From: a virus
Reading direction: 5' to 3' (one strand)
Virus record (IMG/VR): IMGVR_UViG_3300037089_000424
Length of the DNA: 64,000 nucleotides
Below are positions 1-64,000 of the stretch, piece after piece (positions within the stretch are counted from its first letter, which is position 1; each line of letters opens with the position of its first letter). The position numbers were made by a program, and so were the translations under genes. Under the pieces are notes generated by a model. It saw only the letters and a list, made by a program, of their open reading frames with translations. It was not told the origin of the DNA and did no database searches.

Positions 1-81
1 CACTTCAGAGAGAGGCTCTCGCTTGAAGAGAGTGTATAGCCCTTCGCCCGTAATCTTGACAGTGATCTTCCTATTGGCCAT
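1..81 (-). CDS. 5' end of a gene that runs off the window (MANRKITVKITGEGLYTLFKREPLSEV...)
   Basis: ATG at 81-79 preceded by AAGGAGG; frame open to the window edge. Confidence 0.65.
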   Translation of the reverse strand, partial: MANRKITVKITGEGLYTLFKREPLSEV

Positions 82-96
82 AACGCCTCCTTATAC

Positions 97-120
97 AATG
101 AAATCCTCTAGACACGAGTT
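97..120 (-). promoter_or_regulatory. copy 1 of bipartite motif AAC-N14-TTTCATT (candidate phage-sigma promoter)
   Basis: minus strand AAC TCGTGTCTAGAGGA TTTCATT, just upstream of the AGGAGG RBS of the gene starting at 81. Confidence 0.55.
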
Positions 121-2754
121 TCAACGGAACTGACTAGGCACAACGAAACTACAGGTCATCGGTGTTGTACGCTCCAACTCAATCATGTGGCCAAGATCCT
201 TGTCTGTCAACTTAAAATCAACATCGAATGGCACCTTGCAATACCACCCGATTTTCTCTTTCAGGAAGTCTCGGTCGGTCATGAACTCGTAAAGCTTAGG
301 GATCACATCGTCAGTTTCCTTACGGTGTACCATGAGATAATTGGCGTCGTGGACCACATTGATAGGCTTCGTTTTCATTCTATTCTTCATGAGCCACTTT
401 GCCATCCGATTGCCAGCCACCCATGTGAGATCTGAAGCGTCGCCCTGAATAGGCGCATTTATTCCTTGACGAACAGCTTCGTTTGCGGCACCCGGCCTAG
501 AGTCATCTACAGCAGGCAGGTGTCTGATGCGGCCAAAGTAAGATACCACAAATTTGTTAGCCCGGATAAGCTCTTCTTGGTCATACCGATACTGCAAGCA
601 GTTGTCGTATTTACCAAAATACCGATCAATGAATTGTTGGGCTTTCTTAAGTGGCCAACCCATGTCAGCAGCCAAGGCTCTGGCAGAGCGACCATAGAGT
701 AAACCAAAGGATATGGCGTTCTTAGAGAAGTTCCTCTGATCCTTTGTTACTTGCTCTTCTGGAATCTCGAATCCAGCTGCTGCGCCCATCCGATGAGGAT
801 CCTTACCAGCCAGGAACTCTTCTAACATCTTGTCATCGTTAGCTCTGTCACAAAAGAGACGCATCTCGAGTTGTTTCTCGTCACCTTCCAGAAATAGATA
901 GTCATCGCTGTCCGGAACGAACTGCGCTTTCAGAACGGAAGCGATATGGACTCTACTTGGGAAGTTCTCGTGATTAGGATTTTCACTCGAGACCCTTCCA
1001 GTCAGAGTACCATGTACTTTGAACGACGTATGGGTCTTGTCATCACTCCCAATCCAACCATCCACAGGCAGAACGTATTTTGTATAGCCATAATAGAATT
1101 CATTTCTCTTGAAGATGAGTTGCAACGTTCTGTCATTCCTGTGCCTACGCTCAAGCCTTTGAAGGGACTTCTTGTTAACAGAAGGCTTGCCTGTTTTCGT
1201 CTCTAAGACTGGCTCCCAATCCTTGACTTTGAACAAGAGAGTACGAATGGTCTCGGTATTGAATTTGACGCCTTTCCAAGACTTCGTGAACAGTTCTATG
1301 GCTTTGGCCTTGGGATTCTTAGGCTCTCTCTTATAGTTTTGGACCCTCCCAAGAATCTTCTTCATCAGATTCCATTTATAGATGGCCTCAACTTTTTTGA
1401 AGTCCCCAAAGCCGCGAATCTGGTCCTCATACTCTTTTATTTTCTGCGGAAAGAGCTCAAGCAACCTGTCATTCTCTTCACGAGAGATCTTTACGCCATT
1501 AATCTCCAGATAGCAAGCTAATTCGTTGTGCCACATGATTGGGAACCGAAATGGATTCTCGTACAGACCTTGCTTCACCAATCGATGCTTGACAATGGCC
1601 AACATCCTCCAGTCTGCAATGCAATCCCTGCCATTATAGTCGTACAAGATATCGGCCGGCACAAGGCACAGATTTCCACCATGTTCTGGATTAGTTTCTG
1701 GATGGTCTCTCTGGTAAACTCTGAGAGGTTCATCATACCCGCCCATATCTAGTTTCCACGCCCATTGCTTCAATCCGTGGGTGCCCTTCTGTTCGTTCAG
1801 AGCATAAGAGCCAAGGCCAGTGTCAAGCCAATAGTTCCGCAACCAGATTCCGTGTAGGACATACATATACACACGGTCGTACTTGCCAAACTGCAGTGCG
1901 AACCTGATGTGTTCGTCCTCCCAAAGCTCTTTGATCGCTTCCAGACACTCTTCAGGAGAGACGTGGATCTTCTTCCCAAGAGAGCCAATTCTCGAGTGTA
2001 TAGGATAACAGGCCGCAGACCATTCATCCCAGCCAAAACCAACAACGCCAACGACAGGCTTGATAAAGCGATTGAATGGGCTGAGCGTGCTACCCTCGAT
2101 ATCCGTTGTTAGGATAATTTGTTTCTTCAAAAAATCCGTTGTCTCTTGAAGCTGCTTCTTGTCTTTGACAACGTCACACTTGAACTTGCTTTTCTTTAGA
2201 GAGACATTCCTCTTAGTATCGTTACCCAATTCTTTGGCCGCTCTCAGCGCCTGGAGGAAATCTCTCTCGTTCTTCGGAACGTCTCTCAAGACATAGCTAG
2301 GATGGACGACGCAGATGTAAGCACGGCCATGCGCCCGGAACACCTCACCATTCAGGCGCGTGATGCCCGTCCTATTGAGGACTGATTTTATGGCGACGTT
2401 GCCAAGCAAGACTACGACCTTTGGATTGTAGAAATGGATCTCTCGAAGGATCTTAGCTCGGCAGAACTCTATGGCATATTTGTGGGCCTGGATATTGTTG
2501 TTCGGAGGTCGGCACCTGACAGCATTAGAGAAGCGGCATTTCTGAATCAGGAACCCAAGCTCCTCAATCTTCTCACGAAGATATTGCCCAATCTTACCGA
2601 TGAAAGGAAATCCTCGGTTGTCCTCTTCCGCACCGGGAGCCTCGCCCACAAAGAGGAAGACTGGATTCTCTGAACCTTCGCCATTCATGACAACAGACTT
2701 GCACGTGCGAAAGAGGCCACACTTTAGGCAGTCTTCATCCGACTTTCTTGTCAT
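121..2754 (-). CDS. polA: family A DNA polymerase with N-terminal family-4 uracil-DNA-glycosylase-like domain and 3'-5' exonuclease
   Basis: CxxC and GEAPG, NAVRCRPP, VHPSY (UDG4); TDIEG (ExoI); TGRVSSENPN, DEKQLEMR (motif A), KNAISFGLLYG (motif B), NAPIQGDASD, VHD (motif C); start moved to ATG 2754 behind GAGGG. Confidence 0.95.
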   Translation of the reverse strand: MTRKSDEDCLKCGLFRTCKSVVMNGEGSENPVFLFVGEAPGAEEDNRGFPFIGKIGQYLREKIEELGFLIQKCRFSNAVRCRPPNNNIQAHKYAIEFCRAKILREIHFYNPKVVVLLGNVAIKSVLNRTGITRLNGEVFRAHGRAYICVVHPSYVLRDVPKNERDFLQALRAAKELGNDTKRNVSLKKSKFKCDVVKDKKQLQETTDFLKKQIILTTDIEGSTLSPFNRFIKPVVGVVGFGWDEWSAACYPIHSRIGSLGKKIHVSPEECLEAIKELWEDEHIRFALQFGKYDRVYMYVLHGIWLRNYWLDTGLGSYALNEQKGTHGLKQWAWKLDMGGYDEPLRVYQRDHPETNPEHGGNLCLVPADILYDYNGRDCIADWRMLAIVKHRLVKQGLYENPFRFPIMWHNELACYLEINGVKISREENDRLLELFPQKIKEYEDQIRGFGDFKKVEAIYKWNLMKKILGRVQNYKREPKNPKAKAIELFTKSWKGVKFNTETIRTLLFKVKDWEPVLETKTGKPSVNKKSLQRLERRHRNDRTLQLIFKRNEFYYGYTKYVLPVDGWIGSDDKTHTSFKVHGTLTGRVSSENPNHENFPSRVHIASVLKAQFVPDSDDYLFLEGDEKQLEMRLFCDRANDDKMLEEFLAGKDPHRMGAAAGFEIPEEQVTKDQRNFSKNAISFGLLYGRSARALAADMGWPLKKAQQFIDRYFGKYDNCLQYRYDQEELIRANKFVVSYFGRIRHLPAVDDSRPGAANEAVRQGINAPIQGDASDLTWVAGNRMAKWLMKNRMKTKPINVVHDANYLMVHRKETDDVIPKLYEFMTDRDFLKEKIGWYCKVPFDVDFKLTDKDLGHMIELERTTPMTCSFVVPSQFR

Positions 2755-3277
2755 TAGAGCCCTCTGTTCCAAGACTCTGAATATTCTTCAGCCAAGCATC
2801 AAACTCCATCGGTGCCACAGCCGCTTGCCAGCTGAGAGCTTTGATCGCGTACACTGCCAAATCGCCAAGGGTCTCAGTAAGAGTTTCTTCGGCCTCACTG
2901 TCTCCCCCAGCCACAGCATCAATTCGGTCAAACTTCCGAGCTATGTTTGCAAAGATCCCTGGCCAACCACGCCTACACCAAGACGCTTGGTAGTGTTTGC
3001 CTTTGAATGCCTCCAATTTTGTGAGGAAGGCACACATAGCTGCAAACAAAGAAGCACTCTCACAATTTCCATTGACAGGAAGATAGAATTGTGCAACCAA
3101 AGAATCCGGTGAGGAGACCATCGAGATAGCGTTCCTGAAGCCTATTTCGGCAGCTTGAACTAATTCATCTCCATCAGTCGGCCTTCTGATAGCTGCTTCG
3201 CGAGAGGCTTCGTAGATTCCCTTCTCGAGCTTCTGTTTTTCTTCTTTCAGCTTTTGCAATGTAGCTTCATCCAACAT
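2735..3277 (-). CDS. nucleotide-modification-associated domain protein (Nmad1/DUF1599-like helical domain)
   Basis: KGKHYQASW...GIFANIARKFDRI...ETLGDLAVYAI pattern; true start ATG 3277 behind AAGGAGG. Confidence 0.6.
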   Translation of the reverse strand: MLDEATLQKLKEEKQKLEKGIYEASREAAIRRPTDGDELVQAAEIGFRNAISMVSSPDSLVAQFYLPVNGNCESASLFAAMCAFLTKLEAFKGKHYQASWCRRGWPGIFANIARKFDRIDAVAGGDSEAEETLTETLGDLAVYAIKALSWQAAVAPMEFDAWLKNIQSLGTEGSNDKKVG

Positions 3278-4427
3278 GGTTAGGTTCCTCCTTCCTGAAT
3301 TTGAGAACGATCTCTTTCGCGAGAGGATTCTTATCAATCTGTCCCTTGTAGAAATCCAGCACCAACCACTTGAACAACTCTGGAAGAGATGCAATCGAAC
3401 CCATGAGCCAGGCATACTGGTCTGGAGTGAATACTGCTCCTGTCTTCACAGAGCAGTAGATGAGAAGCATCTTTGGTATAAGGAGGCCCCAGTAGCCAAC
3501 CCCTGGCAAGATATTTGCATAATGCAATGGGTCAACGAGATTCCCCTTTCCGTAAGCTTCAACCAATTGGTTGACATAGTCGATTGTCGGCTTCAGCTTC
3601 TCGTCAGATATGGGCTCAAAACTAGAGATCTTGCAGGCCACTAAGCCTTGAACGCCTACACTGCGCACAACGGATCCTAGAGCGTCTGACTGATTGGTGT
3701 CAGAAGGATGGATTAGTATTGCGTCATGAATCGTGCCCCTGCCTTCATACTCAGCATACACATGAAGATTCTGGACGAAATAGGTTATCGCTCCACACTG
3801 CACACCAAGATTACCTGCAACCAGGGCCAGCAAGTGGGTAAATTGGACGGCATTATAGGGAGTGCCCCAAATGATATCATTAGAACGGATAGCGACAGAC
3901 ATATTCAGCTTGCCATCCCGAAGCGAGAAAGCCACCCAATTGTTACAAGGGTAGTCATTTGACTCTGGCTTATTGTCAGAGATTGGGTCCCACAAGGAGA
4001 TAATCGCTTGTCTGGAAAAGGGGTCTTCCTTGAGCTTGTTACAGACAGCCTCTATCTGATCCACGTAGATAGAATGGCCTACATAGCTGCCTCTACAATC
4101 CCGAATCCTCTTGCCGTAGGCCCCATGAAAATCAGGCTGGCCTTCATCAGCAAACTTCCTCATGTTAGAGTTGAAGAAGGATATCCACTCCACATTTCCG
4201 TTACCAGAGAGAATCCATATAACCTCAGCCAGAGCGAAGAAGATGTTGAACCTCCGGCCCGGAATCTTCATAAAGCAGGCGCCAGGTGTCTCATACTGAA
4301 GAACCACAGGCACTGTCATCTCGATGCATCGCCGATCACGAACTGTGACTTGCCTACCATGGGCAATCAGATCAGCGAACAATTCTTGGTAGAACGAACC
4401 TAATCCTACTCCGGAATAGACCTTCAT
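3267..4427 (-). CDS. thymidylate-synthase-family enzyme, probably dUMP hydroxymethylase
   Basis: FALAEVIWILSG, GAYGKRI, SRQAIISLWDP, DYPCN, IRSNDIIWGTPYN (Asn = dUMP specificity), NLHVY; long C-terminal extension; next to aGPT-Pplase1. Confidence 0.85.
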   Translation of the reverse strand: MKVYSGVGLGSFYQELFADLIAHGRQVTVRDRRCIEMTVPVVLQYETPGACFMKIPGRRFNIFFALAEVIWILSGNGNVEWISFFNSNMRKFADEGQPDFHGAYGKRIRDCRGSYVGHSIYVDQIEAVCNKLKEDPFSRQAIISLWDPISDNKPESNDYPCNNWVAFSLRDGKLNMSVAIRSNDIIWGTPYNAVQFTHLLALVAGNLGVQCGAITYFVQNLHVYAEYEGRGTIHDAILIHPSDTNQSDALGSVVRSVGVQGLVACKISSFEPISDEKLKPTIDYVNQLVEAYGKGNLVDPLHYANILPGVGYWGLLIPKMLLIYCSVKTGAVFTPDQYAWLMGSIASLPELFKWLVLDFYKGQIDKNPLAKEIVLKFRKEEPNHVG

Positions 4428-4672
4428 TCCTTGACTCCTCTCTTCTTTAGATAGTCCACTAGATCCTGGACCGTGACAAACTTTTGGGCATCCCCATCAT
4501 CTATCTCGGCAATCTCGAAGATCTCTTCCAGATCGATTACCAACTCTACCAAGTCAATAGGGTCGGCTCCTAGATCTTCATTGAGCTTGGATTTCAGCAT
4601 GACCTCTTCTTCAGACGAACCAAGTTGCTCTACGACGATTCTTCTGACCCGATCTTCAAGAATTTCCGCCAT
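4424..4672 (-). CDS. acyl-carrier-protein-like protein lacking the phosphopantetheine serine
   Basis: RVRRIVVEQLG...EDLGADPIDLVELVIDLEEIFEI...TVQDLVDYL matches AcpP except DSLD is DPID. Confidence 0.85.
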   Translation of the reverse strand: MAEILEDRVRRIVVEQLGSSEEEVMLKSKLNEDLGADPIDLVELVIDLEEIFEIAEIDDGDAQKFVTVQDLVDYLKKRGVKE

Positions 4673-4692
4673 ATTTAGATCCCCCTTATAAG

Positions 4693-4717
4693 AATGAAAC
4701 CCCTCGATGGGCAGGTT
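4693..4717 (-). promoter_or_regulatory. copy 2 of AAC-N15-TTTCATT motif
   Basis: AAC CTGCCCATCGAGGGG TTTCATT upstream of the AAGGGGG RBS of the ACP-like gene. Confidence 0.5.
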
Positions 4718-4912
4718 ACGATTTCCTAGGAAATCTCTGAATAGGAAAGTTTAGGTTGGCAAATTGTCCATGAAAGAGGAGCGCAGCCGCATCGTATGTC
4801 TGAGCAGCTTCAATAATGTCAGCATAAGTTCCTAAATAGACCCTCCTGCCTTTGCTGAGGTCTATTCGAGATTGCCACAGCCTTTCGCGAAGGTCAAAGA
4901 AATCCTCTTCAT
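4716..4912 (-). pseudogene. AP2 DNA-binding domain remnant of an HNH-AP2 homing endonuclease
   Basis: WQSRIDLSKGRRVYLGTYADIIEAAQTYDAAALLFHGQFANLNFP is AP2-like; the coupled ATG at 4912 is out of frame with the domain by one base. Confidence 0.65.
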
Positions 4913-5928
4913 GACTTCGCCTTGAACAGCGATCCGTGGTAGAGTTCGTCATCTCGCGGAGTGAACTTTATTCTGGCCTTACCACAGTTGTGTCTCATCT
5001 TCCAAATCTTAGCGAAGCAACACAGTGAGTGTTCGATCTCCCGTAGAGTGAGCCTCTTCTCTTTGCCGCCCACAACCAGATATGGGAATTTCAGGCCAAG
5101 CCTCTCAAAGTGCTGCTCCTGCTCAGTACAAAGCTTCTTGATTGCATCGACGAAGGAAACATAGCTTCTGTCCGGAAAGATGATTGAGATCCCGACCTTG
5201 CAGCCAGGCCCAGGATTGACAAAATCGTTGTGGGTGAAAGGGATTGCACCTACCATGACGAGGTCTGTCAGAACTTCATAAGAGATAAAATTTCCAATGC
5301 AGGGCACTATCATCAAGCGCTCATACACTGCCTCCAGTGTAGGTGCATATTTCACTGCAAGGAATAGATCTTCGATGTTCGAAATAGTGTAATTCAGAAC
5401 TTCGATGTATTTGTCAATCTTAGAGGATCCAATCTCATGTGTGGGGAGTGTGAGGTGGGCACTCGTGAAGACAGGCTTGCCCGCCTTCTTGAGTTCACGG
5501 AGGCTATTGCCAAATTTAACAGGGTCGTACTCAGTGCAAGACGGAACACCTCCTACAGCTTCAAATGTCTCCACTCGATTCAGGAGTCTATACACAATCG
5601 TTCGCCATAAGAGGTTCATCTTTGCGTTATCAAGATCATCATCGCGATGGACGACCTTCTCTACATCATGGTACTCAACAGCGATGTGCTCGTTGTACCA
5701 AATTGTGCCACGGTCAAGCTGGCGGTAGATATTTTCGAACTTGTAGTGTTGAAGAATCGGATCTTTTGTCCATGGCGGAGGCTCCTTTTTGAGAAATCGC
5801 CGCACCCAGATGGAGTGCCTCTCAAACATGAACGTGTAGAACTCATCCAGATGTTTCTGGACCACCTTAACCTTTGGTAATTCCCTCCAAGGGCGATACC
5901 GATCCTTGCTACTCATTGGGGCCTCCAA
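4909..5928 (-). CDS. alpha-glutamyl/putrescinyl-thymine pyrophosphorylase clade 1 (aGPT-Pplase1, amino:DNA transferase family)
   Basis: FERHSIW...PPPWTKDPILQHYKFENIYRQLDRGT N-terminal signature; GNFISYEVLTDL and GPGCKVG HhH-like region; EHSLCCFAK. Confidence 0.85.
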   Translation of the reverse strand: MEAPMSSKDRYRPWRELPKVKVVQKHLDEFYTFMFERHSIWVRRFLKKEPPPWTKDPILQHYKFENIYRQLDRGTIWYNEHIAVEYHDVEKVVHRDDDLDNAKMNLLWRTIVYRLLNRVETFEAVGGVPSCTEYDPVKFGNSLRELKKAGKPVFTSAHLTLPTHEIGSSKIDKYIEVLNYTISNIEDLFLAVKYAPTLEAVYERLMIVPCIGNFISYEVLTDLVMVGAIPFTHNDFVNPGPGCKVGISIIFPDRSYVSFVDAIKKLCTEQEQHFERLGLKFPYLVVGGKEKRLTLREIEHSLCCFAKIWKMRHNCGKARIKFTPRDDELYHGSLFKAKS

Positions 5929-5943
5929 AACATTTCAAAAACA

Positions 5944-6183
5944 CTATATTCCAGAGCTCAGCATGGTCAATCCACATCGTCGGCAACGGTCAGCAGTTGT
6001 GTAAGTAACAGTATTCAAACACAATGTGATATCTTCCCAATCGTGTCGCTTAATCCAGAATTGCCACCAATGCTTCTTTGGATCGGAACAAGGTGTAACA
6101 ATAGAATTCATTGTTGCAATCTGCCCGCTTCTTGACATTCCTGGCTTGATTTGCGCGATCTGCTCTTCCCAAGTTGGTGCCAT
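5944..6183 (-). CDS. small hypothetical protein with H...CxxC tail (DUF1660-like)
   Basis: ATG 6183 behind GGAGG; RHDW...RCRRCG. Confidence 0.55.
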   Translation of the reverse strand: MAPTWEEQIAQIKPGMSRSGQIATMNSIVTPCSDPKKHWWQFWIKRHDWEDITLCLNTVTYTTADRCRRCGLTMLSSGI

Positions 6184-6304
6184 GCTAGCCTCCATTTAGA
6201 AGATTACCACTCGTTTTCGACAGGCTCGGTGATCCCCCTGTCTTACCCTGTTAGACGTGTCCCAGATTCTTTTAGTTTCTTAGGAACCACAAGGCATCAC
6301 CTCC

Positions 6305-6499
6305 TCAAGAGCCATCCTCCATGATGAATCGGACAATGATTTTGACCTTCTCACATCCCTTTGGGATGACACTCTTGCTGATGTAGAGATTTGAGAAGCC
6401 AGCCTTCTTGCCCTTCTCTTCGTTCGCCTTGAACCGAACGCTTCTCTTGCAGACCTTGTCGACTTTCATGAACACAGACCTTTTGTTGGCTTCTTCCAT
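6305..6499 (-). CDS. small basic hypothetical protein
   Basis: ATG 6499 behind AAAGGAGG. Confidence 0.6.
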   Translation of the reverse strand: MEEANKRSVFMKVDKVCKRSVRFKANEEKGKKAGFSNLYISKSVIPKGCEKVKIIVRFIMEDGS

Positions 6500-6512
6500 A
6501 CAATTTCCTCCT

Positions 6513-7592
6513 TTAGATGAAATTGACGTGATCGGGAGCATCGTCTGTAGGCAATTCTCCCAAGACAAGATACGCTTGCAGACTCTTGTTAGCTTGGTTC
6601 AACTGACAGAGCGGAGTGCACTCGTGCGTGTCAATCGACGTATGCAGTTCCAGCCTTCTATGGCCCTTCCAAATATCAATGAATGATTCGTCTTTGATGT
6701 TCCCGAGGACCATTTTTGGGTCTTCCTTATATGCACAGCAAAAGAAGACTTCCCCTGTCGCACCAATCACTGTCTCGAAGGCATGCGCGTGACACCGATG
6801 ATAAGTGCGACCCCAATTCTTCTCAAGAACATCCTTGAACTGACCCTCTGTTGCTAGGACCTTGAACTTGTCAGTTGTGAAGTCCTGTTTTGCTATCTTC
6901 ATGTGATAGAAGATTTCTTCCCACGCAGCAAGATCTTTAGCCTGTAGAATCTCTACTTGATGATAAGGTCTGTACTGACAGTAGTCTATGCCAAGCTTCG
7001 CGCACAGCTGGGCAAAGCTATAGATGTCCATCATCGTCCTTGGCGCCGTAAGATACCCAGCACCAATGGTGCAAGATCCACCATACCGCCCCTTGTAGTC
7101 TGCCATCGCAACCAGATTGAGGCATATTTTCTTGAAATCTGCTGGTCCGGCTCCGTGCGTCAACATATGCTGTGCCATGCAACTTGCGTCCAGACTGACT
7201 CGAACCCAAGTGCAGATATCTATAAAGAATCCTGGGTCCGTCAACAAGGTGCCATTCGTGATCAAACCAACCTGTATCCCAAGGTCTTTCGCAAGTTGCA
7301 TTGCGCCACGAGTGGCTGGATTCACGAGAGGCTCGCCACCGCCAGAAAATGTGATTGCCTTCAGACCGATGTGGCTAAAGTCCTCTATCAATCTGGCCAT
7401 ATCTGAATAAGAGAGGCTGTTGCTGTTCGTGGCGAGCAAGCCTTTGAATATGCAATCCGGACACTCGTGATTGCATGCATTCGTTGGGTCAAGTTTGCAC
7501 GAAATTGGCCAAGCGTCAGTTGGTGATTTGTGCCATTCCCTAACCCTTTCAGCGTGGTACATGATTTTGTTTGGTTTGAACTGATTCATCAC
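6513..7592 (-). CDS. radical SAM protein with SPASM/twitch domain
   Basis: CNHECPDC (CxxxCxxC), FSGGGEPL, ITNGTLL; C-terminal RC...GEVFFCC...LGNIKDESFIDIW...CTPLC. Confidence 0.92.
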   Translation of the reverse strand: MMNQFKPNKIMYHAERVREWHKSPTDAWPISCKLDPTNACNHECPDCIFKGLLATNSNSLSYSDMARLIEDFSHIGLKAITFSGGGEPLVNPATRGAMQLAKDLGIQVGLITNGTLLTDPGFFIDICTWVRVSLDASCMAQHMLTHGAGPADFKKICLNLVAMADYKGRYGGSCTIGAGYLTAPRTMMDIYSFAQLCAKLGIDYCQYRPYHQVEILQAKDLAAWEEIFYHMKIAKQDFTTDKFKVLATEGQFKDVLEKNWGRTYHRCHAHAFETVIGATGEVFFCCAYKEDPKMVLGNIKDESFIDIWKGHRRLELHTSIDTHECTPLCQLNQANKSLQAYLVLGELPTDDAPDHVNFI

Positions 7593-8004
7593 TCCTCCTC
7601 AGTTGTTCAAGTTTCTCATCAATCTGCTTGATCTCTGTTCGCTTGGCTACGAGAAGCTCGCTTATCGCAGCCAACCTCTTGCGGGCCTCTTCCTGACGGA
7701 TCCGTTTCTCGAGTTCTTGTCGACGATACATTCTTCGCTCTCGCCGACAGTCGGCACAAAGATTTGGCAGAGTCAGCTGCCTACCTCTCCACCAATCCAC
7801 TTCTTTCTCAGCCATCTCTATCTTCTTGCCACATTTGCGGCACAAGGATTCGTAAACTATCCATTTTCTCGTAATTGCATCTCCTTTCATTATTTCATTA
7901 TCGCTAAGACCAAATCTGCCACATCCGGAACAGAGCCCATAGGTATTCTCTTTAGGAGCACCACAGTTCCAGCATGGCCCAGACGGAAGTCTTGGATTAA
8001 TCAT
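7549..8004 (-). CDS. zinc-ribbon protein (double CxxC plus zf-trcl-like domain) with coiled-coil tail
   Basis: CWNCG..CSGCG; CRKCGKKIEMAEKEVDWW...PNLCADCRRERR. Confidence 0.7.
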   Translation of the reverse strand: MINPRLPSGPCWNCGAPKENTYGLCSGCGRFGLSDNEIMKGDAITRKWIVYESLCRKCGKKIEMAEKEVDWWRGRQLTLPNLCADCRRERRMYRRQELEKRIRQEEARKRLAAISELLVAKRTEIKQIDEKLEQLRRSDESVQTKQNHVPR

Positions 8005-9442
8005 ATCTTGGCCACCTCCTCATTCTTGAAAATTGGATCTTCCGTGGATGCCTACACAAAATTTCATATTTCCCGCCACAATCTGTGCACCGAAGCTTGG
8101 ATGCAACGGCCCCTTGTGCGGCAAGTTCTGCACCACAAGAGTAGCACACTCGTGGGCAATACAAAAATGAGTCCGGATTGTCAAGCAGTCTGGCTTTGAG
8201 ACGCTCTGCTGGATTTCCTTCTCTCAAAACTTCTTTGTACGCTCGAAGATATTGAACGTGTCGTTCGTACTGATGCAAGTCAACACCTTCGTACGTTTCA
8301 ATGATACGGCCAAGTCTGCCCATGATCAGGTCTTCCTTATTCTCTCTAAGCTTCTCGATGCCGGCCCATTCTGCTTCCCACATACATTTCCTCTTGCCAT
8401 AATCCAGACCAACAACAAAGTCAATCATGTCATGGCCATTGGCTGGCACAACGTATAATGAACTTGGAATTTTTGGCATGTACTCGCCATACTGATGTGT
8501 GACGTCACTGTCAAAATGGAAAGCATTGTCGACCAAGAGCACCGTTCCTGAACTCAAGACTTCGTAGAACCTTGGCGCCAGATTTGCTGTCTGGACGAAC
8601 TTGGGCCCACCGATATGCACAACGCAAGCAGCCGTGTTGAGGTGCCCTCGACTGGTCCCTTGAGCAGTCTTGCCTAGAAATTTGGCGTGAGGCAGCTTGT
8701 TGGACACAGATTGTGGCCAATTGCCATAGATAGCAACGTGGCCTGGATAGTCGTAATATGATAAGAACATCTGCATCCGGGAACGGTGGTTCCCAATGTA
8801 CATGAGATCCCACTCCGGATGTTTGCAGAAAGGCAACGGATCCTCGATTCCTAGGATCGGTGTAGGAAAATTCTCAGCCGGGATATGCAGACTTTCATAT
8901 GGCCAACGCATCGTGCTACAGATCTTCGTAAAGACTTTGGGCTTGAAAGCCTGTACCAGCACAACCCATGTTTTGTCGCGAGTCAGATCCAGAGAGGGCG
9001 CCATCTTGTAGTATCCGGGCATGAAATAAGATTCGACTCCAAATGACTCCAGCGTGAAGACGAAGCCAAGGTCAATGTCATGCTCGAAATATAGGACCAA
9101 TCCTTCATAGCCCGCAATGACCTTGTTGGCCAGCACGATATACGGTATGTGATCTTTGCCAGCGAAGGTTGTGTTCGTTGGGCCACACTCTACAAGAAGA
9201 ACATCCAGATCCTTCGTATGGCCGAATGGACGATATGTAAGTTGCTTAGGGAAGCGTTTCTGCAGAGCCTTGAACGCTTCCCAATGTGCTTTTCCGATCT
9301 CAGACAAGACGACAATCTCGACGCCATTCTTCAAAAGACACTGCCAAAGACGAACACGTATGCGGCTGCCACCTGACGACGTACCTTTTTGTGACAAGTC
9401 CAGATGAAAAGCTTGTCCATACTTAAGAGTACCAAGCCGCAT
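7997..9442 (-). CDS. GT-B glycosyltransferase resembling T4 DNA beta-glucosyltransferase, with C-terminal Zn ribbon
   Basis: DLMYIGNHRSR...VAIYGN...AKFLGK...VVHIGG..F...APRFYEVLSSGTVLLVDNAF parallels the BGT C-lobe as I recall it (DVIYGGSFR...FTGK...LRVWETMASDAVMLIDEEF); C-terminal CYSCG...CTDCGG. Confidence 0.7.
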   Translation of the reverse strand: MRLGTLKYGQAFHLDLSQKGTSSGGSRIRVRLWQCLLKNGVEIVVLSEIGKAHWEAFKALQKRFPKQLTYRPFGHTKDLDVLLVECGPTNTTFAGKDHIPYIVLANKVIAGYEGLVLYFEHDIDLGFVFTLESFGVESYFMPGYYKMAPSLDLTRDKTWVVLVQAFKPKVFTKICSTMRWPYESLHIPAENFPTPILGIEDPLPFCKHPEWDLMYIGNHRSRMQMFLSYYDYPGHVAIYGNWPQSVSNKLPHAKFLGKTAQGTSRGHLNTAACVVHIGGPKFVQTANLAPRFYEVLSSGTVLLVDNAFHFDSDVTHQYGEYMPKIPSSLYVVPANGHDMIDFVVGLDYGKRKCMWEAEWAGIEKLRENKEDLIMGRLGRIIETYEGVDLHQYERHVQYLRAYKEVLREGNPAERLKARLLDNPDSFLYCPRVCYSCGAELAAQGAVASKLRCTDCGGKYEILCRHPRKIQFSRMRRWPRYD

Positions 9443-9459
9443 ACGTGTCTCCCCATTTC

Positions 9460-9873
9460 TCAGGATACATTATCCAACTTGTCAGCAATCTCCTGAAGAC
9501 GACTGTAGAGCACCTCGTCCGTCATGTTCGATGTGACAAATTCTTCCGAGAGTGCCCGTATCTCTTCAGCAACATCGCCAACAGTGGGGTTGGTGCTATT
9601 GCTTACCTTGGATGACTCCTTGGCCGACTTTCTCTTAGCTCGACATTCGGGACACCGTTTGGGCATAGAGAAGTTCTCGCCCTCTCTCTCCTTCTTTGCC
9701 ACCAGGTCCTGCCACCACTTGTATTCCTTGGCAGTCATGATGATTTCTTTGCTACATTCGATACATGTGCCCGCAGTGACACTAGCACCATCACCTTGAA
9801 TCTCGGGAGATCTCTCTTCTGCCTGCTCCTCCCAGCGAGGGTTCCCTCTCATTTTATTCATTGCGTGAGACAT
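9460..9873 (-). CDS. zf-trcl-like zinc-ribbon protein (paralog of 7549..8004)
   Basis: CIECSKEIIMTAKEYKWW...PKRCPECRAKRK. Confidence 0.7.
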   Translation of the reverse strand: MSHAMNKMRGNPRWEEQAEERSPEIQGDGASVTAGTCIECSKEIIMTAKEYKWWQDLVAKKEREGENFSMPKRCPECRAKRKSAKESSKVSNSTNPTVGDVAEEIRALSEEFVTSNMTDEVLYSRLQEIADKLDNVS

Positions 9874-10708
9874 TCTTCAACTCCTCCTTCCGGAGCCCCT
9901 GGATGTTGTTGTTAGTTGTCAAAACTTCGTGCAGAAATCTGGATGCAGACAGCACCAATCCGCTTTCTGAAGCAAAATGAGCTATTGCCAACAAATCCTT
10001 TGGCAAGCACTTTCCGCCAAATCCACGCTCATCGGTAACAATAGTGTGAGACCGGCCCATCCGGCCATCCATAAGCCAAGCTTCTCGCAGAACGTTGTAG
10101 TCAACACCCACAGAGTCGGCCAAGATCTTGAACACATTGCAGAACGTCACCTTTGTAGCCAGGAAAGCATTCTCCATATACTTGACAAGCTCAGCGGTAC
10201 GACTATCAACGAGCATGACTCGGAGTTCAGGCCCATGAATATGCCGAAATATGTCCGCCACCTCCTGAGCTTTCTTTAAATCATCGGTGACGCCAAGGAT
10301 GAGGAACGGAGGACCATCCTCATAAGGGTGAGACGAGAGGAAGTTTCGCTCGCCAATGAACTCTGGCGCAAATACGACGGACGACTCACCCTCCATCCAA
10401 CGAGTCATCAATCTTCGACAGGTTCCAGGCAACACTGTGGACCTGATACAAACAGTTGGGCACTTGATCCAAACAAAGATTTCTCTCAGTATCGAGAGAT
10501 CCTGATCTCCATTCTCTTCTGTGGGAGTTGGGACACAGACGAAAGCAATGTCACAGGCATTGACTTCCCCTATTGGAGCAGACTGTGCCAACAGATATGG
10601 AGGATCGTATAGAGCCTTGACCACGCAAACTGACTCGTGCGCCTTTCTCAAGAAGTTGAGCATGTGGGTTCCCACATAGCCGCAGCCAACGATCGCTATT
10701 GTTTTCAT
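9854..10708 (-). CDS. ugd: UDP-glucose/GDP-mannose 6-dehydrogenase family, short form without the C-terminal domain
   Basis: MKTIAIVGCGYVG Rossmann motif, VCVPTP, IRSTVLPGT, PEF, AELVKYMENAFLATKVTFCN, GFGGKCLPKD; ATG 10708 behind GGAGGAAG. Confidence 0.9.
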   Translation of the reverse strand: MKTIAIVGCGYVGTHMLNFLRKAHESVCVVKALYDPPYLLAQSAPIGEVNACDIAFVCVPTPTEENGDQDLSILREIFVWIKCPTVCIRSTVLPGTCRRLMTRWMEGESSVVFAPEFIGERNFLSSHPYEDGPPFLILGVTDDLKKAQEVADIFRHIHGPELRVMLVDSRTAELVKYMENAFLATKVTFCNVFKILADSVGVDYNVLREAWLMDGRMGRSHTIVTDERGFGGKCLPKDLLAIAHFASESGLVLSASRFLHEVLTTNNNIQGLRKEELKNVSRNE

Positions 10709-10995
10709 GCTGGTTTCTTCCTCCTTTTTGGTTTTGACTCCGTCGTCTTCAGTGTACGAGGATCTGTGTATGACATTCCTGCCATCAGAGTGATCCTCTT
10801 TGCTATTTCGTAGAGAGCAGGGATTTCCTTCCGCATGATAGTTCCCTTCTTTGCGCAAGCCAAGACAGTACGCCTAGAACTCCAAAGGACGTTCCAATGC
10901 TTGAGTTGATAGTTGGCCTCCTTCACAGCCATCCTGATCTCAGAGATAGCATTGTCAAGATGGCAATTTACTACATTCAGTGCTTCTCTTCTCAT
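10705..10995 (-). CDS. hypothetical protein
   Basis: ATG behind AAAAGGAG; ATGA overlap with the ugd-like gene. Confidence 0.6.
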   Translation of the reverse strand: MRREALNVVNCHLDNAISEIRMAVKEANYQLKHWNVLWSSRRTVLACAKKGTIMRKEIPALYEIAKRITLMAGMSYTDPRTLKTTESKPKRRKKPA

Positions 10996-11094
10996 AGAAG
11001 CTCCTTTTGAATGAAAGTGGTTTGGAGAGAAGGTCTCGAACCTTCGTTGATGGGTCCAAAGTCCATTGGCCTACCCCCCTAACCAACCTCCGAG

Positions 11095-11130
11095 CAAGAA
11101 ATGTGTGGGGCAGAGTTTCCCCTGCCCCAC
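11095..11130 (-). terminator. rho-independent terminator candidate
   Basis: 9-bp stem GTGGGGCAG/CTGCCCCAC (11105-11113, 11122-11130) followed by ACATTTCTT on the minus strand. Confidence 0.6.
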
Positions 11131-11171
11131 TGGAGTTACACGACTTCACTAGGACTACACGACGTCAGGGA

Positions 11172-12239
11172 TCATTCTTCTTCTTCTTCACTGGCCTTCA
11201 TCTTCATCTTTGCCTTCTTGAAGATGATGCGCAGTTTCTTGCCGAGGAATTTCACATTGCCCTTGAACTCGTATTTGCCCTTGCCAGCAGGTTTCCAGTC
11301 GGTAGACTTCATGCCGATGGCCGCAGGCTTGAGCCGAGTCAAAAGACGAACGACAAATCCCTCATCGCGATTCGCTCTGGCAATCCGAGCGAATCTCTTG
11401 CCGGCGATGGAAACGAAGAACAACGGTTTCTTGGCTTTCTGGGTGAGTTCACCACCAAGTTTCTTGTACCGAGACCTGTTCAAGATTGACTGCAAGGTCT
11501 CAGACAGGCCAGTGGACTTCGGTGCGGATTCCTTCTCCGACCGATCCTCCCTTTCCTTCTTGGCTTTCTTCTTGGCTTTCTTCACAGTACCTCCGCCTTC
11601 TTCCTTCTTGGCTTTCATGACTGTATTGCAATTATCGGATTCCAGACATTGTCTGCATTCCGGAACGTCTGGGTCGCGGAATTTGCCAAAGCAGTCCTGT
11701 ACACCAGGAGGGATGGGTGAGGACGGCGGACGAGGAGTATAACTCTCGGGATCGATCCGGACCAGGTTGGATTTCTTCCCGCCCTTTTCCTCCTCATCTT
11801 CGTCCTCGTCTTCGTCGTCAGTTTCTTCGTCATCCTCATCCGAGTCTTCATCTTCGTCATCGTCATCGGACTTCTTTTTCTTCTTTTTGGGTTTGTCGTC
11901 TTCGTCTTCATCCGAATCATCATCGGAGTCATCGGAGTCATCATCGTCATCGTCCGAGTCTTCATCTTCGTCATCGTCATCGGACTTCTTTTTCTTCTTT
12001 TTGGGTTTGTCGTCTTCGTCTTCATCCGAATCATCATCGGAGTCATCGGAGTCATCATCGTCATCGTCGGAGTCATCGGAGTCGTCGGAGTCATCATCAT
12101 CGGAGTCGTCGGAATCGTCATCATCTTCATCATCCGACTTCTTTTTCTTCTTTGGTTCTTCGTCGTCATCATCAGCATCTGGCGCTGACTTCCCTTTCTT
12201 GGCCTTGTTGTGCTTTTTCTTTTTTCCTACATTTTTCAT
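11172..12239 (-). CDS. protein with long Asp-rich/Lys-block disordered N-terminus, Cys4 motif and basic C-terminal domain
   Basis: alternating D/S and K blocks; PIPPGVQDCFGKFRDPDVPECRQCLESDNC; ATG behind AGGGAGG. Confidence 0.8.
   Translation of the reverse strand: MKNVGKKKKHNKAKKGKSAPDADDDDEEPKKKKKSDDEDDDDSDDSDDDDSDDSDDSDDDDDDSDDSDDDSDEDEDDKPKKKKKKSDDDDEDEDSDDDDDDSDDSDDDSDEDEDDKPKKKKKKSDDDDEDEDSDEDDEETDDEDEDEDEEEKGGKKSNLVRIDPESYTPRPPSSPIPPGVQDCFGKFRDPDVPECRQCLESDNCNTVMKAKKEEGGGTVKKAKKKAKKEREDRSEKESAPKSTGLSETLQSILNRSRYKKLGGELTQKAKKPLFFVSIAGKRFARIARANRDEGFVVRLLTRLKPAAIGMKSTDWKPAGKGKYEFKGNVKFLGKKLRIIFKKAKMKMKASEEEEE
11840..12067. repeat. exact tandem duplication, 2 x 114 bp (38 codons), inside the acidic protein
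   Basis: 11840-11953 is identical to 11954-12067. Confidence 0.9.
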
Positions 12240-12816
12240 TCAGTCCTCCCTTTAGTCGTGTATATACGGATCGGATTTCTTGAAGATAACGTCTTGCGTC
12301 TGCTACAGAAATGCTCATGGCCTGTCGGATGTGGCGTGGTTTAATCACGAACTTCTTCCAGCCTTGTACTAGAATACCCATAGAGTTGAGTTTGTTTCTC
12401 CGACAGAAATCTCGCCAGGCTGTTTCAGTCACCTCCTCTCCAGGGTCAATGATCGCTTCCATGAATTTGTAGGCTCCGGAGGATAGGTGTGGCTTGTACC
12501 CTTTCGTCCAGAACCATGTTACCCTTGAATGGTCCTGATGAGACAATTTGTGAGGCTCTACAGCATCCAGATCAACCTCCTGTCCACGACGCATCTCTTG
12601 GTTTCGAAAACGAATCATTTTCTTATAATGGTTATACAAAGCTCGCTTGAAATATCGAGCGAACCGTTCTTCCCCGGTTGGGAATTTGTTGCAACAACGA
12701 ACCAATACAAGCAGGCCCTCGCCAACCAAATCGTCTCTCTCCATTCGATAGTTTCCCCGAATGGAGTACCGTCTGGCTGCCCACTTGATGAGATTCTGAA
12801 ATCTACGAAGAGCCAC
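12172..12816 (-). CDS. phage-encoded sigma-70-family (region 2) RNA polymerase sigma factor
   Basis: LIKWAARRY...ERDDLVGEGLLVLVRCCNKF...FARYFKRALYNHYKKMIR; GTG start has no obvious RBS (see frameshift finding). Confidence 0.8.
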   Translation of the reverse strand: MALRRFQNLIKWAARRYSIRGNYRMERDDLVGEGLLVLVRCCNKFPTGEERFARYFKRALYNHYKKMIRFRNQEMRRGQEVDLDAVEPHKLSHQDHSRVTWFWTKGYKPHLSSGAYKFMEAIIDPGEEVTETAWRDFCRRNKLNSMGILVQGWKKFVIKPRHIRQAMSISVADARRYLQEIRSVYTRLKGGLNEKCRKKEKAQQGQEREVSARC

Positions 12817-12832
12817 TTCTACACTGTAAATT

Positions 12833-12919
12833 TCAGAAGCGGGGAAATCGCTGGACAGCAGTCGAGATTCTCGGGAACCTTTTCTTCCCGACTCTTGGAA
12901 ATCTCACTACCTTAGCCAT
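12833..12919 (-). CDS. 28-aa peptide MAKVVRFPRVGKKRFPRISTAVQRFPRF (leader peptide or frameshifted N-terminus of the sigma factor)
   Basis: strong AGGAGG RBS then ATG 12919; three RFPR copies written with different synonymous codons. Confidence 0.6.
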   Translation of the reverse strand: MAKVVRFPRVGKKRFPRISTAVQRFPRF

Positions 12920-13472
12920 TCCTACCTCCTTTCTTCGCTCGGACAGCCCTCTTGCTACGAAGGACCACTGAACGATTGGTCCGTGTTTTCCGCTTTCGTT
13001 GACGGATATGTATAGTCTTTCTGGACTCAGTTCTAGCGAGACCAACCTTGCTTGTGGGCTGCGACGTCTTGCCAACTCGAGAGTGCGCTCGACGCAAGAG
13101 CTTAATACCTTTGGCAAATCTGCCAGGCATACTCTCTGTGCCAATGTAGAACCCACATCTGAGGCACTTGACTTGTCCTTTATTGACATCGAGCACCTCC
13201 AATTTTCCAATTCTACAATGACACTGCTGACTTGGCTTCAGTCTAGGCCACCGCAGCGGACGAGGATATCTCTTCATCAGCCGTGGTAAGCGTATGGTGA
13301 ACATTGCCCAGGTCCAATTCTCCCTCTCAAATCTCCTATCAAGATTGAAGACCTGGACACCCCACTCCGGGAGGACTTTGTGTATCTCCCCAGTCATCCC
13401 TGAAACTTGGTGCACGACCCGACTACCTGGTACAAGACCATTCTGCCTGGCTAGGGCAAGATCCATAGTCAC
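12912..13472 (-). CDS. hypothetical protein (SH3-like N-terminus, CxC...CxxC Zn ribbon, basic tail)
   Basis: LVPGSRVVHQVSGMTGEIHKV; CHCRIG...KCLRCG; AAAGGAGG RBS. Confidence 0.65.
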   Translation of the reverse strand: MTMDLALARQNGLVPGSRVVHQVSGMTGEIHKVLPEWGVQVFNLDRRFERENWTWAMFTIRLPRLMKRYPRPLRWPRLKPSQQCHCRIGKLEVLDVNKGQVKCLRCGFYIGTESMPGRFAKGIKLLRRAHSRVGKTSQPTSKVGLARTESRKTIHIRQRKRKTRTNRSVVLRSKRAVRAKKGGRNG

Positions 13473-13477
13473 CTCCT

Positions 13478-13639
13478 TTACATGCTCCCATCATTTATCA
13501 TGCACATGTCAGCGCGTTTGCCATCAATATAGCAACCAGGACGGCCACACTTGTAGACCGGAAACTTTCTATTTCCAGATTGCATATACCCTATTAGCAC
13601 CTTTTTGTGAAATCCTAAAAGACACAACAATCGTCCCAT
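13478..13639 (-). CDS. DUF1660-like small protein
   Basis: MGRLLCLLGFHKK...YKCGRPGC; ATG 13639 behind AAAGGAGG. Confidence 0.6.
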   Translation of the reverse strand: MGRLLCLLGFHKKVLIGYMQSGNRKFPVYKCGRPGCYIDGKRADMCMINDGSM

Positions 13640-13709
13640 AATTTTATCCTCCTTTGGGAGTATTCCCAGAGCGCGATATTTCACACGCTCTGGGTTGCAG
13701 AAGGACGAC

Positions 13710-14510
13710 TCAATCCTGATTCTTCTTGGACTTCTTGGTCTTCTTGCCTTTCTTCTTTTTCTTGATGTTCACAACGGGCAGGTCGGCAACAAAGTCCTTG
13801 AGTTCACGGAATGGGCGAAATCGCAGCCGGTTGCTGGCGGGCTTGGCCTTGAAAATAGCAGGCTTCTTGGTGAAGGGATTGATGCCCTTGCGTTTCTCAC
13901 GCGCAGGCTTGTAAGCAATCCTGAGCTTGCCCAGCCCAGGGAGACGGAAGGCTCTTTCAGCCTTGAGATTGCTCTTGACAACAGTCATCAGTGCGTCATA
14001 GATAGCACGCACGATCTTTCTCGGTTGGCCACTTTCAGTGGCGAGATCAGCGAGTAGTGACATAGAAGTTGGTTCTCCTTTGTTTGAATTGAATTTTATT
14101 AAGACCCTTCCTTCTGGGTCTTCCACTTGCTCTGAATCGAAATTCTCCTGCAGGAAACCAAGTGCCTTCTGCGAGAGAGTTGAGACCTTTCTGCCTTCCA
14201 GACACTTGGGTACCATTTTGAAAGCGTCTGATGGCAGCATAGACCAATAAGAAATTCCAAATTCGCGGAATATGTTCACCAATTCTCTTTCCGCAACAGT
14301 CAAGCCTTTCTTGCGTTGGCGGCGGATCGCTCGTGCCGAATCAAAGAGTCTCTGCTTCTCGAGACGATCTCGTCGTGTCTGTATTTCCTCTGGCGTGCCA
14401 AAGTGAAGTTGGATTCGCCGCGCTGATGTGAGACCTGCAAATTTCCTCTTCCGCTTCAGAATAACACGCTTGTTAAGAGTTACTTTCGAGACGTTCGAGA
14501 CGTTGGCCAT
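13710..14510 (-). CDS. HU/IHF-family DNA-binding protein with ~150-aa basic N-terminal extension
   Basis: LLADLATESGQPRKIVRAIYDAL...FRLPGLGKLRIAYKPAREKRKGINPFTKKPAIFKAKPASNRLRFRPFRELKDFV; internal in-frame ATG 14063 has its own AAAGGAG. Confidence 0.9.
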   Translation of the reverse strand: MANVSNVSKVTLNKRVILKRKRKFAGLTSARRIQLHFGTPEEIQTRRDRLEKQRLFDSARAIRRQRKKGLTVAERELVNIFREFGISYWSMLPSDAFKMVPKCLEGRKVSTLSQKALGFLQENFDSEQVEDPEGRVLIKFNSNKGEPTSMSLLADLATESGQPRKIVRAIYDALMTVVKSNLKAERAFRLPGLGKLRIAYKPAREKRKGINPFTKKPAIFKAKPASNRLRFRPFRELKDFVADLPVVNIKKKKKGKKTKKSKKNQD

Positions 14511-14516
14511 TTTGCC

Positions 14517-14810
14517 TCACTTTTGTGTTTTGAGATATGCTAGCAACGCTTGCCCATGCTTACAGATGAAGTCCTCCAATCCCAAAACGATGAGTAGAGC
14601 CTGAAACTTGCCGACGGGACAGTCGCAGAGGACGATTGGTGCTTTCAATTTCTCGCCCATTCCGGACGCTCCTCGTACGACCTGCACCCAATAGACTTCA
14701 CCAGAATCTGGGCTCGTCACCTTGTACACATCGAATTTGTAACCCGATGGCTTGTTGAGACGCATCACATCGTTCAGAGGACGCTTGTCAAACACCCATG
14801 TTCCTGACAT
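14517..14810 (-). CDS. SWIM zinc-finger protein
   Basis: YKVTSPDSGEVYWV...LCDCPVGKF...ICKHGQALL (CxC...CxH). Confidence 0.75.
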   Translation of the reverse strand: MSGTWVFDKRPLNDVMRLNKPSGYKFDVYKVTSPDSGEVYWVQVVRGASGMGEKLKAPIVLCDCPVGKFQALLIVLGLEDFICKHGQALLAYLKTQK

Positions 14811-14827
14811 CTAGACACCTCCTCATT

Positions 14828-15421
14828 TTATCCTTTTATTCCTCCTGCAAATCCTGTTGGTGTTACAGGGAAATCATGCCCTTCTTTTTCTTTCGGGCTA
14901 GACTCTGTCGTTGTCGGCTCAGGAGAATCCAAATTATCACTGTTGATAATTGGATCATCGTCTTTGCCAGCAGCCAAGTGTACCAGCAAAGTATCAAGGT
15001 CATCGTCTATCCTTTCGGTCATGTCCTCGAGACGATGAACTCTTGCAGGCAAATTCGGGGCAGGCCCTTCAGAATCATCAGAAGTGAAATATGCAAGGAC
15101 CCTTTCCTCAATCATCTTCTGATTTGTCACAACCCTCCGCTCGAGACGATGAACCTTCCATAGCAAACCAGGGCTGGATTCATCGGAAGGGTCTCCCAGA
15201 ACCTTGACCTTGTCCTGGAGAGCACCGACCAGCAATACCACCGGCGCTAGTTGCTCTCGGAGCTCGACAATCGTCTTGAGATATGCATCAACCGATGTCT
15301 TGAGGATAGCGGCAATAGTCTCAACCTGTCCAATTCTAACAACAAGATCCTTATTACTCTCAACAGCGTTCCGGCAAGCTTGTGACAAAGTCACGCTACC
15401 CTCCTTGAGCATCTTAGCCAT
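14828..15421 (-). CDS. coiled-coil hypothetical protein
   Basis: heptad-rich sequence; AAAAGGAGG RBS. Confidence 0.7.
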   Translation of the reverse strand: MAKMLKEGSVTLSQACRNAVESNKDLVVRIGQVETIAAILKTSVDAYLKTIVELREQLAPVVLLVGALQDKVKVLGDPSDESSPGLLWKVHRLERRVVTNQKMIEERVLAYFTSDDSEGPAPNLPARVHRLEDMTERIDDDLDTLLVHLAAGKDDDPIINSDNLDSPEPTTTESSPKEKEGHDFPVTPTGFAGGIKG

Positions 15422-15617
15422 GAGAGTTTACCTCCTTTTCAATGAATGTCTTGCAGACCAGGTCACGCACCTCTTGCGGCATCACAGCCTGGCACCGCAA
15501 GTCTGAGAGAACGTGAGGGACAAATCTTGCCCCAACAAATCTCCGAATGTACCGAAGGGTCGTTGTATAACGTGGGTCTGAATGGTCCACACACTTGTAG
15601 AATGTTGCTGCATTCAT
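15414..15617 (-). CDS. hypothetical protein
   Basis: tightly packed between neighbouring genes. Confidence 0.55.
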   Translation of the reverse strand: MNAATFYKCVDHSDPRYTTTLRYIRRFVGARFVPHVLSDLRCQAVMPQEVRDLVCKTFIEKEVNSHG

Positions 15618-15626
15618 CTAGTCACC

Positions 15627-15977
15627 TTATCTTTTGAAGATTTTGACAGGAACGCCTGCCTTCCTGGCTTGCTCTACCATATTCTTGGTACCCTTACTCT
15701 TCTCGATGTTCGAGTGGAACGCAAGAACCAAGTCTGGCTTCCCCTCAACGAGCATCTGCCGATTACGGACATGGCCAGCAGCCTTCCCATATAGATTCCA
15801 CAGAGCCGGGAATGGCTTGACTTGAATACCCAAGGACTCCGCTGCGACCCTTCCAAAAATGTCCGCGCCACTTGCCTCTCCTTCTATCACACAGCGAACG
15901 CCCTCAAGCTTCAGAAGTTCACGCTTGACGGCATGGCCATCCTTCCAATGACGATCGCCACAAATCAAGACTCTCAT
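15627..15977 (-). CDS. SLOG-family protein (YspA/DUF2493-like)
   Basis: MRVLICGDR...VIEGEASGADIFG...W..YGKAAGHVRNRQML...LVLAF...SKGTKNMVEQA. Confidence 0.9.
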   Translation of the reverse strand: MRVLICGDRHWKDGHAVKRELLKLEGVRCVIEGEASGADIFGRVAAESLGIQVKPFPALWNLYGKAAGHVRNRQMLVEGKPDLVLAFHSNIEKSKGTKNMVEQARKAGVPVKIFKR

Positions 15978-15979
15978 GG

Positions 15980-16207
15980 CTACCTCCCTCTTGGAGTCAG
16001 ATGCTTAACAAGGGACACTTTGAACGCACACGTCTCAAACTCATAGCAGTATAGACTACAAGTGTCAACATGAGGATCGTTGTATTTCCCAAAACAATCC
16101 GTGACGCCAGGAGGGATTGGAGTTGGTGGAGCTTTTGGGGCATAGACGCCAGCATCAATTTGGCTTTGATCTCCTCTGTCAACTCTTTTCCTTGTTGCCT
16201 TTTCCAT
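15980..16207 (-). CDS. small Cys-rich protein sharing a domain with 11172..12239
   Basis: PIPPGVTDCFGKYNDPHVDTCSLYCYEFETC; AAGGAG RBS. Confidence 0.7.
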   Translation of the reverse strand: MEKATRKRVDRGDQSQIDAGVYAPKAPPTPIPPGVTDCFGKYNDPHVDTCSLYCYEFETCAFKVSLVKHLTPRGR

Positions 16208-16214
16208 GTTTGTC

Positions 16215-16465
16215 TCCTTCTTGGAGTCTCTCGCTCCATTGCTGCTCTGCTACAAATTCCTGGCTTTTAGTGCCTGGAGGAAACACAGACAAATGCCAGG
16301 CCGGAGGCAGGCGAGGCCAATCGCCTTAGCAGAGCAGCAATGGAGGGACACACAACAGTGTCCACTCCAAACAGTTGCCACCAGGATCATCGCCGCCCTC
16401 AAGACATTATGCAGGTGCATTGGGGAGCACCTACACCTGAGGCTGTTCGGCTCCCTTGGTGGCAA
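16215..16465 (-). ncRNA. candidate structured non-coding RNA / long-stem processing site
   Basis: perfect 19-bp inverted repeat (16234-16252 / 16327-16345) enclosing smaller hairpins, plus two more hairpins upstream; no convincing ORF. Confidence 0.45.
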
Positions 16466-16468
16466 ATT

Positions 16469-16618
16469 TTATTTCGCAACTGAATCAAGATACTTCCTGA
16501 GGACACGAGCTACAAATTCCTGCACCGAGAGGTGTTCTCCGGCAGCTTGCGCCTTACACCCCCACATCAAATCCGCAGGAACCCTAACGCCAGTGTATTT
16601 CAGTTTCTTGGCTGACAC
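16469..16618 (-). CDS. 49-aa ribbon-helix-helix (Arc/CopG-like) protein, missed by the ORF track
   Basis: GTG 16618 behind AAAGGGG; KYTGVRVPADLMWGCKAQAAGEHLSVQEFVARVLRKYL. Confidence 0.7.
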   Translation of the reverse strand: MSAKKLKYTGVRVPADLMWGCKAQAAGEHLSVQEFVARVLRKYLDSVAK

Positions 16619-16647
16619 TTGAGTCCCCTTTCAGGGAATGAAATATG

Positions 16648-16812
16648 TCACAACTCGCAATGTTTCACGATGAGAACCAAAAGCAGGAGCCCAATCGCAA
16701 GATAGAAGGCCATACGTGTGAATCGGCATATCCAACACTTCCATGGATCATGTGTGCTTCCGACATGCCTCTCGTCAATAGCACTGTCAATGCGATCGAG
16801 AATGTTTGACAT
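16648..16812 (-). CDS. small membrane protein
   Basis: ATG 16812 behind GGAGGAAG; CWIC followed by hydrophobic FYLAIGLLLLVLIV. Confidence 0.6.
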   Translation of the reverse strand: MSNILDRIDSAIDERHVGSTHDPWKCWICRFTRMAFYLAIGLLLLVLIVKHCEL

Positions 16813-17095
16813 CTTCTTCCTCCTTCCCGATGTCCCGAGAATCTTGCTCTGCTGCAACATATACTTGAAGATCCTCTACCATGCTAGTAAGATTGCGGCG
16901 TGTAGCTCTGCCATCAAGAACTTTGTTTAAGCGCCGAATAAAGCGACGGAGATCAGCATTTGTGCTCCGAGAAAACAGAGACTGACACCGCGAAGTGTGT
17001 GCCAGAGCTTTGGCGATTCGATAGTGCTCGCTTGCTAGATATTCACAAACACACACTAATTCGTTTCCATATTTGAACGGAAAGTCATTTGCCAC
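16787..17095 (-). CDS. hypothetical protein
   Basis: GTG 17095 behind AAGGAGG. Confidence 0.6.
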   Translation of the reverse strand: MANDFPFKYGNELVCVCEYLASEHYRIAKALAHTSRCQSLFSRSTNADLRRFIRRLNKVLDGRATRRNLTSMVEDLQVYVAAEQDSRDIGKEEEDVKHSRSH

Positions 17096-17112
17096 GAGAT
17101 TTCCTCCTTGAG

Positions 17113-17142
17113 AAAAGGTTGGGGAGCGAGGAGCGCTCCCCA
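17113..17142 (-). terminator. rho-independent terminator candidate
   Basis: TGGGGAGCG/CGCTCCCCA stem followed by ACCTTTT on the minus strand. Confidence 0.6.
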
Positions 17143-17173
17143 CAATCTTCACACGCTGAAACTTGCCGGCCGA

Positions 17174-17509
17174 CTACTCCTCATCGGTCTTCTTGGTCTT
17201 CTTGGACTTCTTCGGCTTGGCAACCTTCATCTTCTTGGCGTCTTTCAGAAGTTCCTGGATACCCTTCGAAAGAGCATCGAAATTGCCGGCGAGTTTGGCA
17301 AAGCCTTCCACCTTGAACACGTGCTTGGCCAAACGAGATTCCAGAGTGCTGACCTTCTTCAGAGACCGGAGGACCAGGCGACGCTCTTTCTTGAACGCTT
17401 TCCGTGTCTTCTTGAGCTGACGCTTGGCCAGACGTGCTGCCTTCTTCGCCTGGACAGCAGCCTTCTTTGAGCTGGTAGCTTTCTTGGACTTCTTGATTTT
17501 GGTTTTCAT
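17174..17509 (-). CDS. Lys/Ala-rich histone-H1-like basic protein
   Basis: KKSKKATSSKKAAVQAKKAARLAKRQLKK...; AAGGAG RBS. Confidence 0.7.
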   Translation of the reverse strand: MKTKIKKSKKATSSKKAAVQAKKAARLAKRQLKKTRKAFKKERRLVLRSLKKVSTLESRLAKHVFKVEGFAKLAGNFDALSKGIQELLKDAKKMKVAKPKKSKKTKKTDEE

Positions 17510-17530
17510 GGTAGTAATACTCCTTCTCCC

Positions 17531-17569
17531 CAGTTAGCGTGATAGGGGCACGATATGTGACTTCCGATT
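17531..17569 (-). promoter_or_regulatory. copy A of a 39-bp upstream element (3 mismatches to copy B)
   Basis: matches 17851-17889; both copies precede genes that begin MKTK. Confidence 0.65.
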
Positions 17570-17577
17570 TCGGAAGA

Positions 17578-17660
17578 TCTAGATTTCTTGCAACTCTTTC
17601 ATGACCTTGCTGAAAGGAAGGTCTAGATTTTTTGCAACTCTTTCACGACCTTGCTGAAAG
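17578..17660. repeat. 39-bp direct repeat duplicating the 3' end of ORF 17623..17826
   Basis: 17578-17616 vs 17622-17660, 2 mismatches. Confidence 0.85.
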
Positions 17661-17826
17661 CAGCCTGGCACTTCTTAGAGCCAACATACCCAGGATACTT
17701 GCGCTGGGCTTTCTTCCATGCTTCTGAAAGTACCTCAGTGCTGCAGTCAAATAAGTAGAAAACCAATCCGCTTACCTCTGACTCACTGAAATATGTCCTC
17801 TTCACTTTTTCAGTTTTGGTTTTCAT
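17623..17826 (-). CDS. hypothetical protein
   Basis: ATG with GGAG RBS, directly after the repeated element. Confidence 0.65.
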   Translation of the reverse strand: MKTKTEKVKRTYFSESEVSGLVFYLFDCSTEVLSEAWKKAQRKYPGYVGSKKCQAAFSKVVKELQKI

Positions 17827-17850
17827 GGTAAAGGATACTCCAATTCTCTC

Positions 17851-17889
17851 CAGTTAGCGTGGTGGGGACACGATATGTGACTTCCGATT
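17851..17889 (-). promoter_or_regulatory. copy B of the 39-bp upstream element
   Basis: AATCGGAAGTCACATATCGTG-N7-CACGCTAACTG. Confidence 0.65.
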
Positions 17890-17901
17890 ACTGGCTAAGC
17901 T

Positions 17902-18123
17902 CTACGAGACACTCCAATTCTTCCTCCAATCTCGGCCCATGGATTGGATTGCTATCTGCAATTTCAACTCCGACTTCTTGATAGAGATTGATGGATAGTA
18001 GTCATCTTTCCGCACCAACTTCTTGGCATCTTTTACAGCTTGCTCTCCATTTTTTGCAAGAACCACTTTCTTGCAAAAAGAGCCATACCAAGTGTCACGA
18101 AACTTCACCCGATAGACTTTCAC
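17902..18123 (-). CDS. hypothetical protein
   Basis: GTG behind AAAGGAGG. Confidence 0.65.
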   Translation of the reverse strand: MKVYRVKFRDTWYGSFCKKVVLAKNGEQAVKDAKKLVRKDDYYPSISIKKSELKLQIAIQSMGRDWRKNWSVS

Positions 18124-18134
18124 AACAACCTCCT

Positions 18135-19562
18135 TTACTGAACAACAGTGGCATTCACATTCTTAATCGGAATCGCTGCAACGAGAGCAGCGTCCGACAC
18201 CGGACCATCAGCCGGAACAGCAGAGGTATTCTCCCCAAGAGCGATGCTTTCCGCAATCATCCGAGCGATATCTGTCTCTTGGCAGAAAGGCGAATGCAAA
18301 CGCTGCATGCCAGCTTGTGACGGAGAGATGTAGAACATGTCCCCCCGATCTATCAATTGCTCCGCGCCCTTCCGGCCAAGTATCGTACGAGAGTCCCCAT
18401 CGCCAGGAACACGGAACGACAGGCGAGCAGGGAAATTGACCTTGACCTTTCCGGGCAAAACATCGACGCTGGGCCTCTGGGTAGCAGCAATGACGTGGAT
18501 CCCAGCAGCGCGGGCCATCGAACTTATCTCGGCCATCGACCTGATGAAGAGCTTCTTTTCCTGGAGGATCAGGTCAGCCATTTCGTCAATGACCAAGACC
18601 CAATAAGGCAGCCGATCCTTGGGGTCCAACTGTGAATTGAGTTCTTTCAGATTCTTGACCTTGCGGATCTGCAGATAAGACATCCGCCGACGCATTTCCA
18701 GAACGATCTTCTCCATCAAAGCCAAAGCTTCGTACACTCCTGCAACTGGCTCCGAAGCCACATGAGGCAAATCTTTGTATGGCAGGAGCTCCACTGACTT
18801 CGGATCAATCATATACAACTGGAGCTCTTTGGGTGACCGAATATGGGTCAATGAGTTGATGATCCCATTGAGCAACACAGACTTGCCCGAATTTGTAGAC
18901 CCTGCGATGAGCAGATGAGGCAGCAGAGTCAGGTCTTCCAAGAACGGGTCACCATTGGCACGGATGCCAAGATTGAGAGGCAACGCCATGTCATAACGAT
19001 GGGCCAGAACATTTTTCAAGGTCGCTTTGAAATCCACAACTTTGTGCTCCTTGTTCGGAACCGTGATTCCGACACAACCTTTGCCAGGGATCCTCTGGAC
19101 GGTGACCGCATCGGCTGGGATAGCAACAGCCAAGTCTTCGTGAACGGATTTCAGCCGCCTGACACGAGTGAAACGTTCTGGTACAAATTCGTATTCAGTA
19201 ACGATTGGGCCGGAGTTGATGGCGACAACCTTGCCGGTGACTTCCATGTCAGCACATTTCTCTTCGATCAACTTGACGACCCTTTTCTGCTCGGGATCCC
19301 ACTGAGGAATCAGACGAGGGAACCGCTGGGTTTTGCCGGTTGGGGGAACCACGAAAGGCTTCTGGGAGAAAGTTGTGACAGTGGTAAACCAACCGATGGA
19401 TTCGACACGCGAGTATTCCTTTGCCAAGGCTGTCAGAATACGCTTGGATTCCTTCACCTTTTCCTTCTGACTAGGAACATCTCGCTCGAAGACCAATAGC
19501 TCAAGCTGCTTGGCCTTCTTGTTGAAGACGGTGGCAACGAAATTCTGGAAATGATTTTCCAT
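18135..19562 (-). CDS. ftsK: FtsK/SpoIIIE-family DNA translocase (motor domain only)
   Basis: PHLLIAGSTNSGKS, IDPKSVEL, VIDEMADL, ARAAGIHVIAATQRPSVDV, DSRTILG..GAEQL...GDM; ATG 19562 behind AAAGGAG; no TM or gamma domain. Confidence 0.95.
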   Translation of the reverse strand: MENHFQNFVATVFNKKAKQLELLVFERDVPSQKEKVKESKRILTALAKEYSRVESIGWFTTVTTFSQKPFVVPPTGKTQRFPRLIPQWDPEQKRVVKLIEEKCADMEVTGKVVAINSGPIVTEYEFVPERFTRVRRLKSVHEDLAVAIPADAVTVQRIPGKGCVGITVPNKEHKVVDFKATLKNVLAHRYDMALPLNLGIRANGDPFLEDLTLLPHLLIAGSTNSGKSVLLNGIINSLTHIRSPKELQLYMIDPKSVELLPYKDLPHVASEPVAGVYEALALMEKIVLEMRRRMSYLQIRKVKNLKELNSQLDPKDRLPYWVLVIDEMADLILQEKKLFIRSMAEISSMARAAGIHVIAATQRPSVDVLPGKVKVNFPARLSFRVPGDGDSRTILGRKGAEQLIDRGDMFYISPSQAGMQRLHSPFCQETDIARMIAESIALGENTSAVPADGPVSDAALVAAIPIKNVNATVVQ

Positions 19563-19622
19563 GGTAGATAATCTCCTTTGATTTCTAGGATGGATGACCA
19601 TCCTGGTTGTCACAGCACTGAG

Positions 19623-19805
19623 TTAGTTGGCCTTCGAATTGAGAAGCTGTTGCCCTTCTTTTTCGAGGATCTCGTCAACGAAGTCGTAGCCTTCACGAAG
19701 AGAGTCGAACGGAAAGAAATAGAAATCCCCTTCCTTGCCAACTGCTAGACGTGTCTCTCCGCATTGGGAGATTTGTGCTTCAATAATCAAATTTGGTTTG
19801 GCCAT
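19623..19805 (-). CDS. hypothetical protein
   Basis: ATG 19805 behind AGGAGG. Confidence 0.6.
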   Translation of the reverse strand: MAKPNLIIEAQISQCGETRLAVGKEGDFYFFPFDSLREGYDFVDEILEKEGQQLLNSKAN

Positions 19806-19825
19806 TTTTGCCTCCTGGAAGTTTG

Positions 19826-20227
19826 TCATGCTTTTGAAATTCGCCTACTCACCCTCTTGATCTTGGCCTTTGTCCAGGTCCGTGCCGCTGGGTGAAGTAT
19901 CTTCAGGACTCTGGCATTCTTCGGACGATAGCCGCAGTCGCGATATGTCCTCTGAGCAATCTTGCCACATACGAGGAGCACATCGATTCCAATCCTTTCT
20001 TCAAGCCTACGAAGATTCTCGGCAAGCCAGTCAGGATCAGGATTGCCATGTTTCCTTGCGTTGTTGACATACTCACAGCAGGCGTTTGTGACAAAGAGTT
20101 TCGCGTCGCCGCCTATGAGCCGATACAGACGCCGTCCGCTGTGATTGTAGGGATTAATGCAGAAGAAGCGCGGTGCATGACCTTCTCCTCCCCACATAGT
20201 ATCCAGAACCGCAACTATTTTCTTCAT
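19826..20227 (-). CDS. stand-alone uracil-DNA-glycosylase-superfamily-like protein
   Basis: NHSGRRL, FVTNAC, VLLVCGKIAQ, LHPAAR parallel UDG-fold motifs. Confidence 0.6.
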   Translation of the reverse strand: MKKIVAVLDTMWGGEGHAPRFFCINPYNHSGRRLYRLIGGDAKLFVTNACCEYVNNARKHGNPDPDWLAENLRRLEERIGIDVLLVCGKIAQRTYRDCGYRPKNARVLKILHPAARTWTKAKIKRVSRRISKA

Positions 20228-20249
20228 GTCTCACACCCTTGCCATTCTG

Positions 20250-20369
20250 TCATATCCCTCGTCGGTCATTCGCTTTTCTCTGATGGTAGCTGAGAGGCGA
20301 CACCCAGGCTGTTGGTGTACTCGGAGTGTGTGGCGCATTCGTAGGATTGACTACGTTGGTAGTTGCCAT
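20250..20369 (-). CDS. possible 39-aa peptide (MATTNVVNPTNAPHTPSTPTAWVSPLSYHQRKANDRRGI)
   Basis: GGAG RBS then ATG 20369; fills the gap between two genes. Confidence 0.35.
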   Translation of the reverse strand: MATTNVVNPTNAPHTPSTPTAWVSPLSYHQRKANDRRGI

Positions 20370-20381
20370 AGACTAAACTCC

Positions 20382-20894
20382 TTATTGTTCTGTCGCGTTC
20401 GTCTCCAAGTCATCGAGCTCCCCATCTGCGTCATAGATGCGAACTTCCGCAAGATCGTGGTGCTTGGCAGCCATCTTAAAATTTCCCTTCTTGGCAAATG
20501 CAGTTGCTTTAGCCATATGCGTATCCGCCATGCCAAGAAGATTGTCAGCTTGGCCGGTATCACCAAGCTCAGATGCCCCATTAGATCTATCATAGACAGC
20601 AGCAAGTTGCCCTTTGAGATCTTTGTGCCGATCATTATGCTCTTTCTTACTTCCATAGAGGTCATGAAAGCTCTTTGCCGACATCTTCTTTTCGTCGTAA
20701 TTTGCCGTCACTGGACGAACTTGCTGGGCCTGAGCTTTCTCCAGAGCCTTGTTGAGACGAGCGACTTCACACTTCAGAACGTCGATGCACATGTCCAACT
20801 TGTAGTGGCCAGCCTTTCGCAGCAACGTATTAGCCTGCGTGTTAGACATGCCACATCTCGAGCACCTGAATCTATCAATTGATTTCTTGGCCAT
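20382..20894 (-). CDS. hypothetical helical protein with N-terminal CxxC
   Basis: ATG 20894 behind GGAGGTGA; CSRCG; His-rich helices. Confidence 0.7.
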   Translation of the reverse strand: MAKKSIDRFRCSRCGMSNTQANTLLRKAGHYKLDMCIDVLKCEVARLNKALEKAQAQQVRPVTANYDEKKMSAKSFHDLYGSKKEHNDRHKDLKGQLAAVYDRSNGASELGDTGQADNLLGMADTHMAKATAFAKKGNFKMAAKHHDLAEVRIYDADGELDDLETNATEQ

Positions 20895-20990
20895 GATACT
20901 CACCTCCAAATATCGACGTAGGACGTCACCCGATTTGTTTCAGCGAGTAGAGCCGTCCATCTCTGAACGGTTCTAGTCGCTGGAAGGTTC

Positions 20991-21206
20991 TCAGTGAAGG
21001 AACCTTCCCAACGACTGTAATCTTTTTGGTTTTGGGCATAGCAGATAAGCGCTCACCTTCGCTCGGACTCTATCAAAGTCCTGGAAGTATTTCGGAGAAC
21101 CTACAGGTTTGCCACGCCATATTTGGCATTGTGGCTTTGGTTTGTCCTTGGTCTCCTCACGTGGTTTCATCTGATAGTGGATCAGGTGGGTGGCTTTAGT
21201 ACCCAT
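20991..21206 (-). CDS. hypothetical basic protein
   Basis: ORF track only; weak RBS. Confidence 0.4.
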   Translation of the reverse strand: MGTKATHLIHYQMKPREETKDKPKPQCQIWRGKPVGSPKYFQDFDRVRAKVSAYLLCPKPKRLQSLGRFLH

Positions 21207-21209
21207 CTA

Positions 21210-21772
21210 CTACTTATCAGAATCGGACTCGGATTGTCCTTACCACGGTTCTCGTGTCTGGCCAAGCGGACCAGCCTACTGAAAGGCCACCAGCTACGAA
21301 GGTCTTGGCCACCATCACCAACATGCCTTCTGGGCGTCGTCCGTTTCATCAGACACTAGCCTGTTCCACTATGGCAGACAGAAAACCTTGCGGCTCCTGC
21401 GGCCAACCGAGTCCTCTGTGGGGAAAACTTTTCCCTCATAGGAGGTTCGCTTGGTCTAGTGGAACTTTGTATGTTACCTTTCGCCGGCTGCCTACCGTCT
21501 CAGCCTAAGTCTCCTGTTGGACTTTACGTCTAGGGATCCTTGCGTAAGACTGAGCATCTTGGCTTTGAATCAGACGTCCCTTTATTTCCAGCCGTACCCT
21601 GCGGTGCTCTCCCTAAATGAAGCCGAAGCAACGGGAACCGTGGCCCTAACTGGTTTACACGTGGCGCCTGACCACTGCCTGAAAGGTTTGATTTGTCAAA
21701 GGACGTTTAAGGGTCAGCTACTTTTGGACTCGCCGTCCGGGTATCCGTTGCCCCCTATTCACTTCTTACTTA
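21210..21772 (-). ncRNA. candidate ~560-nt structured non-coding RNA
   Basis: no credible minus-strand ORF; several long-range complementary pairs; sigma70-like promoter directly upstream. Confidence 0.55.
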
Positions 21773-21779
21773 GGGTATT

Positions 21780-21808
21780 ATGTTACTATTTCTAGGTTCC
21801 AATGTAAA
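21780..21808 (-). promoter_or_regulatory. sigma70-like promoter TTTACA-17bp-TAACAT
   Basis: -35 at 21808-21803, -10 at 21785-21780, exact 17-bp spacer. Confidence 0.6.
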
Positions 21809-21822
21809 GAAAAATCTTGGTA

Positions 21823-21845
21823 TAAAATCCCGAGTAATCCTCGGG
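21823..21845 (-). terminator. terminator candidate ending the primase/methyltransferase transcript
   Basis: CCCGAG/CTCGGG stem followed by ATTTTAT. Confidence 0.5.
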
Positions 21846-21862
21846 TCTCGTCGCGATGAGCC

Positions 21863-22168
21863 TCACAGAACACTCAGCCTTCTCGGGGTTTCTCCGACTG
21901 CGAGGTCTCCAAAATCATCAGACAAAATCCTTACATACTTGCGAAGGCGCTTTGCTAATTTCGCAGTGTGAGAACCGTACCACCGCACCCAGCCGCCACC
22001 ATCGAACTCATGGAAAGACCCTCCGAACAGAACGAAGATCCGCCTCGGAAGACTACCGCGCATCCAGAGTGAGACATACGGTACACCCTGATGGATGTGG
22101 ATCTTAGCCTTCGCATCGAACACACCAGCATAGTATGACAAGCTTCTGTGTGTCAACTTCTCACTCAT
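21863..22168 (-). CDS. single-motif LAGLIDADG-like protein, catalytic acid replaced
   Basis: LSYYAGVFDAKAKIHI resembles YLAGFFDGEGSI; ATG 22168. Confidence 0.6.
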   Translation of the reverse strand: MSEKLTHRSLSYYAGVFDAKAKIHIHQGVPYVSLWMRGSLPRRIFVLFGGSFHEFDGGGWVRWYGSHTAKLAKRLRKYVRILSDDFGDLAVGETPRRLSVL

Positions 22169-22871
22169 AGATTTTCCTTTTATAGACAGCCAACGTATGC
22201 CTCCCAACAGGGACAATTCCCACACCCTTTCTGTGGTAGAGACCGAACCTTGGCTCTCTAACAGCCACAAATCCCTGGGAAAGAATTCGCTTGTGTAATT
22301 TGACAGCCAGAGGCCCAACGACAGCTTTGGGTTGGAAGTGAATCTCAATCGCCAACCTCTTAACGAATTTTGGCAAGATGGTATTGAACAGTAGGTCGTA
22401 CTCGCCACCCTCGCAATCGCATTTGACTTTGTCTGGCCGATATTTCCGTAGCAACTTGAGAAATTGGATCGCTCGCACGATGACCGGCTTGCGACCTCTC
22501 ATCGGAAGCAAAGTGTGCAACCCCCTGGACTTGTGAGTGTTTCTATACAGAGTCACCTTCCAACTCGTCACCTTGCTAGAAACTACCGCTCTGTTGATCC
22601 GTGTGATCTTGCCGAACCCTATAGTGTTCTTCCTGAGTAGCCCGAAGTTGTCTGAATCCGGCTCCACAGAAATGACTCTTGCCACACCCAGAGCCTCGGC
22701 ATGGCGAGCGAACCCTCCAACGTGGCCACCGATGTCCAGCACCACATCTCCAGAAGTCAAGTTCAATAATCGATATTCGGTTCTGGCTCCAGACACAAGC
22801 TGATTGTCGGTGGTTCCTCTCCTACAAAAGAGACCGTGGTGCTTGAACAATTTAGTAAACAGTCGGCTCAT
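22161..22871 (-). CDS. FkbM-like SAM-dependent methyltransferase
   Basis: VVLDIGGHVGGF, ISVEPDSDNFGLLRKN, KVKCDCEGGEYDLL; ATG 22871 behind GGGAGAGG. Confidence 0.85.
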   Translation of the reverse strand: MSRLFTKLFKHHGLFCRRGTTDNQLVSGARTEYRLLNLTSGDVVLDIGGHVGGFARHAEALGVARVISVEPDSDNFGLLRKNTIGFGKITRINRAVVSSKVTSWKVTLYRNTHKSRGLHTLLPMRGRKPVIVRAIQFLKLLRKYRPDKVKCDCEGGEYDLLFNTILPKFVKRLAIEIHFQPKAVVGPLAVKLHKRILSQGFVAVREPRFGLYHRKGVGIVPVGRHTLAVYKRKIYE

Positions 22872-23817
22872 AAGTCTTCCTCTCCCAAGGGTGCGGATCC
22901 TGAAGTAGGATCTGCATTCGACTGTCTTTGAAATATGGCTGAGCCTGCTCGATGATGTCCCAAGCTGCTTGGCGGCCGACATCGTTGATGTCAACATCAG
23001 GTGGGAACTTGGCTATCTTGACAATAGGCAAAATGCCAGCCAGTCGGTCAGCAATCTTGACTGACTCAGGCCAAGCGTCACGATCCAAAGCAACCACAAC
23101 ACCCTCCAAACATTTTTCATACACTAGGATACGATGCAACTGCGCATCGGACAGAGACTTCCCAAATATAGCGAAGACAAGCCGTTTGGAATGCTCGAAT
23201 GATCCGATGGTCAAAGCATTGATGATGGACTCAACCAAAATGATCTTCTTTGGCCGCCGGGCCACCCCAACACAATAGACAAGCTCGCTCTTGTAGCTTG
23301 CCTTTGGATTATAGAACTTTGGTTCACGCTTCTTGTATCGCCTACCCTGCCACCAGACGACTTCTCCTTCTGCATTGAAGACTGGGAATATGATGTATCC
23401 CCAACTCCTGCCACTTCGACAGTATCCGACTTGCATCATGTCAAGGAGTTTCTTATTAAGGCCACGAGACGCGAGATATGAATAGACACTCTCCCGAATG
23501 GGATTCTCCAAATCCTTCAGGAGTTCAAATTCCTCCGGAAGCTTGACTTCTGTTTCTTCACTCTCAATAACAGTTGTAACATAGCTGGTTGGGAGTTTAC
23601 CACCGACGAATGTGGACAAGCGTGCTGCGTTCACACCGTGTTTGCTGACATGCCATTTACAATCCTGATGGAAGCAACAGCCCAAACCGTTCGATGTATT
23701 GATGTACAGTTTGAACTCGGTGTCTTCACAACGAGGGCAACACGCACGGAAGCCTTCGTTCGTCTCTTTGACAACAGCAAACAGATTCTGCAGATATGAG
23801 AAGTCACCTTGAATCAT
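22852..23817 (-). CDS. dnaG: DNA primase (Zn finger + Toprim)
   Basis: CCPRC...LYIN...CCFHQDC; YLASRGL; IIFPVFN..GEVVWWQGR; ILVESIINAL; VALDRDA. Confidence 0.9.
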   Translation of the reverse strand: MIQGDFSYLQNLFAVVKETNEGFRACCPRCEDTEFKLYINTSNGLGCCFHQDCKWHVSKHGVNAARLSTFVGGKLPTSYVTTVIESEETEVKLPEEFELLKDLENPIRESVYSYLASRGLNKKLLDMMQVGYCRSGRSWGYIIFPVFNAEGEVVWWQGRRYKKREPKFYNPKASYKSELVYCVGVARRPKKIILVESIINALTIGSFEHSKRLVFAIFGKSLSDAQLHRILVYEKCLEGVVVALDRDAWPESVKIADRLAGILPIVKIAKFPPDVDINDVGRQAAWDIIEQAQPYFKDSRMQILLQDPHPWERKTYEPTVY

Positions 23818-25106
23818 TCGCTTTTCCTCAATTCAGACATGGCATAGATTGACCGATCCATCTTTATTGGGATGACTCCTCCCCGGCCAACATCCCGAGC
23901 GTACGACAAGATAAGTCTCGCTCGTTCAGGCTTCACTTGCGCTTCCGCATTACTTTGACAAAGAGCAATGAGAAAGTCTAGCACCCAAAACTGTGATATG
24001 TCCTCTGCAAAATCTTTGGGCCCAAGAATCTCCTTTTCCAGTGCAGCCCTGTTACCTTTTGAGGCTGTCCAAATCGGGATACTCTTGGTGCATGCTAATC
24101 CTCTCAGATCAATAGCAGCTTGACCGATATTCATGCGTCGTTCCTCGAATTTCTCATTTGGCTGGAACAGATACAAGTAATCCACAACTAACAGATCAAC
24201 CTTGTGACCCTGTTCCTCAAGCTCGTCCAGCCATGCTTCGATATCACGGATTCTCGCCCTCCCAGTTGGGAACTGCTTGATGAAAAGTTTCCCTTTCACC
24301 TGATGAAGAGAGATCCTAAGCCTCTTCCGTGCCTTAACTCTAGCTCTCTTGGACCTTGTCAACTCATTAGCTGGAACACCAGACATAAGAGCATCAATTC
24401 TACGACGATATTTCTTGGCAGAAATCTCTCCTGTTGCAATAGCCACTGTCTTCTTCTGCCACATGGCCCCAGCAGCAATGTCCCCAAGGATAGTAGATTG
24501 TCCTGCCTTTGGGGATGCAAGAATAATGGCTAGTTCGCCACCGCCAAGACCTCCAGCCATGTACTTGTCAAGAGTCGGGAAATAGAATGTCCTGATAACA
24601 TTCACTCGATCTTCCCGCCATCGGTCTCTAGCTGTAATATCTTTCCAATATTCTACACCGAGATCAGATTCCTGACCGAATGCTGCTAGATCATGAAACC
24701 GTTTGATTGCATTATCATAATGCCTAGCATTGACATCCTTCTCTGCTTCCGCCAAGGCGTCTCGGAACTTCATATCCTTGGCAAACTCGATGGCTTGGTT
24801 CAAGATGACAATCTTGTCCCGAAGCTTATCCCCATAGACCAGACGGATCTCGTGACGATATGCTCGCCAGAGCTCTCGTCTCTTCCTACCAAGCCAAGCC
24901 TTGACAATTTCAGACAACGTGCTTCGCGAGAGGGTTATTGGTTCCTTGTGATGAGCGTAGATTTCCTTGACGAGTCTGGCGATATCTGTCAAGATTGGCG
25001 ATGCAAAGAACTTAGGCTCTACCAGACTCATCATCTTCGCAGGTTCTCTGATCAGCAAAGCCACAATCTTTCTCTGGAAGACATCACTCCACCCGTATTC
25101 AGCCAC
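23814..25106 (-). CDS. dnaB: DnaB/T4-gp41-like replicative helicase (Walker A reads GQS)
   Basis: TLDKYMAGGLGGGELAIILASPKAGQST, FIKQFPTG, LLVVDYL, LRGLA...PIWTAS. Confidence 0.88.
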   Translation of the reverse strand: MAEYGWSDVFQRKIVALLIREPAKMMSLVEPKFFASPILTDIARLVKEIYAHHKEPITLSRSTLSEIVKAWLGRKRRELWRAYRHEIRLVYGDKLRDKIVILNQAIEFAKDMKFRDALAEAEKDVNARHYDNAIKRFHDLAAFGQESDLGVEYWKDITARDRWREDRVNVIRTFYFPTLDKYMAGGLGGGELAIILASPKAGQSTILGDIAAGAMWQKKTVAIATGEISAKKYRRRIDALMSGVPANELTRSKRARVKARKRLRISLHQVKGKLFIKQFPTGRARIRDIEAWLDELEEQGHKVDLLVVDYLYLFQPNEKFEERRMNIGQAAIDLRGLACTKSIPIWTASKGNRAALEKEILGPKDFAEDISQFWVLDFLIALCQSNAEAQVKPERARLILSYARDVGRGGVIPIKMDRSIYAMSELRKSE

Positions 25107-25126
25107 TACTGAATCCTCCTAACTAC

Positions 25127-25150
25127 AATGAAACCCTCTATCTAGAGGTT
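25127..25150 (-). promoter_or_regulatory. copy 3 of AAC-N14-TTTCATT motif
   Basis: AAC CTCTAGATAGAGGG TTTCATT followed by GTAGTTAGGAGG and the helicase start. Confidence 0.55.
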
Positions 25151-25797
25151 CTAGCTGTCTCAATGATTCTCTTTCCAAAATCTTTATTAGCCAATATGTA
25201 TCTTGCTCTGCTCTTGATCATGTCTATTTCTTCTCTTGGCAAATCGTCATAGACATGAGAAGAGTACAAAGCCATGTACCAAGGACTGAGGAACCTGTGC
25301 TGCGCAAAGATAATGTCATTGATTGAGAGGCCAGTGACTTCTTGAATCTGAGCAACATGATCTCTAGAGTTGATTACTCCATCCAGAACTCGTTTCTCAT
25401 TGACTTTATTTGTCCCAAGACCTTTCTTCCACTCATCCTCAGTTGTGTAATGTTTACGTTGCTTCTTCTCGAGCCAACCAAAAATCTCCATCGCTTTCTC
25501 ACTAGCCAAGAATGTCGGAGGTGGCAGATACTTTGTCTGCTTGAAATATCCGTACTCAGACATCACCTTCAAGTACAGAGTTGGTTCAATCTTCTTGAAA
25601 CACAATTCCTTAGCCAAAACCAGAAAGCTCTGTGCAGCGAACTTGCCCCTCTTAGTCTTCAGAATATCAAAACTTCTGACTGCATAGAGTTCTGGCTTCC
25701 TTTTGATGGAGAGTGTGTTATACACTCGATGCAGGATCTTGGCTGTGATCTTTTCAGCGGCTGTGAGTCTGAACCTTGGAAATCTTCTGGCCTTCAT
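25138..25797 (-). CDS. hypothetical replication-module protein
   Basis: ATG 25797 behind GAGGA; upstream of the helicase; starts MKARRFPRF. Confidence 0.7.
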   Translation of the reverse strand: MKARRFPRFRLTAAEKITAKILHRVYNTLSIKRKPELYAVRSFDILKTKRGKFAAQSFLVLAKELCFKKIEPTLYLKVMSEYGYFKQTKYLPPPTFLASEKAMEIFGWLEKKQRKHYTTEDEWKKGLGTNKVNEKRVLDGVINSRDHVAQIQEVTGLSINDIIFAQHRFLSPWYMALYSSHVYDDLPREEIDMIKSRARYILANKDFGKRIIETARTSR

Positions 25798-26057
25798 TGA
25801 TTCCTCGCCCATGCTCGATTGATCCGACGAGAGCGCTTCTGAATATCTCTTCTAGCCTTTCTTCTCATCTTGAAGAGGCGTTTACTTCTATTGACACGGT
25901 GACCATGACGAAGGCGACTTCTACGTTTCCACTCTGTGGGGCTGGCTGGGCTAACTTCTGGTTCTGGTTTCTTAGGAAATATACCTTCCATGATATCTCG
26001 AAGTAGCTCTCCGATACCACGCTTCTTCTTTTCCCGGTCTCCTCTAAGAATATTCAC
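25794..26057 (-). CDS. small Arg/Lys-rich protein
   Basis: GTG behind AGAGGTG; ATGA-type overlap with the next gene. Confidence 0.55.
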   Translation of the reverse strand: MNILRGDREKKKRGIGELLRDIMEGIFPKKPEPEVSPASPTEWKRRSRLRHGHRVNRSKRLFKMRRKARRDIQKRSRRINRAWARNQ

Positions 26058-26246
26058 CTTTTCACCTCTCTTCTACAGGATGTGTGTGCTCTAACACAAA
26101 TCGTCGTTCTTCAGACGATTTGTAGTAAAGACTTAGCAGCATATACTGACTACAAGCATATAAGTGTACTGGAGCCTCATGACACTCCTTACAGCAAAGG
26201 ACACCCGGTCATGCTAGGGCATGCTTGCGCGCGCATGGAGCCTTAC

Positions 26247-26612
26247 TTAGCCCTTAGCTAAGGGGTCCTCTCCTTCTTTTGGAGCCGGAGACCTGAGATT
26301 AATGAGCTCTGTGTAATTCTTTTCGTCATCTTCCAGGAACTTGAAGTCCTGTGCCACATAGCCAACCAATCTCATCCATGCCCCTTGATCTCTCAATAAC
26401 GGCTGCATCTTTCTCACGAGCTCCAGTTCAAAAAGCTCTCCGATGATGGTCTTTGAGATATGATTTGCGAGGACACGAGACTGTGTGGCCAGGACCTTGC
26501 TCGTGATGTCGTACTTGTTTTTCTTATGGAAATCCGAGGCTTCCATTATGGCTCTCTCAATCAGATTGTTCAGATTATGAACAGTGTAAATTAGTTTCTC
26601 TGCTTCAGACAT
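26247..26612 (-). CDS. hypothetical protein
   Basis: ATG behind AGGAGGG. Confidence 0.7.
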   Translation of the reverse strand: MSEAEKLIYTVHNLNNLIERAIMEASDFHKKNKYDITSKVLATQSRVLANHISKTIIGELFELELVRKMQPLLRDQGAWMRLVGYVAQDFKFLEDDEKNYTELINLRSPAPKEGEDPLAKG

Positions 26613-27597
26613 CGTCCCTCCTACGAATCACCTTAATTTTACAGATTTTCTCGTCCAAGAACCAACGAAATCTAGCTAAGGAATGCCTCGCTAGATAGTC
26701 ATTGTGTAAGTCCAAAAAATCAGTAATAAAGACGACGTTCTTTCCAGTGGCTTTCTTTCTCAACACACGTCCCATGCGTTGAATTGTCAATTCCCATGAA
26801 AGTCCTGCAGCGGCATTGATCCAACTATCTACGCCACCTGCAATGTCTTCGCCAACATCAAAAATCGGAGAAGCAATCAGAACAGGAAGCCTCCCTTTAA
26901 TGAAATCCTTCTTTACACACTTTCTTACATATAGCGGAGTACCCCCGAAAATAAATTCTACAGGTGCTTCCATTTTCTTTCTGAAGGCAGCCAACAATAT
27001 CCGGCCATGCTTCACTCTGCCAACAGTGATCAGAACTCTTAAGCCCTTGGCCATATAGCGAAATGCTTCTCGCAGAACTAATCTGTTCCGGGCAACATTG
27101 GTTACAATTGCTTCGCGATATGATTGCATATAATTCCCGAACACCTCGTCTGCTTTTGGTTCCACAAGACGAATAATTGGCCGTGCAGACCTCCCAAGGG
27201 CTACGAGCTCTCTATTCTTGATCCTTGCTATTACTGGACCCACCAAACTCTCGTAGAGAAGCATCTTCTCTAGATTGGATTCATCAATTGTGCCTGAAAG
27301 ACCAAATCGCATCCTGGCTGAACATCTGGATGCTATTGACTTCAGCTGTCGTCGTTTATTAACATGGATTTCATCTATTATGAGAATATCGCAAGAAGAG
27401 AGAAATCTTTTGAATTGGAAAGAAGACTCAACAAGCCTGGCTGCTGTTTGCACAGTCGCCACCAAGACTCCCTTCTCAGGGATCTTACGATTGCCACCGC
27501 CCAAATTGTGAACAGACAGACTTAGATATTTCTTGAACATGCCACAAGCCTGTACCATAAGTCCGGCCCTGTGTACAAGATAGAGGGCATTCGTCAT
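26605..27597 (-). CDS. C-terminal part of UvsW-like SF2 helicase (motifs Ia-VI)
   Basis: ALYLVHR, LVATVQT, IIDEIH, FGLSGT, DVGEDI, IQRMGRVLR; ATG 27597 overlaps the stop of the 62-aa ORF. Confidence 0.85.
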   Translation of the reverse strand: MTNALYLVHRAGLMVQACGMFKKYLSLSVHNLGGGNRKIPEKGVLVATVQTAARLVESSFQFKRFLSSCDILIIDEIHVNKRRQLKSIASRCSARMRFGLSGTIDESNLEKMLLYESLVGPVIARIKNRELVALGRSARPIIRLVEPKADEVFGNYMQSYREAIVTNVARNRLVLREAFRYMAKGLRVLITVGRVKHGRILLAAFRKKMEAPVEFIFGGTPLYVRKCVKKDFIKGRLPVLIASPIFDVGEDIAGGVDSWINAAAGLSWELTIQRMGRVLRKKATGKNVVFITDFLDLHNDYLARHSLARFRWFLDEKICKIKVIRRRDDV

Positions 27598-27782
27598 TGT
27601 AGTTGTGCACCTAATTCGATTAAATCTGAACGATGAAATAGAGAGCGCTCGCTCTTCTTCAAAGGCCACCAAAGCGCATCGAGTAAAATGTTTAGAAGCA
27701 TTCTTGTGGATCTTTGGCCCCTTGTTTTCGTAGCACATATTCTTCTATGCCACTCTGTTCTCTCGTAAACCCCAACAGGCAT
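27594..27782 (-). mobile_element. 62-aa ORF with NUMOD3-like N-terminus, probable homing-endonuclease remnant splitting the helicase
   Basis: MPVGVYERTEWHRRI resembles NUMOD3-type starts; it lies exactly between helicase motif I and motif Ia. Confidence 0.5.
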
Positions 27783-27784
27783 TG

Positions 27785-28294
27785 TTATTTTCCTTTCTGA
27801 TGGTCTACTTCAGCAATGATTCCAGCAGCAATGATCGTCTTCCCTGCGTTGGTAGCACAATGTATGATCCCAGATTTCTTTCTTAACGCAATTCTAAGTA
27901 CAGAAATCTGTTCTGGTCTGATTTCTACCTTTTCTCTGAACCGAAATCTGGCTCCTTCTTCAGACAACACCAAATGTTTCCTAAAATCGGTTACACGATA
28001 TGGGATCCGCAGAGTCTTCAAGTGTCTAACGACACGTCTAAGCAAGCCAGTGCCAAAGCTATTTCCTCTCAATTCATAGAATTTGATGTAGCCACTCTCT
28101 GCCTTGACCTTGGCAATCCTTTTGTCTCTCTCATCTGAAGAGAGATAGAAGGAGCCTACCACTTTTCGGATGATGTGCTGCATCTTCCAGTAGGCATTTT
28201 TGTCTTTCACACGAAGGCACTGGAACATGGTCTCCAGTTGTTTCTTCGGTCCGCTGAAATAAGTCCGAGATGGCCTAACTTCAAGCGATATCAC
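27785..28294 (-). CDS. N-terminal part of UvsW-like SF2 helicase (through Walker A)
   Basis: SGYIKFY...FGTGLL...IRPEQ...SGIIHCATNAGKT followed by a stop; GTG 28294 behind AAGGA. Confidence 0.8.
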   Translation of the reverse strand: MISLEVRPSRTYFSGPKKQLETMFQCLRVKDKNAYWKMQHIIRKVVGSFYLSSDERDKRIAKVKAESGYIKFYELRGNSFGTGLLRRVVRHLKTLRIPYRVTDFRKHLVLSEEGARFRFREKVEIRPEQISVLRIALRKKSGIIHCATNAGKTIIAAGIIAEVDHQKGK

Positions 28295-28865
28295 GAATGA
28301 GATCCTTACAGCGAATGTGAGTCTCGAAGTAAGACTCTGCACGCTCCTGTTCCTTTGTCTTCCCCAACCGTGGGCACCGAATCAGACGCACGAAACGCTT
28401 CGTACGCGAGAAACGAACAGCCCGCCGTGGGAACCTCTTACGATTCATATTTGCCTCCTTAATCATGCTGAGCCAGAGTTTCCCCCAGACACAAGTTGGG
28501 GGTCTGACCATCTCATATCCAGAACCATAACACGGCATGCTGTTGTCGATGTCTTTCTCGGGTCTTGACCTATTGTGTAAATAGAGCCGTCGTAAGAGGT
28601 CTGTCCGATTCCCTTCGTCTGACAGGCCACAGTTAAAACAAGCCTCTCTGAGACGATCTGTTTTGAGGGTGACCAGCCATGCCAAGAGCCTTTCAAATCT
28701 CTCACAAATCACTTGGCCAGAAGAGACTTTCAGAGGATATCTCTCCCGCAGATGGGCTAGAAGCAAGAAGTCGTCAGATCTGTCAGTATTTTTGAGTCTA
28801 GGGAATCTGAGCTTCGTGAATCTTCGGTAGATCACAGGTGAAGGTTTCGGTCGTCTCATCCGCAT
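28281..28865 (-). CDS. SAP-domain protein with two RFPR motifs
   Basis: LKTDRLREACFNCGLSDEGNRTDLLRRL matches the SAP pattern; ATG 28865 behind AGGAGG; second in-frame ATG 28448 behind AAGGAGG. Confidence 0.65.
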   Translation of the reverse strand: MRMRRPKPSPVIYRRFTKLRFPRLKNTDRSDDFLLLAHLRERYPLKVSSGQVICERFERLLAWLVTLKTDRLREACFNCGLSDEGNRTDLLRRLYLHNRSRPEKDIDNSMPCYGSGYEMVRPPTCVWGKLWLSMIKEANMNRKRFPRRAVRFSRTKRFVRLIRCPRLGKTKEQERAESYFETHIRCKDLIRDIA

Positions 28866-28888
28866 AGGTGATATCGTCCTCCTAACAC

Positions 28889-28912
28889 AATGAAACCCTC
28901 TTAAGAAGAGTT
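28889..28912 (-). promoter_or_regulatory. copy 4 of AAC-N14-TTTCATT motif
   Basis: AAC TCTTCTTAAGAGGG TTTCATT followed by GTGTTAGGAGG. Confidence 0.55.
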
Positions 28913-29113
28913 TTTCCGGAGTATTGGGGGGAGTGACGCGCCAGGAAGGCCACTGCTGCTTGGGAGAAAAATAGCTGATCTGAACGAATATACTACACAG
29001 GTCTCTGCCGAGACGAGGGTCACCATAACAGGTATGCGGGTTAACCCTGTCTTGCCCCCAGCGAGCAGCCAGAGCACGACAGGGTTCCCGCATGAGGGTC
29101 TCTACGCGATCGC

Positions 29114-29440
29114 TTAGACCGTCTTAGTCACCGGAACAGAGGGTGTCTGAATGGTAGGATAAAGGATTTTGTAGATGATCTTGATGCCCGTCCAATTTAG
29201 AGCCAGAGCCTTCAAGAAGGCATAAGCATTCATGTGCATTGAGAGGTCGCCTGTGTCAGAAGAAAACGAATATGCAAATCCGGCCGTCACAGCAGCAGAA
29301 GCGACAACGGCTGCAATCCTGTTCACCCAAGGAGTCCCTTTCGAGATCCATGCTAGAGCAGGACCCTTTGACGTCTTTGCGACCTGGACAATCTCTACGC
29401 TGACATAATTCCAAAATAACTGAATTGCGACTTGATCCAT
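29114..29440 (-). CDS. putative holin / small membrane protein
   Basis: two hydrophobic segments; last gene of the tail module. Confidence 0.45.
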   Translation of the reverse strand: MDQVAIQLFWNYVSVEIVQVAKTSKGPALAWISKGTPWVNRIAAVVASAAVTAGFAYSFSSDTGDLSMHMNAYAFLKALALNWTGIKIIYKILYPTIQTPSVPVTKTV

Positions 29441-29449
29441 AGAACCTCC

Positions 29450-31066
29450 TCAAGATTTCAAAGCATAACTCTGGATAGGGGATATCAAAGGAGTATCTTG
29501 CCCAGGAGAGATAGTGACATGAGCAGACTGAGCCGTAATTTGATCCGTAGTGGTATCCACAGAAGCTTTCCTGAGATACCAAGTGTACCAGACAGGGCTG
29601 ACAAAAACATAAGATCGATTTCCAAGAAGAGTCAGCAGAAAAGAAGGATATTCATTCACATATAAATCTGATCGACTATTCGTAAATGTCAATTCTGTGA
29701 TCGTACCTGCTACCTGCATAAAACACTTCACAGTGCCATAGACTGGATTATACGAACCATCCAATGTCACGGACAGCCACTCAAAAGATAGTTTGGTTGG
29801 AGTTCGTCCTACAACAAAAGAAGGTTTGATCAGCACTCCGCTCTGATAGAGAGCCCCGTATCCATACTCGATACTCAGAGTCCCTTGAGTTGTGAATCCA
29901 GATTCAGTGCTCTTAGTACCAATGGCAACATAGCTCAAACTCCCTACTGTATAAAGTCCAGGAGAAGAAGTCCCAGCTTGATTCATTCCAAATACAAGAG
30001 TGCTCAGTGTCTTGACAGTCTGGCTAAATATGGCGAAAGCCTCTGTCTGTGGTGCTCCTTGAATGATGATTGGGTAGGAAACGTCTCCAGAAGTACCAGT
30101 CCCTGCTTGTGGAAATTGATTTGCAAGGCTCTCCTGGAAGACAGCCAAATTGTCTGTTGCTGTGAAAAGCTTTTGGCAGACAAGGCCAAAGACATTCCCA
30201 TAGTGGCCTCCACCGACGTTTGTTATAATTGCGTAAGTCACAGACTCTGTAGTCAACCACATAGGGTTGCCATCATTATCGATTGCAAGATCTTTGAGTT
30301 GTTGGCCTTCACTAGGAGAGAATGTATCAGAGATACCAAGAAGAGAAGGATCCCGAGTAACATCTGATCTGCTAGTAATTGTTGGATAACACTGATTTGG
30401 TATCGTGTCTAATGAGGAGTAGTAAGATGCCTGCACAACGATCTCTTGGAGGAGCGTGTAGCCAGTGAGATAGAACACAGCCGTCTTGAAGGGAACCGCA
30501 CTCCCTTTCCCAAGTGTTTTGCCAATGTGGTATGTCTGCACGATGTAATTGATCTCTGGTGTCCCATCGTAGATAATCCCATCAGGATATGTGGGCTCTA
30601 TGCCAAGTACAAGATATTCTGCATTTGGGGACAATCTTACATAGGTGTCACGAATTCCTGTAGCTGCGAGTTTGCTCAGCAGATTTTCAGTATCAAGTTC
30701 AAGTAGGAATGCGCTACCCAAGTCCTGAAGAAAGACGCTGGCCACTCCCAGATTCGCGCCAGCACCTGCCATCCTCAACACCCCTCCTGTGAATAAAGGA
30801 GACTTCTCCATCACAACAAGATTTGGGGCTGGACTTGTTGGCAACACTGCGTATGAACCATTGGCCGGCATGGCCAATACCTCCTGACCAATGACAACTG
30901 GAAAAGTCGCTGTACCAAATACGATCCCCGAGTCCAACAAGACAGACACAGTGCCATCGGAATTCAGCTTAGACACATGGCCAATACGATTTCTGCCAAT
31001 CGAGTCGCCACGCACAGTCAATGTATCTAGAATATGGTTCTTGACCAAGTCTCTAATCTCACTCAT
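29450..31066 (-). CDS. tail tip / baseplate protein with N-terminal OB-fold-like segment
   Basis: GHVSKLNSDGTVSVLLDSG; beta-rich body; position in the tail module. Confidence 0.6.
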   Translation of the reverse strand: MSEIRDLVKNHILDTLTVRGDSIGRNRIGHVSKLNSDGTVSVLLDSGIVFGTATFPVVIGQEVLAMPANGSYAVLPTSPAPNLVVMEKSPLFTGGVLRMAGAGANLGVASVFLQDLGSAFLLELDTENLLSKLAATGIRDTYVRLSPNAEYLVLGIEPTYPDGIIYDGTPEINYIVQTYHIGKTLGKGSAVPFKTAVFYLTGYTLLQEIVVQASYYSSLDTIPNQCYPTITSRSDVTRDPSLLGISDTFSPSEGQQLKDLAIDNDGNPMWLTTESVTYAIITNVGGGHYGNVFGLVCQKLFTATDNLAVFQESLANQFPQAGTGTSGDVSYPIIIQGAPQTEAFAIFSQTVKTLSTLVFGMNQAGTSSPGLYTVGSLSYVAIGTKSTESGFTTQGTLSIEYGYGALYQSGVLIKPSFVVGRTPTKLSFEWLSVTLDGSYNPVYGTVKCFMQVAGTITELTFTNSRSDLYVNEYPSFLLTLLGNRSYVFVSPVWYTWYLRKASVDTTTDQITAQSAHVTISPGQDTPLISPIQSYALKS

Positions 31067-31302
31067 ACAGCGATCCTCTTCCCATCAGCAGTTACCAGTA
31101 TAACAATCTCTCCGAGGTTGCGAACCTTGGGGGTGCCACACGCAGAATAGACTGTACCATCGGATGCCTGAACATCCACGGTACCATCCGAATTGACAGC
31201 TGTAATCGCACCTTGCATATTTGGAACCTGCTTATTCACAGCAGCCTGCTCATCCAAAACTTCTTGAACGAGTTGTTTGATCAGATCTGTTAGTTCAGAC
31301 AT
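31063..31302 (-). CDS. small gpV-like OB-fold baseplate protein
   Basis: GAITAVNSDGTVDVQASDG, paralogous to the N-terminus of 29450..31066. Confidence 0.55.
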   Translation of the reverse strand: MSELTDLIKQLVQEVLDEQAAVNKQVPNMQGAITAVNSDGTVDVQASDGTVYSACGTPKVRNLGEIVILVTADGKRIAV

Positions 31303-31305
31303 AGG

Positions 31306-34101
31306 TCATATCCCCGACGGAATCACAGCATACTCGCCTTCAACTCTGCCATTGCCCAAGACTTCAGCAGAAATAGAAATCACAACACCACCACGACTCA
31401 GATTCAGAGACACAGTGTTTATGCGCCCACAATCCGAAACAGCAGCAGAAGGCACCATGAGATGGTCGCCAGGTTGAGGCAACTGCCCATGGTAGATCTG
31501 GCTCACAGAAGTCTGCATCTTAGGAGAGTTCCTCTTGGCAAACGCTGCGAGCGCTGTGTTAATGAACGAAGCAGACAGCTTCACACTATTCGACTGTGTG
31601 AAGATCTCAACTTCTGGTGGTATGGCATTTGGATTTGTAGGATCTGCTCCGGGTGCCAGAGTCTGCATTGGCACAGCCTTAGGAAACGTCCAGAGCTCCA
31701 TTGGAACGCTGTAGAAGCCAATGTCGGCCGTAGCACTCTGCCCACTTGGGGGATAAAGAACCAAAGCAGTTTTCACATCAACCTGAGTGTCTGTAAGAAT
31801 GTCCGACACGAATTCCTCGTCGGCAGAAAATCCGAACAGCCCATTCTCTATACTGCCGCCTAGAATAAGGAAAACGTTCGGCCCATCCTGATTGCCAGCT
31901 GTGACAGGGCTGGCAACAAATGTTGAAACACTCCCAAATCCGCTCTTCGCCGGCAGGTTCATGTCCTTAACCAATCGTGTAAAATAAGTTATACCCCGCA
32001 TATTTCCAGGAGTGCTTGGCGATGGAATCTCTTTCCAGTATCTTGGAACAGATGGGCTGGGGTTAGAAAGATCAGTGCTCGCCGGGTCAGGTGCCCATTC
32101 CTCATAAGAGCCTTCCACCATCCATCCATCTGGTATCGGTATGAAGTCTGTTCCTCCTGTACCAAGAGGAGATCCTGCCTGAACGGTCGTCCGAGACTGT
32201 TTCCGGGCATGCTGCTCATCGTATATGAATTGTCCACCCAGATTCATGGACAATGGGTTGAGATAGACAGGATGGTCACTTGTGTAGTCTATAGATTGAT
32301 TCAACGACACTAGATCGTCGTCGCCCACAATCCACACCTCCCCAATTCCCAAAGGCAGATACTCTCCAGCATTCACAACGTAGATCGTATTCTTATACAC
32401 GATCACGTCATTTAGGAAATTGCCAGCCAATTGTTGGATGCCCTGTAGGGATTGACCTCTGAAGTTGTAGCTTCTCATTGGTCCATCCGCGCCAAGCCAC
32501 TGTGCAGGTAACCCAAATCTAGCAGCCAGCGTCGACGCGAGTATGTCGTAGCCATATCCTATCGGAGTAGCATCATTGAGCATTGCAACGAAGGTCCTGA
32601 CTGTCGCAGCATAGGGCAGGATCGGCCCAGAGATCGTGTCAACCAACCCTCCTGTACTCGATCCTCTACCCACATTCTTAACGACAGCAAATCTGCCATT
32701 TGGTAGCGTGAGAACCGTATCCTCCGGAGGAAGGACAGTGGTGTTTCTGATCAGACTGACAGAGAAACTCCCCCCTGTAAGATTGAAGGTCGTGTTCACA
32801 GAAACACAATTATCCTCAGTGATGAATTGCTGACTTGGCAGCAAGATCTTCAATGACGGGAGAAGGATATCTTTTGTTGTCACTGACGGCCTCCCAGGAG
32901 CCTGTTCTACCCACACGTCGATGCTGTGAGATATCTCGTACCCAAAGACCAGCGCTGCATCTAAAGTATGCACCCTGGACTGAAGGTACACAATTTGAAT
33001 TACAACATCGAGTTCATGAGTGACACTTGGCTGCGCTTGTAGATAAACGTCCAATTCATGGATGACTTCCAAAGCAAATGAAAGGAGATATGCATCAAGA
33101 GAGTGACTGACACTTGTCTCTGCAAATATGTCTGCGTCCAACCTGTGTTGGCGATCAGATCCAGTTTGTAGATAGACATCCAACTCATGGCTTTCAGTCT
33201 CTTCTACAAATATGAGAGCGTCTAAATCATGACTTGGATTCTGCTCAGTCTGGACCACAACATCCAGGTCATGAGATACGTCAGACACAGCCTGAATGCT
33301 AGAGTCTAAGAAATGCACACTGGTTGCGAGAGCCAGCAACACACAATCCAAGCCATGAGAGAAAGAAGACTCTGTTTGGATGATTGCGTCTAAGTCATGG
33401 TTCGCCTCTTCTATGAATTGAAGAGTCACATCCAGATTATGGCCCTCACTAAATTCAATCTGGATGACCACATCTAAAGAATGGCTACACTCTGCAACAG
33501 TTTGTACGATAGCGTCTAGAGTGTGTGATACATCTACATTTGTGACAACGAGGATAGCATCTAGATCGTGAGTATCTGTCTGGTCAGCCTTGATTTCTAC
33601 ATCTACATCTAGAGAATGGACAGAGGTTCCTGTGGCCTGAATCGTGCAGTCAAGATTGTGTTGAGAGCTATTCAAGATTTGGATACATGCATCCAAATTG
33701 TGGCTCTCAATTGGTTGCGATTGCAGATAGCAATCCAATCCATGGGCTAAGATTGGAATTGGCTGGATATACGAATCTAGACCATGAGACTTGTCTTCGT
33801 CTAAAACTAAGGTTGCATCTAAAGCATGAAATCTATATCCAGAAGTTCGTATATCTACATCAAGCCCATGGGCCACATCTTGTGGGCCAGAGATCACGAC
33901 GTCTAGACTATGACTATCGCTAGGTGTAAGTTGGATGTAAACATCTAGACCATGAGATGTTTCATAGATCGGAGAGGTGAAAACGAGATATACATCCAAT
34001 CCATGGACTACAGAATTGACGACTAACGCAGCCTGATTTGGAGGGGCCTGGTCAAGAAGATACGTTCCTGGGACAATTCCCGAGTTGCCGTAGGCAGGCA
34101 T
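31306..34101 (-). CDS. tail protein: 26 HxLD repeats plus a baseplate-hub-like C-terminal region
   Basis: repeats counted in the translation; C-terminal region with SFSVSL and ISISAEV strands typical of hub proteins (inferred). Confidence 0.65.
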   Translation of the reverse strand: MPAYGNSGIVPGTYLLDQAPPNQAALVVNSVVHGLDVYLVFTSPIYETSHGLDVYIQLTPSDSHSLDVVISGPQDVAHGLDVDIRTSGYRFHALDATLVLDEDKSHGLDSYIQPIPILAHGLDCYLQSQPIESHNLDACIQILNSSQHNLDCTIQATGTSVHSLDVDVEIKADQTDTHDLDAILVVTNVDVSHTLDAIVQTVAECSHSLDVVIQIEFSEGHNLDVTLQFIEEANHDLDAIIQTESSFSHGLDCVLLALATSVHFLDSSIQAVSDVSHDLDVVVQTEQNPSHDLDALIFVEETESHELDVYLQTGSDRQHRLDADIFAETSVSHSLDAYLLSFALEVIHELDVYLQAQPSVTHELDVVIQIVYLQSRVHTLDAALVFGYEISHSIDVWVEQAPGRPSVTTKDILLPSLKILLPSQQFITEDNCVSVNTTFNLTGGSFSVSLIRNTTVLPPEDTVLTLPNGRFAVVKNVGRGSSTGGLVDTISGPILPYAATVRTFVAMLNDATPIGYGYDILASTLAARFGLPAQWLGADGPMRSYNFRGQSLQGIQQLAGNFLNDVIVYKNTIYVVNAGEYLPLGIGEVWIVGDDDLVSLNQSIDYTSDHPVYLNPLSMNLGGQFIYDEQHARKQSRTTVQAGSPLGTGGTDFIPIPDGWMVEGSYEEWAPDPASTDLSNPSPSVPRYWKEIPSPSTPGNMRGITYFTRLVKDMNLPAKSGFGSVSTFVASPVTAGNQDGPNVFLILGGSIENGLFGFSADEEFVSDILTDTQVDVKTALVLYPPSGQSATADIGFYSVPMELWTFPKAVPMQTLAPGADPTNPNAIPPEVEIFTQSNSVKLSASFINTALAAFAKRNSPKMQTSVSQIYHGQLPQPGDHLMVPSAAVSDCGRINTVSLNLSRGGVVISISAEVLGNGRVEGEYAVIPSGI
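32915..34010 (-). repeat. 26 protein repeats, ~14-aa period, consensus (S/T)-H-x-L-D-(V/A/C)-x-(I/L)
   Basis: degenerate at DNA level, strict His-x-Leu/Ile-Asp at protein level. Confidence 0.9.
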
Positions 34102-34146
34102 TTTTCATCTCGCTGACCATTTTAGAAATCGCTCTGTACCATTCCC

Positions 34147-37050
34147 TTAAGAAAGTTGGTACTCAAACCAATGGGTCAATGCATTTGCGGCGTCCCCACC
34201 AATGGTGTAGAACTCCCCCAACATCGGCCACGCGAGCCCCACCTGGGGAGCGTTAGCGGCGCATTCCACGCGATAGAACTTATGGGTTTCCCTGCCACTG
34301 TTCAGGTTTATCACGCTGCCCCACATCGAATAGATGTTGGACAGGCTGGTTGGGGTGCACGTCACGGAGACGAACAGGTCATACCGCTGGTTGTTCACAT
34401 AAGTTGGGTCGCTTATGACCGCTATTGTGGATATAGACCACCGCGATTGCGGCGCGGCCAGCAAGTCCGCAGACTGTACGCCGTTGAACGGCATCGTCCA
34501 CTCATAGCGGTGGGTTACCGCAGGCGCATTCGTAGCGGTGAACTGATAGTAGTATCCTGCCGGGACCAGGAACCACACGGTCACCACACCGGACACGGTG
34601 GGGCTGGCCGCGACGAAGACCGCCGTGGCGGGGTTCGACGCCGAATCGCAGGCGACCGTAACGACGGGGATGGTTCCACCTCCGGTGAGGACCACCGCCA
34701 CGAACTTCGCCGTGGTCGCCGTGTTGTGGTAGGGGGTTGCCAGCGTTCCGCCCAGGTCAGCAGACATCGTAATAGCGCCACTGTTGGTCGCACACCCGGA
34801 ACAAGTCATTTCACCCCACATCTCATTGGTCGGGGCCGTCCCTGATGATGTGACTTCATAATAATAATTATTAGGAACGCAGAACGAAAACACCCCGTAG
34901 TATCCCCCTGCCGCCGAACTTGACGCCACCATGTTGCCTGCCGCCACCAGCCCGGCGGATGCACTGGCGACATAGCATGAAAGCACGGTGCTGGAAGCTC
35001 CGTTTGTGTATGAGCCGAATACAATCTTCCCGTACCCGGAAGTGTTCTGATAGACCGTACCAAACTGCCTCTGGGTTGCGGCGGCACCGTTCGAGTAAAA
35101 TGCCCTTGTAAACAATTCCTGTGTACCCGAACCAGTAGGCCCGGTTGGGCCAGTCGCTCCTATATCACCTGCGCGTATCCATTCCATCACCAAAGCATCG
35201 AGATTTGTTGGAATTGTGCCAGCAACATAGGCAACAGTGACTGTGTAATATGTTGTGTTGTTTGTCACCGAATTGACACTGAAGATACAGAATGGTGTGC
35301 CAGCATTTGAATTTTCTTTGATTAGCACATAACCTTTAATTGTACCTGTCGAATCCGCCCAATGACTTATGAACGATGCAAAATTGACGCCGTTCACATC
35401 CAAGACGTTGATAAATAAATTAGCAACGGACCCAATTGTAGCATTGTCAAATCGCAAGCTACCGTTGTTAGTAATTCCTGCCGAAGTAGTGCTGTCAAAC
35501 TGATAGCGTAAACCACCTTTGTCTCCCTGGGGACCCGTTGACCCAGTGTTTCCTTGAACTCCTGCTGAGAGCCACACGGCAGCCTTGACGAGGGAAACGG
35601 GGTTCGTGCCGTTCAGGGCGACACTCTCGGTATAGGTTCCAACGGCGACAACCGACCTTTCCGTCACGGCGATGTAGCTGCCGGCCAGAATGCGGGCGAC
35701 AGCAGCCGTATCGGTGGTCGTGGCGGAGGTGATGACCGGGTGGGCGGCATACTGGCACAATGATGAGAACGAGATGAGGAAGTCTTTTGGGTTTGTCGTC
35801 GTCACAGAAACGGCCGGCAGTCCGCCAAGTGCGGTCTCCCACTGCTCGCAGGGAGACATTGTGCCGTTATATTCCGCAGCCGCGATGCAGTAGCCAATTC
35901 CTGATCCCACCTCGCCACTTACGGTGTTCGCTCCCGCTTTGCACCCGAACGCAGCCCATACCTGAATCTGTGCCCCTACACCACTGTTGTAGTGGCCAAG
36001 ATAGGTGTAAAGATTGCCCTGTGAGTCCGTGGGCGCCCCGAAGTTTACGCTGAAGCCGCTGGCACCGGAGGCGATGATGGCGAAAAGGGTATTTCCTGCC
36101 TGATTGGCTGTGGCAAAGGCACAGGACTCGGTGCTTCCCCATGCGCTTCCACAGGATTGGATGTAGGTGGCGCTGACACCAACGCCAATCGGCCCCTCTG
36201 CGCCTGCAGGACCAGCTGGGCCAGCAGGTCCAACTGGACCAGCCCCGCCAGTTGGGAGTAGATACATAGCAAACTCAGGCGAATAGTCTGCTACAGAATC
36301 TACAGTCTCAGTGCCCCCAGTATAGGAAAATGCCACTAGCTCAACATAGTCATTTTCATTCAGGAACCACACCGTAGCAACATCTTGATCAATCTCTACT
36401 CCTTTGCCGTTCACTGACGCGATGATTGTGCTGCCATTCAGGAGGAGATATGCCTGTGTCCCATCTGCAACACCACCTGCCCAAGATATGTTCCCAGCAA
36501 TGATGTAAACTCCAGTGACAGGAGCAGTCAGCCGAGTAGGATAAGGCAGTGAATAGACATTGCTGTAATTGAATCTCTGTGTGTCAAACGATATTGGTAC
36601 AGGAGTCCGATCTCCTACAGAAGTAGATGTTGACTTGTAAACTCTGGCGCCTACAGCTTGGCCCGGATTTGTGCCCAAGACAGTCTCAATTGCATTGATC
36701 TCGGCTGCAATTTGATTATGAGCAATCGCTGTTATTCTGGCTTCTACAGTGGCGCCTATTGAGTGAGAGACGGCAGTTGTCCCTTCGTATCCTCTTCCGA
36801 TCGTCCCAACTGTCAATATGTCACTGGATCTGGAAGAAATAAATATGATCTCATCATCAATCGAGATCACAAAATTGTCACTTGGGAATACTGAGCCTTG
36901 GCCAGAAGAAACACTAATAGAAGTGCTTGACGATGTGATACCAGATGCTAGAGTAGGACTATTCTGAGAAGGCACTTTATTCTTCTGGTTCAGAAGGTCT
37001 GCCACTCCTGCGACAGCTCCCGGATATTTGGCTGTTGCTGAAAATGGCAT
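34147..37050 (-). CDS. tail fibre / receptor-binding protein (C1q-like domain, collagen GXY, three tandem knob-like modules)
   Basis: GARVY...ISFDT...TRLTAPVTGVYII (C1q-like); GPVGPAGPAGPAGAEGPIG; repeated (T/P)YxN...VPxxYYY...HxxEW modules. Confidence 0.85.
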   Translation of the reverse strand: MPFSATAKYPGAVAGVADLLNQKNKVPSQNSPTLASGITSSSTSISVSSGQGSVFPSDNFVISIDDEIIFISSRSSDILTVGTIGRGYEGTTAVSHSIGATVEARITAIAHNQIAAEINAIETVLGTNPGQAVGARVYKSTSTSVGDRTPVPISFDTQRFNYSNVYSLPYPTRLTAPVTGVYIIAGNISWAGGVADGTQAYLLLNGSTIIASVNGKGVEIDQDVATVWFLNENDYVELVAFSYTGGTETVDSVADYSPEFAMYLLPTGGAGPVGPAGPAGPAGAEGPIGVGVSATYIQSCGSAWGSTESCAFATANQAGNTLFAIIASGASGFSVNFGAPTDSQGNLYTYLGHYNSGVGAQIQVWAAFGCKAGANTVSGEVGSGIGYCIAAAEYNGTMSPCEQWETALGGLPAVSVTTTNPKDFLISFSSLCQYAAHPVITSATTTDTAAVARILAGSYIAVTERSVVAVGTYTESVALNGTNPVSLVKAAVWLSAGVQGNTGSTGPQGDKGGLRYQFDSTTSAGITNNGSLRFDNATIGSVANLFINVLDVNGVNFASFISHWADSTGTIKGYVLIKENSNAGTPFCIFSVNSVTNNTTYYTVTVAYVAGTIPTNLDALVMEWIRAGDIGATGPTGPTGSGTQELFTRAFYSNGAAATQRQFGTVYQNTSGYGKIVFGSYTNGASSTVLSCYVASASAGLVAAGNMVASSSAAGGYYGVFSFCVPNNYYYEVTSSGTAPTNEMWGEMTCSGCATNSGAITMSADLGGTLATPYHNTATTAKFVAVVLTGGGTIPVVTVACDSASNPATAVFVAASPTVSGVVTVWFLVPAGYYYQFTATNAPAVTHRYEWTMPFNGVQSADLLAAPQSRWSISTIAVISDPTYVNNQRYDLFVSVTCTPTSLSNIYSMWGSVINLNSGRETHKFYRVECAANAPQVGLAWPMLGEFYTIGGDAANALTHWFEYQLS

Positions 37051-37051
37051 A

Positions 37052-39271
37052 TCAATATCCTCTCTCGCCAGTTGTCAAATCGCTCCTCTGTTGCAAGATC
37101 ATCTGAAGCTCGTACACCGTAGGATCTGTGCCAGTGATATATTTCGCCCGGAATGAACTGGCTGATGGTGCAAATACAACGTTGTAGGTCTTACCAAGAG
37201 CTTGCATCGGCACAGGAGTAATAGAGTCCATCGCTCCGTTATATTGACTGATGAGCCTCTGACGATATGGCCAAGACAGATTCGCATTTCCTAACTGCTG
37301 GCCATAGAGTTCTAGTCTGGCATACCCAATCTGATGAGTGCCAAATGTCTCCTCCAGAGATTGCATGCTCATCCAATCAATGATACAAGTGATTGTGAAT
37401 TCCTGGACCAAGAAGACCTTGATCTTGTCGCTTATGATATCGTCTTCGAAATCATTATTCGCAACCGTTGTCACATCGGTTGTTGTCACACCATCTACGA
37501 CAGTCGTGACCGTCTTAGTTACAGTCTGTCTTACCTGTCCTGTGACAGGATCAGCAAATGTTTTCGTTTCAGCCACTGTAGTCGTAATCGTGACCTGCCC
37601 AACCTCGTTCGTTGCGGTCTCAATCGCAGTTTCTACACTGTCTCCTGTCAGATTGTCAACAACTGTCGTTGTAACAGTGGAAGACCCATCAGGATATCTT
37701 GTAGTCGTGACTGTAGTTGTCTGCAAGCCATTGAAGTCAGACTCACTGTCTGTAACGATTGTCCCGGCTTCCTGAGTTCCAATCACTTCAGTATAAGTCT
37801 GAATGACCTCGCCTGTTGGCTTCGTCGCTGTCTGATCTGTGATCTTAGCCAAGATTGGATTACCAAACGAATCTACAGTAGCACCATTCAGAGAGCTTGG
37901 AACGATCTGCGTATCGGTCTCGGTAGTGGTAGTCCCCTCTACCTCCCCGCCAGCCCACTCCTCATTTGGCTGCCCAAACCACTGATAGAATTCCATACCT
38001 TTCAAGTTCCTCACCCGAATCGGTTGGAGGTTCTCTCGAGTAGGCGGCTGTGAGGAGACAACTTTCTTCTCGATGGTGTGTCTAATACCATTTTCAGTGT
38101 TGGTTTGAATTTGCCGCTTGACTTCTTTTCCGCTCTTGGAAGTCTCGGTAACAGACGCAGTCACTGTGGACATGCCTTCATCCTGAACAGTTACAGTAGT
38201 GATTGTCGTGTCCTGAACCTGTTTGATCTGGCGAGTTGTTGTCGTAGTTCTACCAACTGGGCTTGTATGTGTGGTGATTTCGGTGCTGATGACAATGCCG
38301 CCAGCTGCCTCGTCAACACGCCTCATCCACTGCTTGGTTCGGGTTTGATAGCTCGTGACACCAGCGATGAAGCTCGTTATGATCAGATTGATGCCATTCA
38401 CAGATATGAGAGAGATCGGCCTGTACACGCCGAGAGCTTCCTGGCTAGACAGGAAGTCTATGCCGATGTCCTTCCCAGGGTCTTGCTTTGAATTTTGTCC
38501 CGGAACACTTGATACAGCCCACAAGGCCAACTTGACGAAGCTCGTGTCAGGAAATCTAAGTGATATGCCAGGCTGGAGACCCTGTACACCCAGAATGCCA
38601 AGTCGGACATAACTCAAATTTCCCAATGAGATCAAGACATCCATGCTGTGGGTTGGCAAGTCACACAGAAAAGTCGTCAGCCCAAGTTTGACATATCCTT
38701 CAGTCTGCCTACTTGCCGACAATCCAAGCTTGACATAGTCTTCGGTTACAGGCGTCGCGGTCAGAGCCAGATTCACAAACCCAAATCCCGGAGCCAACCC
38801 ATCAATGTTGAGGTTGACAGTATTAGCGGGATCTCCAGGAAATATGGCGTCAAGCTCAAGGTTCACATATGCTAGCGATTGAATACTTCCTGAGGAAAGA
38901 GCGTATGCATCTATACTATGAGATGCGGATACATTTGGAGTGTCAATACATGCATCAACATTATGAGAAAGAGTCTCATCTGGCAGCGTTATCGCGACAT
39001 TTACAACGCATGTGGTATAGCCATCTGACGGATTCTGGGCTTTCACTGTATAATCAGCCGCAGCAGTTGGAGTTGTAGGAGTTCCTGAGATAATCCCTGT
39101 GCTAGAATCTATGCCTAATGCGGTTGGGAGAGAAGGGCTTACAGAGAACACAGGCGCAGGGGATCCCCACTGTGTCATCGAGGGATCATTAGGCGTGATC
39201 GCTGTGCCAGCAGTGTAGGACGCAGGATTGGTAGCATAAGTAAGTCCAGTTGGCACTACAATAACAGGCAC
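37052..39271 (-). CDS. minor tail protein with N-terminal He_PIG-type Ig domain, HxxD/YVxL repeats and Thr-rich region
   Basis: PTGLTYATNPASYTAGTAITP...FSVSPSLPTALGIDSSTGIISGTPT...YTVKAQN. Confidence 0.75.
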   Translation of the reverse strand: MPVIVVPTGLTYATNPASYTAGTAITPNDPSMTQWGSPAPVFSVSPSLPTALGIDSSTGIISGTPTTPTAAADYTVKAQNPSDGYTTCVVNVAITLPDETLSHNVDACIDTPNVSASHSIDAYALSSGSIQSLAYVNLELDAIFPGDPANTVNLNIDGLAPGFGFVNLALTATPVTEDYVKLGLSASRQTEGYVKLGLTTFLCDLPTHSMDVLISLGNLSYVRLGILGVQGLQPGISLRFPDTSFVKLALWAVSSVPGQNSKQDPGKDIGIDFLSSQEALGVYRPISLISVNGINLIITSFIAGVTSYQTRTKQWMRRVDEAAGGIVISTEITTHTSPVGRTTTTTRQIKQVQDTTITTVTVQDEGMSTVTASVTETSKSGKEVKRQIQTNTENGIRHTIEKKVVSSQPPTRENLQPIRVRNLKGMEFYQWFGQPNEEWAGGEVEGTTTTETDTQIVPSSLNGATVDSFGNPILAKITDQTATKPTGEVIQTYTEVIGTQEAGTIVTDSESDFNGLQTTTVTTTRYPDGSSTVTTTVVDNLTGDSVETAIETATNEVGQVTITTTVAETKTFADPVTGQVRQTVTKTVTTVVDGVTTTDVTTVANNDFEDDIISDKIKVFLVQEFTITCIIDWMSMQSLEETFGTHQIGYARLELYGQQLGNANLSWPYRQRLISQYNGAMDSITPVPMQALGKTYNVVFAPSASSFRAKYITGTDPTVYELQMILQQRSDLTTGERGY

Positions 39272-39285
39272 AGTGGTTCTCCCTC

Positions 39286-39669
39286 TTACACAGCTTGGAG
39301 CTTAGGAACTCTGTGATTTGCTTTCTTGCCTTCTTTCAGAATGTTCTTGGCATATTTGAATTCTGATGCGCTGAAGTGGCGAATGAAGATGTTACCTGTA
39401 AACTCCATCCTGATTTCCACTACGACTCCCAACTCTTCATTGATGCCGCCAATGATCTCAGCAACGACCTGTCCTGGCTGAAGAGCAACAGCAGCAGCCT
39501 CACAGACGAAGTAGTATTTGTCGTAGTCCGACGAGAGATTCAAGTACATCTTGTGGATTCCAGGATGTAGGAGCTGAACTCCAGTAATCCTTCTATCAGC
39601 AGGTAAATCCATCCAAGTAGACGTCTTAGAACTTATTGTAGATCCGTCTTCAAAATTAGCCAGCCACAC
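39286..39669 (-). CDS. hypothetical tail-module protein
   Basis: GTG 39669 behind GAGGAGG. Confidence 0.65.
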   Translation of the reverse strand: MWLANFEDGSTISSKTSTWMDLPADRRITGVQLLHPGIHKMYLNLSSDYDKYYFVCEAAAVALQPGQVVAEIIGGINEELGVVVEIRMEFTGNIFIRHFSASEFKYAKNILKEGKKANHRVPKLQAV

Positions 39670-39683
39670 TTTTATACCCTCCT

Positions 39684-40316
39684 CTATGTATTTGTCACCC
39701 AGATTTCTGCGGCGTCGAGTACTCCGGATGTTGGTTTGGTGAAGCCGAGACTGGCAGAAGTTGCACCAGCATCGGTGCCACGAATAACTGCGCCAGCCGA
39801 GCCAGGAGTGATGGTTGTCCAAACAGGAGCCCCCTCAGTTCCGCCACCGGAATTGTCATTAAATTGCCATGTAAGCTGTGGCGCTGTACCTGAGTATGAA
39901 TATCTGACAGCGATGACCCCATTGCATGTGTTGATACTCGGGACGGCCATGTCAGATGGTAATTCCCAATCCAGATTGAATCTCACATTCTGGCCCCCAG
40001 ACGGAACAGCCACACTGAGATTGACATAGCTAGTCCTTCCCTGCAAACGATTCGCCACAGCGCCACCCGATACAACTGAGGGCTTCCAAGCAGAACTGGC
40101 TGGTGCCGCATCAGTAGTCGCAACTCCAGACAAATATGGCTTGGTTCCGTTTACAGGAGTTCCTGTAAACATTTCTTTCGTGGTGGTGCCAAATGTAGAA
40201 TCGTCCCATGCCTCAAGTGAAGGTATTGAGGACAAAGCCTGCGAGAACGTCACTCGCAAGACATTCTGGGCTTGGCTGTTATTGCCGCCCCCAGTTACTT
40301 TCGACGGGATACTCAC
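39684..40316 (-). CDS. putative virion structural protein
   Basis: G/S/T-rich beta protein directly after the tape measure gene. Confidence 0.6.
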   Translation of the reverse strand: MSIPSKVTGGGNNSQAQNVLRVTFSQALSSIPSLEAWDDSTFGTTTKEMFTGTPVNGTKPYLSGVATTDAAPASSAWKPSVVSGGAVANRLQGRTSYVNLSVAVPSGGQNVRFNLDWELPSDMAVPSINTCNGVIAVRYSYSGTAPQLTWQFNDNSGGGTEGAPVWTTITPGSAGAVIRGTDAGATSASLGFTKPTSGVLDAAEIWVTNT

Positions 40317-40329
40317 GTTGTGTTACCTC

Positions 40330-43300
40330 CTAATAGGGTTTGAGCTCTGCAACGATCGTGCTCTTCACGAAATTGGCAGTCAGCTGCCCTGTGTTTTGGT
40401 CCATCTCTACTTTGAGAGTTCCGCCACCCTGGACCGCTTCTTTGATTGCGGCAGCATTCGCCGATTGCTTCTGGCCGAAATCAGCGAATGTCTTTCCGAT
40501 TGCGTCTGGGATAGTGCCCAATTTGTCAACAGCATCTTTTAGATCGCTTACTGCTTTTGTTAAGGCACCTCCTCCAAGAGTCTCAACAGACTCGCCAAGA
40601 GATCGGGCACCATACGGAGGTTGTGCAGGCGTCCCAATTCCTGTAGCCAGTGCAGGCTCTCGCTGAGGAACATTGCCAGGAGGAGTCAAGATCCCAGTTC
40701 CAGTCTGACCTGTAATCAGACGAGTCCCATTTGCTATTGCACTACTGAATGCCTGAATGTTTGGTACAGTCCCAAGCAAAACATCGCGTAGTCGTACAGC
40801 GATATCCACAAAGGACGTGTCAAGCCTGGGAATCTCAGTCCCTCTTGCCAAATTGCTTGTAGCCAACCCTTCCGCAGGTGATGTGAGACTGCCAATTACA
40901 GGCTGGGCTTCGCCATAAGCTCTGACGTCGAGCCCTCCAGTGGCTTTCTTGAGGATTCCCTTGGCGACATCTATGAAGTCAGTCAGAGTCGCAGGGATCT
41001 CGTCTCCCATCTGTTTCAATTGCTGGTATTGACCCAGCGCAGCCTGAGATATCTTCACAGCGAACTCTCTCTGTTCGCCTGTTCCCCCATACTGGCCAAA
41101 TTCTTGAGCTTTGCGATATACATCTCGCTGTTGAAGCTCGGCCTCTCTTTGGGCTTCTTCCCATGTTTCTTGTTTGCCGCCACCCTTGGAAACCTTACGC
41201 ATCTCGTCGAAATTTGACTGGATACTCTTGGTGTAGTTGAGAGCATAGTTCAGCCGCTGGTCATACAGTTGTTTGTCAAGATCTGCGATACCAGTGAGGA
41301 TCTTCATTTCCTCTTCGGCATTGCCCTTCACGAATGCGAGCTTCTGCTTCTGATACTCAATCTCATCTTGCAGACTGATGAAGCGCATCTTCTTGACAAA
41401 ATTGACCTGCTCGTCGAACTGTTTCAGTTGCAGTTCTCTTACCTTGACTAGCTCCTGAGCTCCTTGCATGAGATTTCCGGCACCGATCTCCTGAGCAGCA
41501 CGTTGTTTCCTGAAGTTGATCTCATCGTCAACACGAGCGAAGCCAAGTTGCTTTGCGACGGTCATCAATTGATCTTCATACTGACGTCTCTTGGTGAAGA
41601 TCTGCGCCTCAAGCTTCAGACGCTCGTCACCCACGATCCTCTCATCGCCAAGCTTCTCCTGCAAGAGCTTTAGCTCATTCTCGATCCCCAAAGCTCCTAT
41701 GGCCTTCAGTGAGAGCTCTTCCTGCTGATACATATCTGTGACAAGTTTAGCGGACTCTTGCGTCACTCTAGTACGCAACTTCAGGATCTCATTTTCCTTC
41801 TCAAGTCTCTGAGATTCCGTCAGGCCACCGCCCTCTAGCTGACCTTGCATAGCGGCCATTCTCTCTTCAAGAACCTGCCTTTCTTCTTGCAAAGCTTCTC
41901 TGCGCTGCTGGAGAGTGACGAGGCCAAGCTTTTCGGCAGCAGTTGTCAAGGTAACTCTCTGCTCTTCCATCCTGACAATTTGCTCTTCTTCTTGGAGAGT
42001 CTTTTGCGCAGCTTCCTGTCTTTTCTCTTCCTCCCCTGTAAGTTTCTTGGACTCTTCAGCTGCCTTCTGCATACCCAAGAATATGGCCGCAGTACCTTTC
42101 TCAACTCCGCCAAGCCAGTTTGGTAGGAATTCGCGGACCTTTATGAATGCCCAAGTGATCTGATCTGAGAAGATTTGACCAATCTGATATGCTGCCGGAA
42201 CAAGAGAGAATAGCATGATCGGTAGCGCTGCCGCTCCAAGAGCTTTGCCTAGAGTCCCTCCAGCCGCTGCCGCTGCGCCACCCGCTGCGCCAGCAGCTTG
42301 GCCTGTTGTTTCTGCTGCTCCTGCTGCTGTGGCTGCTCCTTTCGCAACGACATTAGCACCCAAAGCAGCCGTCTGTCTCTGTATAGCAGCGGTATGCGCT
42401 TCAGTTGCCACCGTTCCTACAGCTTCTCCTGCCGACATTTCTCCAAGAGCGAAATTCAGATTCCGCATGACTTTGTCTAGACTCTCAATATGGAGGCCCA
42501 TCCGCGCAGCGAAAGCTGTAAGTGTCCCAAGGGAGCTCCCCGCAAATAAGAGGGCTGCCCCAAGCGCGAGGGCTGGCGCAACGAGCAAACCAAATACAGC
42601 CGCAAGTTTTGTTAGCTCAGGATGAGTGCCCGCAAATTTGCTGACTGCTTGAACTATGCCCGCAATCTTGTCTGTGAACTCGATCAACATGGGCAAAACC
42701 TTCTCGCCCAACTGCATTTCCAAGCCGCGCAGAGATTGGCTTAGGCCAGCTGCGGCAGCTTCGTATTCCTTGCCCAATTTGCCAGCTGCTTCGTCAACAG
42801 CAACACCAGACTCTTGGACGCTTGTCTTGAACTTGTCAAACTGTTCGTTGCTCATTCTCAAGACTTCCAGCATCTTACCACCGCGACGAACTCCAAATAT
42901 CTCCTGTGCAATTTGCAGTTGTTGCAGAGCGTCGCCAGTGGCACTGACTTTCTGGCGGGCCACGTCCAGAACTTGGCCTACCGTCAAGACATTTCCTTGC
43001 AGATCCCGCATGGGCCCAAGTGTCCTACCCAACTTAGTGTGGAAAGGATCTAATGCATTAGAAGCCTGCTTGATCTGGTAAGCTAGCATCATTACAGACC
43101 GCGCAGCCTGCTCATGTCCAATTCCAACACGTTCCATAACGCCAACATATGTAGATGCTTCCTTTGTACCCATTCCCATCTCATGGCTGAGGTCTTCCAT
43201 CTCACGAGTCAGCTGAGCAGTGTGGAGCACTACCTCCCGCATCGCAGCGGCTACGGTGACCGCTAGGGCTGTAGCAATTCCTATAGCCATAGTTGAAAAG

Positions 43301-43425
43301 TGGCCAGCGATTTTCTCTGTTGTCTCTTCTGCCTGCTCCTCGGCCTTATGGAGACCCTGCTCGAATTTCTCCGAGGAGACCTCCATACCAAAAAGAGCTT
43401 TCATGACATCTATTGCTTCAGGCAC
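40330..43425 (-). CDS. tail tape measure protein
   Basis: 1031 aa, Ala-rich helical, hydrophobic segments, follows the G/GT chaperones. Confidence 0.9.
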   Translation of the reverse strand: MPEAIDVMKALFGMEVSSEKFEQGLHKAEEQAEETTEKIAGHFSTMAIGIATALAVTVAAAMREVVLHTAQLTREMEDLSHEMGMGTKEASTYVGVMERVGIGHEQAARSVMMLAYQIKQASNALDPFHTKLGRTLGPMRDLQGNVLTVGQVLDVARQKVSATGDALQQLQIAQEIFGVRRGGKMLEVLRMSNEQFDKFKTSVQESGVAVDEAAGKLGKEYEAAAAGLSQSLRGLEMQLGEKVLPMLIEFTDKIAGIVQAVSKFAGTHPELTKLAAVFGLLVAPALALGAALLFAGSSLGTLTAFAARMGLHIESLDKVMRNLNFALGEMSAGEAVGTVATEAHTAAIQRQTAALGANVVAKGAATAAGAAETTGQAAGAAGGAAAAAGGTLGKALGAAALPIMLFSLVPAAYQIGQIFSDQITWAFIKVREFLPNWLGGVEKGTAAIFLGMQKAAEESKKLTGEEEKRQEAAQKTLQEEEQIVRMEEQRVTLTTAAEKLGLVTLQQRREALQEERQVLEERMAAMQGQLEGGGLTESQRLEKENEILKLRTRVTQESAKLVTDMYQQEELSLKAIGALGIENELKLLQEKLGDERIVGDERLKLEAQIFTKRRQYEDQLMTVAKQLGFARVDDEINFRKQRAAQEIGAGNLMQGAQELVKVRELQLKQFDEQVNFVKKMRFISLQDEIEYQKQKLAFVKGNAEEEMKILTGIADLDKQLYDQRLNYALNYTKSIQSNFDEMRKVSKGGGKQETWEEAQREAELQQRDVYRKAQEFGQYGGTGEQREFAVKISQAALGQYQQLKQMGDEIPATLTDFIDVAKGILKKATGGLDVRAYGEAQPVIGSLTSPAEGLATSNLARGTEIPRLDTSFVDIAVRLRDVLLGTVPNIQAFSSAIANGTRLITGQTGTGILTPPGNVPQREPALATGIGTPAQPPYGARSLGESVETLGGGALTKAVSDLKDAVDKLGTIPDAIGKTFADFGQKQSANAAAIKEAVQGGGTLKVEMDQNTGQLTANFVKSTIVAELKPY

Positions 43426-43882
43426 GTTGCTTCTCCAACCAGTATTTCCTACAAATCTCTGCCATCGAAACTCCGTCCTTGTCTTTTATGACTTCAAAGT
43501 GCTCTTTGATAGCATTGAAAGACTCAGGATCAGAATGGATTCTCAGAGCGATGTTTGGTACCCGACCCACGCCAGTCTGATCCCGTATGACGATCCTGGC
43601 AGCTTTCACTACATCACTCTTGCTCGGGTCCGTTATGACAACCTTTTCTGGCCCCTTCTCTTCAGAACTCTTTGCCACTATTGGACGGTCGAACTTTTCT
43701 GGCTTGGGCTGCTTCCGTCTGTAGTTTGCTGCGATGTATCGCTGGAACTGGGGGAAGGTGAGCTTTGCGACCTGCCGAGGGCTGAACTTGTACTCAGTGG
43801 CAAAGAACTCAAAAGCGTCATCCCAAAAGTAGTCGTTAGAATCTCTATCAGTTTGTCCACTCCCGGCAGAAGTCGAAAATTT
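43418..43882 (-). CDS. tail assembly chaperone GT extension (-1 frame)
   Basis: FWDDAFEFFATEYKFSPRQVAKLTFPQF is typical of T-region sequences; entered through the slippery heptamer at 43882-43876. Confidence 0.75.
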   Translation of the reverse strand, partial: KFSTSAGSGQTDRDSNDYFWDDAFEFFATEYKFSPRQVAKLTFPQFQRYIAANYRRKQPKPEKFDRPIVAKSSEEKGPEKVVITDPSKSDVVKAARIVIRDQTGVGRVPNIALRIHSDPESFNAIKEHFEVIKDKDGVSMAEICRKYWLEKQRA

Positions 43883-44271
43883 CTTACCACTTCCTCCAGT
43901 TCGTTGACCTCTACAAAGGTCATAACGCAACGGCGCAACGTTGGTGTGTCAAGATACTCTTCAAAGAACTCTTTTGTGAGATCCTTATTCACCGACTCAT
44001 GGGTATCAGGATCTTTGATATCTGCAAAGACACGATAGCAGATATCGATGAAGTCCAAACTCTTGAGGATATCAGCAATGAATCGCATTAGGTCTGGTGT
44101 CTTCTCTTGATCTGCCACCATATCCCTTGTGCGCTCATAGACCTTTTCCTCAATCGCAGCCTGTATCTTCCGGAGCCGACTGAGTGGAAGAGGCATCATA
44201 ATGAGCTTTCTCCCACCCAGTTCAACTTCTTTTCCGCGAGAGAGCCAAGCTTCAATCTCAGGCTTCTTCAT
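43678..44271 (-). CDS. tail assembly chaperone G
   Basis: between tail tube and tape measure genes; ATG 44271 behind GAGGAGGG. Confidence 0.8.
   Translation of the reverse strand: MKKPEIEAWLSRGKEVELGGRKLIMMPLPLSRLRKIQAAIEEKVYERTRDMVADQEKTPDLMRFIADILKSLDFIDICYRVFADIKDPDTHESVNKDLTKEFFEEYLDTPTLRRCVMTFVEVNELEEVVRNFRLLPGVDKLIEILTTTFGMTLLSSLPLSTSSALGRSQSSPSPSSSDTSQQTTDGSSPSQKSSTVQ
43876..43882 (-). other. -1 programmed frameshift site A AAT TTT
   Basis: X XXY YYZ heptamer in the G frame (AGA AAT TTT) where the -1 frame is open to 43418. Confidence 0.75.
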
Positions 44272-44309
44272 GGATTCCCTCCTCAAGTCTCGCGTTCGCG
44301 AGGCTCAAT

Positions 44310-44876
44310 TTAACTGATAGGCATCACGAACACATCGAATTCTCCAAGCTGATTTCCAGGCGCATTGGTTGACATGTGTTTGAACTCGAACGTCGCGTCC
44401 ATGATTGTCTCGCGTTGCTCTGGGAAGGGCAGACGCAGTTCCAAAGGAGGATACACCGAATATCCCGTCACAGCGATGTATCCTTGCTCAGGCGTGGGGT
44501 GCTCGAATCTGAAATTAGAGAACGGCATGTTCGAGCTTCCACCAAAGGTCTGCACATAGAGAGTTCCGCCGCCAGATGCAGAACCCTGAACAGTGACGGC
44601 TCCGTTTGTGAAGTTCCGGAAATAGAGGGCGAGGCTTGTCGCCTGGATTTCCAGCAAAGGAGTCACAACATTGCAAGTCTCTTCCAAAGTGAAACGACGG
44701 AGCAGGATCAAAGGATTACCACCCTTAACATCGTACGGACGCATTGTGTAGTTGAATGATGCGTCCCCTTTGACCTGGCCGAGATTAACCAATGGGTTCC
44801 CATAGAGTACAAGACCATTGCCGAGAAGGATATTTCTCTCGTCAATGAGTTGTAACAGTCCACTTGTTTGTGGCAT
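44310..44876 (-). CDS. major tail (tube) protein
   Basis: NLGQVKGDASFNY...TPLLEI...L gene order and size (188 aa). Confidence 0.8.
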   Translation of the reverse strand: MPQTSGLLQLIDERNILLGNGLVLYGNPLVNLGQVKGDASFNYTMRPYDVKGGNPLILLRRFTLEETCNVVTPLLEIQATSLALYFRNFTNGAVTVQGSASGGGTLYVQTFGGSSNMPFSNFRFEHPTPEQGYIAVTGYSVYPPLELRLPFPEQRETIMDATFEFKHMSTNAPGNQLGEFDVFVMPIS

Positions 44877-44889
44877 TGAATTCTCCTCC

Positions 44890-45372
44890 TTAGTACCAAC
44901 TCTGGCTGATTGCTTCCACTCTGAACGTCACGGGCAAGTGGTAAGTCTTGCTCGTTTCTTCAAAGACCGGGCCAGGATTCTCTATCTCGTAAGAACGCTG
45001 GATAGCCACACCGTCTCCAGACCAGTTCGTGTTCTGGAATCCAGCAAAGACATATTGATAGATAAGCCCAACCAATTTCCTTGCGTCCACAGGCTTGATC
45101 TTAGCACTGCCAACCCAGATATCAATTCGCAGACTGAGATGCCTATAGACGTTGACCATGTTGTCTGGAGAACCCTCCGAGTAAACACAAATCACAGGAA
45201 AAACCGGAGATGCACCTTGCTCTGGCAAAGTTCCCATCACCATATTCGGAACTGTCAACCCAGTGTAGGGATCCGGAATCTTCGCAAACATATTCTGGAT
45301 AGCAGCCGGCAACGAGTTGTAAACGTCCGTCCTAAGCACGTTCAGCGCCAATCTTGTCACTTTCTCACTCAT
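44890..45372 (-). CDS. tail terminator / completion protein
   Basis: FPVICVYSEG...LRIDIW...YHLPVTFRVE; position before the tube gene. Confidence 0.7.
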   Translation of the reverse strand: MSEKVTRLALNVLRTDVYNSLPAAIQNMFAKIPDPYTGLTVPNMVMGTLPEQGASPVFPVICVYSEGSPDNMVNVYRHLSLRIDIWVGSAKIKPVDARKLVGLIYQYVFAGFQNTNWSGDGVAIQRSYEIENPGPVFEETSKTYHLPVTFRVEAISQSWY

Positions 45373-45381
45373 TGCCCACTC

Positions 45382-45876
45382 CTACCTCTCAACAGTGTGA
45401 ATACGATGCTTGATGCCACGCAACAAGAGCACAAGAGGATTCCACATCACAGATCTGATCTGCTCATAAGCCTTCTCATGAAACCTTCTTGGCCGCATCA
45501 TTGTTGTTCCCCAAATCAAGTGCCGCATTTCCGGAGCATCGCTTACAGCATAGACTGTGAACCTTCTGGAAGTTGTCTCCTCTACAGGACTGAGTTTGAT
45601 ACTCTTCCGTAATCTACCTGATTGGATATGTACATCTCTGTCATCAGAATGGACCCTCTTCCCGCCGCCTTTTCTGGCATACGGATGGCCCAGACGCCTC
45701 AATTCTGCGAGCGTGTGATCGTCTAGGCTGATCACCGACTTCACCTGCTTGATGTAGTCCTTGCCAGTTGCATCCAGACCCTTTAGGATAGCAGCGCGAA
45801 CCAGATTTCCCACGCTGCCAGATCGGATCACGAGTTGGTAGCCAGCGCCTGTAACATCTCTGTCTTGAAGTGCCAT
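45382..45876 (-). CDS. HK97-gp10-like neck/tail completion protein
   Basis: VHIQSGRLRKSI...HLIWGTTMMRPRRF. Confidence 0.7.
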   Translation of the reverse strand: MALQDRDVTGAGYQLVIRSGSVGNLVRAAILKGLDATGKDYIKQVKSVISLDDHTLAELRRLGHPYARKGGGKRVHSDDRDVHIQSGRLRKSIKLSPVEETTSRRFTVYAVSDAPEMRHLIWGTTMMRPRRFHEKAYEQIRSVMWNPLVLLLRGIKHRIHTVER

Positions 45877-46358
45877 TATTGGCCGGCTCCTTGCTCAGTT
45901 CCAGCACGATCGGACCGCCTGAGCGTCGTTCTATAGAATATGATTGGGCTCTGCATTCCCGCTTGAACAGGCTCCAATTGGTCAGCTACAGACCAGAGCT
46001 TTCCGTTCCAAACGATTTCATCGCCAGCATATTCTGGAATCACAGTTCCGTCTGACAGGGTATATGCTGACGAATATCCTTGAATAATGAAAGAGCTAGC
46101 AACATCGAGATCTCCAGTCGTAAAGTAGCCACCTTTGACAGTGTCGAATACTTTGATTTGAGAGAGCCAAACATGACCTGTTCTCACAGCATATCTAGGA
46201 GTCCGAATCATCTCATCAATATTTGCGCTGGACCCAAGAGTGCTATAGCCTGTGAATTTGCGAAACAACACCTGACGATGAAGATAGCTGCCCGCCGCCA
46301 GGAATGAATCCCGCACCAAATTCGAGTCCGAAGCAGTCCAGATATTATCAAGCGACAC
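45876..46358 (-). CDS. head closure / stopper protein
   Basis: GDEIVWNGKLWSV; gene order. Confidence 0.65.
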   Translation of the reverse strand: MSLDNIWTASDSNLVRDSFLAAGSYLHRQVLFRKFTGYSTLGSSANIDEMIRTPRYAVRTGHVWLSQIKVFDTVKGGYFTTGDLDVASSFIIQGYSSAYTLSDGTVIPEYAGDEIVWNGKLWSVADQLEPVQAGMQSPIIFYRTTLRRSDRAGTEQGAGQ

Positions 46359-46364
46359 AGTCTT

Positions 46365-47060
46365 CTACCTCACTGGTATGTAAGTCGACAGTGGCCACCC
46401 TCTCGATGAGATTGCTGGGCGATACTGCCGGCCAAGCCCTTTGAAAAAATCATCTCTCGTAGCCAATCCAACTTTGTGAAGTCGCTCTGCAATGTCATTA
46501 TAGCGCTCTGCCATTGAGGATGGACTGAAAGTGTGATCTCCTGCCTCTGTGTCATATTTGGTTGCAAATCTGGTCCCGAGAGCTTCGGCAACATGATAGC
46601 CGCCAAGGTGCTCAATAGCACTGATCAGAGCATCTGGAATATCGGTAGGAATCGTTGCTGGCTTAGATGTCCCTGTGACACTGTCGAATGAGGTGTAATA
46701 TGCAGAGAAGCCACACTCCCGCGCAGCGCACATTAAGTGGCCATCCATCTCGATGTCATCCATCCAAACAAAACTGCATGTGGCAGAGAGCGAGTCCGTA
46801 TCCACAGGCGCTGTCTTGAACTGAATGATCCCTGTCTTTGCGTTCACAACAGTAAAGTTAGAGGGGTCGACGGGACTGTCATTTACAACTGGGATGATGG
46901 ATGCTGCGATCAGTCGCGGCTGCGGGATCTGGAAAATCGTGTTCACTCCATCGAGATTCCCCAAGAGCGGAGAATACGCGAAGAGGGTCTTTCCATCCAC
47001 AGTATCATCGATCAAGATCCTTCCGGAGGTGATCATATCCTGTTGGCCTATCTGAGACAT
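46365..47060 (-). CDS. head-tail adaptor protein with inserted beta domain
   Basis: RILIDD...SPSSMAERYNDIAERL; gene order. Confidence 0.6.
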   Translation of the reverse strand: MSQIGQQDMITSGRILIDDTVDGKTLFAYSPLLGNLDGVNTIFQIPQPRLIAASIIPVVNDSPVDPSNFTVVNAKTGIIQFKTAPVDTDSLSATCSFVWMDDIEMDGHLMCAARECGFSAYYTSFDSVTGTSKPATIPTDIPDALISAIEHLGGYHVAEALGTRFATKYDTEAGDHTFSPSSMAERYNDIAERLHKVGLATRDDFFKGLGRQYRPAISSRGWPLSTYIPVR

Positions 47061-47070
47061 CAGAGCCCTC

Positions 47071-47286
47071 CTATAGAGATGACACTACGATCGCGTAAGT
47101 CGAAGTCACCACGCCACCGATGGTCACATTCTGGCCAGTTGGATGAATTTTGAGCCGCAGACCCTGCCATTCAAGTGTCTGATCTCCAACACCTGTGCTA
47201 GTTGTAACAACTGGAGAAAATGTTTCATCTCCATTGTCATGAGCCAGAATCCGATAGCCTTGTATTTCGAATGATGAATCCATCAA
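47071..47286 (-). CDS. small virion-module protein
   Basis: GYRILAHDNGDETF...GLRLKIH; related to 47298..47483. Confidence 0.6.
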   Translation of the reverse strand: MMDSSFEIQGYRILAHDNGDETFSPVVTTSTGVGDQTLEWQGLRLKIHPTGQNVTIGGVVTSTYAIVVSSL

Positions 47287-47297
47287 TGCCCTCCTAT

Positions 47298-47483
47298 CTA
47301 AAAATCTCTCCCACCGGCTGCTAGCACAAAGTCATTGGTACTGCCCAGAGTCGTATCTGTGTTCACTGTGTTGACGTTCATAGCAATCCCTCCCAGAGTA
47401 AAGATGCCAAACAGAAAAGTTCCATCTCCATTGTCTATAGTTTTGAGACGAAGTCCTTCAGCTTCTATCGAGGAGTTAGACAT
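47298..47483 (-). CDS. small virion-module protein
   Basis: GLRLKTIDNGDGTF; ATG 47483 behind GGAGGA. Confidence 0.55.
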   Translation of the reverse strand: MSNSSIEAEGLRLKTIDNGDGTFLFGIFTLGGIAMNVNTVNTDTTLGSTNDFVLAAGGRDF

Positions 47484-47531
47484 CCTATCCTCCAGCACGC
47501 TTTGTTATTCGGACTATCGCAGCCAATGATT

Positions 47532-47855
47532 TCATTGACGCCTCTCCTCTAGACCTTTACAAAGCCTCATCTGCTCAAACAACAATTGGTTCTGATTGTC
47601 TATGATCTTCTCCAGCGACCTTGCCTGAACCCTTAGTGTTTCAGCTTGCGCCTCGAACAGAGGTTTCAGAGACCTGCTAATCCCATCTGCTATGGCATTT
47701 GTCAATCTGCTTTCCCAAAGTTCAACTTGCGTACTCATAGGACACTGCGCAGCAGTAGTCACACCATTTTTCCGGGCCTTTAGAAATGCGAACATCTGAG
47801 CTAGGGCGAGGAGCACGAGCGCGCCCCCAATCCCAAGTTGTCCAAAAGTATCCAT
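47532..47855 (-). CDS. membrane-anchored coiled-coil protein (holin-like)
   Basis: N-terminal TM GIGGALVLLALAQMFAFL followed by heptads. Confidence 0.55.
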   Translation of the reverse strand: MDTFGQLGIGGALVLLALAQMFAFLKARKNGVTTAAQCPMSTQVELWESRLTNAIADGISRSLKPLFEAQAETLRVQARSLEKIIDNQNQLLFEQMRLCKGLEERRQ

Positions 47856-47877
47856 TAGGCTTGCCCTCCATCTAGAG

Positions 47878-49086
47878 TTACCCTGCCAGAGCAGACCGTA
47901 TCTCCGCTGCGACTACTTCTGGTGCCAACTGATCCATACAAGGAGAATATTGGCCTTTTCCGTGGCACCCACTCACGTCGATGAAACATCCCACACTGCA
48001 AGATTTCTGCCCGTCCGGAAGCAGGCCAGTCACATAGGGAACACGCAGGCCACGAGCGTGCGGTTGGAAGTGAGCCAAAAATGGGAATGGCTCGTGTGGC
48101 CCATACAAAGAGATTGCTTTCTTCCCTTGTGACAAGCGAACATAGAGAAGCCCTGTGTCAGAAGAGCAAAATAGGTCGGATTCTATCGCTACTGCAGCAG
48201 AATATCTAAGCTTGAAGGCTCCAGAACAGTCAGTCACTTTGCTGCCAAGTTCGCCCCAAGCAGCTGGATCAAATCTGTGATCTAGAATGATCCAATGGTA
48301 AGGCTCATTTTCCAGGATCTTTATCACCTTGCGCCAATGCGGATAGTCTTTGTACACAGTAGACGTGTGTGGTACCAAGGCAATTGGCTTGAGTCCTGCA
48401 TTCCGGACTCCTTGCATGAGTTTTCTAGCGAAGTCTAACTCCTCTTGATGAGGATAGTAATAGACTGTTCTGTTAGGCATCGACTCTGGATCCAAATATG
48501 CGTGTTTACAATACAAGTCTAGCGCCACAAGACGATAGCGATTGATCACCGAATTGCTGGCCTGCTCCATGAACTCTTTCTCGTCGCGATTCAGTTCGCT
48601 GATAGGCTTGTCTGACAGCTTGATCAAGAACTCGTTGAAATATGGCTTCGTCCGCAAATGAATCTTGTAGTCGAAGCCTCCTTTCAGTGGCACGTCGTAA
48701 TCCAGCCAATACCACTCAATGAGTGGATCATACATCTCGAATAGCCTATCCACGTCGTTCCAATGCCAGAGATCGTCTATATCCGGATTCCCTTCGAGAA
48801 TATCGGGGTGATGGCAAACCACAGAGATTTTGACGGTCGGGAACTTCCTTCGTATTTCACGAAGAACTGGTGTCAGATACAACAAATCTCCGATTCCCCA
48901 TGTGTGCTTGACAATCAAGTGCTTGTCATTCAGATCCACATCACCTCTATAGGGTACACGCCTACGCAAGCGATTCTGATACTCGTCCCAATCATACACT
49001 TTCACTTTTTGGCCAAGCGTATTGGTAATGTATTCAGGCTTGGGCTGAGTGACAGCGAATGTGAGTGTCTCGTTTTCGGCCGGCAT
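47878..49086 (-). CDS. GT9 (heptosyltransferase-like) glycosyltransferase
   Basis: GIGDLLYLTPVLREIRRKFP...ILEGNPDID; SDLFCSSDTGLLY...AISLYGP. Confidence 0.88.
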   Translation of the reverse strand: MPAENETLTFAVTQPKPEYITNTLGQKVKVYDWDEYQNRLRRRVPYRGDVDLNDKHLIVKHTWGIGDLLYLTPVLREIRRKFPTVKISVVCHHPDILEGNPDIDDLWHWNDVDRLFEMYDPLIEWYWLDYDVPLKGGFDYKIHLRTKPYFNEFLIKLSDKPISELNRDEKEFMEQASNSVINRYRLVALDLYCKHAYLDPESMPNRTVYYYPHQEELDFARKLMQGVRNAGLKPIALVPHTSTVYKDYPHWRKVIKILENEPYHWIILDHRFDPAAWGELGSKVTDCSGAFKLRYSAAVAIESDLFCSSDTGLLYVRLSQGKKAISLYGPHEPFPFLAHFQPHARGLRVPYVTGLLPDGQKSCSVGCFIDVSGCHGKGQYSPCMDQLAPEVVAAEIRSALAG

Positions 49087-49107
49087 GAATTTCTCTCTCC
49101 TTTTCAG

Positions 49108-49791
49108 TTATGGGTGCCGCACGTTCACCTTCGGGTCAACCCAGAGTTTGTACCCATGCGACCGCATGCTGTCGCAGAAGCTGAGAACTTCCCGCTCGGG
49201 AGGCTCAAATTTACAAACTCTCGCCACATCGCCTCGCACTACGAAACAAGAGCCTGCGTAATCCATTGGATACATGCCATTTGGCGATGGTGTCTTGAAC
49301 ATTGGATGGAATGGCGGTGGGTCGCGAAATCCAATGCCACCAGAACTGTATGCCCATGTGTCGTAGAACATGTGTTCACGATTATCACACAAGCAGAGTG
49401 GAACCACAGCATCGACTTCTTGGAGTCTGTCCAAGAGCCGTATCATAGTCCCAGGTTCCCAAACCAGATCGCTTTCAACATAAATCAATGCTTCGTGAAG
49501 AGATGTGATCTGATCCAGAATACCACTATCTGCGTAGGACTTCTGTCTCTCTCGTTGTTCAATGCACGGACTCCCAGAACCAAATATGGGGCCACCATGC
49601 GCACGCTTCACAACTTGCCCAGGAAATGCTTCGTTCAGCAGATCCCATGTATTGTCAGTGGAATCTCCTTCGACTAAAGCAGCGTCAAAGGAATGCTGAG
49701 GAGCAGCCTGAACCAAGCTTTGGAACAAAGTGACATATCTCTTTACGTACCCTGCAGAGTTGCAGAACACAGATCCAACTGCTACTCGCAT
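49108..49791 (-). CDS. GT-A fold glycosyltransferase (GT2/Anp1-like)
   Basis: LVEGDSTDNTW, LIYVESDL, FYDTWAY, GSCFVV, VDPKVNVRH. Confidence 0.75.
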   Translation of the reverse strand: MRVAVGSVFCNSAGYVKRYVTLFQSLVQAAPQHSFDAALVEGDSTDNTWDLLNEAFPGQVVKRAHGGPIFGSGSPCIEQRERQKSYADSGILDQITSLHEALIYVESDLVWEPGTMIRLLDRLQEVDAVVPLCLCDNREHMFYDTWAYSSGGIGFRDPPPFHPMFKTPSPNGMYPMDYAGSCFVVRGDVARVCKFEPPEREVLSFCDSMRSHGYKLWVDPKVNVRHP

Positions 49792-49806
49792 TGTTATCCT
49801 CCTTTA

Positions 49807-50727
49807 TCATCTAGCACTCCGTAACTGCCAATCGTCGCACTGCAAACGTTGCAAGAGTTCGCGCGCCACTTCACTGTTTCCCAAATAACGAGGAGCATAC
49901 CCATGAGGAAAAGCTGAGGCCATATCCGTCCCCGAAATTTTGCAAGCAGATATGCGATAGCTCGACAATTCTGGATTCAAAACTTTGGTCCATGCTGACA
50001 AGGCAGAGAAATTTGCCAAGCAGTATTGACAACGGGACAATGTAACACAATCGCGGATCGCCTCGTAGGAGAAGATTAGATTCTGGGAAACGTCATGGTT
50101 CAGATATAATTGCGCCCCATCTTTGGAGCGAGCATGATAGTGCATAAGCACTTCCACACGACCATTAGCAAATTCCTTTAGACGATCCATGAATCGAGAT
50201 TCGTCAGAAGCAGCAAAGATACATTTGATGTCCGGGTGTCCCTTCAAGAAATCATCAAGAATGAGCAAAAATTCATCTACAGTAACTGGAGTTGATTCAC
50301 AATGTACACTAAATTGATCAGTTCCTCTATAATGTACACCGAGCGTACCAAGACCGAGATGATTTTGTTGGCAGAACTCATCCACACCATCCACAACAAC
50401 GGGTGCCAAACGGAAGTAAGACGTCCAATATTTGTTTGCTAGACGAAAATCACCACAGAAATGGCGGCCTGCACCGTCCTTGGGATTGAAACGCCAGTGT
50501 AATTCTTCAAGCGAAATGCGTCCTACAGGTTCCGACTCTGGCGCATAGACTGTCTGAAGAACACTAGGAAAGATGTTATAGTCTGGAGGTTCCCCGTATG
50601 ATCGTGATTTTATGTTCCAGACAGCCCTATTCCAACCCTGGCTGTCACAATAAGGCAGTATGTCCAGAATCCAAGAAAATATCTGACCGAACAGCCCAAA
50701 TCCCATGTAATCGCTTTCAATGAACAT
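49807..50727 (-). CDS. NodZ/GT23-like (fucosyltransferase-type GT-B) protein
   Basis: LGVHYRGTD, IFAASDE, DCVTLSRCQYCLANFSALS. Confidence 0.7.
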   Translation of the reverse strand: MFIESDYMGFGLFGQIFSWILDILPYCDSQGWNRAVWNIKSRSYGEPPDYNIFPSVLQTVYAPESEPVGRISLEELHWRFNPKDGAGRHFCGDFRLANKYWTSYFRLAPVVVDGVDEFCQQNHLGLGTLGVHYRGTDQFSVHCESTPVTVDEFLLILDDFLKGHPDIKCIFAASDESRFMDRLKEFANGRVEVLMHYHARSKDGAQLYLNHDVSQNLIFSYEAIRDCVTLSRCQYCLANFSALSAWTKVLNPELSSYRISACKISGTDMASAFPHGYAPRYLGNSEVARELLQRLQCDDWQLRSAR

Positions 50728-50742
50728 CGGGTCCTCCTCAAA

Positions 50743-51402
50743 TCACTTCACAAAAATCCCCACTCCATTATAAACGTGCAATGGAGCGTAGTGGTATCCA
50801 TATGTTTCGGCGAATCTGTCAGCAGCTTGCTTGATCTGACTGCCGAGATCAATGTCATCCAGAAATATCACTTGAGATCCCACCGTATAGCTCCGTATCA
50901 AATCATTCAGACAACCCTCTTCGCTGTGGTCCCCATCGACGATCGTCATTATAGATTTCCCAGCATATTGATTAGAGATAGAATGGCCATGTTCAGCGAA
51001 GAAATCTTGGCTTTTCATGCCAAAGAAACGGAAGATGTTGGGATACCATTCGTTCAACAAGGCGATTCCTAGAGGTCCATTAACGTAACCTTGCGGGACA
51101 GGGTCAACACTCATAAATAATGGCGAAACAGCTTGAGGACGATGTGCGTCAATGTAGGCTAAAAAGGGCTTGTCAGGATTGTGACACTGATCTTCAAACT
51201 GACCAAACCCATCGGCGAGGGCTTCGAGAACGAAAAGCGCCGACTTTCCCCACAAATGTCCGATTTGAATAGTCAAATCGGGTTTGTAAAACTTGACCAA
51301 GGCGTACAAAAATGAAGCCACCTCGTCCACCATCCAGCCACAATTTGTTGAGGCTCCAGTGACTTCCCGTAGTTTTTGGACGCGTTCTGCAAGTCGGATC
51401 AT
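50743..51402 (-). CDS. class I SAM methyltransferase (Methyltransf_24-like)
   Basis: IQIGHLWGKSA, IVDGDHSEEGCLNDL, IFLDD. Confidence 0.8.
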   Translation of the reverse strand: MIRLAERVQKLREVTGASTNCGWMVDEVASFLYALVKFYKPDLTIQIGHLWGKSALFVLEALADGFGQFEDQCHNPDKPFLAYIDAHRPQAVSPLFMSVDPVPQGYVNGPLGIALLNEWYPNIFRFFGMKSQDFFAEHGHSISNQYAGKSIMTIVDGDHSEEGCLNDLIRSYTVGSQVIFLDDIDLGSQIKQAADRFAETYGYHYAPLHVYNGVGIFVK

Positions 51403-51442
51403 GTTATCGCCTCATCAACAATGTTTTCATAGATTCGCCTTC

Positions 51443-52780
51443 TTAATCACGACATATTGTACGAAATAAGGTCGCGAGTTCACGGTGGGCTTTCAGCAAT
51501 TCCTTCTGGCTAATTGTCGAGAGCTCTAGCGACAGTTCTAACTCATCATCATCGAGAAAGAACTCCCACATATTTTCAAAGTGTAGTTTCGCTTCCTTCA
51601 ACTTCACACCAAAGTGTTCAGGATGATTCCAGACCTCACTACCAGGTAAAGGCTGAAACATATGAACGGCTACACTGTTAGGTCTCACGCGCAGAACCCA
51701 TTCACGCATCTCATCGATGGATTGAAGCGTCTCTCCAGGAAAGCCGATGATCAGGAAAGCATGGGCAGCCATGCCACAGTCCTGCGCCTGCTTGATGGCA
51801 TACTCGTTATCTTGAGGAGTCGTCCGCTTGGTCATCATTCGTAAGACAGACTCCGAAGCATGCTCGACACCGAACTGCAATTCACGGCAGCCCTTTTCCC
51901 GAAAGTGATCGAACAGTTCCTTAGTGCAGAGGTTAGGATTAGCTCTAACTGTAGCACGCCACAGGATTCCGTACTCTGCAGCCAGATCGGCCACCCGCTT
52001 AGATCTTTCCTTCTTCATATTGAAGGTGTCGTCATTGAAACGTATTGCTGTCACTCCTACAGAGGCTAAGACTTTGAATTGCTCCTCAACTTGTTCAAGT
52101 GTATGATCGCGGATTACAGTTCTAGCATCAGCACAAAAGGCGCAATCGTAAGGACACCCTCTAGAGCTCATCAGAAACGCAGTTTTTCTTCCTGTTACAT
52201 TGCCATCATGCCTCAGAGTTAGTTGAGGCAGCCGGCCATCCAACATATCGAAAGCCGGCAAAGGCATTTTGGTAACATCTGGCAAAGTTGGAATAAGAAT
52301 TGTACTCATAGGAATCATTCTTTCTGCTCCTACGTGCCAGACGCCAGGAATTCCATCTGGCCCCCCAACTATAAATCTCGGAAGTGTCTCCTCGCACTCG
52401 CCAATCATCAGATAGTCAAAGCCTTCAAAATACTTGGGCTGTTTATACTGCCCATAAGGACCGTTCATGATATAGGTAGCATGAGAGCCACCAAGAATCT
52501 TCACACGGGCTGGCCAAGCTTTCGCCATTTCCGTTGCCCATTGAATCTGTGGCGTCGTCGAAGAAACACCAAGGAAGTCACACTGTGGCATATTTCCAGG
52601 ATGAACGCACATCCTCTTGTTCACGCTGTCCCACGAAGTGACTTCATGCGCGAACATCAATTTGACTTCGTGTCCCACCTTACGCAGTATCGCAGCAAGG
52701 TAAATGATTCCAAGATTGAAATATGTTCTCGGGTCGTTCAAGAACCATGCTGGACTGTCAATGAGCACAACTTTAGCCAT
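51443..52780 (-). CDS. cobalamin-binding radical SAM protein (class B methyltransferase-like)
   Basis: LGIIYLAAIL, LGVSSTT, ILGGSHAT, GECEE, SRGCPYDCAFC, DDTF, FIIGFPGET-like motif. Confidence 0.92.
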   Translation of the reverse strand: MAKVVLIDSPAWFLNDPRTYFNLGIIYLAAILRKVGHEVKLMFAHEVTSWDSVNKRMCVHPGNMPQCDFLGVSSTTPQIQWATEMAKAWPARVKILGGSHATYIMNGPYGQYKQPKYFEGFDYLMIGECEETLPRFIVGGPDGIPGVWHVGAERMIPMSTILIPTLPDVTKMPLPAFDMLDGRLPQLTLRHDGNVTGRKTAFLMSSRGCPYDCAFCADARTVIRDHTLEQVEEQFKVLASVGVTAIRFNDDTFNMKKERSKRVADLAAEYGILWRATVRANPNLCTKELFDHFREKGCRELQFGVEHASESVLRMMTKRTTPQDNEYAIKQAQDCGMAAHAFLIIGFPGETLQSIDEMREWVLRVRPNSVAVHMFQPLPGSEVWNHPEHFGVKLKEAKLHFENMWEFFLDDDELELSLELSTISQKELLKAHRELATLFRTICRD

Positions 52781-52795
52781 CTCAACCTCTACCTT

Positions 52796-53530
52796 TTATT
52801 CTCCAAAATTCTCAAAGTCCAAAGCGTGGGCAAGAATCTTGGTTTTCTCCAAGTTCCGGATCGGATTGGTAACATAGAAGGATTCGGCCCAATTGAGTTG
52901 CCCTTCACTTTTGATGTCTGTTAACAAACCAGACACGCCACCAACACTGGTATCCGAGAATCGGTCAAATGTATGGCCGAGTTTAGCCGAGTAACGATTC
53001 ATGTCTTGAAAGTCCCAGAACTGAAAACCACGGCTCCGCAAGAAAGCATCCACGTCCCCAAAGAGTGCCTGACCTTCATAGAAGGGATTGAACTCCGTTT
53101 CAACTTCGACCATCAAGACCGATTTCAAGGTTTCTTCAGCACCCTTAAGAACTTCTAATTCTGTACCCTGAGTGTCAATTTTCAAGAGGTCCGCCCCTTG
53201 TGGAAAGTATTCTCGAAAGGAATCGAGGGTGCGGATTTCCACACCTTCAACCTTCCCGACCTCTTGAAAAAGCTGATCGATCAGATGCGCATCGTGGCAA
53301 GGCCGCAAGAAGGAGCTGCAGTCTATGCCAGCAGTCTGGTAAAAGGGCGCGCACCCAGATTTTGCTCCCAGGCCACAAGGCAGATACAAGAACTGAGGGT
53401 AGATACTCTGCAGACGATCGCACTCAGCCTTATCTACATCCCACCCAATAACACGAAGATTGGGAAGTCTAAACCAGCGCGGATAAGGTTGATCTCGACA
53501 GCCTACATCCAAAATTATGAACTCATTCAC
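52796..53530 (-). CDS. FkbM-family methyltransferase
   Basis: ILDVGCR, LLKIDTQGTELEVLKGA, YEGQALFGDVDAFLRSRGF. Confidence 0.9.
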   Translation of the reverse strand: MNEFIILDVGCRDQPYPRWFRLPNLRVIGWDVDKAECDRLQSIYPQFLYLPCGLGAKSGCAPFYQTAGIDCSSFLRPCHDAHLIDQLFQEVGKVEGVEIRTLDSFREYFPQGADLLKIDTQGTELEVLKGAEETLKSVLMVEVETEFNPFYEGQALFGDVDAFLRSRGFQFWDFQDMNRYSAKLGHTFDRFSDTSVGGVSGLLTDIKSEGQLNWAESFYVTNPIRNLEKTKILAHALDFENFGE

Positions 53531-54213
53531 ATTTCCCCCACAAAATCAAGAGAGGTATCACATTCCTGATCGGTATTGTGCATACCACGCACCCCAATCT
53601 GCTGGATATAACTCTTCTGCGTTACCCAACGGTCCCCTATGCGCTCTCTACTGTGTAGAATATCAAGCGAGATCCCAACAGGGAACTTGCGATAGTCGAA
53701 ATTCCAGTCTTTCCATTCCTCCCATGTAATCGCTCCAGGTCCGCTGATTGAGGTGACTAACATGTCAACACCCTCAGACTGCAACGTCCTGTGATGCTTC
53801 GTGTTTCCCGAACGATAAACGGACCAGCTTTTAGCATCTGGATGACGGAGGATCAAAGCTCGAAGTTCAGAGAGCCATACTGGATTATAGATGAAGTCGT
53901 CAGCCAAGAAGCACCCATGTGTGATTTCAGGGAACATTCGGAACAAAGAATCAAAACCATATGTCACAGCGGCATCAATATTTGCGGCGTCATACGGCTG
54001 TTGAATGATGACACGGCCAAACCCTGGAAAATCCTCTTGGCTCTCTAAACCTTCAGCATCGAAATGTTCAGACTTAGCAACAAAAAGTAGGATGGGCATA
54101 TGGTCAATCGCCTGTGTCTTTCGCAATGAGGCAAAGGAACGCTTTGCCCATGCTACCCGCTCAGGGTTGTAGAGATATATAGGAAGAACGAATCCGAACT
54201 TGATGTCACTCAT
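53527..54213 (-). CDS. GT-A (GT2-like) glycosyltransferase
   Basis: FVLPIY, CFLADDFIYNPVWL, SYIQQIG; ATG 54213. Confidence 0.7.
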   Translation of the reverse strand: MSDIKFGFVLPIYLYNPERVAWAKRSFASLRKTQAIDHMPILLFVAKSEHFDAEGLESQEDFPGFGRVIIQQPYDAANIDAAVTYGFDSLFRMFPEITHGCFLADDFIYNPVWLSELRALILRHPDAKSWSVYRSGNTKHHRTLQSEGVDMLVTSISGPGAITWEEWKDWNFDYRKFPVGISLDILHSRERIGDRWVTQKSYIQQIGVRGMHNTDQECDTSLDFVGEM

Positions 54214-55343
54214 GATACACCTATCATTTCGCATGCACGCACCCAAAGTGGCATGCTCAATGCAGTGTTCCAGAGAAAATCGCGAGAGCCGGAAAGCCCA
54301 GCAAAGCCCGGAAACTGATCCGAATGCTCTCTAAGTAGCTCACTCAGAGACAGGCATGCTTCTGCATAATTCGCACCTGAAAGTTTCTGCTCAGTCAGCC
54401 AAGGCAAAAATTCTTCGAGCAATCTGATGCCGGTCATTTCATCAGATGCATCTCGCAGATAATCATGATTGTTCCTATGGTGGCACGCCATAGGAGTGCC
54501 AAATCTCACAGTATGCCCGAGGTGCTTGGCACAGACCTGGACAAAATAGCCTTGAAAAATGTCTCCGAGTCTATTCTGAATCACCCCACCCATACGGACG
54601 AACCAATAGGCAGGAATGGCATCTCTTCGGACAGCTGTGTTCTGAGAATTGACAGGAGACCAAGTGCCTGGCGCAAGTACACGACTCCCAACTAACCCTT
54701 CTGCCAAGGCTGGGGCAACACACCAAGTCATGCCATCCAGATCAGGCGATTCGTGCCAGAGGCCAGCATTAATACTCACTGTCACCATCCTCTTGTCCTC
54801 AGAAACAAGGCTACTACGCAACCGATGACGTGCAAAGTACGGAAAGCCTCTAGCATAAAAATTACTCTTCTCTTCTGGCACACCAAATAAGTGACAGGCA
54901 TTGTACCACCCCGTACTTAAGCTAACCTGAGATTCCTCGTGTTCTCCAGCACAGACGATTTCGTGCTCGCCGAAAAAGTCGTATTCAGGAATGGCATAGT
55001 TATCGTCATCGATGGAAATAAGAAAGTCAACACCCTTCTCAAGCGCCATCAAGTAACCGATGTTCCTTCGATTATCAGAATGCAGCGGCACAAAGTGGCC
55101 CAGATCCAAAACAGCTAGAAAATCAGTCTGCTCCTCCAAATCTGGGCAGAGAGTGGCCATGCCTTCAGCAGTCCACTTTCTACATACCGCAAAGATTTCT
55201 TTCGGGGTGCCTTCATCAGGAATGACTATAACAATCACATCGTCAAGACGGCCATATTTCTGGAAGTTCTCGAAGTAACTGCGTAGAACCTCGGGAACGT
55301 GGATTGTCGTCAAGACTATTGCGGCTCTAGGTATTTGGCCCAT
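54210..55343 (-). CDS. RGP/UDP-arabinopyranose-mutase- or STELLO-like GT-A protein
   Basis: AIVLTTIHVP, RRNIGYLMA, ISIDDDNY, RGFPY, PDLDG, INSQN-like, RLGDIF; ATG 55343 behind AGGAG. Confidence 0.75.
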   Translation of the reverse strand: MGQIPRAAIVLTTIHVPEVLRSYFENFQKYGRLDDVIVIVIPDEGTPKEIFAVCRKWTAEGMATLCPDLEEQTDFLAVLDLGHFVPLHSDNRRNIGYLMALEKGVDFLISIDDDNYAIPEYDFFGEHEIVCAGEHEESQVSLSTGWYNACHLFGVPEEKSNFYARGFPYFARHRLRSSLVSEDKRMVTVSINAGLWHESPDLDGMTWCVAPALAEGLVGSRVLAPGTWSPVNSQNTAVRRDAIPAYWFVRMGGVIQNRLGDIFQGYFVQVCAKHLGHTVRFGTPMACHHRNNHDYLRDASDEMTGIRLLEEFLPWLTEQKLSGANYAEACLSLSELLREHSDQFPGFAGLSGSRDFLWNTALSMPLWVRACEMIGVS

Positions 55344-55396
55344 ACGATATCTCCTGATGTGGCAACAGTCAGAAACGGACAAATAGCTAACGTGTA

Positions 55397-56098
55397 CTAG
55401 CCAGGATATTCGACAGCGTACAGACGCTTGCCATCGCCAACGAACGGATTCCTGAATGGCACACCCTTTTCCAGAGCTTTACGGTATGCGCGTACAGCGC
55501 TGTTCTGCTTCCTGAGTGTCTTGATTTCCTTCCTACTCAGAGCCTTGGCCTGTTCAAACTCTCGCGTCTGCTGATCCACGGATGTAGTGTAACCACCTCC
55601 GACTTTCAAATCAATCGCAGTCACCTTTGCTTTGCGCACAATGCCTGCGTTGTCTATGTAGGTTGACTCTTGATATGTGACCGGCCGAGGATGGAGGTTC
55701 TCATAAGCCTTGTACTCTGCCAAAGCAGCATCATACAGCTTTCTAATCTTATCTGCATCTGTTGGAAAATCTACAGGGATGCAGAGATATCCGCATCCGT
55801 GAGAGAAGAGCACCTTCCGTCTTTCTTTGGCATCTTTGCTCCGGGGGTCGCCAATATCTACAGCGACCTTTCGATCAAAATAATAGCGAGAACAAGATGC
55901 GTCCTTGCCAAAAGCATTCTGGATGAAATCTGACTTCCAATTAGAGATATAACCTCCTCCAATTGCAGCAGTCATCGCATCGTTCGCTACTCCAAATTCA
56001 AACTTCGTTACAGGTCCGGTCTTTTCTGGCCCTTCATGTACAGAGCCATCAGCCGCAACTGTCACCTTCTGTTCAACTTTCTGCATCTCAACTTCCAT
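55397..56098 (-). CDS. hypothetical protein, possibly a degenerate DUF559/Vsr-like fold
   Basis: YYFDRKVAVDIGD...ERRKVLFSHGCGYLCIP loosely parallels DUF559; strong GAGGAGG RBS. Confidence 0.55.
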   Translation of the reverse strand: MEVEMQKVEQKVTVAADGSVHEGPEKTGPVTKFEFGVANDAMTAAIGGGYISNWKSDFIQNAFGKDASCSRYYFDRKVAVDIGDPRSKDAKERRKVLFSHGCGYLCIPVDFPTDADKIRKLYDAALAEYKAYENLHPRPVTYQESTYIDNAGIVRKAKVTAIDLKVGGGYTTSVDQQTREFEQAKALSRKEIKTLRKQNSAVRAYRKALEKGVPFRNPFVGDGKRLYAVEYPG

Positions 56099-56111
56099 TT
56101 TCTCCTCCTCT

Positions 56112-56140
56112 ATGTGAAGAGGGACGCCGAAGCGTCCCTC
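56112..56140 (-). terminator. UUCG-capped hairpin after the major capsid gene
   Basis: GAGGGACGC-TTCG-GCGTCCCTC followed by TTCAC. Confidence 0.65.
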
Positions 56141-56190
56141 ATCTGAGAATATATGATTCGGGTCCGCTTTACAGATCCGTGTTCGATTGT

Positions 56191-57267
56191 CTAAGTCGTG
56201 CTCTCAGTCCCATCATCGCCCATGAACAAGAATCGGCTATCGATCATACCGACTTCGAATCGCGAGCGAGACTTGAACCGATACGACTCCATCGTAAACG
56301 AATCACCAGACGCAGGATGCTCCTGGATGATTTCCAATGGGTCACGCCTCTGGAAGACCAGGCAACGCTTGGGATCGCCCAAGATCCATACCCTTGCGGA
56401 TAGGAACCGAGAGATCAAGAGCCTGTACAGGCCTTGGAGAGGATTGACGGTCATCACGTATCCCGTATCTCCAGCAGTCGCAGTCGGAACTGACGGCTGC
56501 AATGTGGAGTTCAGGATCTTGGCCGCAACGAACTTGTCTGTCGGCGACGCCAACAGAGTATTCGGAGTGACCAAGAACTTGTTCCCGAGGGGATCGACGA
56601 TGCTCATCAAAGCAATGTCCGCTGCTTCCAACGTAGGCTGGCTCAAGCGAGCATACGTTGTCGGACGATTGCCTTTTGGTGTGATGCTATAGGTCCCATT
56701 TCCATTTCCTGTGTAAGCATCACTGTAGGTGATATCCGGATCGACCTGGACGCCCTGTTGGGTGAAGCCTGCGCCAATGATCTTGCCCATGACGTAGATT
56801 TCTTCCATGATCTTGAAGTTCTCACCCATCTGTGAAGCTCGGTTCTTGATCTGGCCCGTTTGATCGTCATCGAACAGTTCGCGCTCAAAGGACTCAATCA
56901 TACCGAACTTCACGTTGGTCAGAACTCGGTCCAAGCCAACGATTGGATTATCCTGGAACTTCTGCCCACGATCCGTCCTTCTCGGAAGATTTGGACGGTA
57001 CAGCGGAGCATAGTATTCCTGGAAGCGCCGAGATGTTACCTCGGTTACCAGGTCAGGATATACAACTGGAACCGTCTGGTAGCTGTTGATTGCATAGGAT
57101 TGGATCCCTGCCCTCAACAGCTGGCCAAACGCAGATTCAGCATTTGCTTCCCGAAGCCTCTGGTAGTTATTGTAAGCACTCTCCCGGAGGCGACGGAATG
57201 AAAGCTGAGGGCTGTTCCAGTTGATCTTACTAGCTACAACTTCAACTGGTGAAAGTGGTCGCTTCAT
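56191..57267 (-). CDS. major capsid protein (HK97 fold, Mu gpT-like)
   Basis: FGQLLRAGI, KFGMIESFERELFDDDQTGQI, PNTLLASP, PLQG, FKSRSRFEVG; follows protease and decoration genes. Confidence 0.9.
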   Translation of the reverse strand: MKRPLSPVEVVASKINWNSPQLSFRRLRESAYNNYQRLREANAESAFGQLLRAGIQSYAINSYQTVPVVYPDLVTEVTSRRFQEYYAPLYRPNLPRRTDRGQKFQDNPIVGLDRVLTNVKFGMIESFERELFDDDQTGQIKNRASQMGENFKIMEEIYVMGKIIGAGFTQQGVQVDPDITYSDAYTGNGNGTYSITPKGNRPTTYARLSQPTLEAADIALMSIVDPLGNKFLVTPNTLLASPTDKFVAAKILNSTLQPSVPTATAGDTGYVMTVNPLQGLYRLLISRFLSARVWILGDPKRCLVFQRRDPLEIIQEHPASGDSFTMESYRFKSRSRFEVGMIDSRFLFMGDDGTESTT

Positions 57268-57280
57268 TTGCTCTCCTCCG

Positions 57281-57781
57281 TTAGAATGATGTTAGACCTG
57301 CGAATTGCGGCTTCAGATAGAACAACATCTTCGTGACGCCAGCAGTTGCGGCCTTTCCGGTCGTAGTGCCAGTCGCGACAGCGAAGAAATTCTCGGGCGC
57401 ACAGACGGCGACCACATTAGCAGAGGATGCACCTGTCTTTTGGACCTGCTGAGGGTCCGCAGCGAAGGTGACTGAATCCCCTGGATAATATGTCGCGCTG
57501 TCTGCCACAGTGAACTCGACCAATCCACGAGTTACCACGTTCATGCGCGGCTCCTGCAGATTCTGGTTGAGTGAAGTGATCGGCTGCGTGTCAAGACCAA
57601 CCCCAAGGAATGCAGCAGCGGCTACTGTGCTTTCAGAGTCGCTAGCTACCACGGGGATGGCCACGTGATTCGAAGAGTCCCACTTCAGCATATCACCGCT
57701 GTTGTAGGTCTTCGTGAAATCGATCGGAACCCCACTGACACGCAGTTGTTCGACTTTCACAACATTGAACGGAATGGACAT
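57281..57781 (-). CDS. capsid decoration/cement protein
   Basis: FLGVGLD...VVTRGLVEF...YYPGDSVT (DUF2190-like); lies between protease and MCP. Confidence 0.7.
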   Translation of the reverse strand: MSIPFNVVKVEQLRVSGVPIDFTKTYNSGDMLKWDSSNHVAIPVVASDSESTVAAAAFLGVGLDTQPITSLNQNLQEPRMNVVTRGLVEFTVADSATYYPGDSVTFAADPQQVQKTGASSANVVAVCAPENFFAVATGTTTGKAATAGVTKMLFYLKPQFAGLTSF

Positions 57782-57819
57782 ATTGTCAAGTCCTCCTAGA
57801 AAGTGTCAAACTGCGTTAC

Positions 57820-60333
57820 TTAGTCCTTCATGGGGATTCCGTCGGCTGCAAATCCCTCAACGAGGCCAGAGTTTCCGCCACCCGATTCCATACGGAATGC
57901 ACCGGTGCCCCTGCCTCCATTCCCTTCAACAGATTCACGGAGAGTCGCAACGGTGCTGCGCCGAGCGGATTCGAGCAGCCTTGCAGTCGTTTCGATCTCA
58001 ATGATCTGGTCGTCACGGTTCAGGCCATACAACTTGCGCTGCATGACACGTGCCATGCCGACATCAAGGAGCTCGTTTCTGACAGCTTCGCGAAGCAGCT
58101 TGAACGCTGACCTCTTGGAGTTGTTATATGCGAGGATCCCTGACAGACGCTCATTTTGCCGACGAGCAGCCTTCAGCGATTCGCGAAGGCGAGTAATGCC
58201 GTCTGCCAATTTCCCGATTCGACGATTGGCTTCGTGCGCCACTCGCCGAGCCAGCCGATTCTTGCGGAATTTGCTGGTCTTCAACTTGTAGCTCTTACCA
58301 GAGGCGCCAGTCGATGAGTCTTTGTTTGGAGTCTTGAAGTCCTCATCATATTCACCAATGGCATGAGATGGAAGGGTTGCCTTTCCGGACTTGCCAAAGT
58401 TGCAGGCTTCCTTACTCTTCATACGACGAGCGCGAGACTCAGCGATTGGCCCTTTCCCACCCATTGTGGAGGGGATGGATCCCATTTCGCCACCTTCGTC
58501 TTCCTCGCCTTCATCTTCAAGTCCCTCTTCACCTTCGTCTTCCTCGCCCTCATCTTCGAGAGCTTCCCCGAGGTCGTCGTCGACGCCTTCGCCACCAGCG
58601 CCCATCGCGTCGGCACCGTCACCGTCGTCTCCGTCCCCGTCCCCGTCATCCATCACAGGAGCTTGAGAGCCGTCGCCGTCGTCTTCGAGACCTTCATCAG
58701 CTTCCTCGGTCTCGTCCTCTTCGGCTTCGTCCTCTTCAGCTTCATCTTCCTCAGCTTCCTTCGTGGCGGATGCCTTTACTTTCTTACTTGAGTCCCCGAA
58801 GTCATCGAAGCTCCCCAGATCTTCCCCCTCATCGTCTTCAACGTCCGACTCGGTGGCCAATCTGGTATCTTCCGGCGAAGGCTCGGGCAGATTTTCGTTG
58901 TCAGGTCCCGTTCCTGCCGCAGCCTTGAGCACCTTCTTCTTGCGAAAGCGCAGCTTGGCGCCAGCTTCTTTTGATCCACGGGATGTTTTCAGGCGTGGAC
59001 TTTTCATGGAATCACCACCTCCAGATGGATTGATGTTGGAATATTGCTCTTCGTTCGTTTGCCCTGGTCCTTTCCCGGAGATCGATGAGAAGCCATAGAG
59101 CACTTTAGAAGCTTCGTAGGCTGCTTGCTTGACCTCATCAGGGTTGTCAGAATTATAAGCAGCAACCAAAGAATCTGCGACTTCCTTCGCTTTCTTGGGC
59201 GGTACACCAGACTCTTTGAGATGACTACTCATAACACTCTTACTTACTGATTTCGTCGCACGATTAGAACTTCCCCTTTTGCTCTCGAGCATTTTGTCGA
59301 ATTTCCCCCGAGCCGCTGGCTCGGTAACAACATCAGCAGAGTCTACTCGCTGGAACTCTTCGACATAATTGACAACCTCACCTCCCATGTTAGCAGGGCG
59401 CGTCTTTCCGACAGCATTGATGCTGATGCCAAACAGACCCTTGGCGGATTCGTCCGTCATAATAGTGTCAATCATATCTGTAAGCCACTTGGCTGTTGGA
59501 AAGAAATGGAGCTTGCCACGGAGTCGAGCTTTTCCGTCTCCACCAGTGTCAACAAAACAGTCACTGTACCAGCCAACCAGGTCTTTCATGCTACGTTCAG
59601 GAAGAGTCTTCTCCTGGATCGCGTCAGGATGATCAGAATATGATTTCGAACCATTGAACAACTGAGGAGCTTTCTTGAGAGCCTCGCCACTGTAATAGTT
59701 CTTGTCCTTACTGTTGCCAAGACCCTCGCCTATAATGGTAACAAGGTACACACGACCTTTCGTCTTATGGCCATTTTTCTTTTGAGCATCTTCATGGCCC
59801 TGTTCATGGAAGGAACCATAGCTGGACTCACGGATATTAGATTCCTTGGCACGAGTAGCCTTCTTTCTTTGCTCCGGAGACAATTTGTGCCACTGCAAAT
59901 GGGTGTAATAGGCACCGGATTCTGGATCATACATCTTAGTGTATTTGCCTCTATCGTATGTTGGTCCAGGTGTCCCCTTACGTTGTCCCCACTTCATCCC
60001 CTTCACACCTGCTTCAGCAGCTTTCCTAGATGCGAAGAGAGGCATCTGGCGCTTGACGTCTCGAGATGGAATGATATTTTGAGTAGGCACAGATATCTCC
60101 TCGCCAACATCGAGTTTCACTCTAGTCTTACCATCATCTCGCCCAACAACTTTTCCAATCAGGTGTCTAGACTTTCCAGATGCCGGATCTACACCAGGAA
60201 CGCCAACCACAGACCCTTTCTTCAACTTCTTATGGTGCCACCGTTGTCCTTTAACACCATATTCTTGGAATGGGGCCTTCTTAATACCGGCTCTCTGTAA
60301 TTGGCCCACCGCAGATGAAGAGTTACCCATCAA
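57820..60333 (-). CDS. prohead protease (T4 gp21-like) fused to acidic scaffold and N-terminal extra modules
   Basis: SYSDHP (His), GISINAVG (Ser), DSADVVTEPAARG; long D/E tract and C-terminal coiled coil. Confidence 0.85.
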   Translation of the reverse strand: MMGNSSSAVGQLQRAGIKKAPFQEYGVKGQRWHHKKLKKGSVVGVPGVDPASGKSRHLIGKVVGRDDGKTRVKLDVGEEISVPTQNIIPSRDVKRQMPLFASRKAAEAGVKGMKWGQRKGTPGPTYDRGKYTKMYDPESGAYYTHLQWHKLSPEQRKKATRAKESNIRESSYGSFHEQGHEDAQKKNGHKTKGRVYLVTIIGEGLGNSKDKNYYSGEALKKAPQLFNGSKSYSDHPDAIQEKTLPERSMKDLVGWYSDCFVDTGGDGKARLRGKLHFFPTAKWLTDMIDTIMTDESAKGLFGISINAVGKTRPANMGGEVVNYVEEFQRVDSADVVTEPAARGKFDKMLESKRGSSNRATKSVSKSVMSSHLKESGVPPKKAKEVADSLVAAYNSDNPDEVKQAAYEASKVLYGFSSISGKGPGQTNEEQYSNINPSGGGDSMKSPRLKTSRGSKEAGAKLRFRKKKVLKAAAGTGPDNENLPEPSPEDTRLATESDVEDDEGEDLGSFDDFGDSSKKVKASATKEAEEDEAEEDEAEEDETEEADEGLEDDGDGSQAPVMDDGDGDGDDGDGADAMGAGGEGVDDDLGEALEDEGEEDEGEEGLEDEGEEDEGGEMGSIPSTMGGKGPIAESRARRMKSKEACNFGKSGKATLPSHAIGEYDEDFKTPNKDSSTGASGKSYKLKTSKFRKNRLARRVAHEANRRIGKLADGITRLRESLKAARRQNERLSGILAYNNSKRSAFKLLREAVRNELLDVGMARVMQRKLYGLNRDDQIIEIETTARLLESARRSTVATLRESVEGNGGRGTGAFRMESGGGNSGLVEGFAADGIPMKD

Positions 60334-60374
60334 AGAAGCCCTCTACCTTATCCAGATTCTCTTCATGACGAATC

Positions 60375-60725
60375 TCACGGATTCGGAAGCGTTGCGCAAG
60401 ACTCATTCGAATGGTCACTCTCCGTGATTCCATCGGATGCGACGGCGTCAACGACATAGCACCATTTCTCGCCAGCGAGCACAGACATGTCGTTGAAGTG
60501 AACACCATTGATGATCGCGCCATTCACCAGCAGGTACGGGCCACCCGAAGTCTTGCTTCGATACAGTTTGTAGCCAACTACTCCCGATGTGGCTGAAGCC
60601 GTCCAACTTAGCTCGACCCAATGATTGACGGCGAGCATCAGCTGCACCGTCATCGTTTGTCGCTGGGCCTGCATCAAAACGGTCCAGAACAGCAGTAGTG
60701 CCACGCCCAAGAATTTCAGGTTCAT
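60375..60725 (-). CDS. signal-peptide fibronectin type III protein
   Basis: MNLKFLGVALLLFW signal; VELSWTASATSGVVGYKLYRSKTSGGPY...YVVDAV...ESDHSNE. Confidence 0.85.
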   Translation of the reverse strand: MNLKFLGVALLLFWTVLMQAQRQTMTVQLMLAVNHWVELSWTASATSGVVGYKLYRSKTSGGPYLLVNGAIINGVHFNDMSVLAGEKWCYVVDAVASDGITESDHSNESCATLPNP

Positions 60726-61114
60726 TTCGAGGCTATGACATTACTCGTCTTGATCTGGAGACTAGTGCTCACGCTTCCTGAATCCGTCGCAGTGACTGAA
60801 AAAGTAAACGCGCCAGCCGTGGTGAGCGTTCCAGAAAGCAGCCCAGTTAGCGAAAGCGTGAGACCACCAGGAAGGGTTGAGCCCGGTGACACAGACCATG
60901 TGATCGGAAGGATCCCTCCCGTGGACGTGAGTTGAATGCTGTAACCTTGGCCTATGTATCCGGGAGGCAGTGTGGGATTGGTCGCAATGGCCAGGGCAGC
61001 CGTGACGGTCAAGCTCATCTGCTTCGTCGCTTTTTGCTGCTGCGCCATTGTGCAGGGCGCAGCCATGAACGAGGCAAGCACAAGAAATACAAGGGTGATA
61101 AGAGTCTTTTTCAT
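60722..61114 (-). CDS. signal-peptide He_PIG-type Ig-domain protein
   Basis: MKKTLITLVFLVLASFMAAP signal; TLPPGYIGQGYSIQLTSTGG...WSV..LPGGLTLS..GLLSGTLTTAGAFTFSVTATDS. Confidence 0.85.
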   Translation of the reverse strand: MKKTLITLVFLVLASFMAAPCTMAQQQKATKQMSLTVTAALAIATNPTLPPGYIGQGYSIQLTSTGGILPITWSVSPGSTLPGGLTLSLTGLLSGTLTTAGAFTFSVTATDSGSVSTSLQIKTSNVIASK

Positions 61115-61132
61115 GCGATTCTCCTTGGGATA

Positions 61133-61441
61133 TTAGTAGCCAACATTCGATTGATTTCCATGACGAACAAGACTTCTTATGTTCACACCGACCTTCCTCT
61201 TGTCAGGAATTATGTCTTGCACGTATTGTTGATTCCTGCCCTGAAGATTCTGGTCGGCCTCGCCACGTTGTGCTTTCAAAGCCATGTCCGGTGGCCAATC
61301 AGATATGGCAGAATCTACACCAGGATTCGCTTCCTTGTAATGCTTATTGAACCTTCGGCCACCGCCTTGCATCACTTTTCGTCCAAGCTGCGGGAAGTTG
61401 GGAGAGAACTCGTCTGACTCAAAGTCCCCTCCGCGAAGCAC
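61133..61441 (-). CDS. hypothetical head-module protein
   Basis: GTG start, packed between neighbouring genes. Confidence 0.55.
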   Translation of the reverse strand: MLRGGDFESDEFSPNFPQLGRKVMQGGGRRFNKHYKEANPGVDSAISDWPPDMALKAQRGEADQNLQGRNQQYVQDIIPDKRKVGVNIRSLVRHGNQSNVGY

Positions 61442-62102
61442 GAGTTACTGCTTTGTGGAATATGCCAAATTTCCTTTCGCGGTCTGCCTCCATACTGATC
61501 ATCCCAGCAGTCCTCTTGCGCTCTGCTGACTGAGGATCATCCTGAGGGATGTGCCCAGATGCTATCGGAGGCTTGGGCTTGGAAACAAATCCCAGACCTT
61601 TGACATATTGACCTTGCTTGGCACCTTGCGTGGTAGCATTTTCAACGATCTTTTGCTGTTGCTTCTTGGACTTCAGATGAGACGAGATATGTTCCAGCAA
61701 AGCATTGCGCTGGGACTCTGAGAGGTCGTCGCTGGCCAACAGCATGCGGTGCTCGAGAATATGAGAGTCGTGGATGTCGCCTTCCATTGCTTCATTGATC
61801 TTGCCGGTATGAAGCAGCGTCTTGTGCTCACCATCGATCATCTTAACGAGGTCAGCAGGATAGTTCTTGGACGACGTCTTGTCATTCGTCGGGACACCAC
61901 GAGCAAAGCGCCCACTGTTTTGCGGAGGAGCAGCTTCACGAAGTTTGAAGGTGTCATCGAATGATTCCTCTTCGAATAGAGGCTCAAGTGGTTTCGACTC
62001 TTTCAGTCGTACACCCTCAGGCCTGCCAAAGCTGTCGAACGTGCCAGTCCAGCCCTCTTCTTGGCCAGGAGGTGGATCGAGAAAACTTTGTGTCAATCCC
62101 AT
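61419..62102 (-). CDS. putative internal head protein
   Basis: several xE-S/A sites; GGAG RBS. Confidence 0.6.
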   Translation of the reverse strand: MGLTQSFLDPPPGQEEGWTGTFDSFGRPEGVRLKESKPLEPLFEEESFDDTFKLREAAPPQNSGRFARGVPTNDKTSSKNYPADLVKMIDGEHKTLLHTGKINEAMEGDIHDSHILEHRMLLASDDLSESQRNALLEHISSHLKSKKQQQKIVENATTQGAKQGQYVKGLGFVSKPKPPIASGHIPQDDPQSAERKRTAGMISMEADRERKFGIFHKAVTRASRRGL

Positions 62103-62104
62103 GG

Positions 62105-62557
62105 TTAAGCTCCTCTCTTAGATTTCCTGAAGGCATGCATCCGAGACTCGAAGGAACGATGCTTGGCTCCGTGAAGCCAAGTTCCTATTCTTTCTTCAAA
62201 CCCACTTTCCTTCACACGATTGTAAGCATCAAACGCTTTGTCGTTATTTGTTACGAAAGCAACAACACTGCCATCTGTGATCATTCCGACTCTTGCTCTA
62301 TGATGCCCATCTTGAACCTCATACTTTCCCTTGTGCTTCATAGCCAAAACTGGGGTCATTGGCTTCTTGCCTTCTACAGATTCCTTGTAAAGCTTGACTA
62401 GATATTTCTTGTTAAGAATGCTTGGACTAAACGACTCCGAAGCAGTCAGTCTTTTTGCAGGCACATTCTTGAGTTTGACTCCGTACCGTTTCATCCAAGA
62501 CTGAAATGGCTTAGAGACTTCCCACTTGATTCTTCCTGTTCTAATTCCCCATTTCAT
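62105..62557 (-). CDS. ParB/Srx-like domain protein
   Basis: TPVLAMKHKGKYEVQDGHHRA. Confidence 0.7.
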   Translation of the reverse strand: MKWGIRTGRIKWEVSKPFQSWMKRYGVKLKNVPAKRLTASESFSPSILNKKYLVKLYKESVEGKKPMTPVLAMKHKGKYEVQDGHHRARVGMITDGSVVAFVTNNDKAFDAYNRVKESGFEERIGTWLHGAKHRSFESRMHAFRKSKRGA

Positions 62558-63459
62558 TCCTTTGACACCATGTTCGAAAAGTTGTTGGATTCTTTTTGTC
62601 CTGGCACTCTGTGAGAGATTGGATCTCGCTCTTTTGGCCCACCAAAAGGCTTTCTAGAGCCACTATAAGATTTAACATTATAAGGCGCAAAAGTCTGTGG
62701 CTTTCCTTTGACCCCATCAATCTTGACAAGATGATAATTATGGCCAGGAATCCTTCCTTCGCCTTTCGACCAAAACTTGCCAGTGATCGTACCTGTTTTC
62801 CCAGTGTGGGGACCTGCTATAATCTCGACTCTGCCCCCTTTCCTTGGACCCGAGCCAGGGCCACCCTCTCTTTCAGGGCCAAACGCTTGCCGGCCAAAAG
62901 CTCTGGCAGCTTGAGTCTTGGACTGGAGCTTCATCAAAGGTTTCTTCTGCCGAATATCCTCGGAAGGTTGCTCGCTCTTCTTGGGGACACCACCGATGGG
63001 GTTCTCTCGGCCAGAGTGACCGAACTGACTCTCTTTCTTAGACTGATTGTACTCGGAGACATGATGAGACATCGCAGAGATATGGGCGCGGCCCATCGGT
63101 GTGCCAAGACCATGTTTCTCTGCTTGTTTCTTGTGGTATTCGATGGAGTCTTTGTGAGCCTTTTGCACAACCTTGGGACCAAGGTTGCCGAACTCACCAT
63201 GAGTGGATATGTATTCCTGGAGCTTAGAAGTTGGTCTGCCGAACGCTTCTGCCAATCTATAATGAGCCATGCCTCTCGGAGTTTCTACACCATGCTTCTT
63301 CGCCATCCGTTGATGGAACTTGGAGGCTTCGCCAAGGACACGGCTGAAGGGATTACCCTTGGCTTCTCTCAATCTGCGGATGTCATCGCCAATCACGAAA
63401 GGAGTGAAATTTGCGCCAGCTTCGTCTGGCGTTGCGGCACATTCGGGATATGTCTGCAT
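62554..63459 (-). CDS. putative modular internal head protein (duplicated His-rich helix, KOW-like motif)
   Basis: FHQRMAKKHGVETPRGMAH vs YHKKQAEKHGLGTPMGRAH; EGGPGSGP; VEIIAGPHTGKTGTI. Confidence 0.65.
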   Translation of the reverse strand: MQTYPECAATPDEAGANFTPFVIGDDIRRLREAKGNPFSRVLGEASKFHQRMAKKHGVETPRGMAHYRLAEAFGRPTSKLQEYISTHGEFGNLGPKVVQKAHKDSIEYHKKQAEKHGLGTPMGRAHISAMSHHVSEYNQSKKESQFGHSGRENPIGGVPKKSEQPSEDIRQKKPLMKLQSKTQAARAFGRQAFGPEREGGPGSGPRKGGRVEIIAGPHTGKTGTITGKFWSKGEGRIPGHNYHLVKIDGVKGKPQTFAPYNVKSYSGSRKPFGGPKERDPISHRVPGQKESNNFSNMVSKE

Positions 63460-63523
63460 CGCGGACCCTCCAATCTAACTTACTACCCAGCTTCTGAACT
63501 TGAAGAGTCCACTCTGTGTACTC

Positions 63524-63988
63524 TCACTTTAGGTTGTCAGTCAGAACGATGCCGACTCCGACACCGTGTTTGTCCTCCACTCGTTTCACAAGGTCTTCAA
63601 TCTTTCTGACTTCTCGCCCTTCTGGTGTTTCTACCTTAGCAGCATCGGCAACAGCTATGCGAACTTCGGTATCTTCGACGTCATCTACATAGAGACGTTC
63701 TCGCACAAGAGACACAACTTCAAAGTGGCCTCTCGGCAAAATTGTTTCTGAAACTCGCACATCCTGATACAGGAGTCCTTTCTCGTGAGCCCAACTGGTC
63801 AACGATGTGACAACTTTTGGCACCAAGTCCAGAATATCCTTGTTTACTTCCAAGACTCTAACAATGACGGCATTCCGCTTGTACAAAATATGCGGGTCTA
63901 GACCAAGGAAGTCTTTTCTCTTTTTCTTCTCGACTCGGAAGAAGACCTTGAGCCTATCATGCTCGTCGATAGTTAGGCTGACCCTCAA
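63524..63988 (-). CDS. hypothetical protein
   Basis: ORF track; head module. Confidence 0.6.
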   Translation of the reverse strand: MRVSLTIDEHDRLKVFFRVEKKKRKDFLGLDPHILYKRNAVIVRVLEVNKDILDLVPKVVTSLTSWAHEKGLLYQDVRVSETILPRGHFEVVSLVRERLYVDDVEDTEVRIAVADAAKVETPEGREVRKIEDLVKRVEDKHGVGVGIVLTDNLK

Positions 63989-64000
63989 GTCTCTTGGATC

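Follow-up and report, generated by a model that had tools for sequence, protein, structure and literature searches.

What do eight consecutive sugar-related enzymes, encoded among the structural genes of a tailed phage, build, and onto what? The window analyzed here, a 64,000-nt stretch of IMG/VR record IMGVR_UViG_3300037089_000424, comes from an uncultured phage of a peat bog, a divergent tailed phage found only in peat metagenomes (at least half of the sampled words of the stretch were present in 12 peat runs). The genome is about 100 kb in size and carries the phage's own replication genes, and the host is probably a Gram-negative bacterium from peat. Among 50,697 phage records, no match was found by megablast of the island region or by tblastn of the capsid and GT9-like (P0008) proteins.

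Architecture of the island

The island comprises eight consecutive ORFs on the minus strand (47878-55343), located between the major capsid gene and the neck/tail genes and spaced by -4 to 40 nt; the ORFs confirmed the co-oriented, tightly packed layout described in the initial annotation. Most of the genes are preceded by a Shine-Dalgarno-like purine run, and the GC content equals that of the flanks. No good promoter or terminator match was found inside the island, and a strong hairpin 3' of the capsid gene could reduce read-through into it. A small metatranscriptome (contig data only) contained structural-gene contigs on either side of the island, at 55861-58946 upstream and at 44259-45819 downstream, and none on the island itself.

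The upstream boundary is set by the major capsid protein (56191..57267, minus strand; phrog_371 major head protein, E 1.9e-10), which shares 73-80% identity with its counterparts in related phages and for whose homologues PF25209 (Phage_capsid_4) is on record. The prohead protease fusion (57820-60333) and the tape measure (40330-43425) also lie in the window. The island does occupy the capsid-neck slot, as had been proposed, but is separated from the capsid gene by a conserved gene encoding a 233-aa protein (55397..56098, minus strand). This protein was found in 10 of 10 relatives (38-53% identity), and its AF2 model (pLDDT 75) gave only weak matches to restriction-endonuclease-like folds (Z ≤ 6.3).

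None of the eight island proteins contained a membrane segment (highest Kyte-Doolittle 19-residue mean 1.22), and no flippase, polymerase, chain-length regulator or polyprenyl-phosphate priming transferase is found among the island's genes. This speaks for a cytoplasmic, Wzx/Wzy-independent machinery. Family assignments were judged against the curated Pfam cut-offs, and weaker ones through predicted-structure matches or homologues. Of the assignments made initially, FkbM, radical SAM and GT9 scored above the cut-offs, while the two GT-A enzymes, the NodZ-like, the Methyltransf_24 and the B12 assignments were weak by sequence and were backed by structure matches or homologues.

The GT75 mutase and the adjacent glycosyltransferase

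The product of the first gene, P0001 (54210..55343), had been described as an RGP/STELLO-like protein. Its Pfam RGP match is well above the cut-off (48.3 vs 23.8 bits), and it aligned over 337 residues to MtdL (PDB 7XPR; E 6.7e-87), identifying it as an MtdL/Hyg20-like GT75 pyranose-to-furanose mutase of NDP-sugars; a transferase role was rejected on the basis of this homology and the presence of all catalytic residues. With the key residues defined as for MtdL (PMC9937993), the alignment showed DDD109-111, R159, D195, S228/Q229, R257, D260, H287/R289/H292 and S86/D87 to be retained, comprising the DxD motif, the Mn-binding His, the catalytic Arg159 and all sugar-binding Asp/Gln/Arg. Both GDP-selectivity residues, Thr13 and Ser86, are retained as well, and the substrate is probably GDP-L-fucose or GDP-L-galactose. 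The reading frame reaches back to a TTG at 55382, and the ATG at 55343 is preceded by GGAG.

As a mutase, P0001 would make a donor sugar and not itself transfer one, and its identity predicts a furanose; the sugars of the island probably include a ring-contracted fucose. MtdL and Hyg20, the closest characterized mutases, are bacterial enzymes with a role in antibiotic biosynthesis (PMC9937993), whereas P0001 is phage-encoded, falls outside the actinomycete clade at the end of a long branch (1.38 changes per column), has a Gly in place of Asn42, and its predicted product would feed a glycan.

The following gene encodes P0002 (GT-A 1), which starts at Met12, correcting the initial annotation (53527-54213), and whose start overlaps the P0001 stop by 4 nt. 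Pfam and PDB sequence searches with P0002 returned no match, and its ESM Atlas structure matched a cluster that is 95% Glycos_transf_2 (TM 0.82), indicating a GT-A fold. A homologue with 45% identity is encoded directly beside GT75 in a polysaccharide locus from Terriglobia, making P0002 a candidate furanosyltransferase, and homologues with 35-37% identity are found in two other phage-like sugar clusters.

Three further glycosyltransferases

P0006 (49807..50727) had no Pfam or PDB sequence match of its own, and its ESM Atlas structure resembled clusters carrying FUT8_N_cat/NodZ (TM 0.66-0.73). A homologue (60% identity) encoded beside an 81%-identical radical SAM gene matched FUT8_N_cat with E 6.5e-4. 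The protein is a candidate GDP-fucose-dependent transferase of the FUT8/NodZ/O-FucT fold. P0007 (GT-A 2; 49108..49791) showed a Pfam GT2 match below the cut-off (E 0.0047), and its ESM Atlas model (pTM 0.90) matched GT2/Anp1/CAP59 clusters (TM 0.88) that are 82-100% viral; the family is common in phages.

P0008 (47878..49086) is a GT-B enzyme of the GT9 fold (Glyco_transf_9, E 1.1e-8; 35.2 bits vs cut-off 22). Its 54 homologues (38-63% identity) include many on contigs of approximately 100 kb, and all contigs examined were phage-like. Four C-terminal cysteines (C363, C367, C374 and C383; Cys-x3-Cys-x6-Cys-x8-Cys) were invariant in 56 sequences, and P0008 further carries about 50 extra residues at its N-terminus and an insert at about 130-185. 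Characterized GT9 members are mainly LPS heptosyltransferases, mostly of the LPS inner core. The AF2 model of P0008 (pLDDT 84) aligned in VIA-align with 3TOV (Z 25.0), WaaF (23.2), TibC (21.2) and WaaC (20.7), other GT-B enzymes reaching at most 13. WaaC, WaaF and 3TOV share the GT-B fold with P0008, and their N-lobe G-D and C-lobe D-S/T-G motifs align with its own, but WaaC and WaaF act in LPS and no membrane-associated LPS context is present for P0008.

TibC, of the BAHT family, is a GT-B enzyme related to GT9; its substrate is a protein, which it glycosylates in the cytoplasm, and late in its C-lobe it bears an inserted metal finger with four cysteines (PMC4358343). It aligned to P0008 over 283 residues, but the cysteine spacing differs (Cys339, 342, 358 and 370 in TibC), and TibC/AAH also have an N-terminal beta-barrel and form a dodecamer, whereas P0008 is known here from sequence and model. 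A sequence search with P0008 gave no TibC match at E ≤ 1; judging from the model, P0008 resembles TibC no more closely than it does the LPS enzymes.

Methyltransferases and the radical SAM enzyme

P0003 (52796..53530) is an FkbM-family SAM methyltransferase, supported by Methyltransf_21 (E 2.4e-20; 73.8 vs cut-off 22.7 bits), TIGR01444 (41.7 vs 37.7 bits) and a match to the methyltransferase family phrog_8156. P0005 (50743..51402) was a weaker case, with matches to Methyltransf_24 (E 0.012) and RMNT_CmcI (E 0.21). A bacterial homologue with 43% identity matched Methyltransf_24 just below the cut-off (E 1.9e-5; 25.9 vs 26.3 bits) and RMNT_CmcI weakly, and BLASTP connected P0005 to Methyltransf_24 proteins in the islands of related phages. 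P0005 thereby resembles class I SAM methyltransferases of the Methyltransf_24/CmcI type and is probably a sugar O-methyltransferase.

P0004 (51443..52780) is a radical SAM enzyme (E 1.2e-20; 74.8 vs cut-off 29.5 bits) with a CxxxCxxC motif (CPYDCAFC) and an N-terminal B12-binding-like domain. The latter scored below its cut-off (E 1.6e-5; 25.2 vs 32.1 bits), and PF02310 is on record among the Pfam matches of P0004 and most of its homologues. Compared with NCBIfam equivalogs, P0004 came near the cut-off of none. Its best PDB match, and thus its closest solved relative, was AprD4 (2e-12), a sugar diol-dehydratase that tailors an aminoglycoside. The class of P0004 suggests C-methylation and the AprD4 match suggests deoxygenation. 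Homologues with 45-49% identity are found in NDP-sugar clusters of other phage-like contigs.

The role of AprD4, together with the antibiotic pathways of MtdL and Hyg20 and the secreted bacterial protein that TibC glycosylates, would fit a free or lipid-linked methylated glycoconjugate, or modification of a non-virion protein (host pilus, flagellin or receptor), the position in the structural block being incidental. However, no genes for aglycone building, export or resistance are present, and 11 relatives keep the island in exactly the same structural slot; we consider this highly improbable.

The radical SAM and GT-A 1 homologues in phage-like sugar clusters lie near QueC and InPase and not near structural genes, which would suit island enzymes that, ahead of packaging, build a glycan onto modified bases in the phage DNA. 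To our knowledge, no GT9, FUT8/NodZ-like or GT75 enzyme has been reported to act on DNA. The island also lacks an enzyme for base activation, such as a kinase or hydroxymethylase, and DNA-modification genes do not typically lie within a head-to-tail block as it does. Diverse glycans are known to be added to DNA by phage glycosyltransferases (Pyle et al. 2024, cited in PMC12619734), but for this island such a target seems very unlikely.

Bacterial counterparts of the island genes

Four of the seven remaining island genes (GT-A 1, CmcI-like, FkbM and radical SAM) recur beside GT75 genes in bacteria, a recurrence that speaks for a coherent sugar pathway. In 5 of 81 bacterial loci, P0003 homologues and GT75 are encoded no more than 10 kb apart, and in two bacterial MAGs P0005 homologues (42-43% identity) have GT75 and a GT2 gene as neighbours. 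The single annotated bacterial locus, from a Terriglobia MAG, is a polysaccharide locus in which Gmd, an Fcl-like epimerase and a Wzz-like regulator are encoded together with GT2 genes.

Since several homologues belong to bacterial cell-surface polysaccharide loci, the same enzymes could edit a host glycan. They would then act late, on LPS core or on undecaprenyl-linked EPS/O-antigen intermediates at the inner membrane face, with the host's own flippase and polymerase, and would alter the cell surface, for instance so that progeny or competitors no longer adsorb to infected cells and debris. The GT9 membership of P0008, with its high Z-scores to WaaF and WaaC, speaks for such remodelling, as do the GT-A 1 and mutase homologues of the Terriglobia locus (with Wzz, Gmd and GT2) and the FkbM, CmcI-like and radical SAM homologues adjoining bacterial GT75. 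On the other hand, the island itself encodes no membrane protein and neither a flippase nor a polymerase or priming transferase; it is placed within the capsid-to-tail block and not, like known seroconverting cassettes, near a lysogeny module, and its GT9-like family (54 members) occurs, in the cases examined, only on phage-like contigs; a change made late in the lytic cycle would also have little time to reach the outer surface. Host envelope remodelling is possible, though on balance unlikely. Counted against a role on the virion were the LPS targets of characterized GT9 enzymes, the homologues in bacterial polysaccharide loci, the hairpin 3' of the capsid gene and the metatranscriptome without island contigs, which as contig data does not prove absence and speaks neither for nor against late co-expression.

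One slot with changing contents

In all 11 related phage contigs with a readable island region, an island occupies the same slot; it follows the homologue of the 233-aa gene and ends with a GT9-like gene. In 10 of 10 relatives with DNA, the structural genes on either side are conserved (38-80% identity), and these conserved flanks and the shared slot rule out an assembly artefact as well as an LPS island of host origin. The contents vary, the enzymes of the relatives including Methyltransf_23/24/11/25, NAD epimerase/dehydratase, GT17 and SPASM or B12 radical SAM proteins; the window's seven other island genes had no homologue in any of the 10 relatives with DNA. As each related phage carries a different enzyme set and the GT9-like gene alone is kept, the locus behaves like a variable surface-glycan locus with the GT9-like gene as clade-wide anchor. 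The retention of the island in one structural slot by 11 relatives argues for a virion-linked role.

A proposed route to a methylated virion glycan

We propose, with moderate confidence, that the island is a phage-encoded cytoplasmic cassette by which the phage attaches a methylated oligosaccharide to structural proteins of its own. The host would provide GDP-L-fucose (or GDP-L-galactose), other nucleotide sugars, SAM and cobalamin. Given its strong homology and full set of catalytic residues, P0001 would convert the GDP-pyranose to the GDP-furanose, and P0002, adjacent to the mutase in both phage and bacteria, would transfer the furanose. Further sugars would be added by P0006, P0007 and P0008, one of which may act directly on the protein acceptor. 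The FkbM and CmcI-like enzymes would O-methylate the glycan, and P0004 would alter an unactivated sugar carbon by C-methylation or deoxygenation.

In chloroviruses and mimivirus, unusual methylated glycans are made in the cytoplasm by sets of virus-encoded enzymes and placed on capsid or fibril structural proteins. These are eukaryotic giant viruses, and their enzyme sets are probably unrelated to that of the island. Closer at hand are the mycobacteriophages Che8, Corndog and Myrna, for which virion glycosylation has been described (Freeman et al. 2023, cited in PMC12619734 and PMC12363180). According to these sources, soluble phage-encoded glycosyltransferases act in the cytoplasm on capsid and tail-tube subunits of the same phage, whereas the present system is known from its genes; the mycobacteriophage hosts are Actinobacteria, unlike the probably Gram-negative peat host here. 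The initial annotation had envisaged a glycan synthesis and methylation cassette in the head-to-tail block more elaborate than the mycobacteriophage precedent, and the enzyme identities support this: the eight enzymes have a GT9-fold anchor and comprise two methyltransferases, a radical SAM enzyme and a nucleotide-sugar mutase besides the other glycosyltransferases.

The same sources place the mycobacteriophage glycans at the C-termini of capsid and tail-tube subunits (PMC12619734; PMC12363180). Because of this placement, the C-terminal Glu-Ser-Thr-Thr tail of the capsid protein (56194..56205, minus strand) may be considered as a possible acceptor. The Ser/Thr-rich tail and decoration proteins put forward in the initial annotation would be other conceivable acceptors. 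The capsid proteins of nine relatives end in ...GDDG[T/S][V/I], and that of the window in ...GDDGTESTT; the tail is unique to this phage (4 residues, single genome) and gives a weak hint of a candidate glycan attachment site.

Organization of the island within the structural block

All assigned genes from approximately 31 kb to 64 kb of the window are encoded on the minus strand. These include a prohead-protease fusion (57820-60333, minus), the major capsid protein (56191-57267, minus; phrog_371) and a capsid-proximal gene encoding a 233-aa protein (55397-56098, minus), followed by the eight island ORFs (47878-55343, minus) and then by the neck and tail genes, with the tape measure at 40330-43425 (minus). 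The island ORFs are separated by gaps of -4 to 40 nt, most are preceded by a Shine-Dalgarno-like purine run, and their GC content (0.46-0.48) differs little from that of the flanks. Scans with promoter and terminator consensus sequences gave no more hits than in shuffled sequence and revealed no convincing site within the island. None of the eight encoded proteins has a hydrophobic stretch of membrane-helix length, and Wzx, Wzy, Wzz and priming-transferase functions are absent from the island.

The initial annotation had named a host LPS island flanked by assembly breakpoints as a case that would overturn its reading. The stretch was found at 50-100% of sampled words in 12 peat-metagenome runs, which rules out both a chimeric assembly and such an island between breakpoints. 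When 47000-57300 was compared to 50,697 phage records by megablast no match was obtained, and tblastn with the capsid and GT9-like proteins likewise returned nothing; there is no cultured relative in that set. We are highly confident that the island is a functional cassette for the assembly and methylation of a glycan.

A GT75 mutase predicted to supply a furanose donor

The product of P0001 (54210-55343, minus) matched the Pfam RGP family with 48.3 bits (cut-off 23.8) and the solved GT75 enzyme MtdL with an E-value of 6.7e-87 across 337 residues. MtdL and Hyg20 are mutases that turn the pyranose form of GDP-L-galactose or GDP-L-fucose into the furanose form (PMC9937993). In a residue-by-residue alignment, P0001 was identical to MtdL at the DxD motif, the Mn-binding His287, the catalytic Arg159 and Asp87, Asp195, Asp260, Gln229 and Arg257, all of which are invariant across 21 homologues; in the numbering of the same study, the full list of retained residues comprises Asp109-111, Arg159, Asp195, Ser228/Gln229, Arg257, Asp260 and His287/Arg289/His292. 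The GDP-selectivity pair Ser86/Asp87 was also found to be kept, and the equivalents of Thr13 and Ile15 are conserved in the 21-sequence alignment; Asn42 alone among the selectivity residues differs, being Gly in P0001 and Lys in most bacterial homologues. The homology to MtdL and the kept catalytic residues thus identify P0001 as the predicted maker of a donor sugar, probably a GDP-furanose, and not as a transferase. Of the original description as an RGP/STELLO-like protein, the RGP relationship stands, and the protein is placed as an MtdL-like mutase.

In a phylogenetic tree of GT75, P0001 forms a long branch whose weakly supported sister group (83/67) is made up mainly of Acidobacteriota, a position that points to neither donor nor host. 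A pattern scan of IMG/VR found no relatives of P0001, and a literature search returned no paper connecting GT75 with a phage structural context.

Glycosyltransferases of the island

Two of the remaining proteins were assigned to the GT-A fold, in line with the two GT-A enzymes of the initial annotation. The ESM Atlas model of P0002 (GT-A 1; 53527-54213, minus) aligned to GT2 clusters with a TM score of 0.82, and P0007 (GT-A 2; 49108-49791, minus), from a mostly viral Anp1/CAP59/GT2-like family, gave a fold match with a TM score of 0.88. Acidic DxD-type motifs are present in both (ADD and ESD, respectively), so that fold and motif agree on the GT-A assignment, with Pfam GT2 below cut-off or absent. 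Pfam and PDB sequence searches yielded no match for P0002, and the PDB search returned rows at chance level only for both proteins. The stop codon of the mutase gene overlaps the start of the GT-A 1 gene by 4 nt, on account of which we infer that GT-A 1 is a furanosyltransferase. The mutase and its adjoining GT-A partner would offer a compact and testable source of rare GDP-furanose chemistry.

P0006 (49807-50727, minus) has a FUT8/NodZ/O-FucT-type fold according to ESM Atlas matches with TM scores of 0.66-0.73. No Pfam match was obtained for the protein itself and its PDB sequence search gave chance-level rows only; a 60%-identical homologue matched FUT8_N_cat at an E-value of 6.5e-4, below the cut-off. 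P0006 contains the stretch HYRGTD (H-x-R-x-x-D), which may correspond to the motif of the fucosyltransferase superfamily.

The last island gene, P0008 (47878-49086, minus), encodes a GT-B enzyme that scored 35.2 bits against Glyco_transf_9 (cut-off 22). Its AF2 model (pLDDT 84) was structurally most similar to GT9 enzymes, with VIA-align Z-scores of 25.0 to 3tov, 23.2 to WaaF, 21.2 to TibC and 20.7 to WaaC, compared to at most 13 for other GT-B families. Both the Pfam score and the nearest structures thus place P0008 in GT9, as first annotated. The NCBIfam heptosyltransferase equivalogs gave only 17-28 bits against cut-offs of 170-467, and P0008 is therefore no orthologue of WaaC, WaaF or WaaQ. 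Four cysteines (C363, C367, C374 and C383) are invariant in 56 sequences of the family, reminiscent of the protein heptosyltransferase TibC, which has a four-cysteine iron finger (Cys339, 342, 358 and 370; PMC4358343). The cysteine spacing, however, is unlike that of TibC, a sequence search gave no TibC match for P0008, and TibC is structurally no closer than the LPS enzymes (Z 21.2 compared to 23.2 for WaaF). For these reasons membership in the BAHT (TibC/AAH) group was not adopted, and the four-cysteine feature is regarded as a resemblance.

Methyltransferases and the radical SAM enzyme

P0003 (52796-53530, minus) had been annotated as an FkbM methylase, and it scored above both relevant cut-offs (PF05050, 73.8 bits against 22.7; TIGR01444, 41.7 against 37.7). 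The assignment of P0005 (50743-51402, minus) as a Methyltransf_24/CmcI-like enzyme is weaker: its Pfam Methyltransf_24 score of 16.9 bits is under the cut-off of 26.3. Support comes from a 43%-identical bacterial homologue, which at 25.9 bits falls just short of this cut-off, and from BLASTP, which ties P0005 to Methyltransf_24 proteins of the related phages.

P0004 (51443-52780, minus) contains a radical SAM core (Radical_SAM, 74.8 bits against a cut-off of 29.5), and the CxxxCxxC cluster motif reads CPYDCAFC in the translation. Its N-terminal domain is B12-binding-like; PF02310 is among the recorded Pfam hits for P0004 and its homologues, at 25.2 bits for P0004 itself, below the cut-off of 32.1. 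The radical SAM half of the earlier label "B12 radical SAM" is accordingly secure and the B12 half remains a sub-threshold match. The best PDB hit and closest solved protein is AprD4, which carries a similar B12-binding-like domain and is named a radical SAM diol-dehydratase by NCBIfam NF033070. P0004 falls into no named methylase subfamily (PhpK, HpnR, GenK-like and others), the best NCBIfam score being 117.9 for PhpK against a cut-off of 600, with the others also far below. As no NCBIfam subfamily is near its threshold and the closest solved enzyme is a diol-dehydratase, C-methylation by P0004 is only one possibility.

Related sugar loci in bacteria and in other phage-like contigs

A GT75 alignment was scanned against 185,579 species genomes, and the best 80 loci, together with one further bacterial contig, were searched with the island proteins. 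The best 80 loci were mostly from Acidobacteriota of peat and soil, with additional ones from Verrucomicrobiota, Planctomycetota and others. Among the 81 loci, GT75 has a GT-A 1 homologue (45% identity) immediately upstream in a Terriglobia MAG and a B12 radical SAM homologue immediately upstream in a Dehalococcoidales MAG. In two MAGs the CmcI-like methyltransferase has homologues (42-43% identity) that adjoin GT75 and a GT2 gene, and FkbM homologues are found at most 10 kb from GT75 in five loci. The Terriglobia locus (L016:3321-15937) encodes, in order, a Wzz-like protein, Gmd, a MatE-like membrane protein (weak hit), an Fcl-like epimerase, the GT-A 1 homologue, GT75, GT2, Gmd and GT2, both Gmd proteins being GDP-mannose 4,6-dehydratases. 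This gene set is as expected for a route from GDP-mannose through GDP-L-fucose and GDP-L-fucofuranose to a surface polysaccharide in Acidobacteriota. From these links, the island genes appear to make up a coherent sugar pathway.

The radical SAM family of P0004 comprises 461 members at E-values of at most 1e-20 and extends to other phage-like contigs. Two of these (L093 and L094; 71 and 58 kb, respectively) encode large NDP-sugar clusters containing radical SAM and GT-A 1 homologues along with a nucleotidyltransferase, several epimerase/dehydratases, a Methyltransf_13/23/14 gene, FkbM and Methyltransf_23. The Methyltransf_13/23/14 architecture is one known from NDP-hexose C-methyltransferases. 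Both clusters are located among small genes, near InPase (in L094 also QueC) and away from recognisable structural genes. Furthermore, one short contig joins a CmcI-like gene with a radical SAM gene (81% identity) and a FUT8-like gene (60% identity).

Variability of the island across the phage clade

In IMG/VR, the capsid protein was found to have five relatives (74-80% identity) and the GT9-like protein 54 homologues (38-63% identity), many of the latter on contigs of 92-108 kb. The gene order is constant in the 11 related contigs with a readable island region: capsid, the 233-aa homologue, the island, the GT9-like gene (on contigs that extend this far), a small gene, and then neck and tail. 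The window's structural genes on either side of the island were detected in the relatives by tblastn at 38-80% identity, whereas seven of the eight island genes gave no tblastn homologue in the ten relatives with DNA, the GT9-like gene alone being common to them. The relatives' islands hold approximately 2 to 12 genes (that of L004 runs off the contig end) and vary in content, encoding methyltransferases (Methyltransf_23, 24, 11/12 and 25), an NAD-dependent epimerase/dehydratase, GT17, a SPASM or a B12 radical SAM enzyme, a GIY-YIG homing endonuclease and a family of approximately 300-aa paralogues without any Pfam hit. In the relative with the closest GT9 protein (63% identity), which is not among the ten with DNA, the island is shorter and comprises Methyltransf_24, a gene for a 258-aa protein, a B12 radical SAM of 450 aa and a weak GT2, and the enzyme set of the window may thus be shared in part within a sub-clade. 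The slot stays the same while its enzymes change from one relative to the next, a pattern indicative of diversifying selection on the particle surface, which raises the question of which factor in peat selects on phage coats.

The homing endonuclease, of the GIY-YIG/NUMOD3 type, is located near the GT9-like gene inside the islands of two relatives (L004:19050-19763 and L007:7917-8630) and may help to swap island segments. The paralogue family (12 members in an alignment across L001-L010) occurs in two or three copies per island and fills much of the relatives' islands. By eye, the G-I-G-D and S-F-x-S-G stretches of its consensus recall GT9 motifs; profile comparison gave a probability of 0.4% to the GT9-like family and of 0.1% to P0006, which lends no support to either kinship, and a PDB profile search gave nothing. 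Four relatives (L006, L008, L009 and L010) encode cell-wall hydrolases among their neck and tail genes (Peptidase_M15_3, a Tlde1 domain, and GH108 with a PG-binding domain), an equivalent of which was not detected in the 44-47 kb region of the window.

Expression and small genes flanking the island

Part of the capsid gene is represented in two peat metatranscriptome runs. Contigs of the better run (at least 99% identity) cover the protease fusion, the small pre-capsid gene, the capsid, the 233-aa gene and three tail-side genes (44259-45819), and none cover the island in this small run, whose contig data cannot prove absence. The pattern fits island enzymes being made at a much lower level than the structural proteins. 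Fifty nt past the capsid stop codon is a GC-rich hairpin of 9 bp, capped by a UUCG loop and not followed by a U-run (56119-56140, minus); the surrounding 116 nt fold more stably than 199 of 200 shuffled versions (z -2.4). The hairpin may limit read-through from the capsid gene to the island, or it may stabilise the capsid mRNA.

The 233-aa protein encoded between capsid and island is kept in all ten relatives (38-53% identity) with an invariant PFRNPF motif, and its model gave only weak matches to restriction-endonuclease-like folds (PD-(D/E)xK, Vsr-like; Z at most 6.3, TM below 0.5). At the other end, directly after the GT9-like gene, a 107-aa protein (47532-47855, minus) is strongly hydrophobic in its N-terminal segment (Kyte-Doolittle 2.18), which makes it a possible membrane or holin-like protein. 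At the same place, several relatives encode a protein of approximately 103-108 aa, without detectable sequence similarity.

Possible acceptors of the glycan

The initial annotation had proposed a methylated glycan coat, with host-surface remodelling as the alternative. In the former case the glycan would go onto the virion proteins of the phage, which is favoured by the soluble enzymes, the absence of Wzx, Wzy, Wzz or priming functions, the slot in the structural block in every relative, and the precedent of mycobacteriophages, which, according to two studies, glycosylate the C-termini of capsid and tail-tube proteins by their own transferases (PMC12619734; PMC12363180). The capsid C-termini of nine relatives end in ...GDDG[T/S][V/I], that of the window in ...GDDGTESTT. 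A unique hydroxyl-rich capsid C-terminus thus coincides with a unique transferase-rich island, a hint that, with four residues in one genome, proves nothing. A host target is favoured by the bacterial homologues of the island genes, which sit in surface-polysaccharide loci, and by the LPS core being the normal substrate of GT9 enzymes. On balance, we judge the chances of the virion being the target to be about even.

To our knowledge, only a few mycobacteriophages have been shown to glycosylate their virions. Phage self-glycosylation is accordingly already known, and what is new here is the enzyme set, the host world and the variability of the slot. For the uncultured phage of the window, the only hints at a system of this type are the place of the island in the genome, the solubility of its enzymes and the ESTT tail of the capsid protein. 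Compared to the mycobacteriophage systems, its island adds a predicted furanose-forming GT75 mutase, a B12-domain radical SAM enzyme, a FUT8/NodZ-fold enzyme and a GT9-fold anchor; it comes from peat, with a probably Gram-negative host, and the slot of its clade shows O-antigen-like variability. If the island does coat the particle, self-glycosylation would reach environmental phages of probable Gram-negative hosts, with a far richer chemistry of furanose formation, O-methylation and radical SAM tailoring.

A more specific form of the virion reading, which we consider possible and rather doubtful, is that a clade of approximately 100-kb peat phages keeps an O-antigen-like, fast-exchanged glycan locus in its structural block, anchored by a phage-specific Cys4-finger GT9 that glycosylates virion proteins directly, and that the window's version builds a methylated L-fucofuranose/L-galactofuranose glycan on the capsid C-terminus. 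If true, both a furanose sugar and the tailoring of a sugar by a B12 radical SAM enzyme would be on record for a virus particle for the first time.

Other Ser/Thr-rich proteins of the structural block

The strongest Ser/Thr-rich tract is the C-terminus of a 202-aa protein encoded just upstream of the tape measure (43678-44286, minus), with 17 Ser/Thr in 30 residues, and it recurs in two relatives. The ORF overlaps a second one (43418-43930) as in a tail-chaperone frameshift pair; by position the protein is probably a tail assembly chaperone, and the tract was for this reason dismissed as a glycan acceptor.

Two small head-module genes (60722-61114 and 60375-60725, both minus) have no homologue in the ten relatives and are, like the island, peculiar to this phage. 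The product of the former consists of 29% Ser/Thr, its N-terminus resembles a signal peptide and it contains a He_PIG Ig domain (E 1.7e-10); that of the latter weakly matches a virion structural PHROG.
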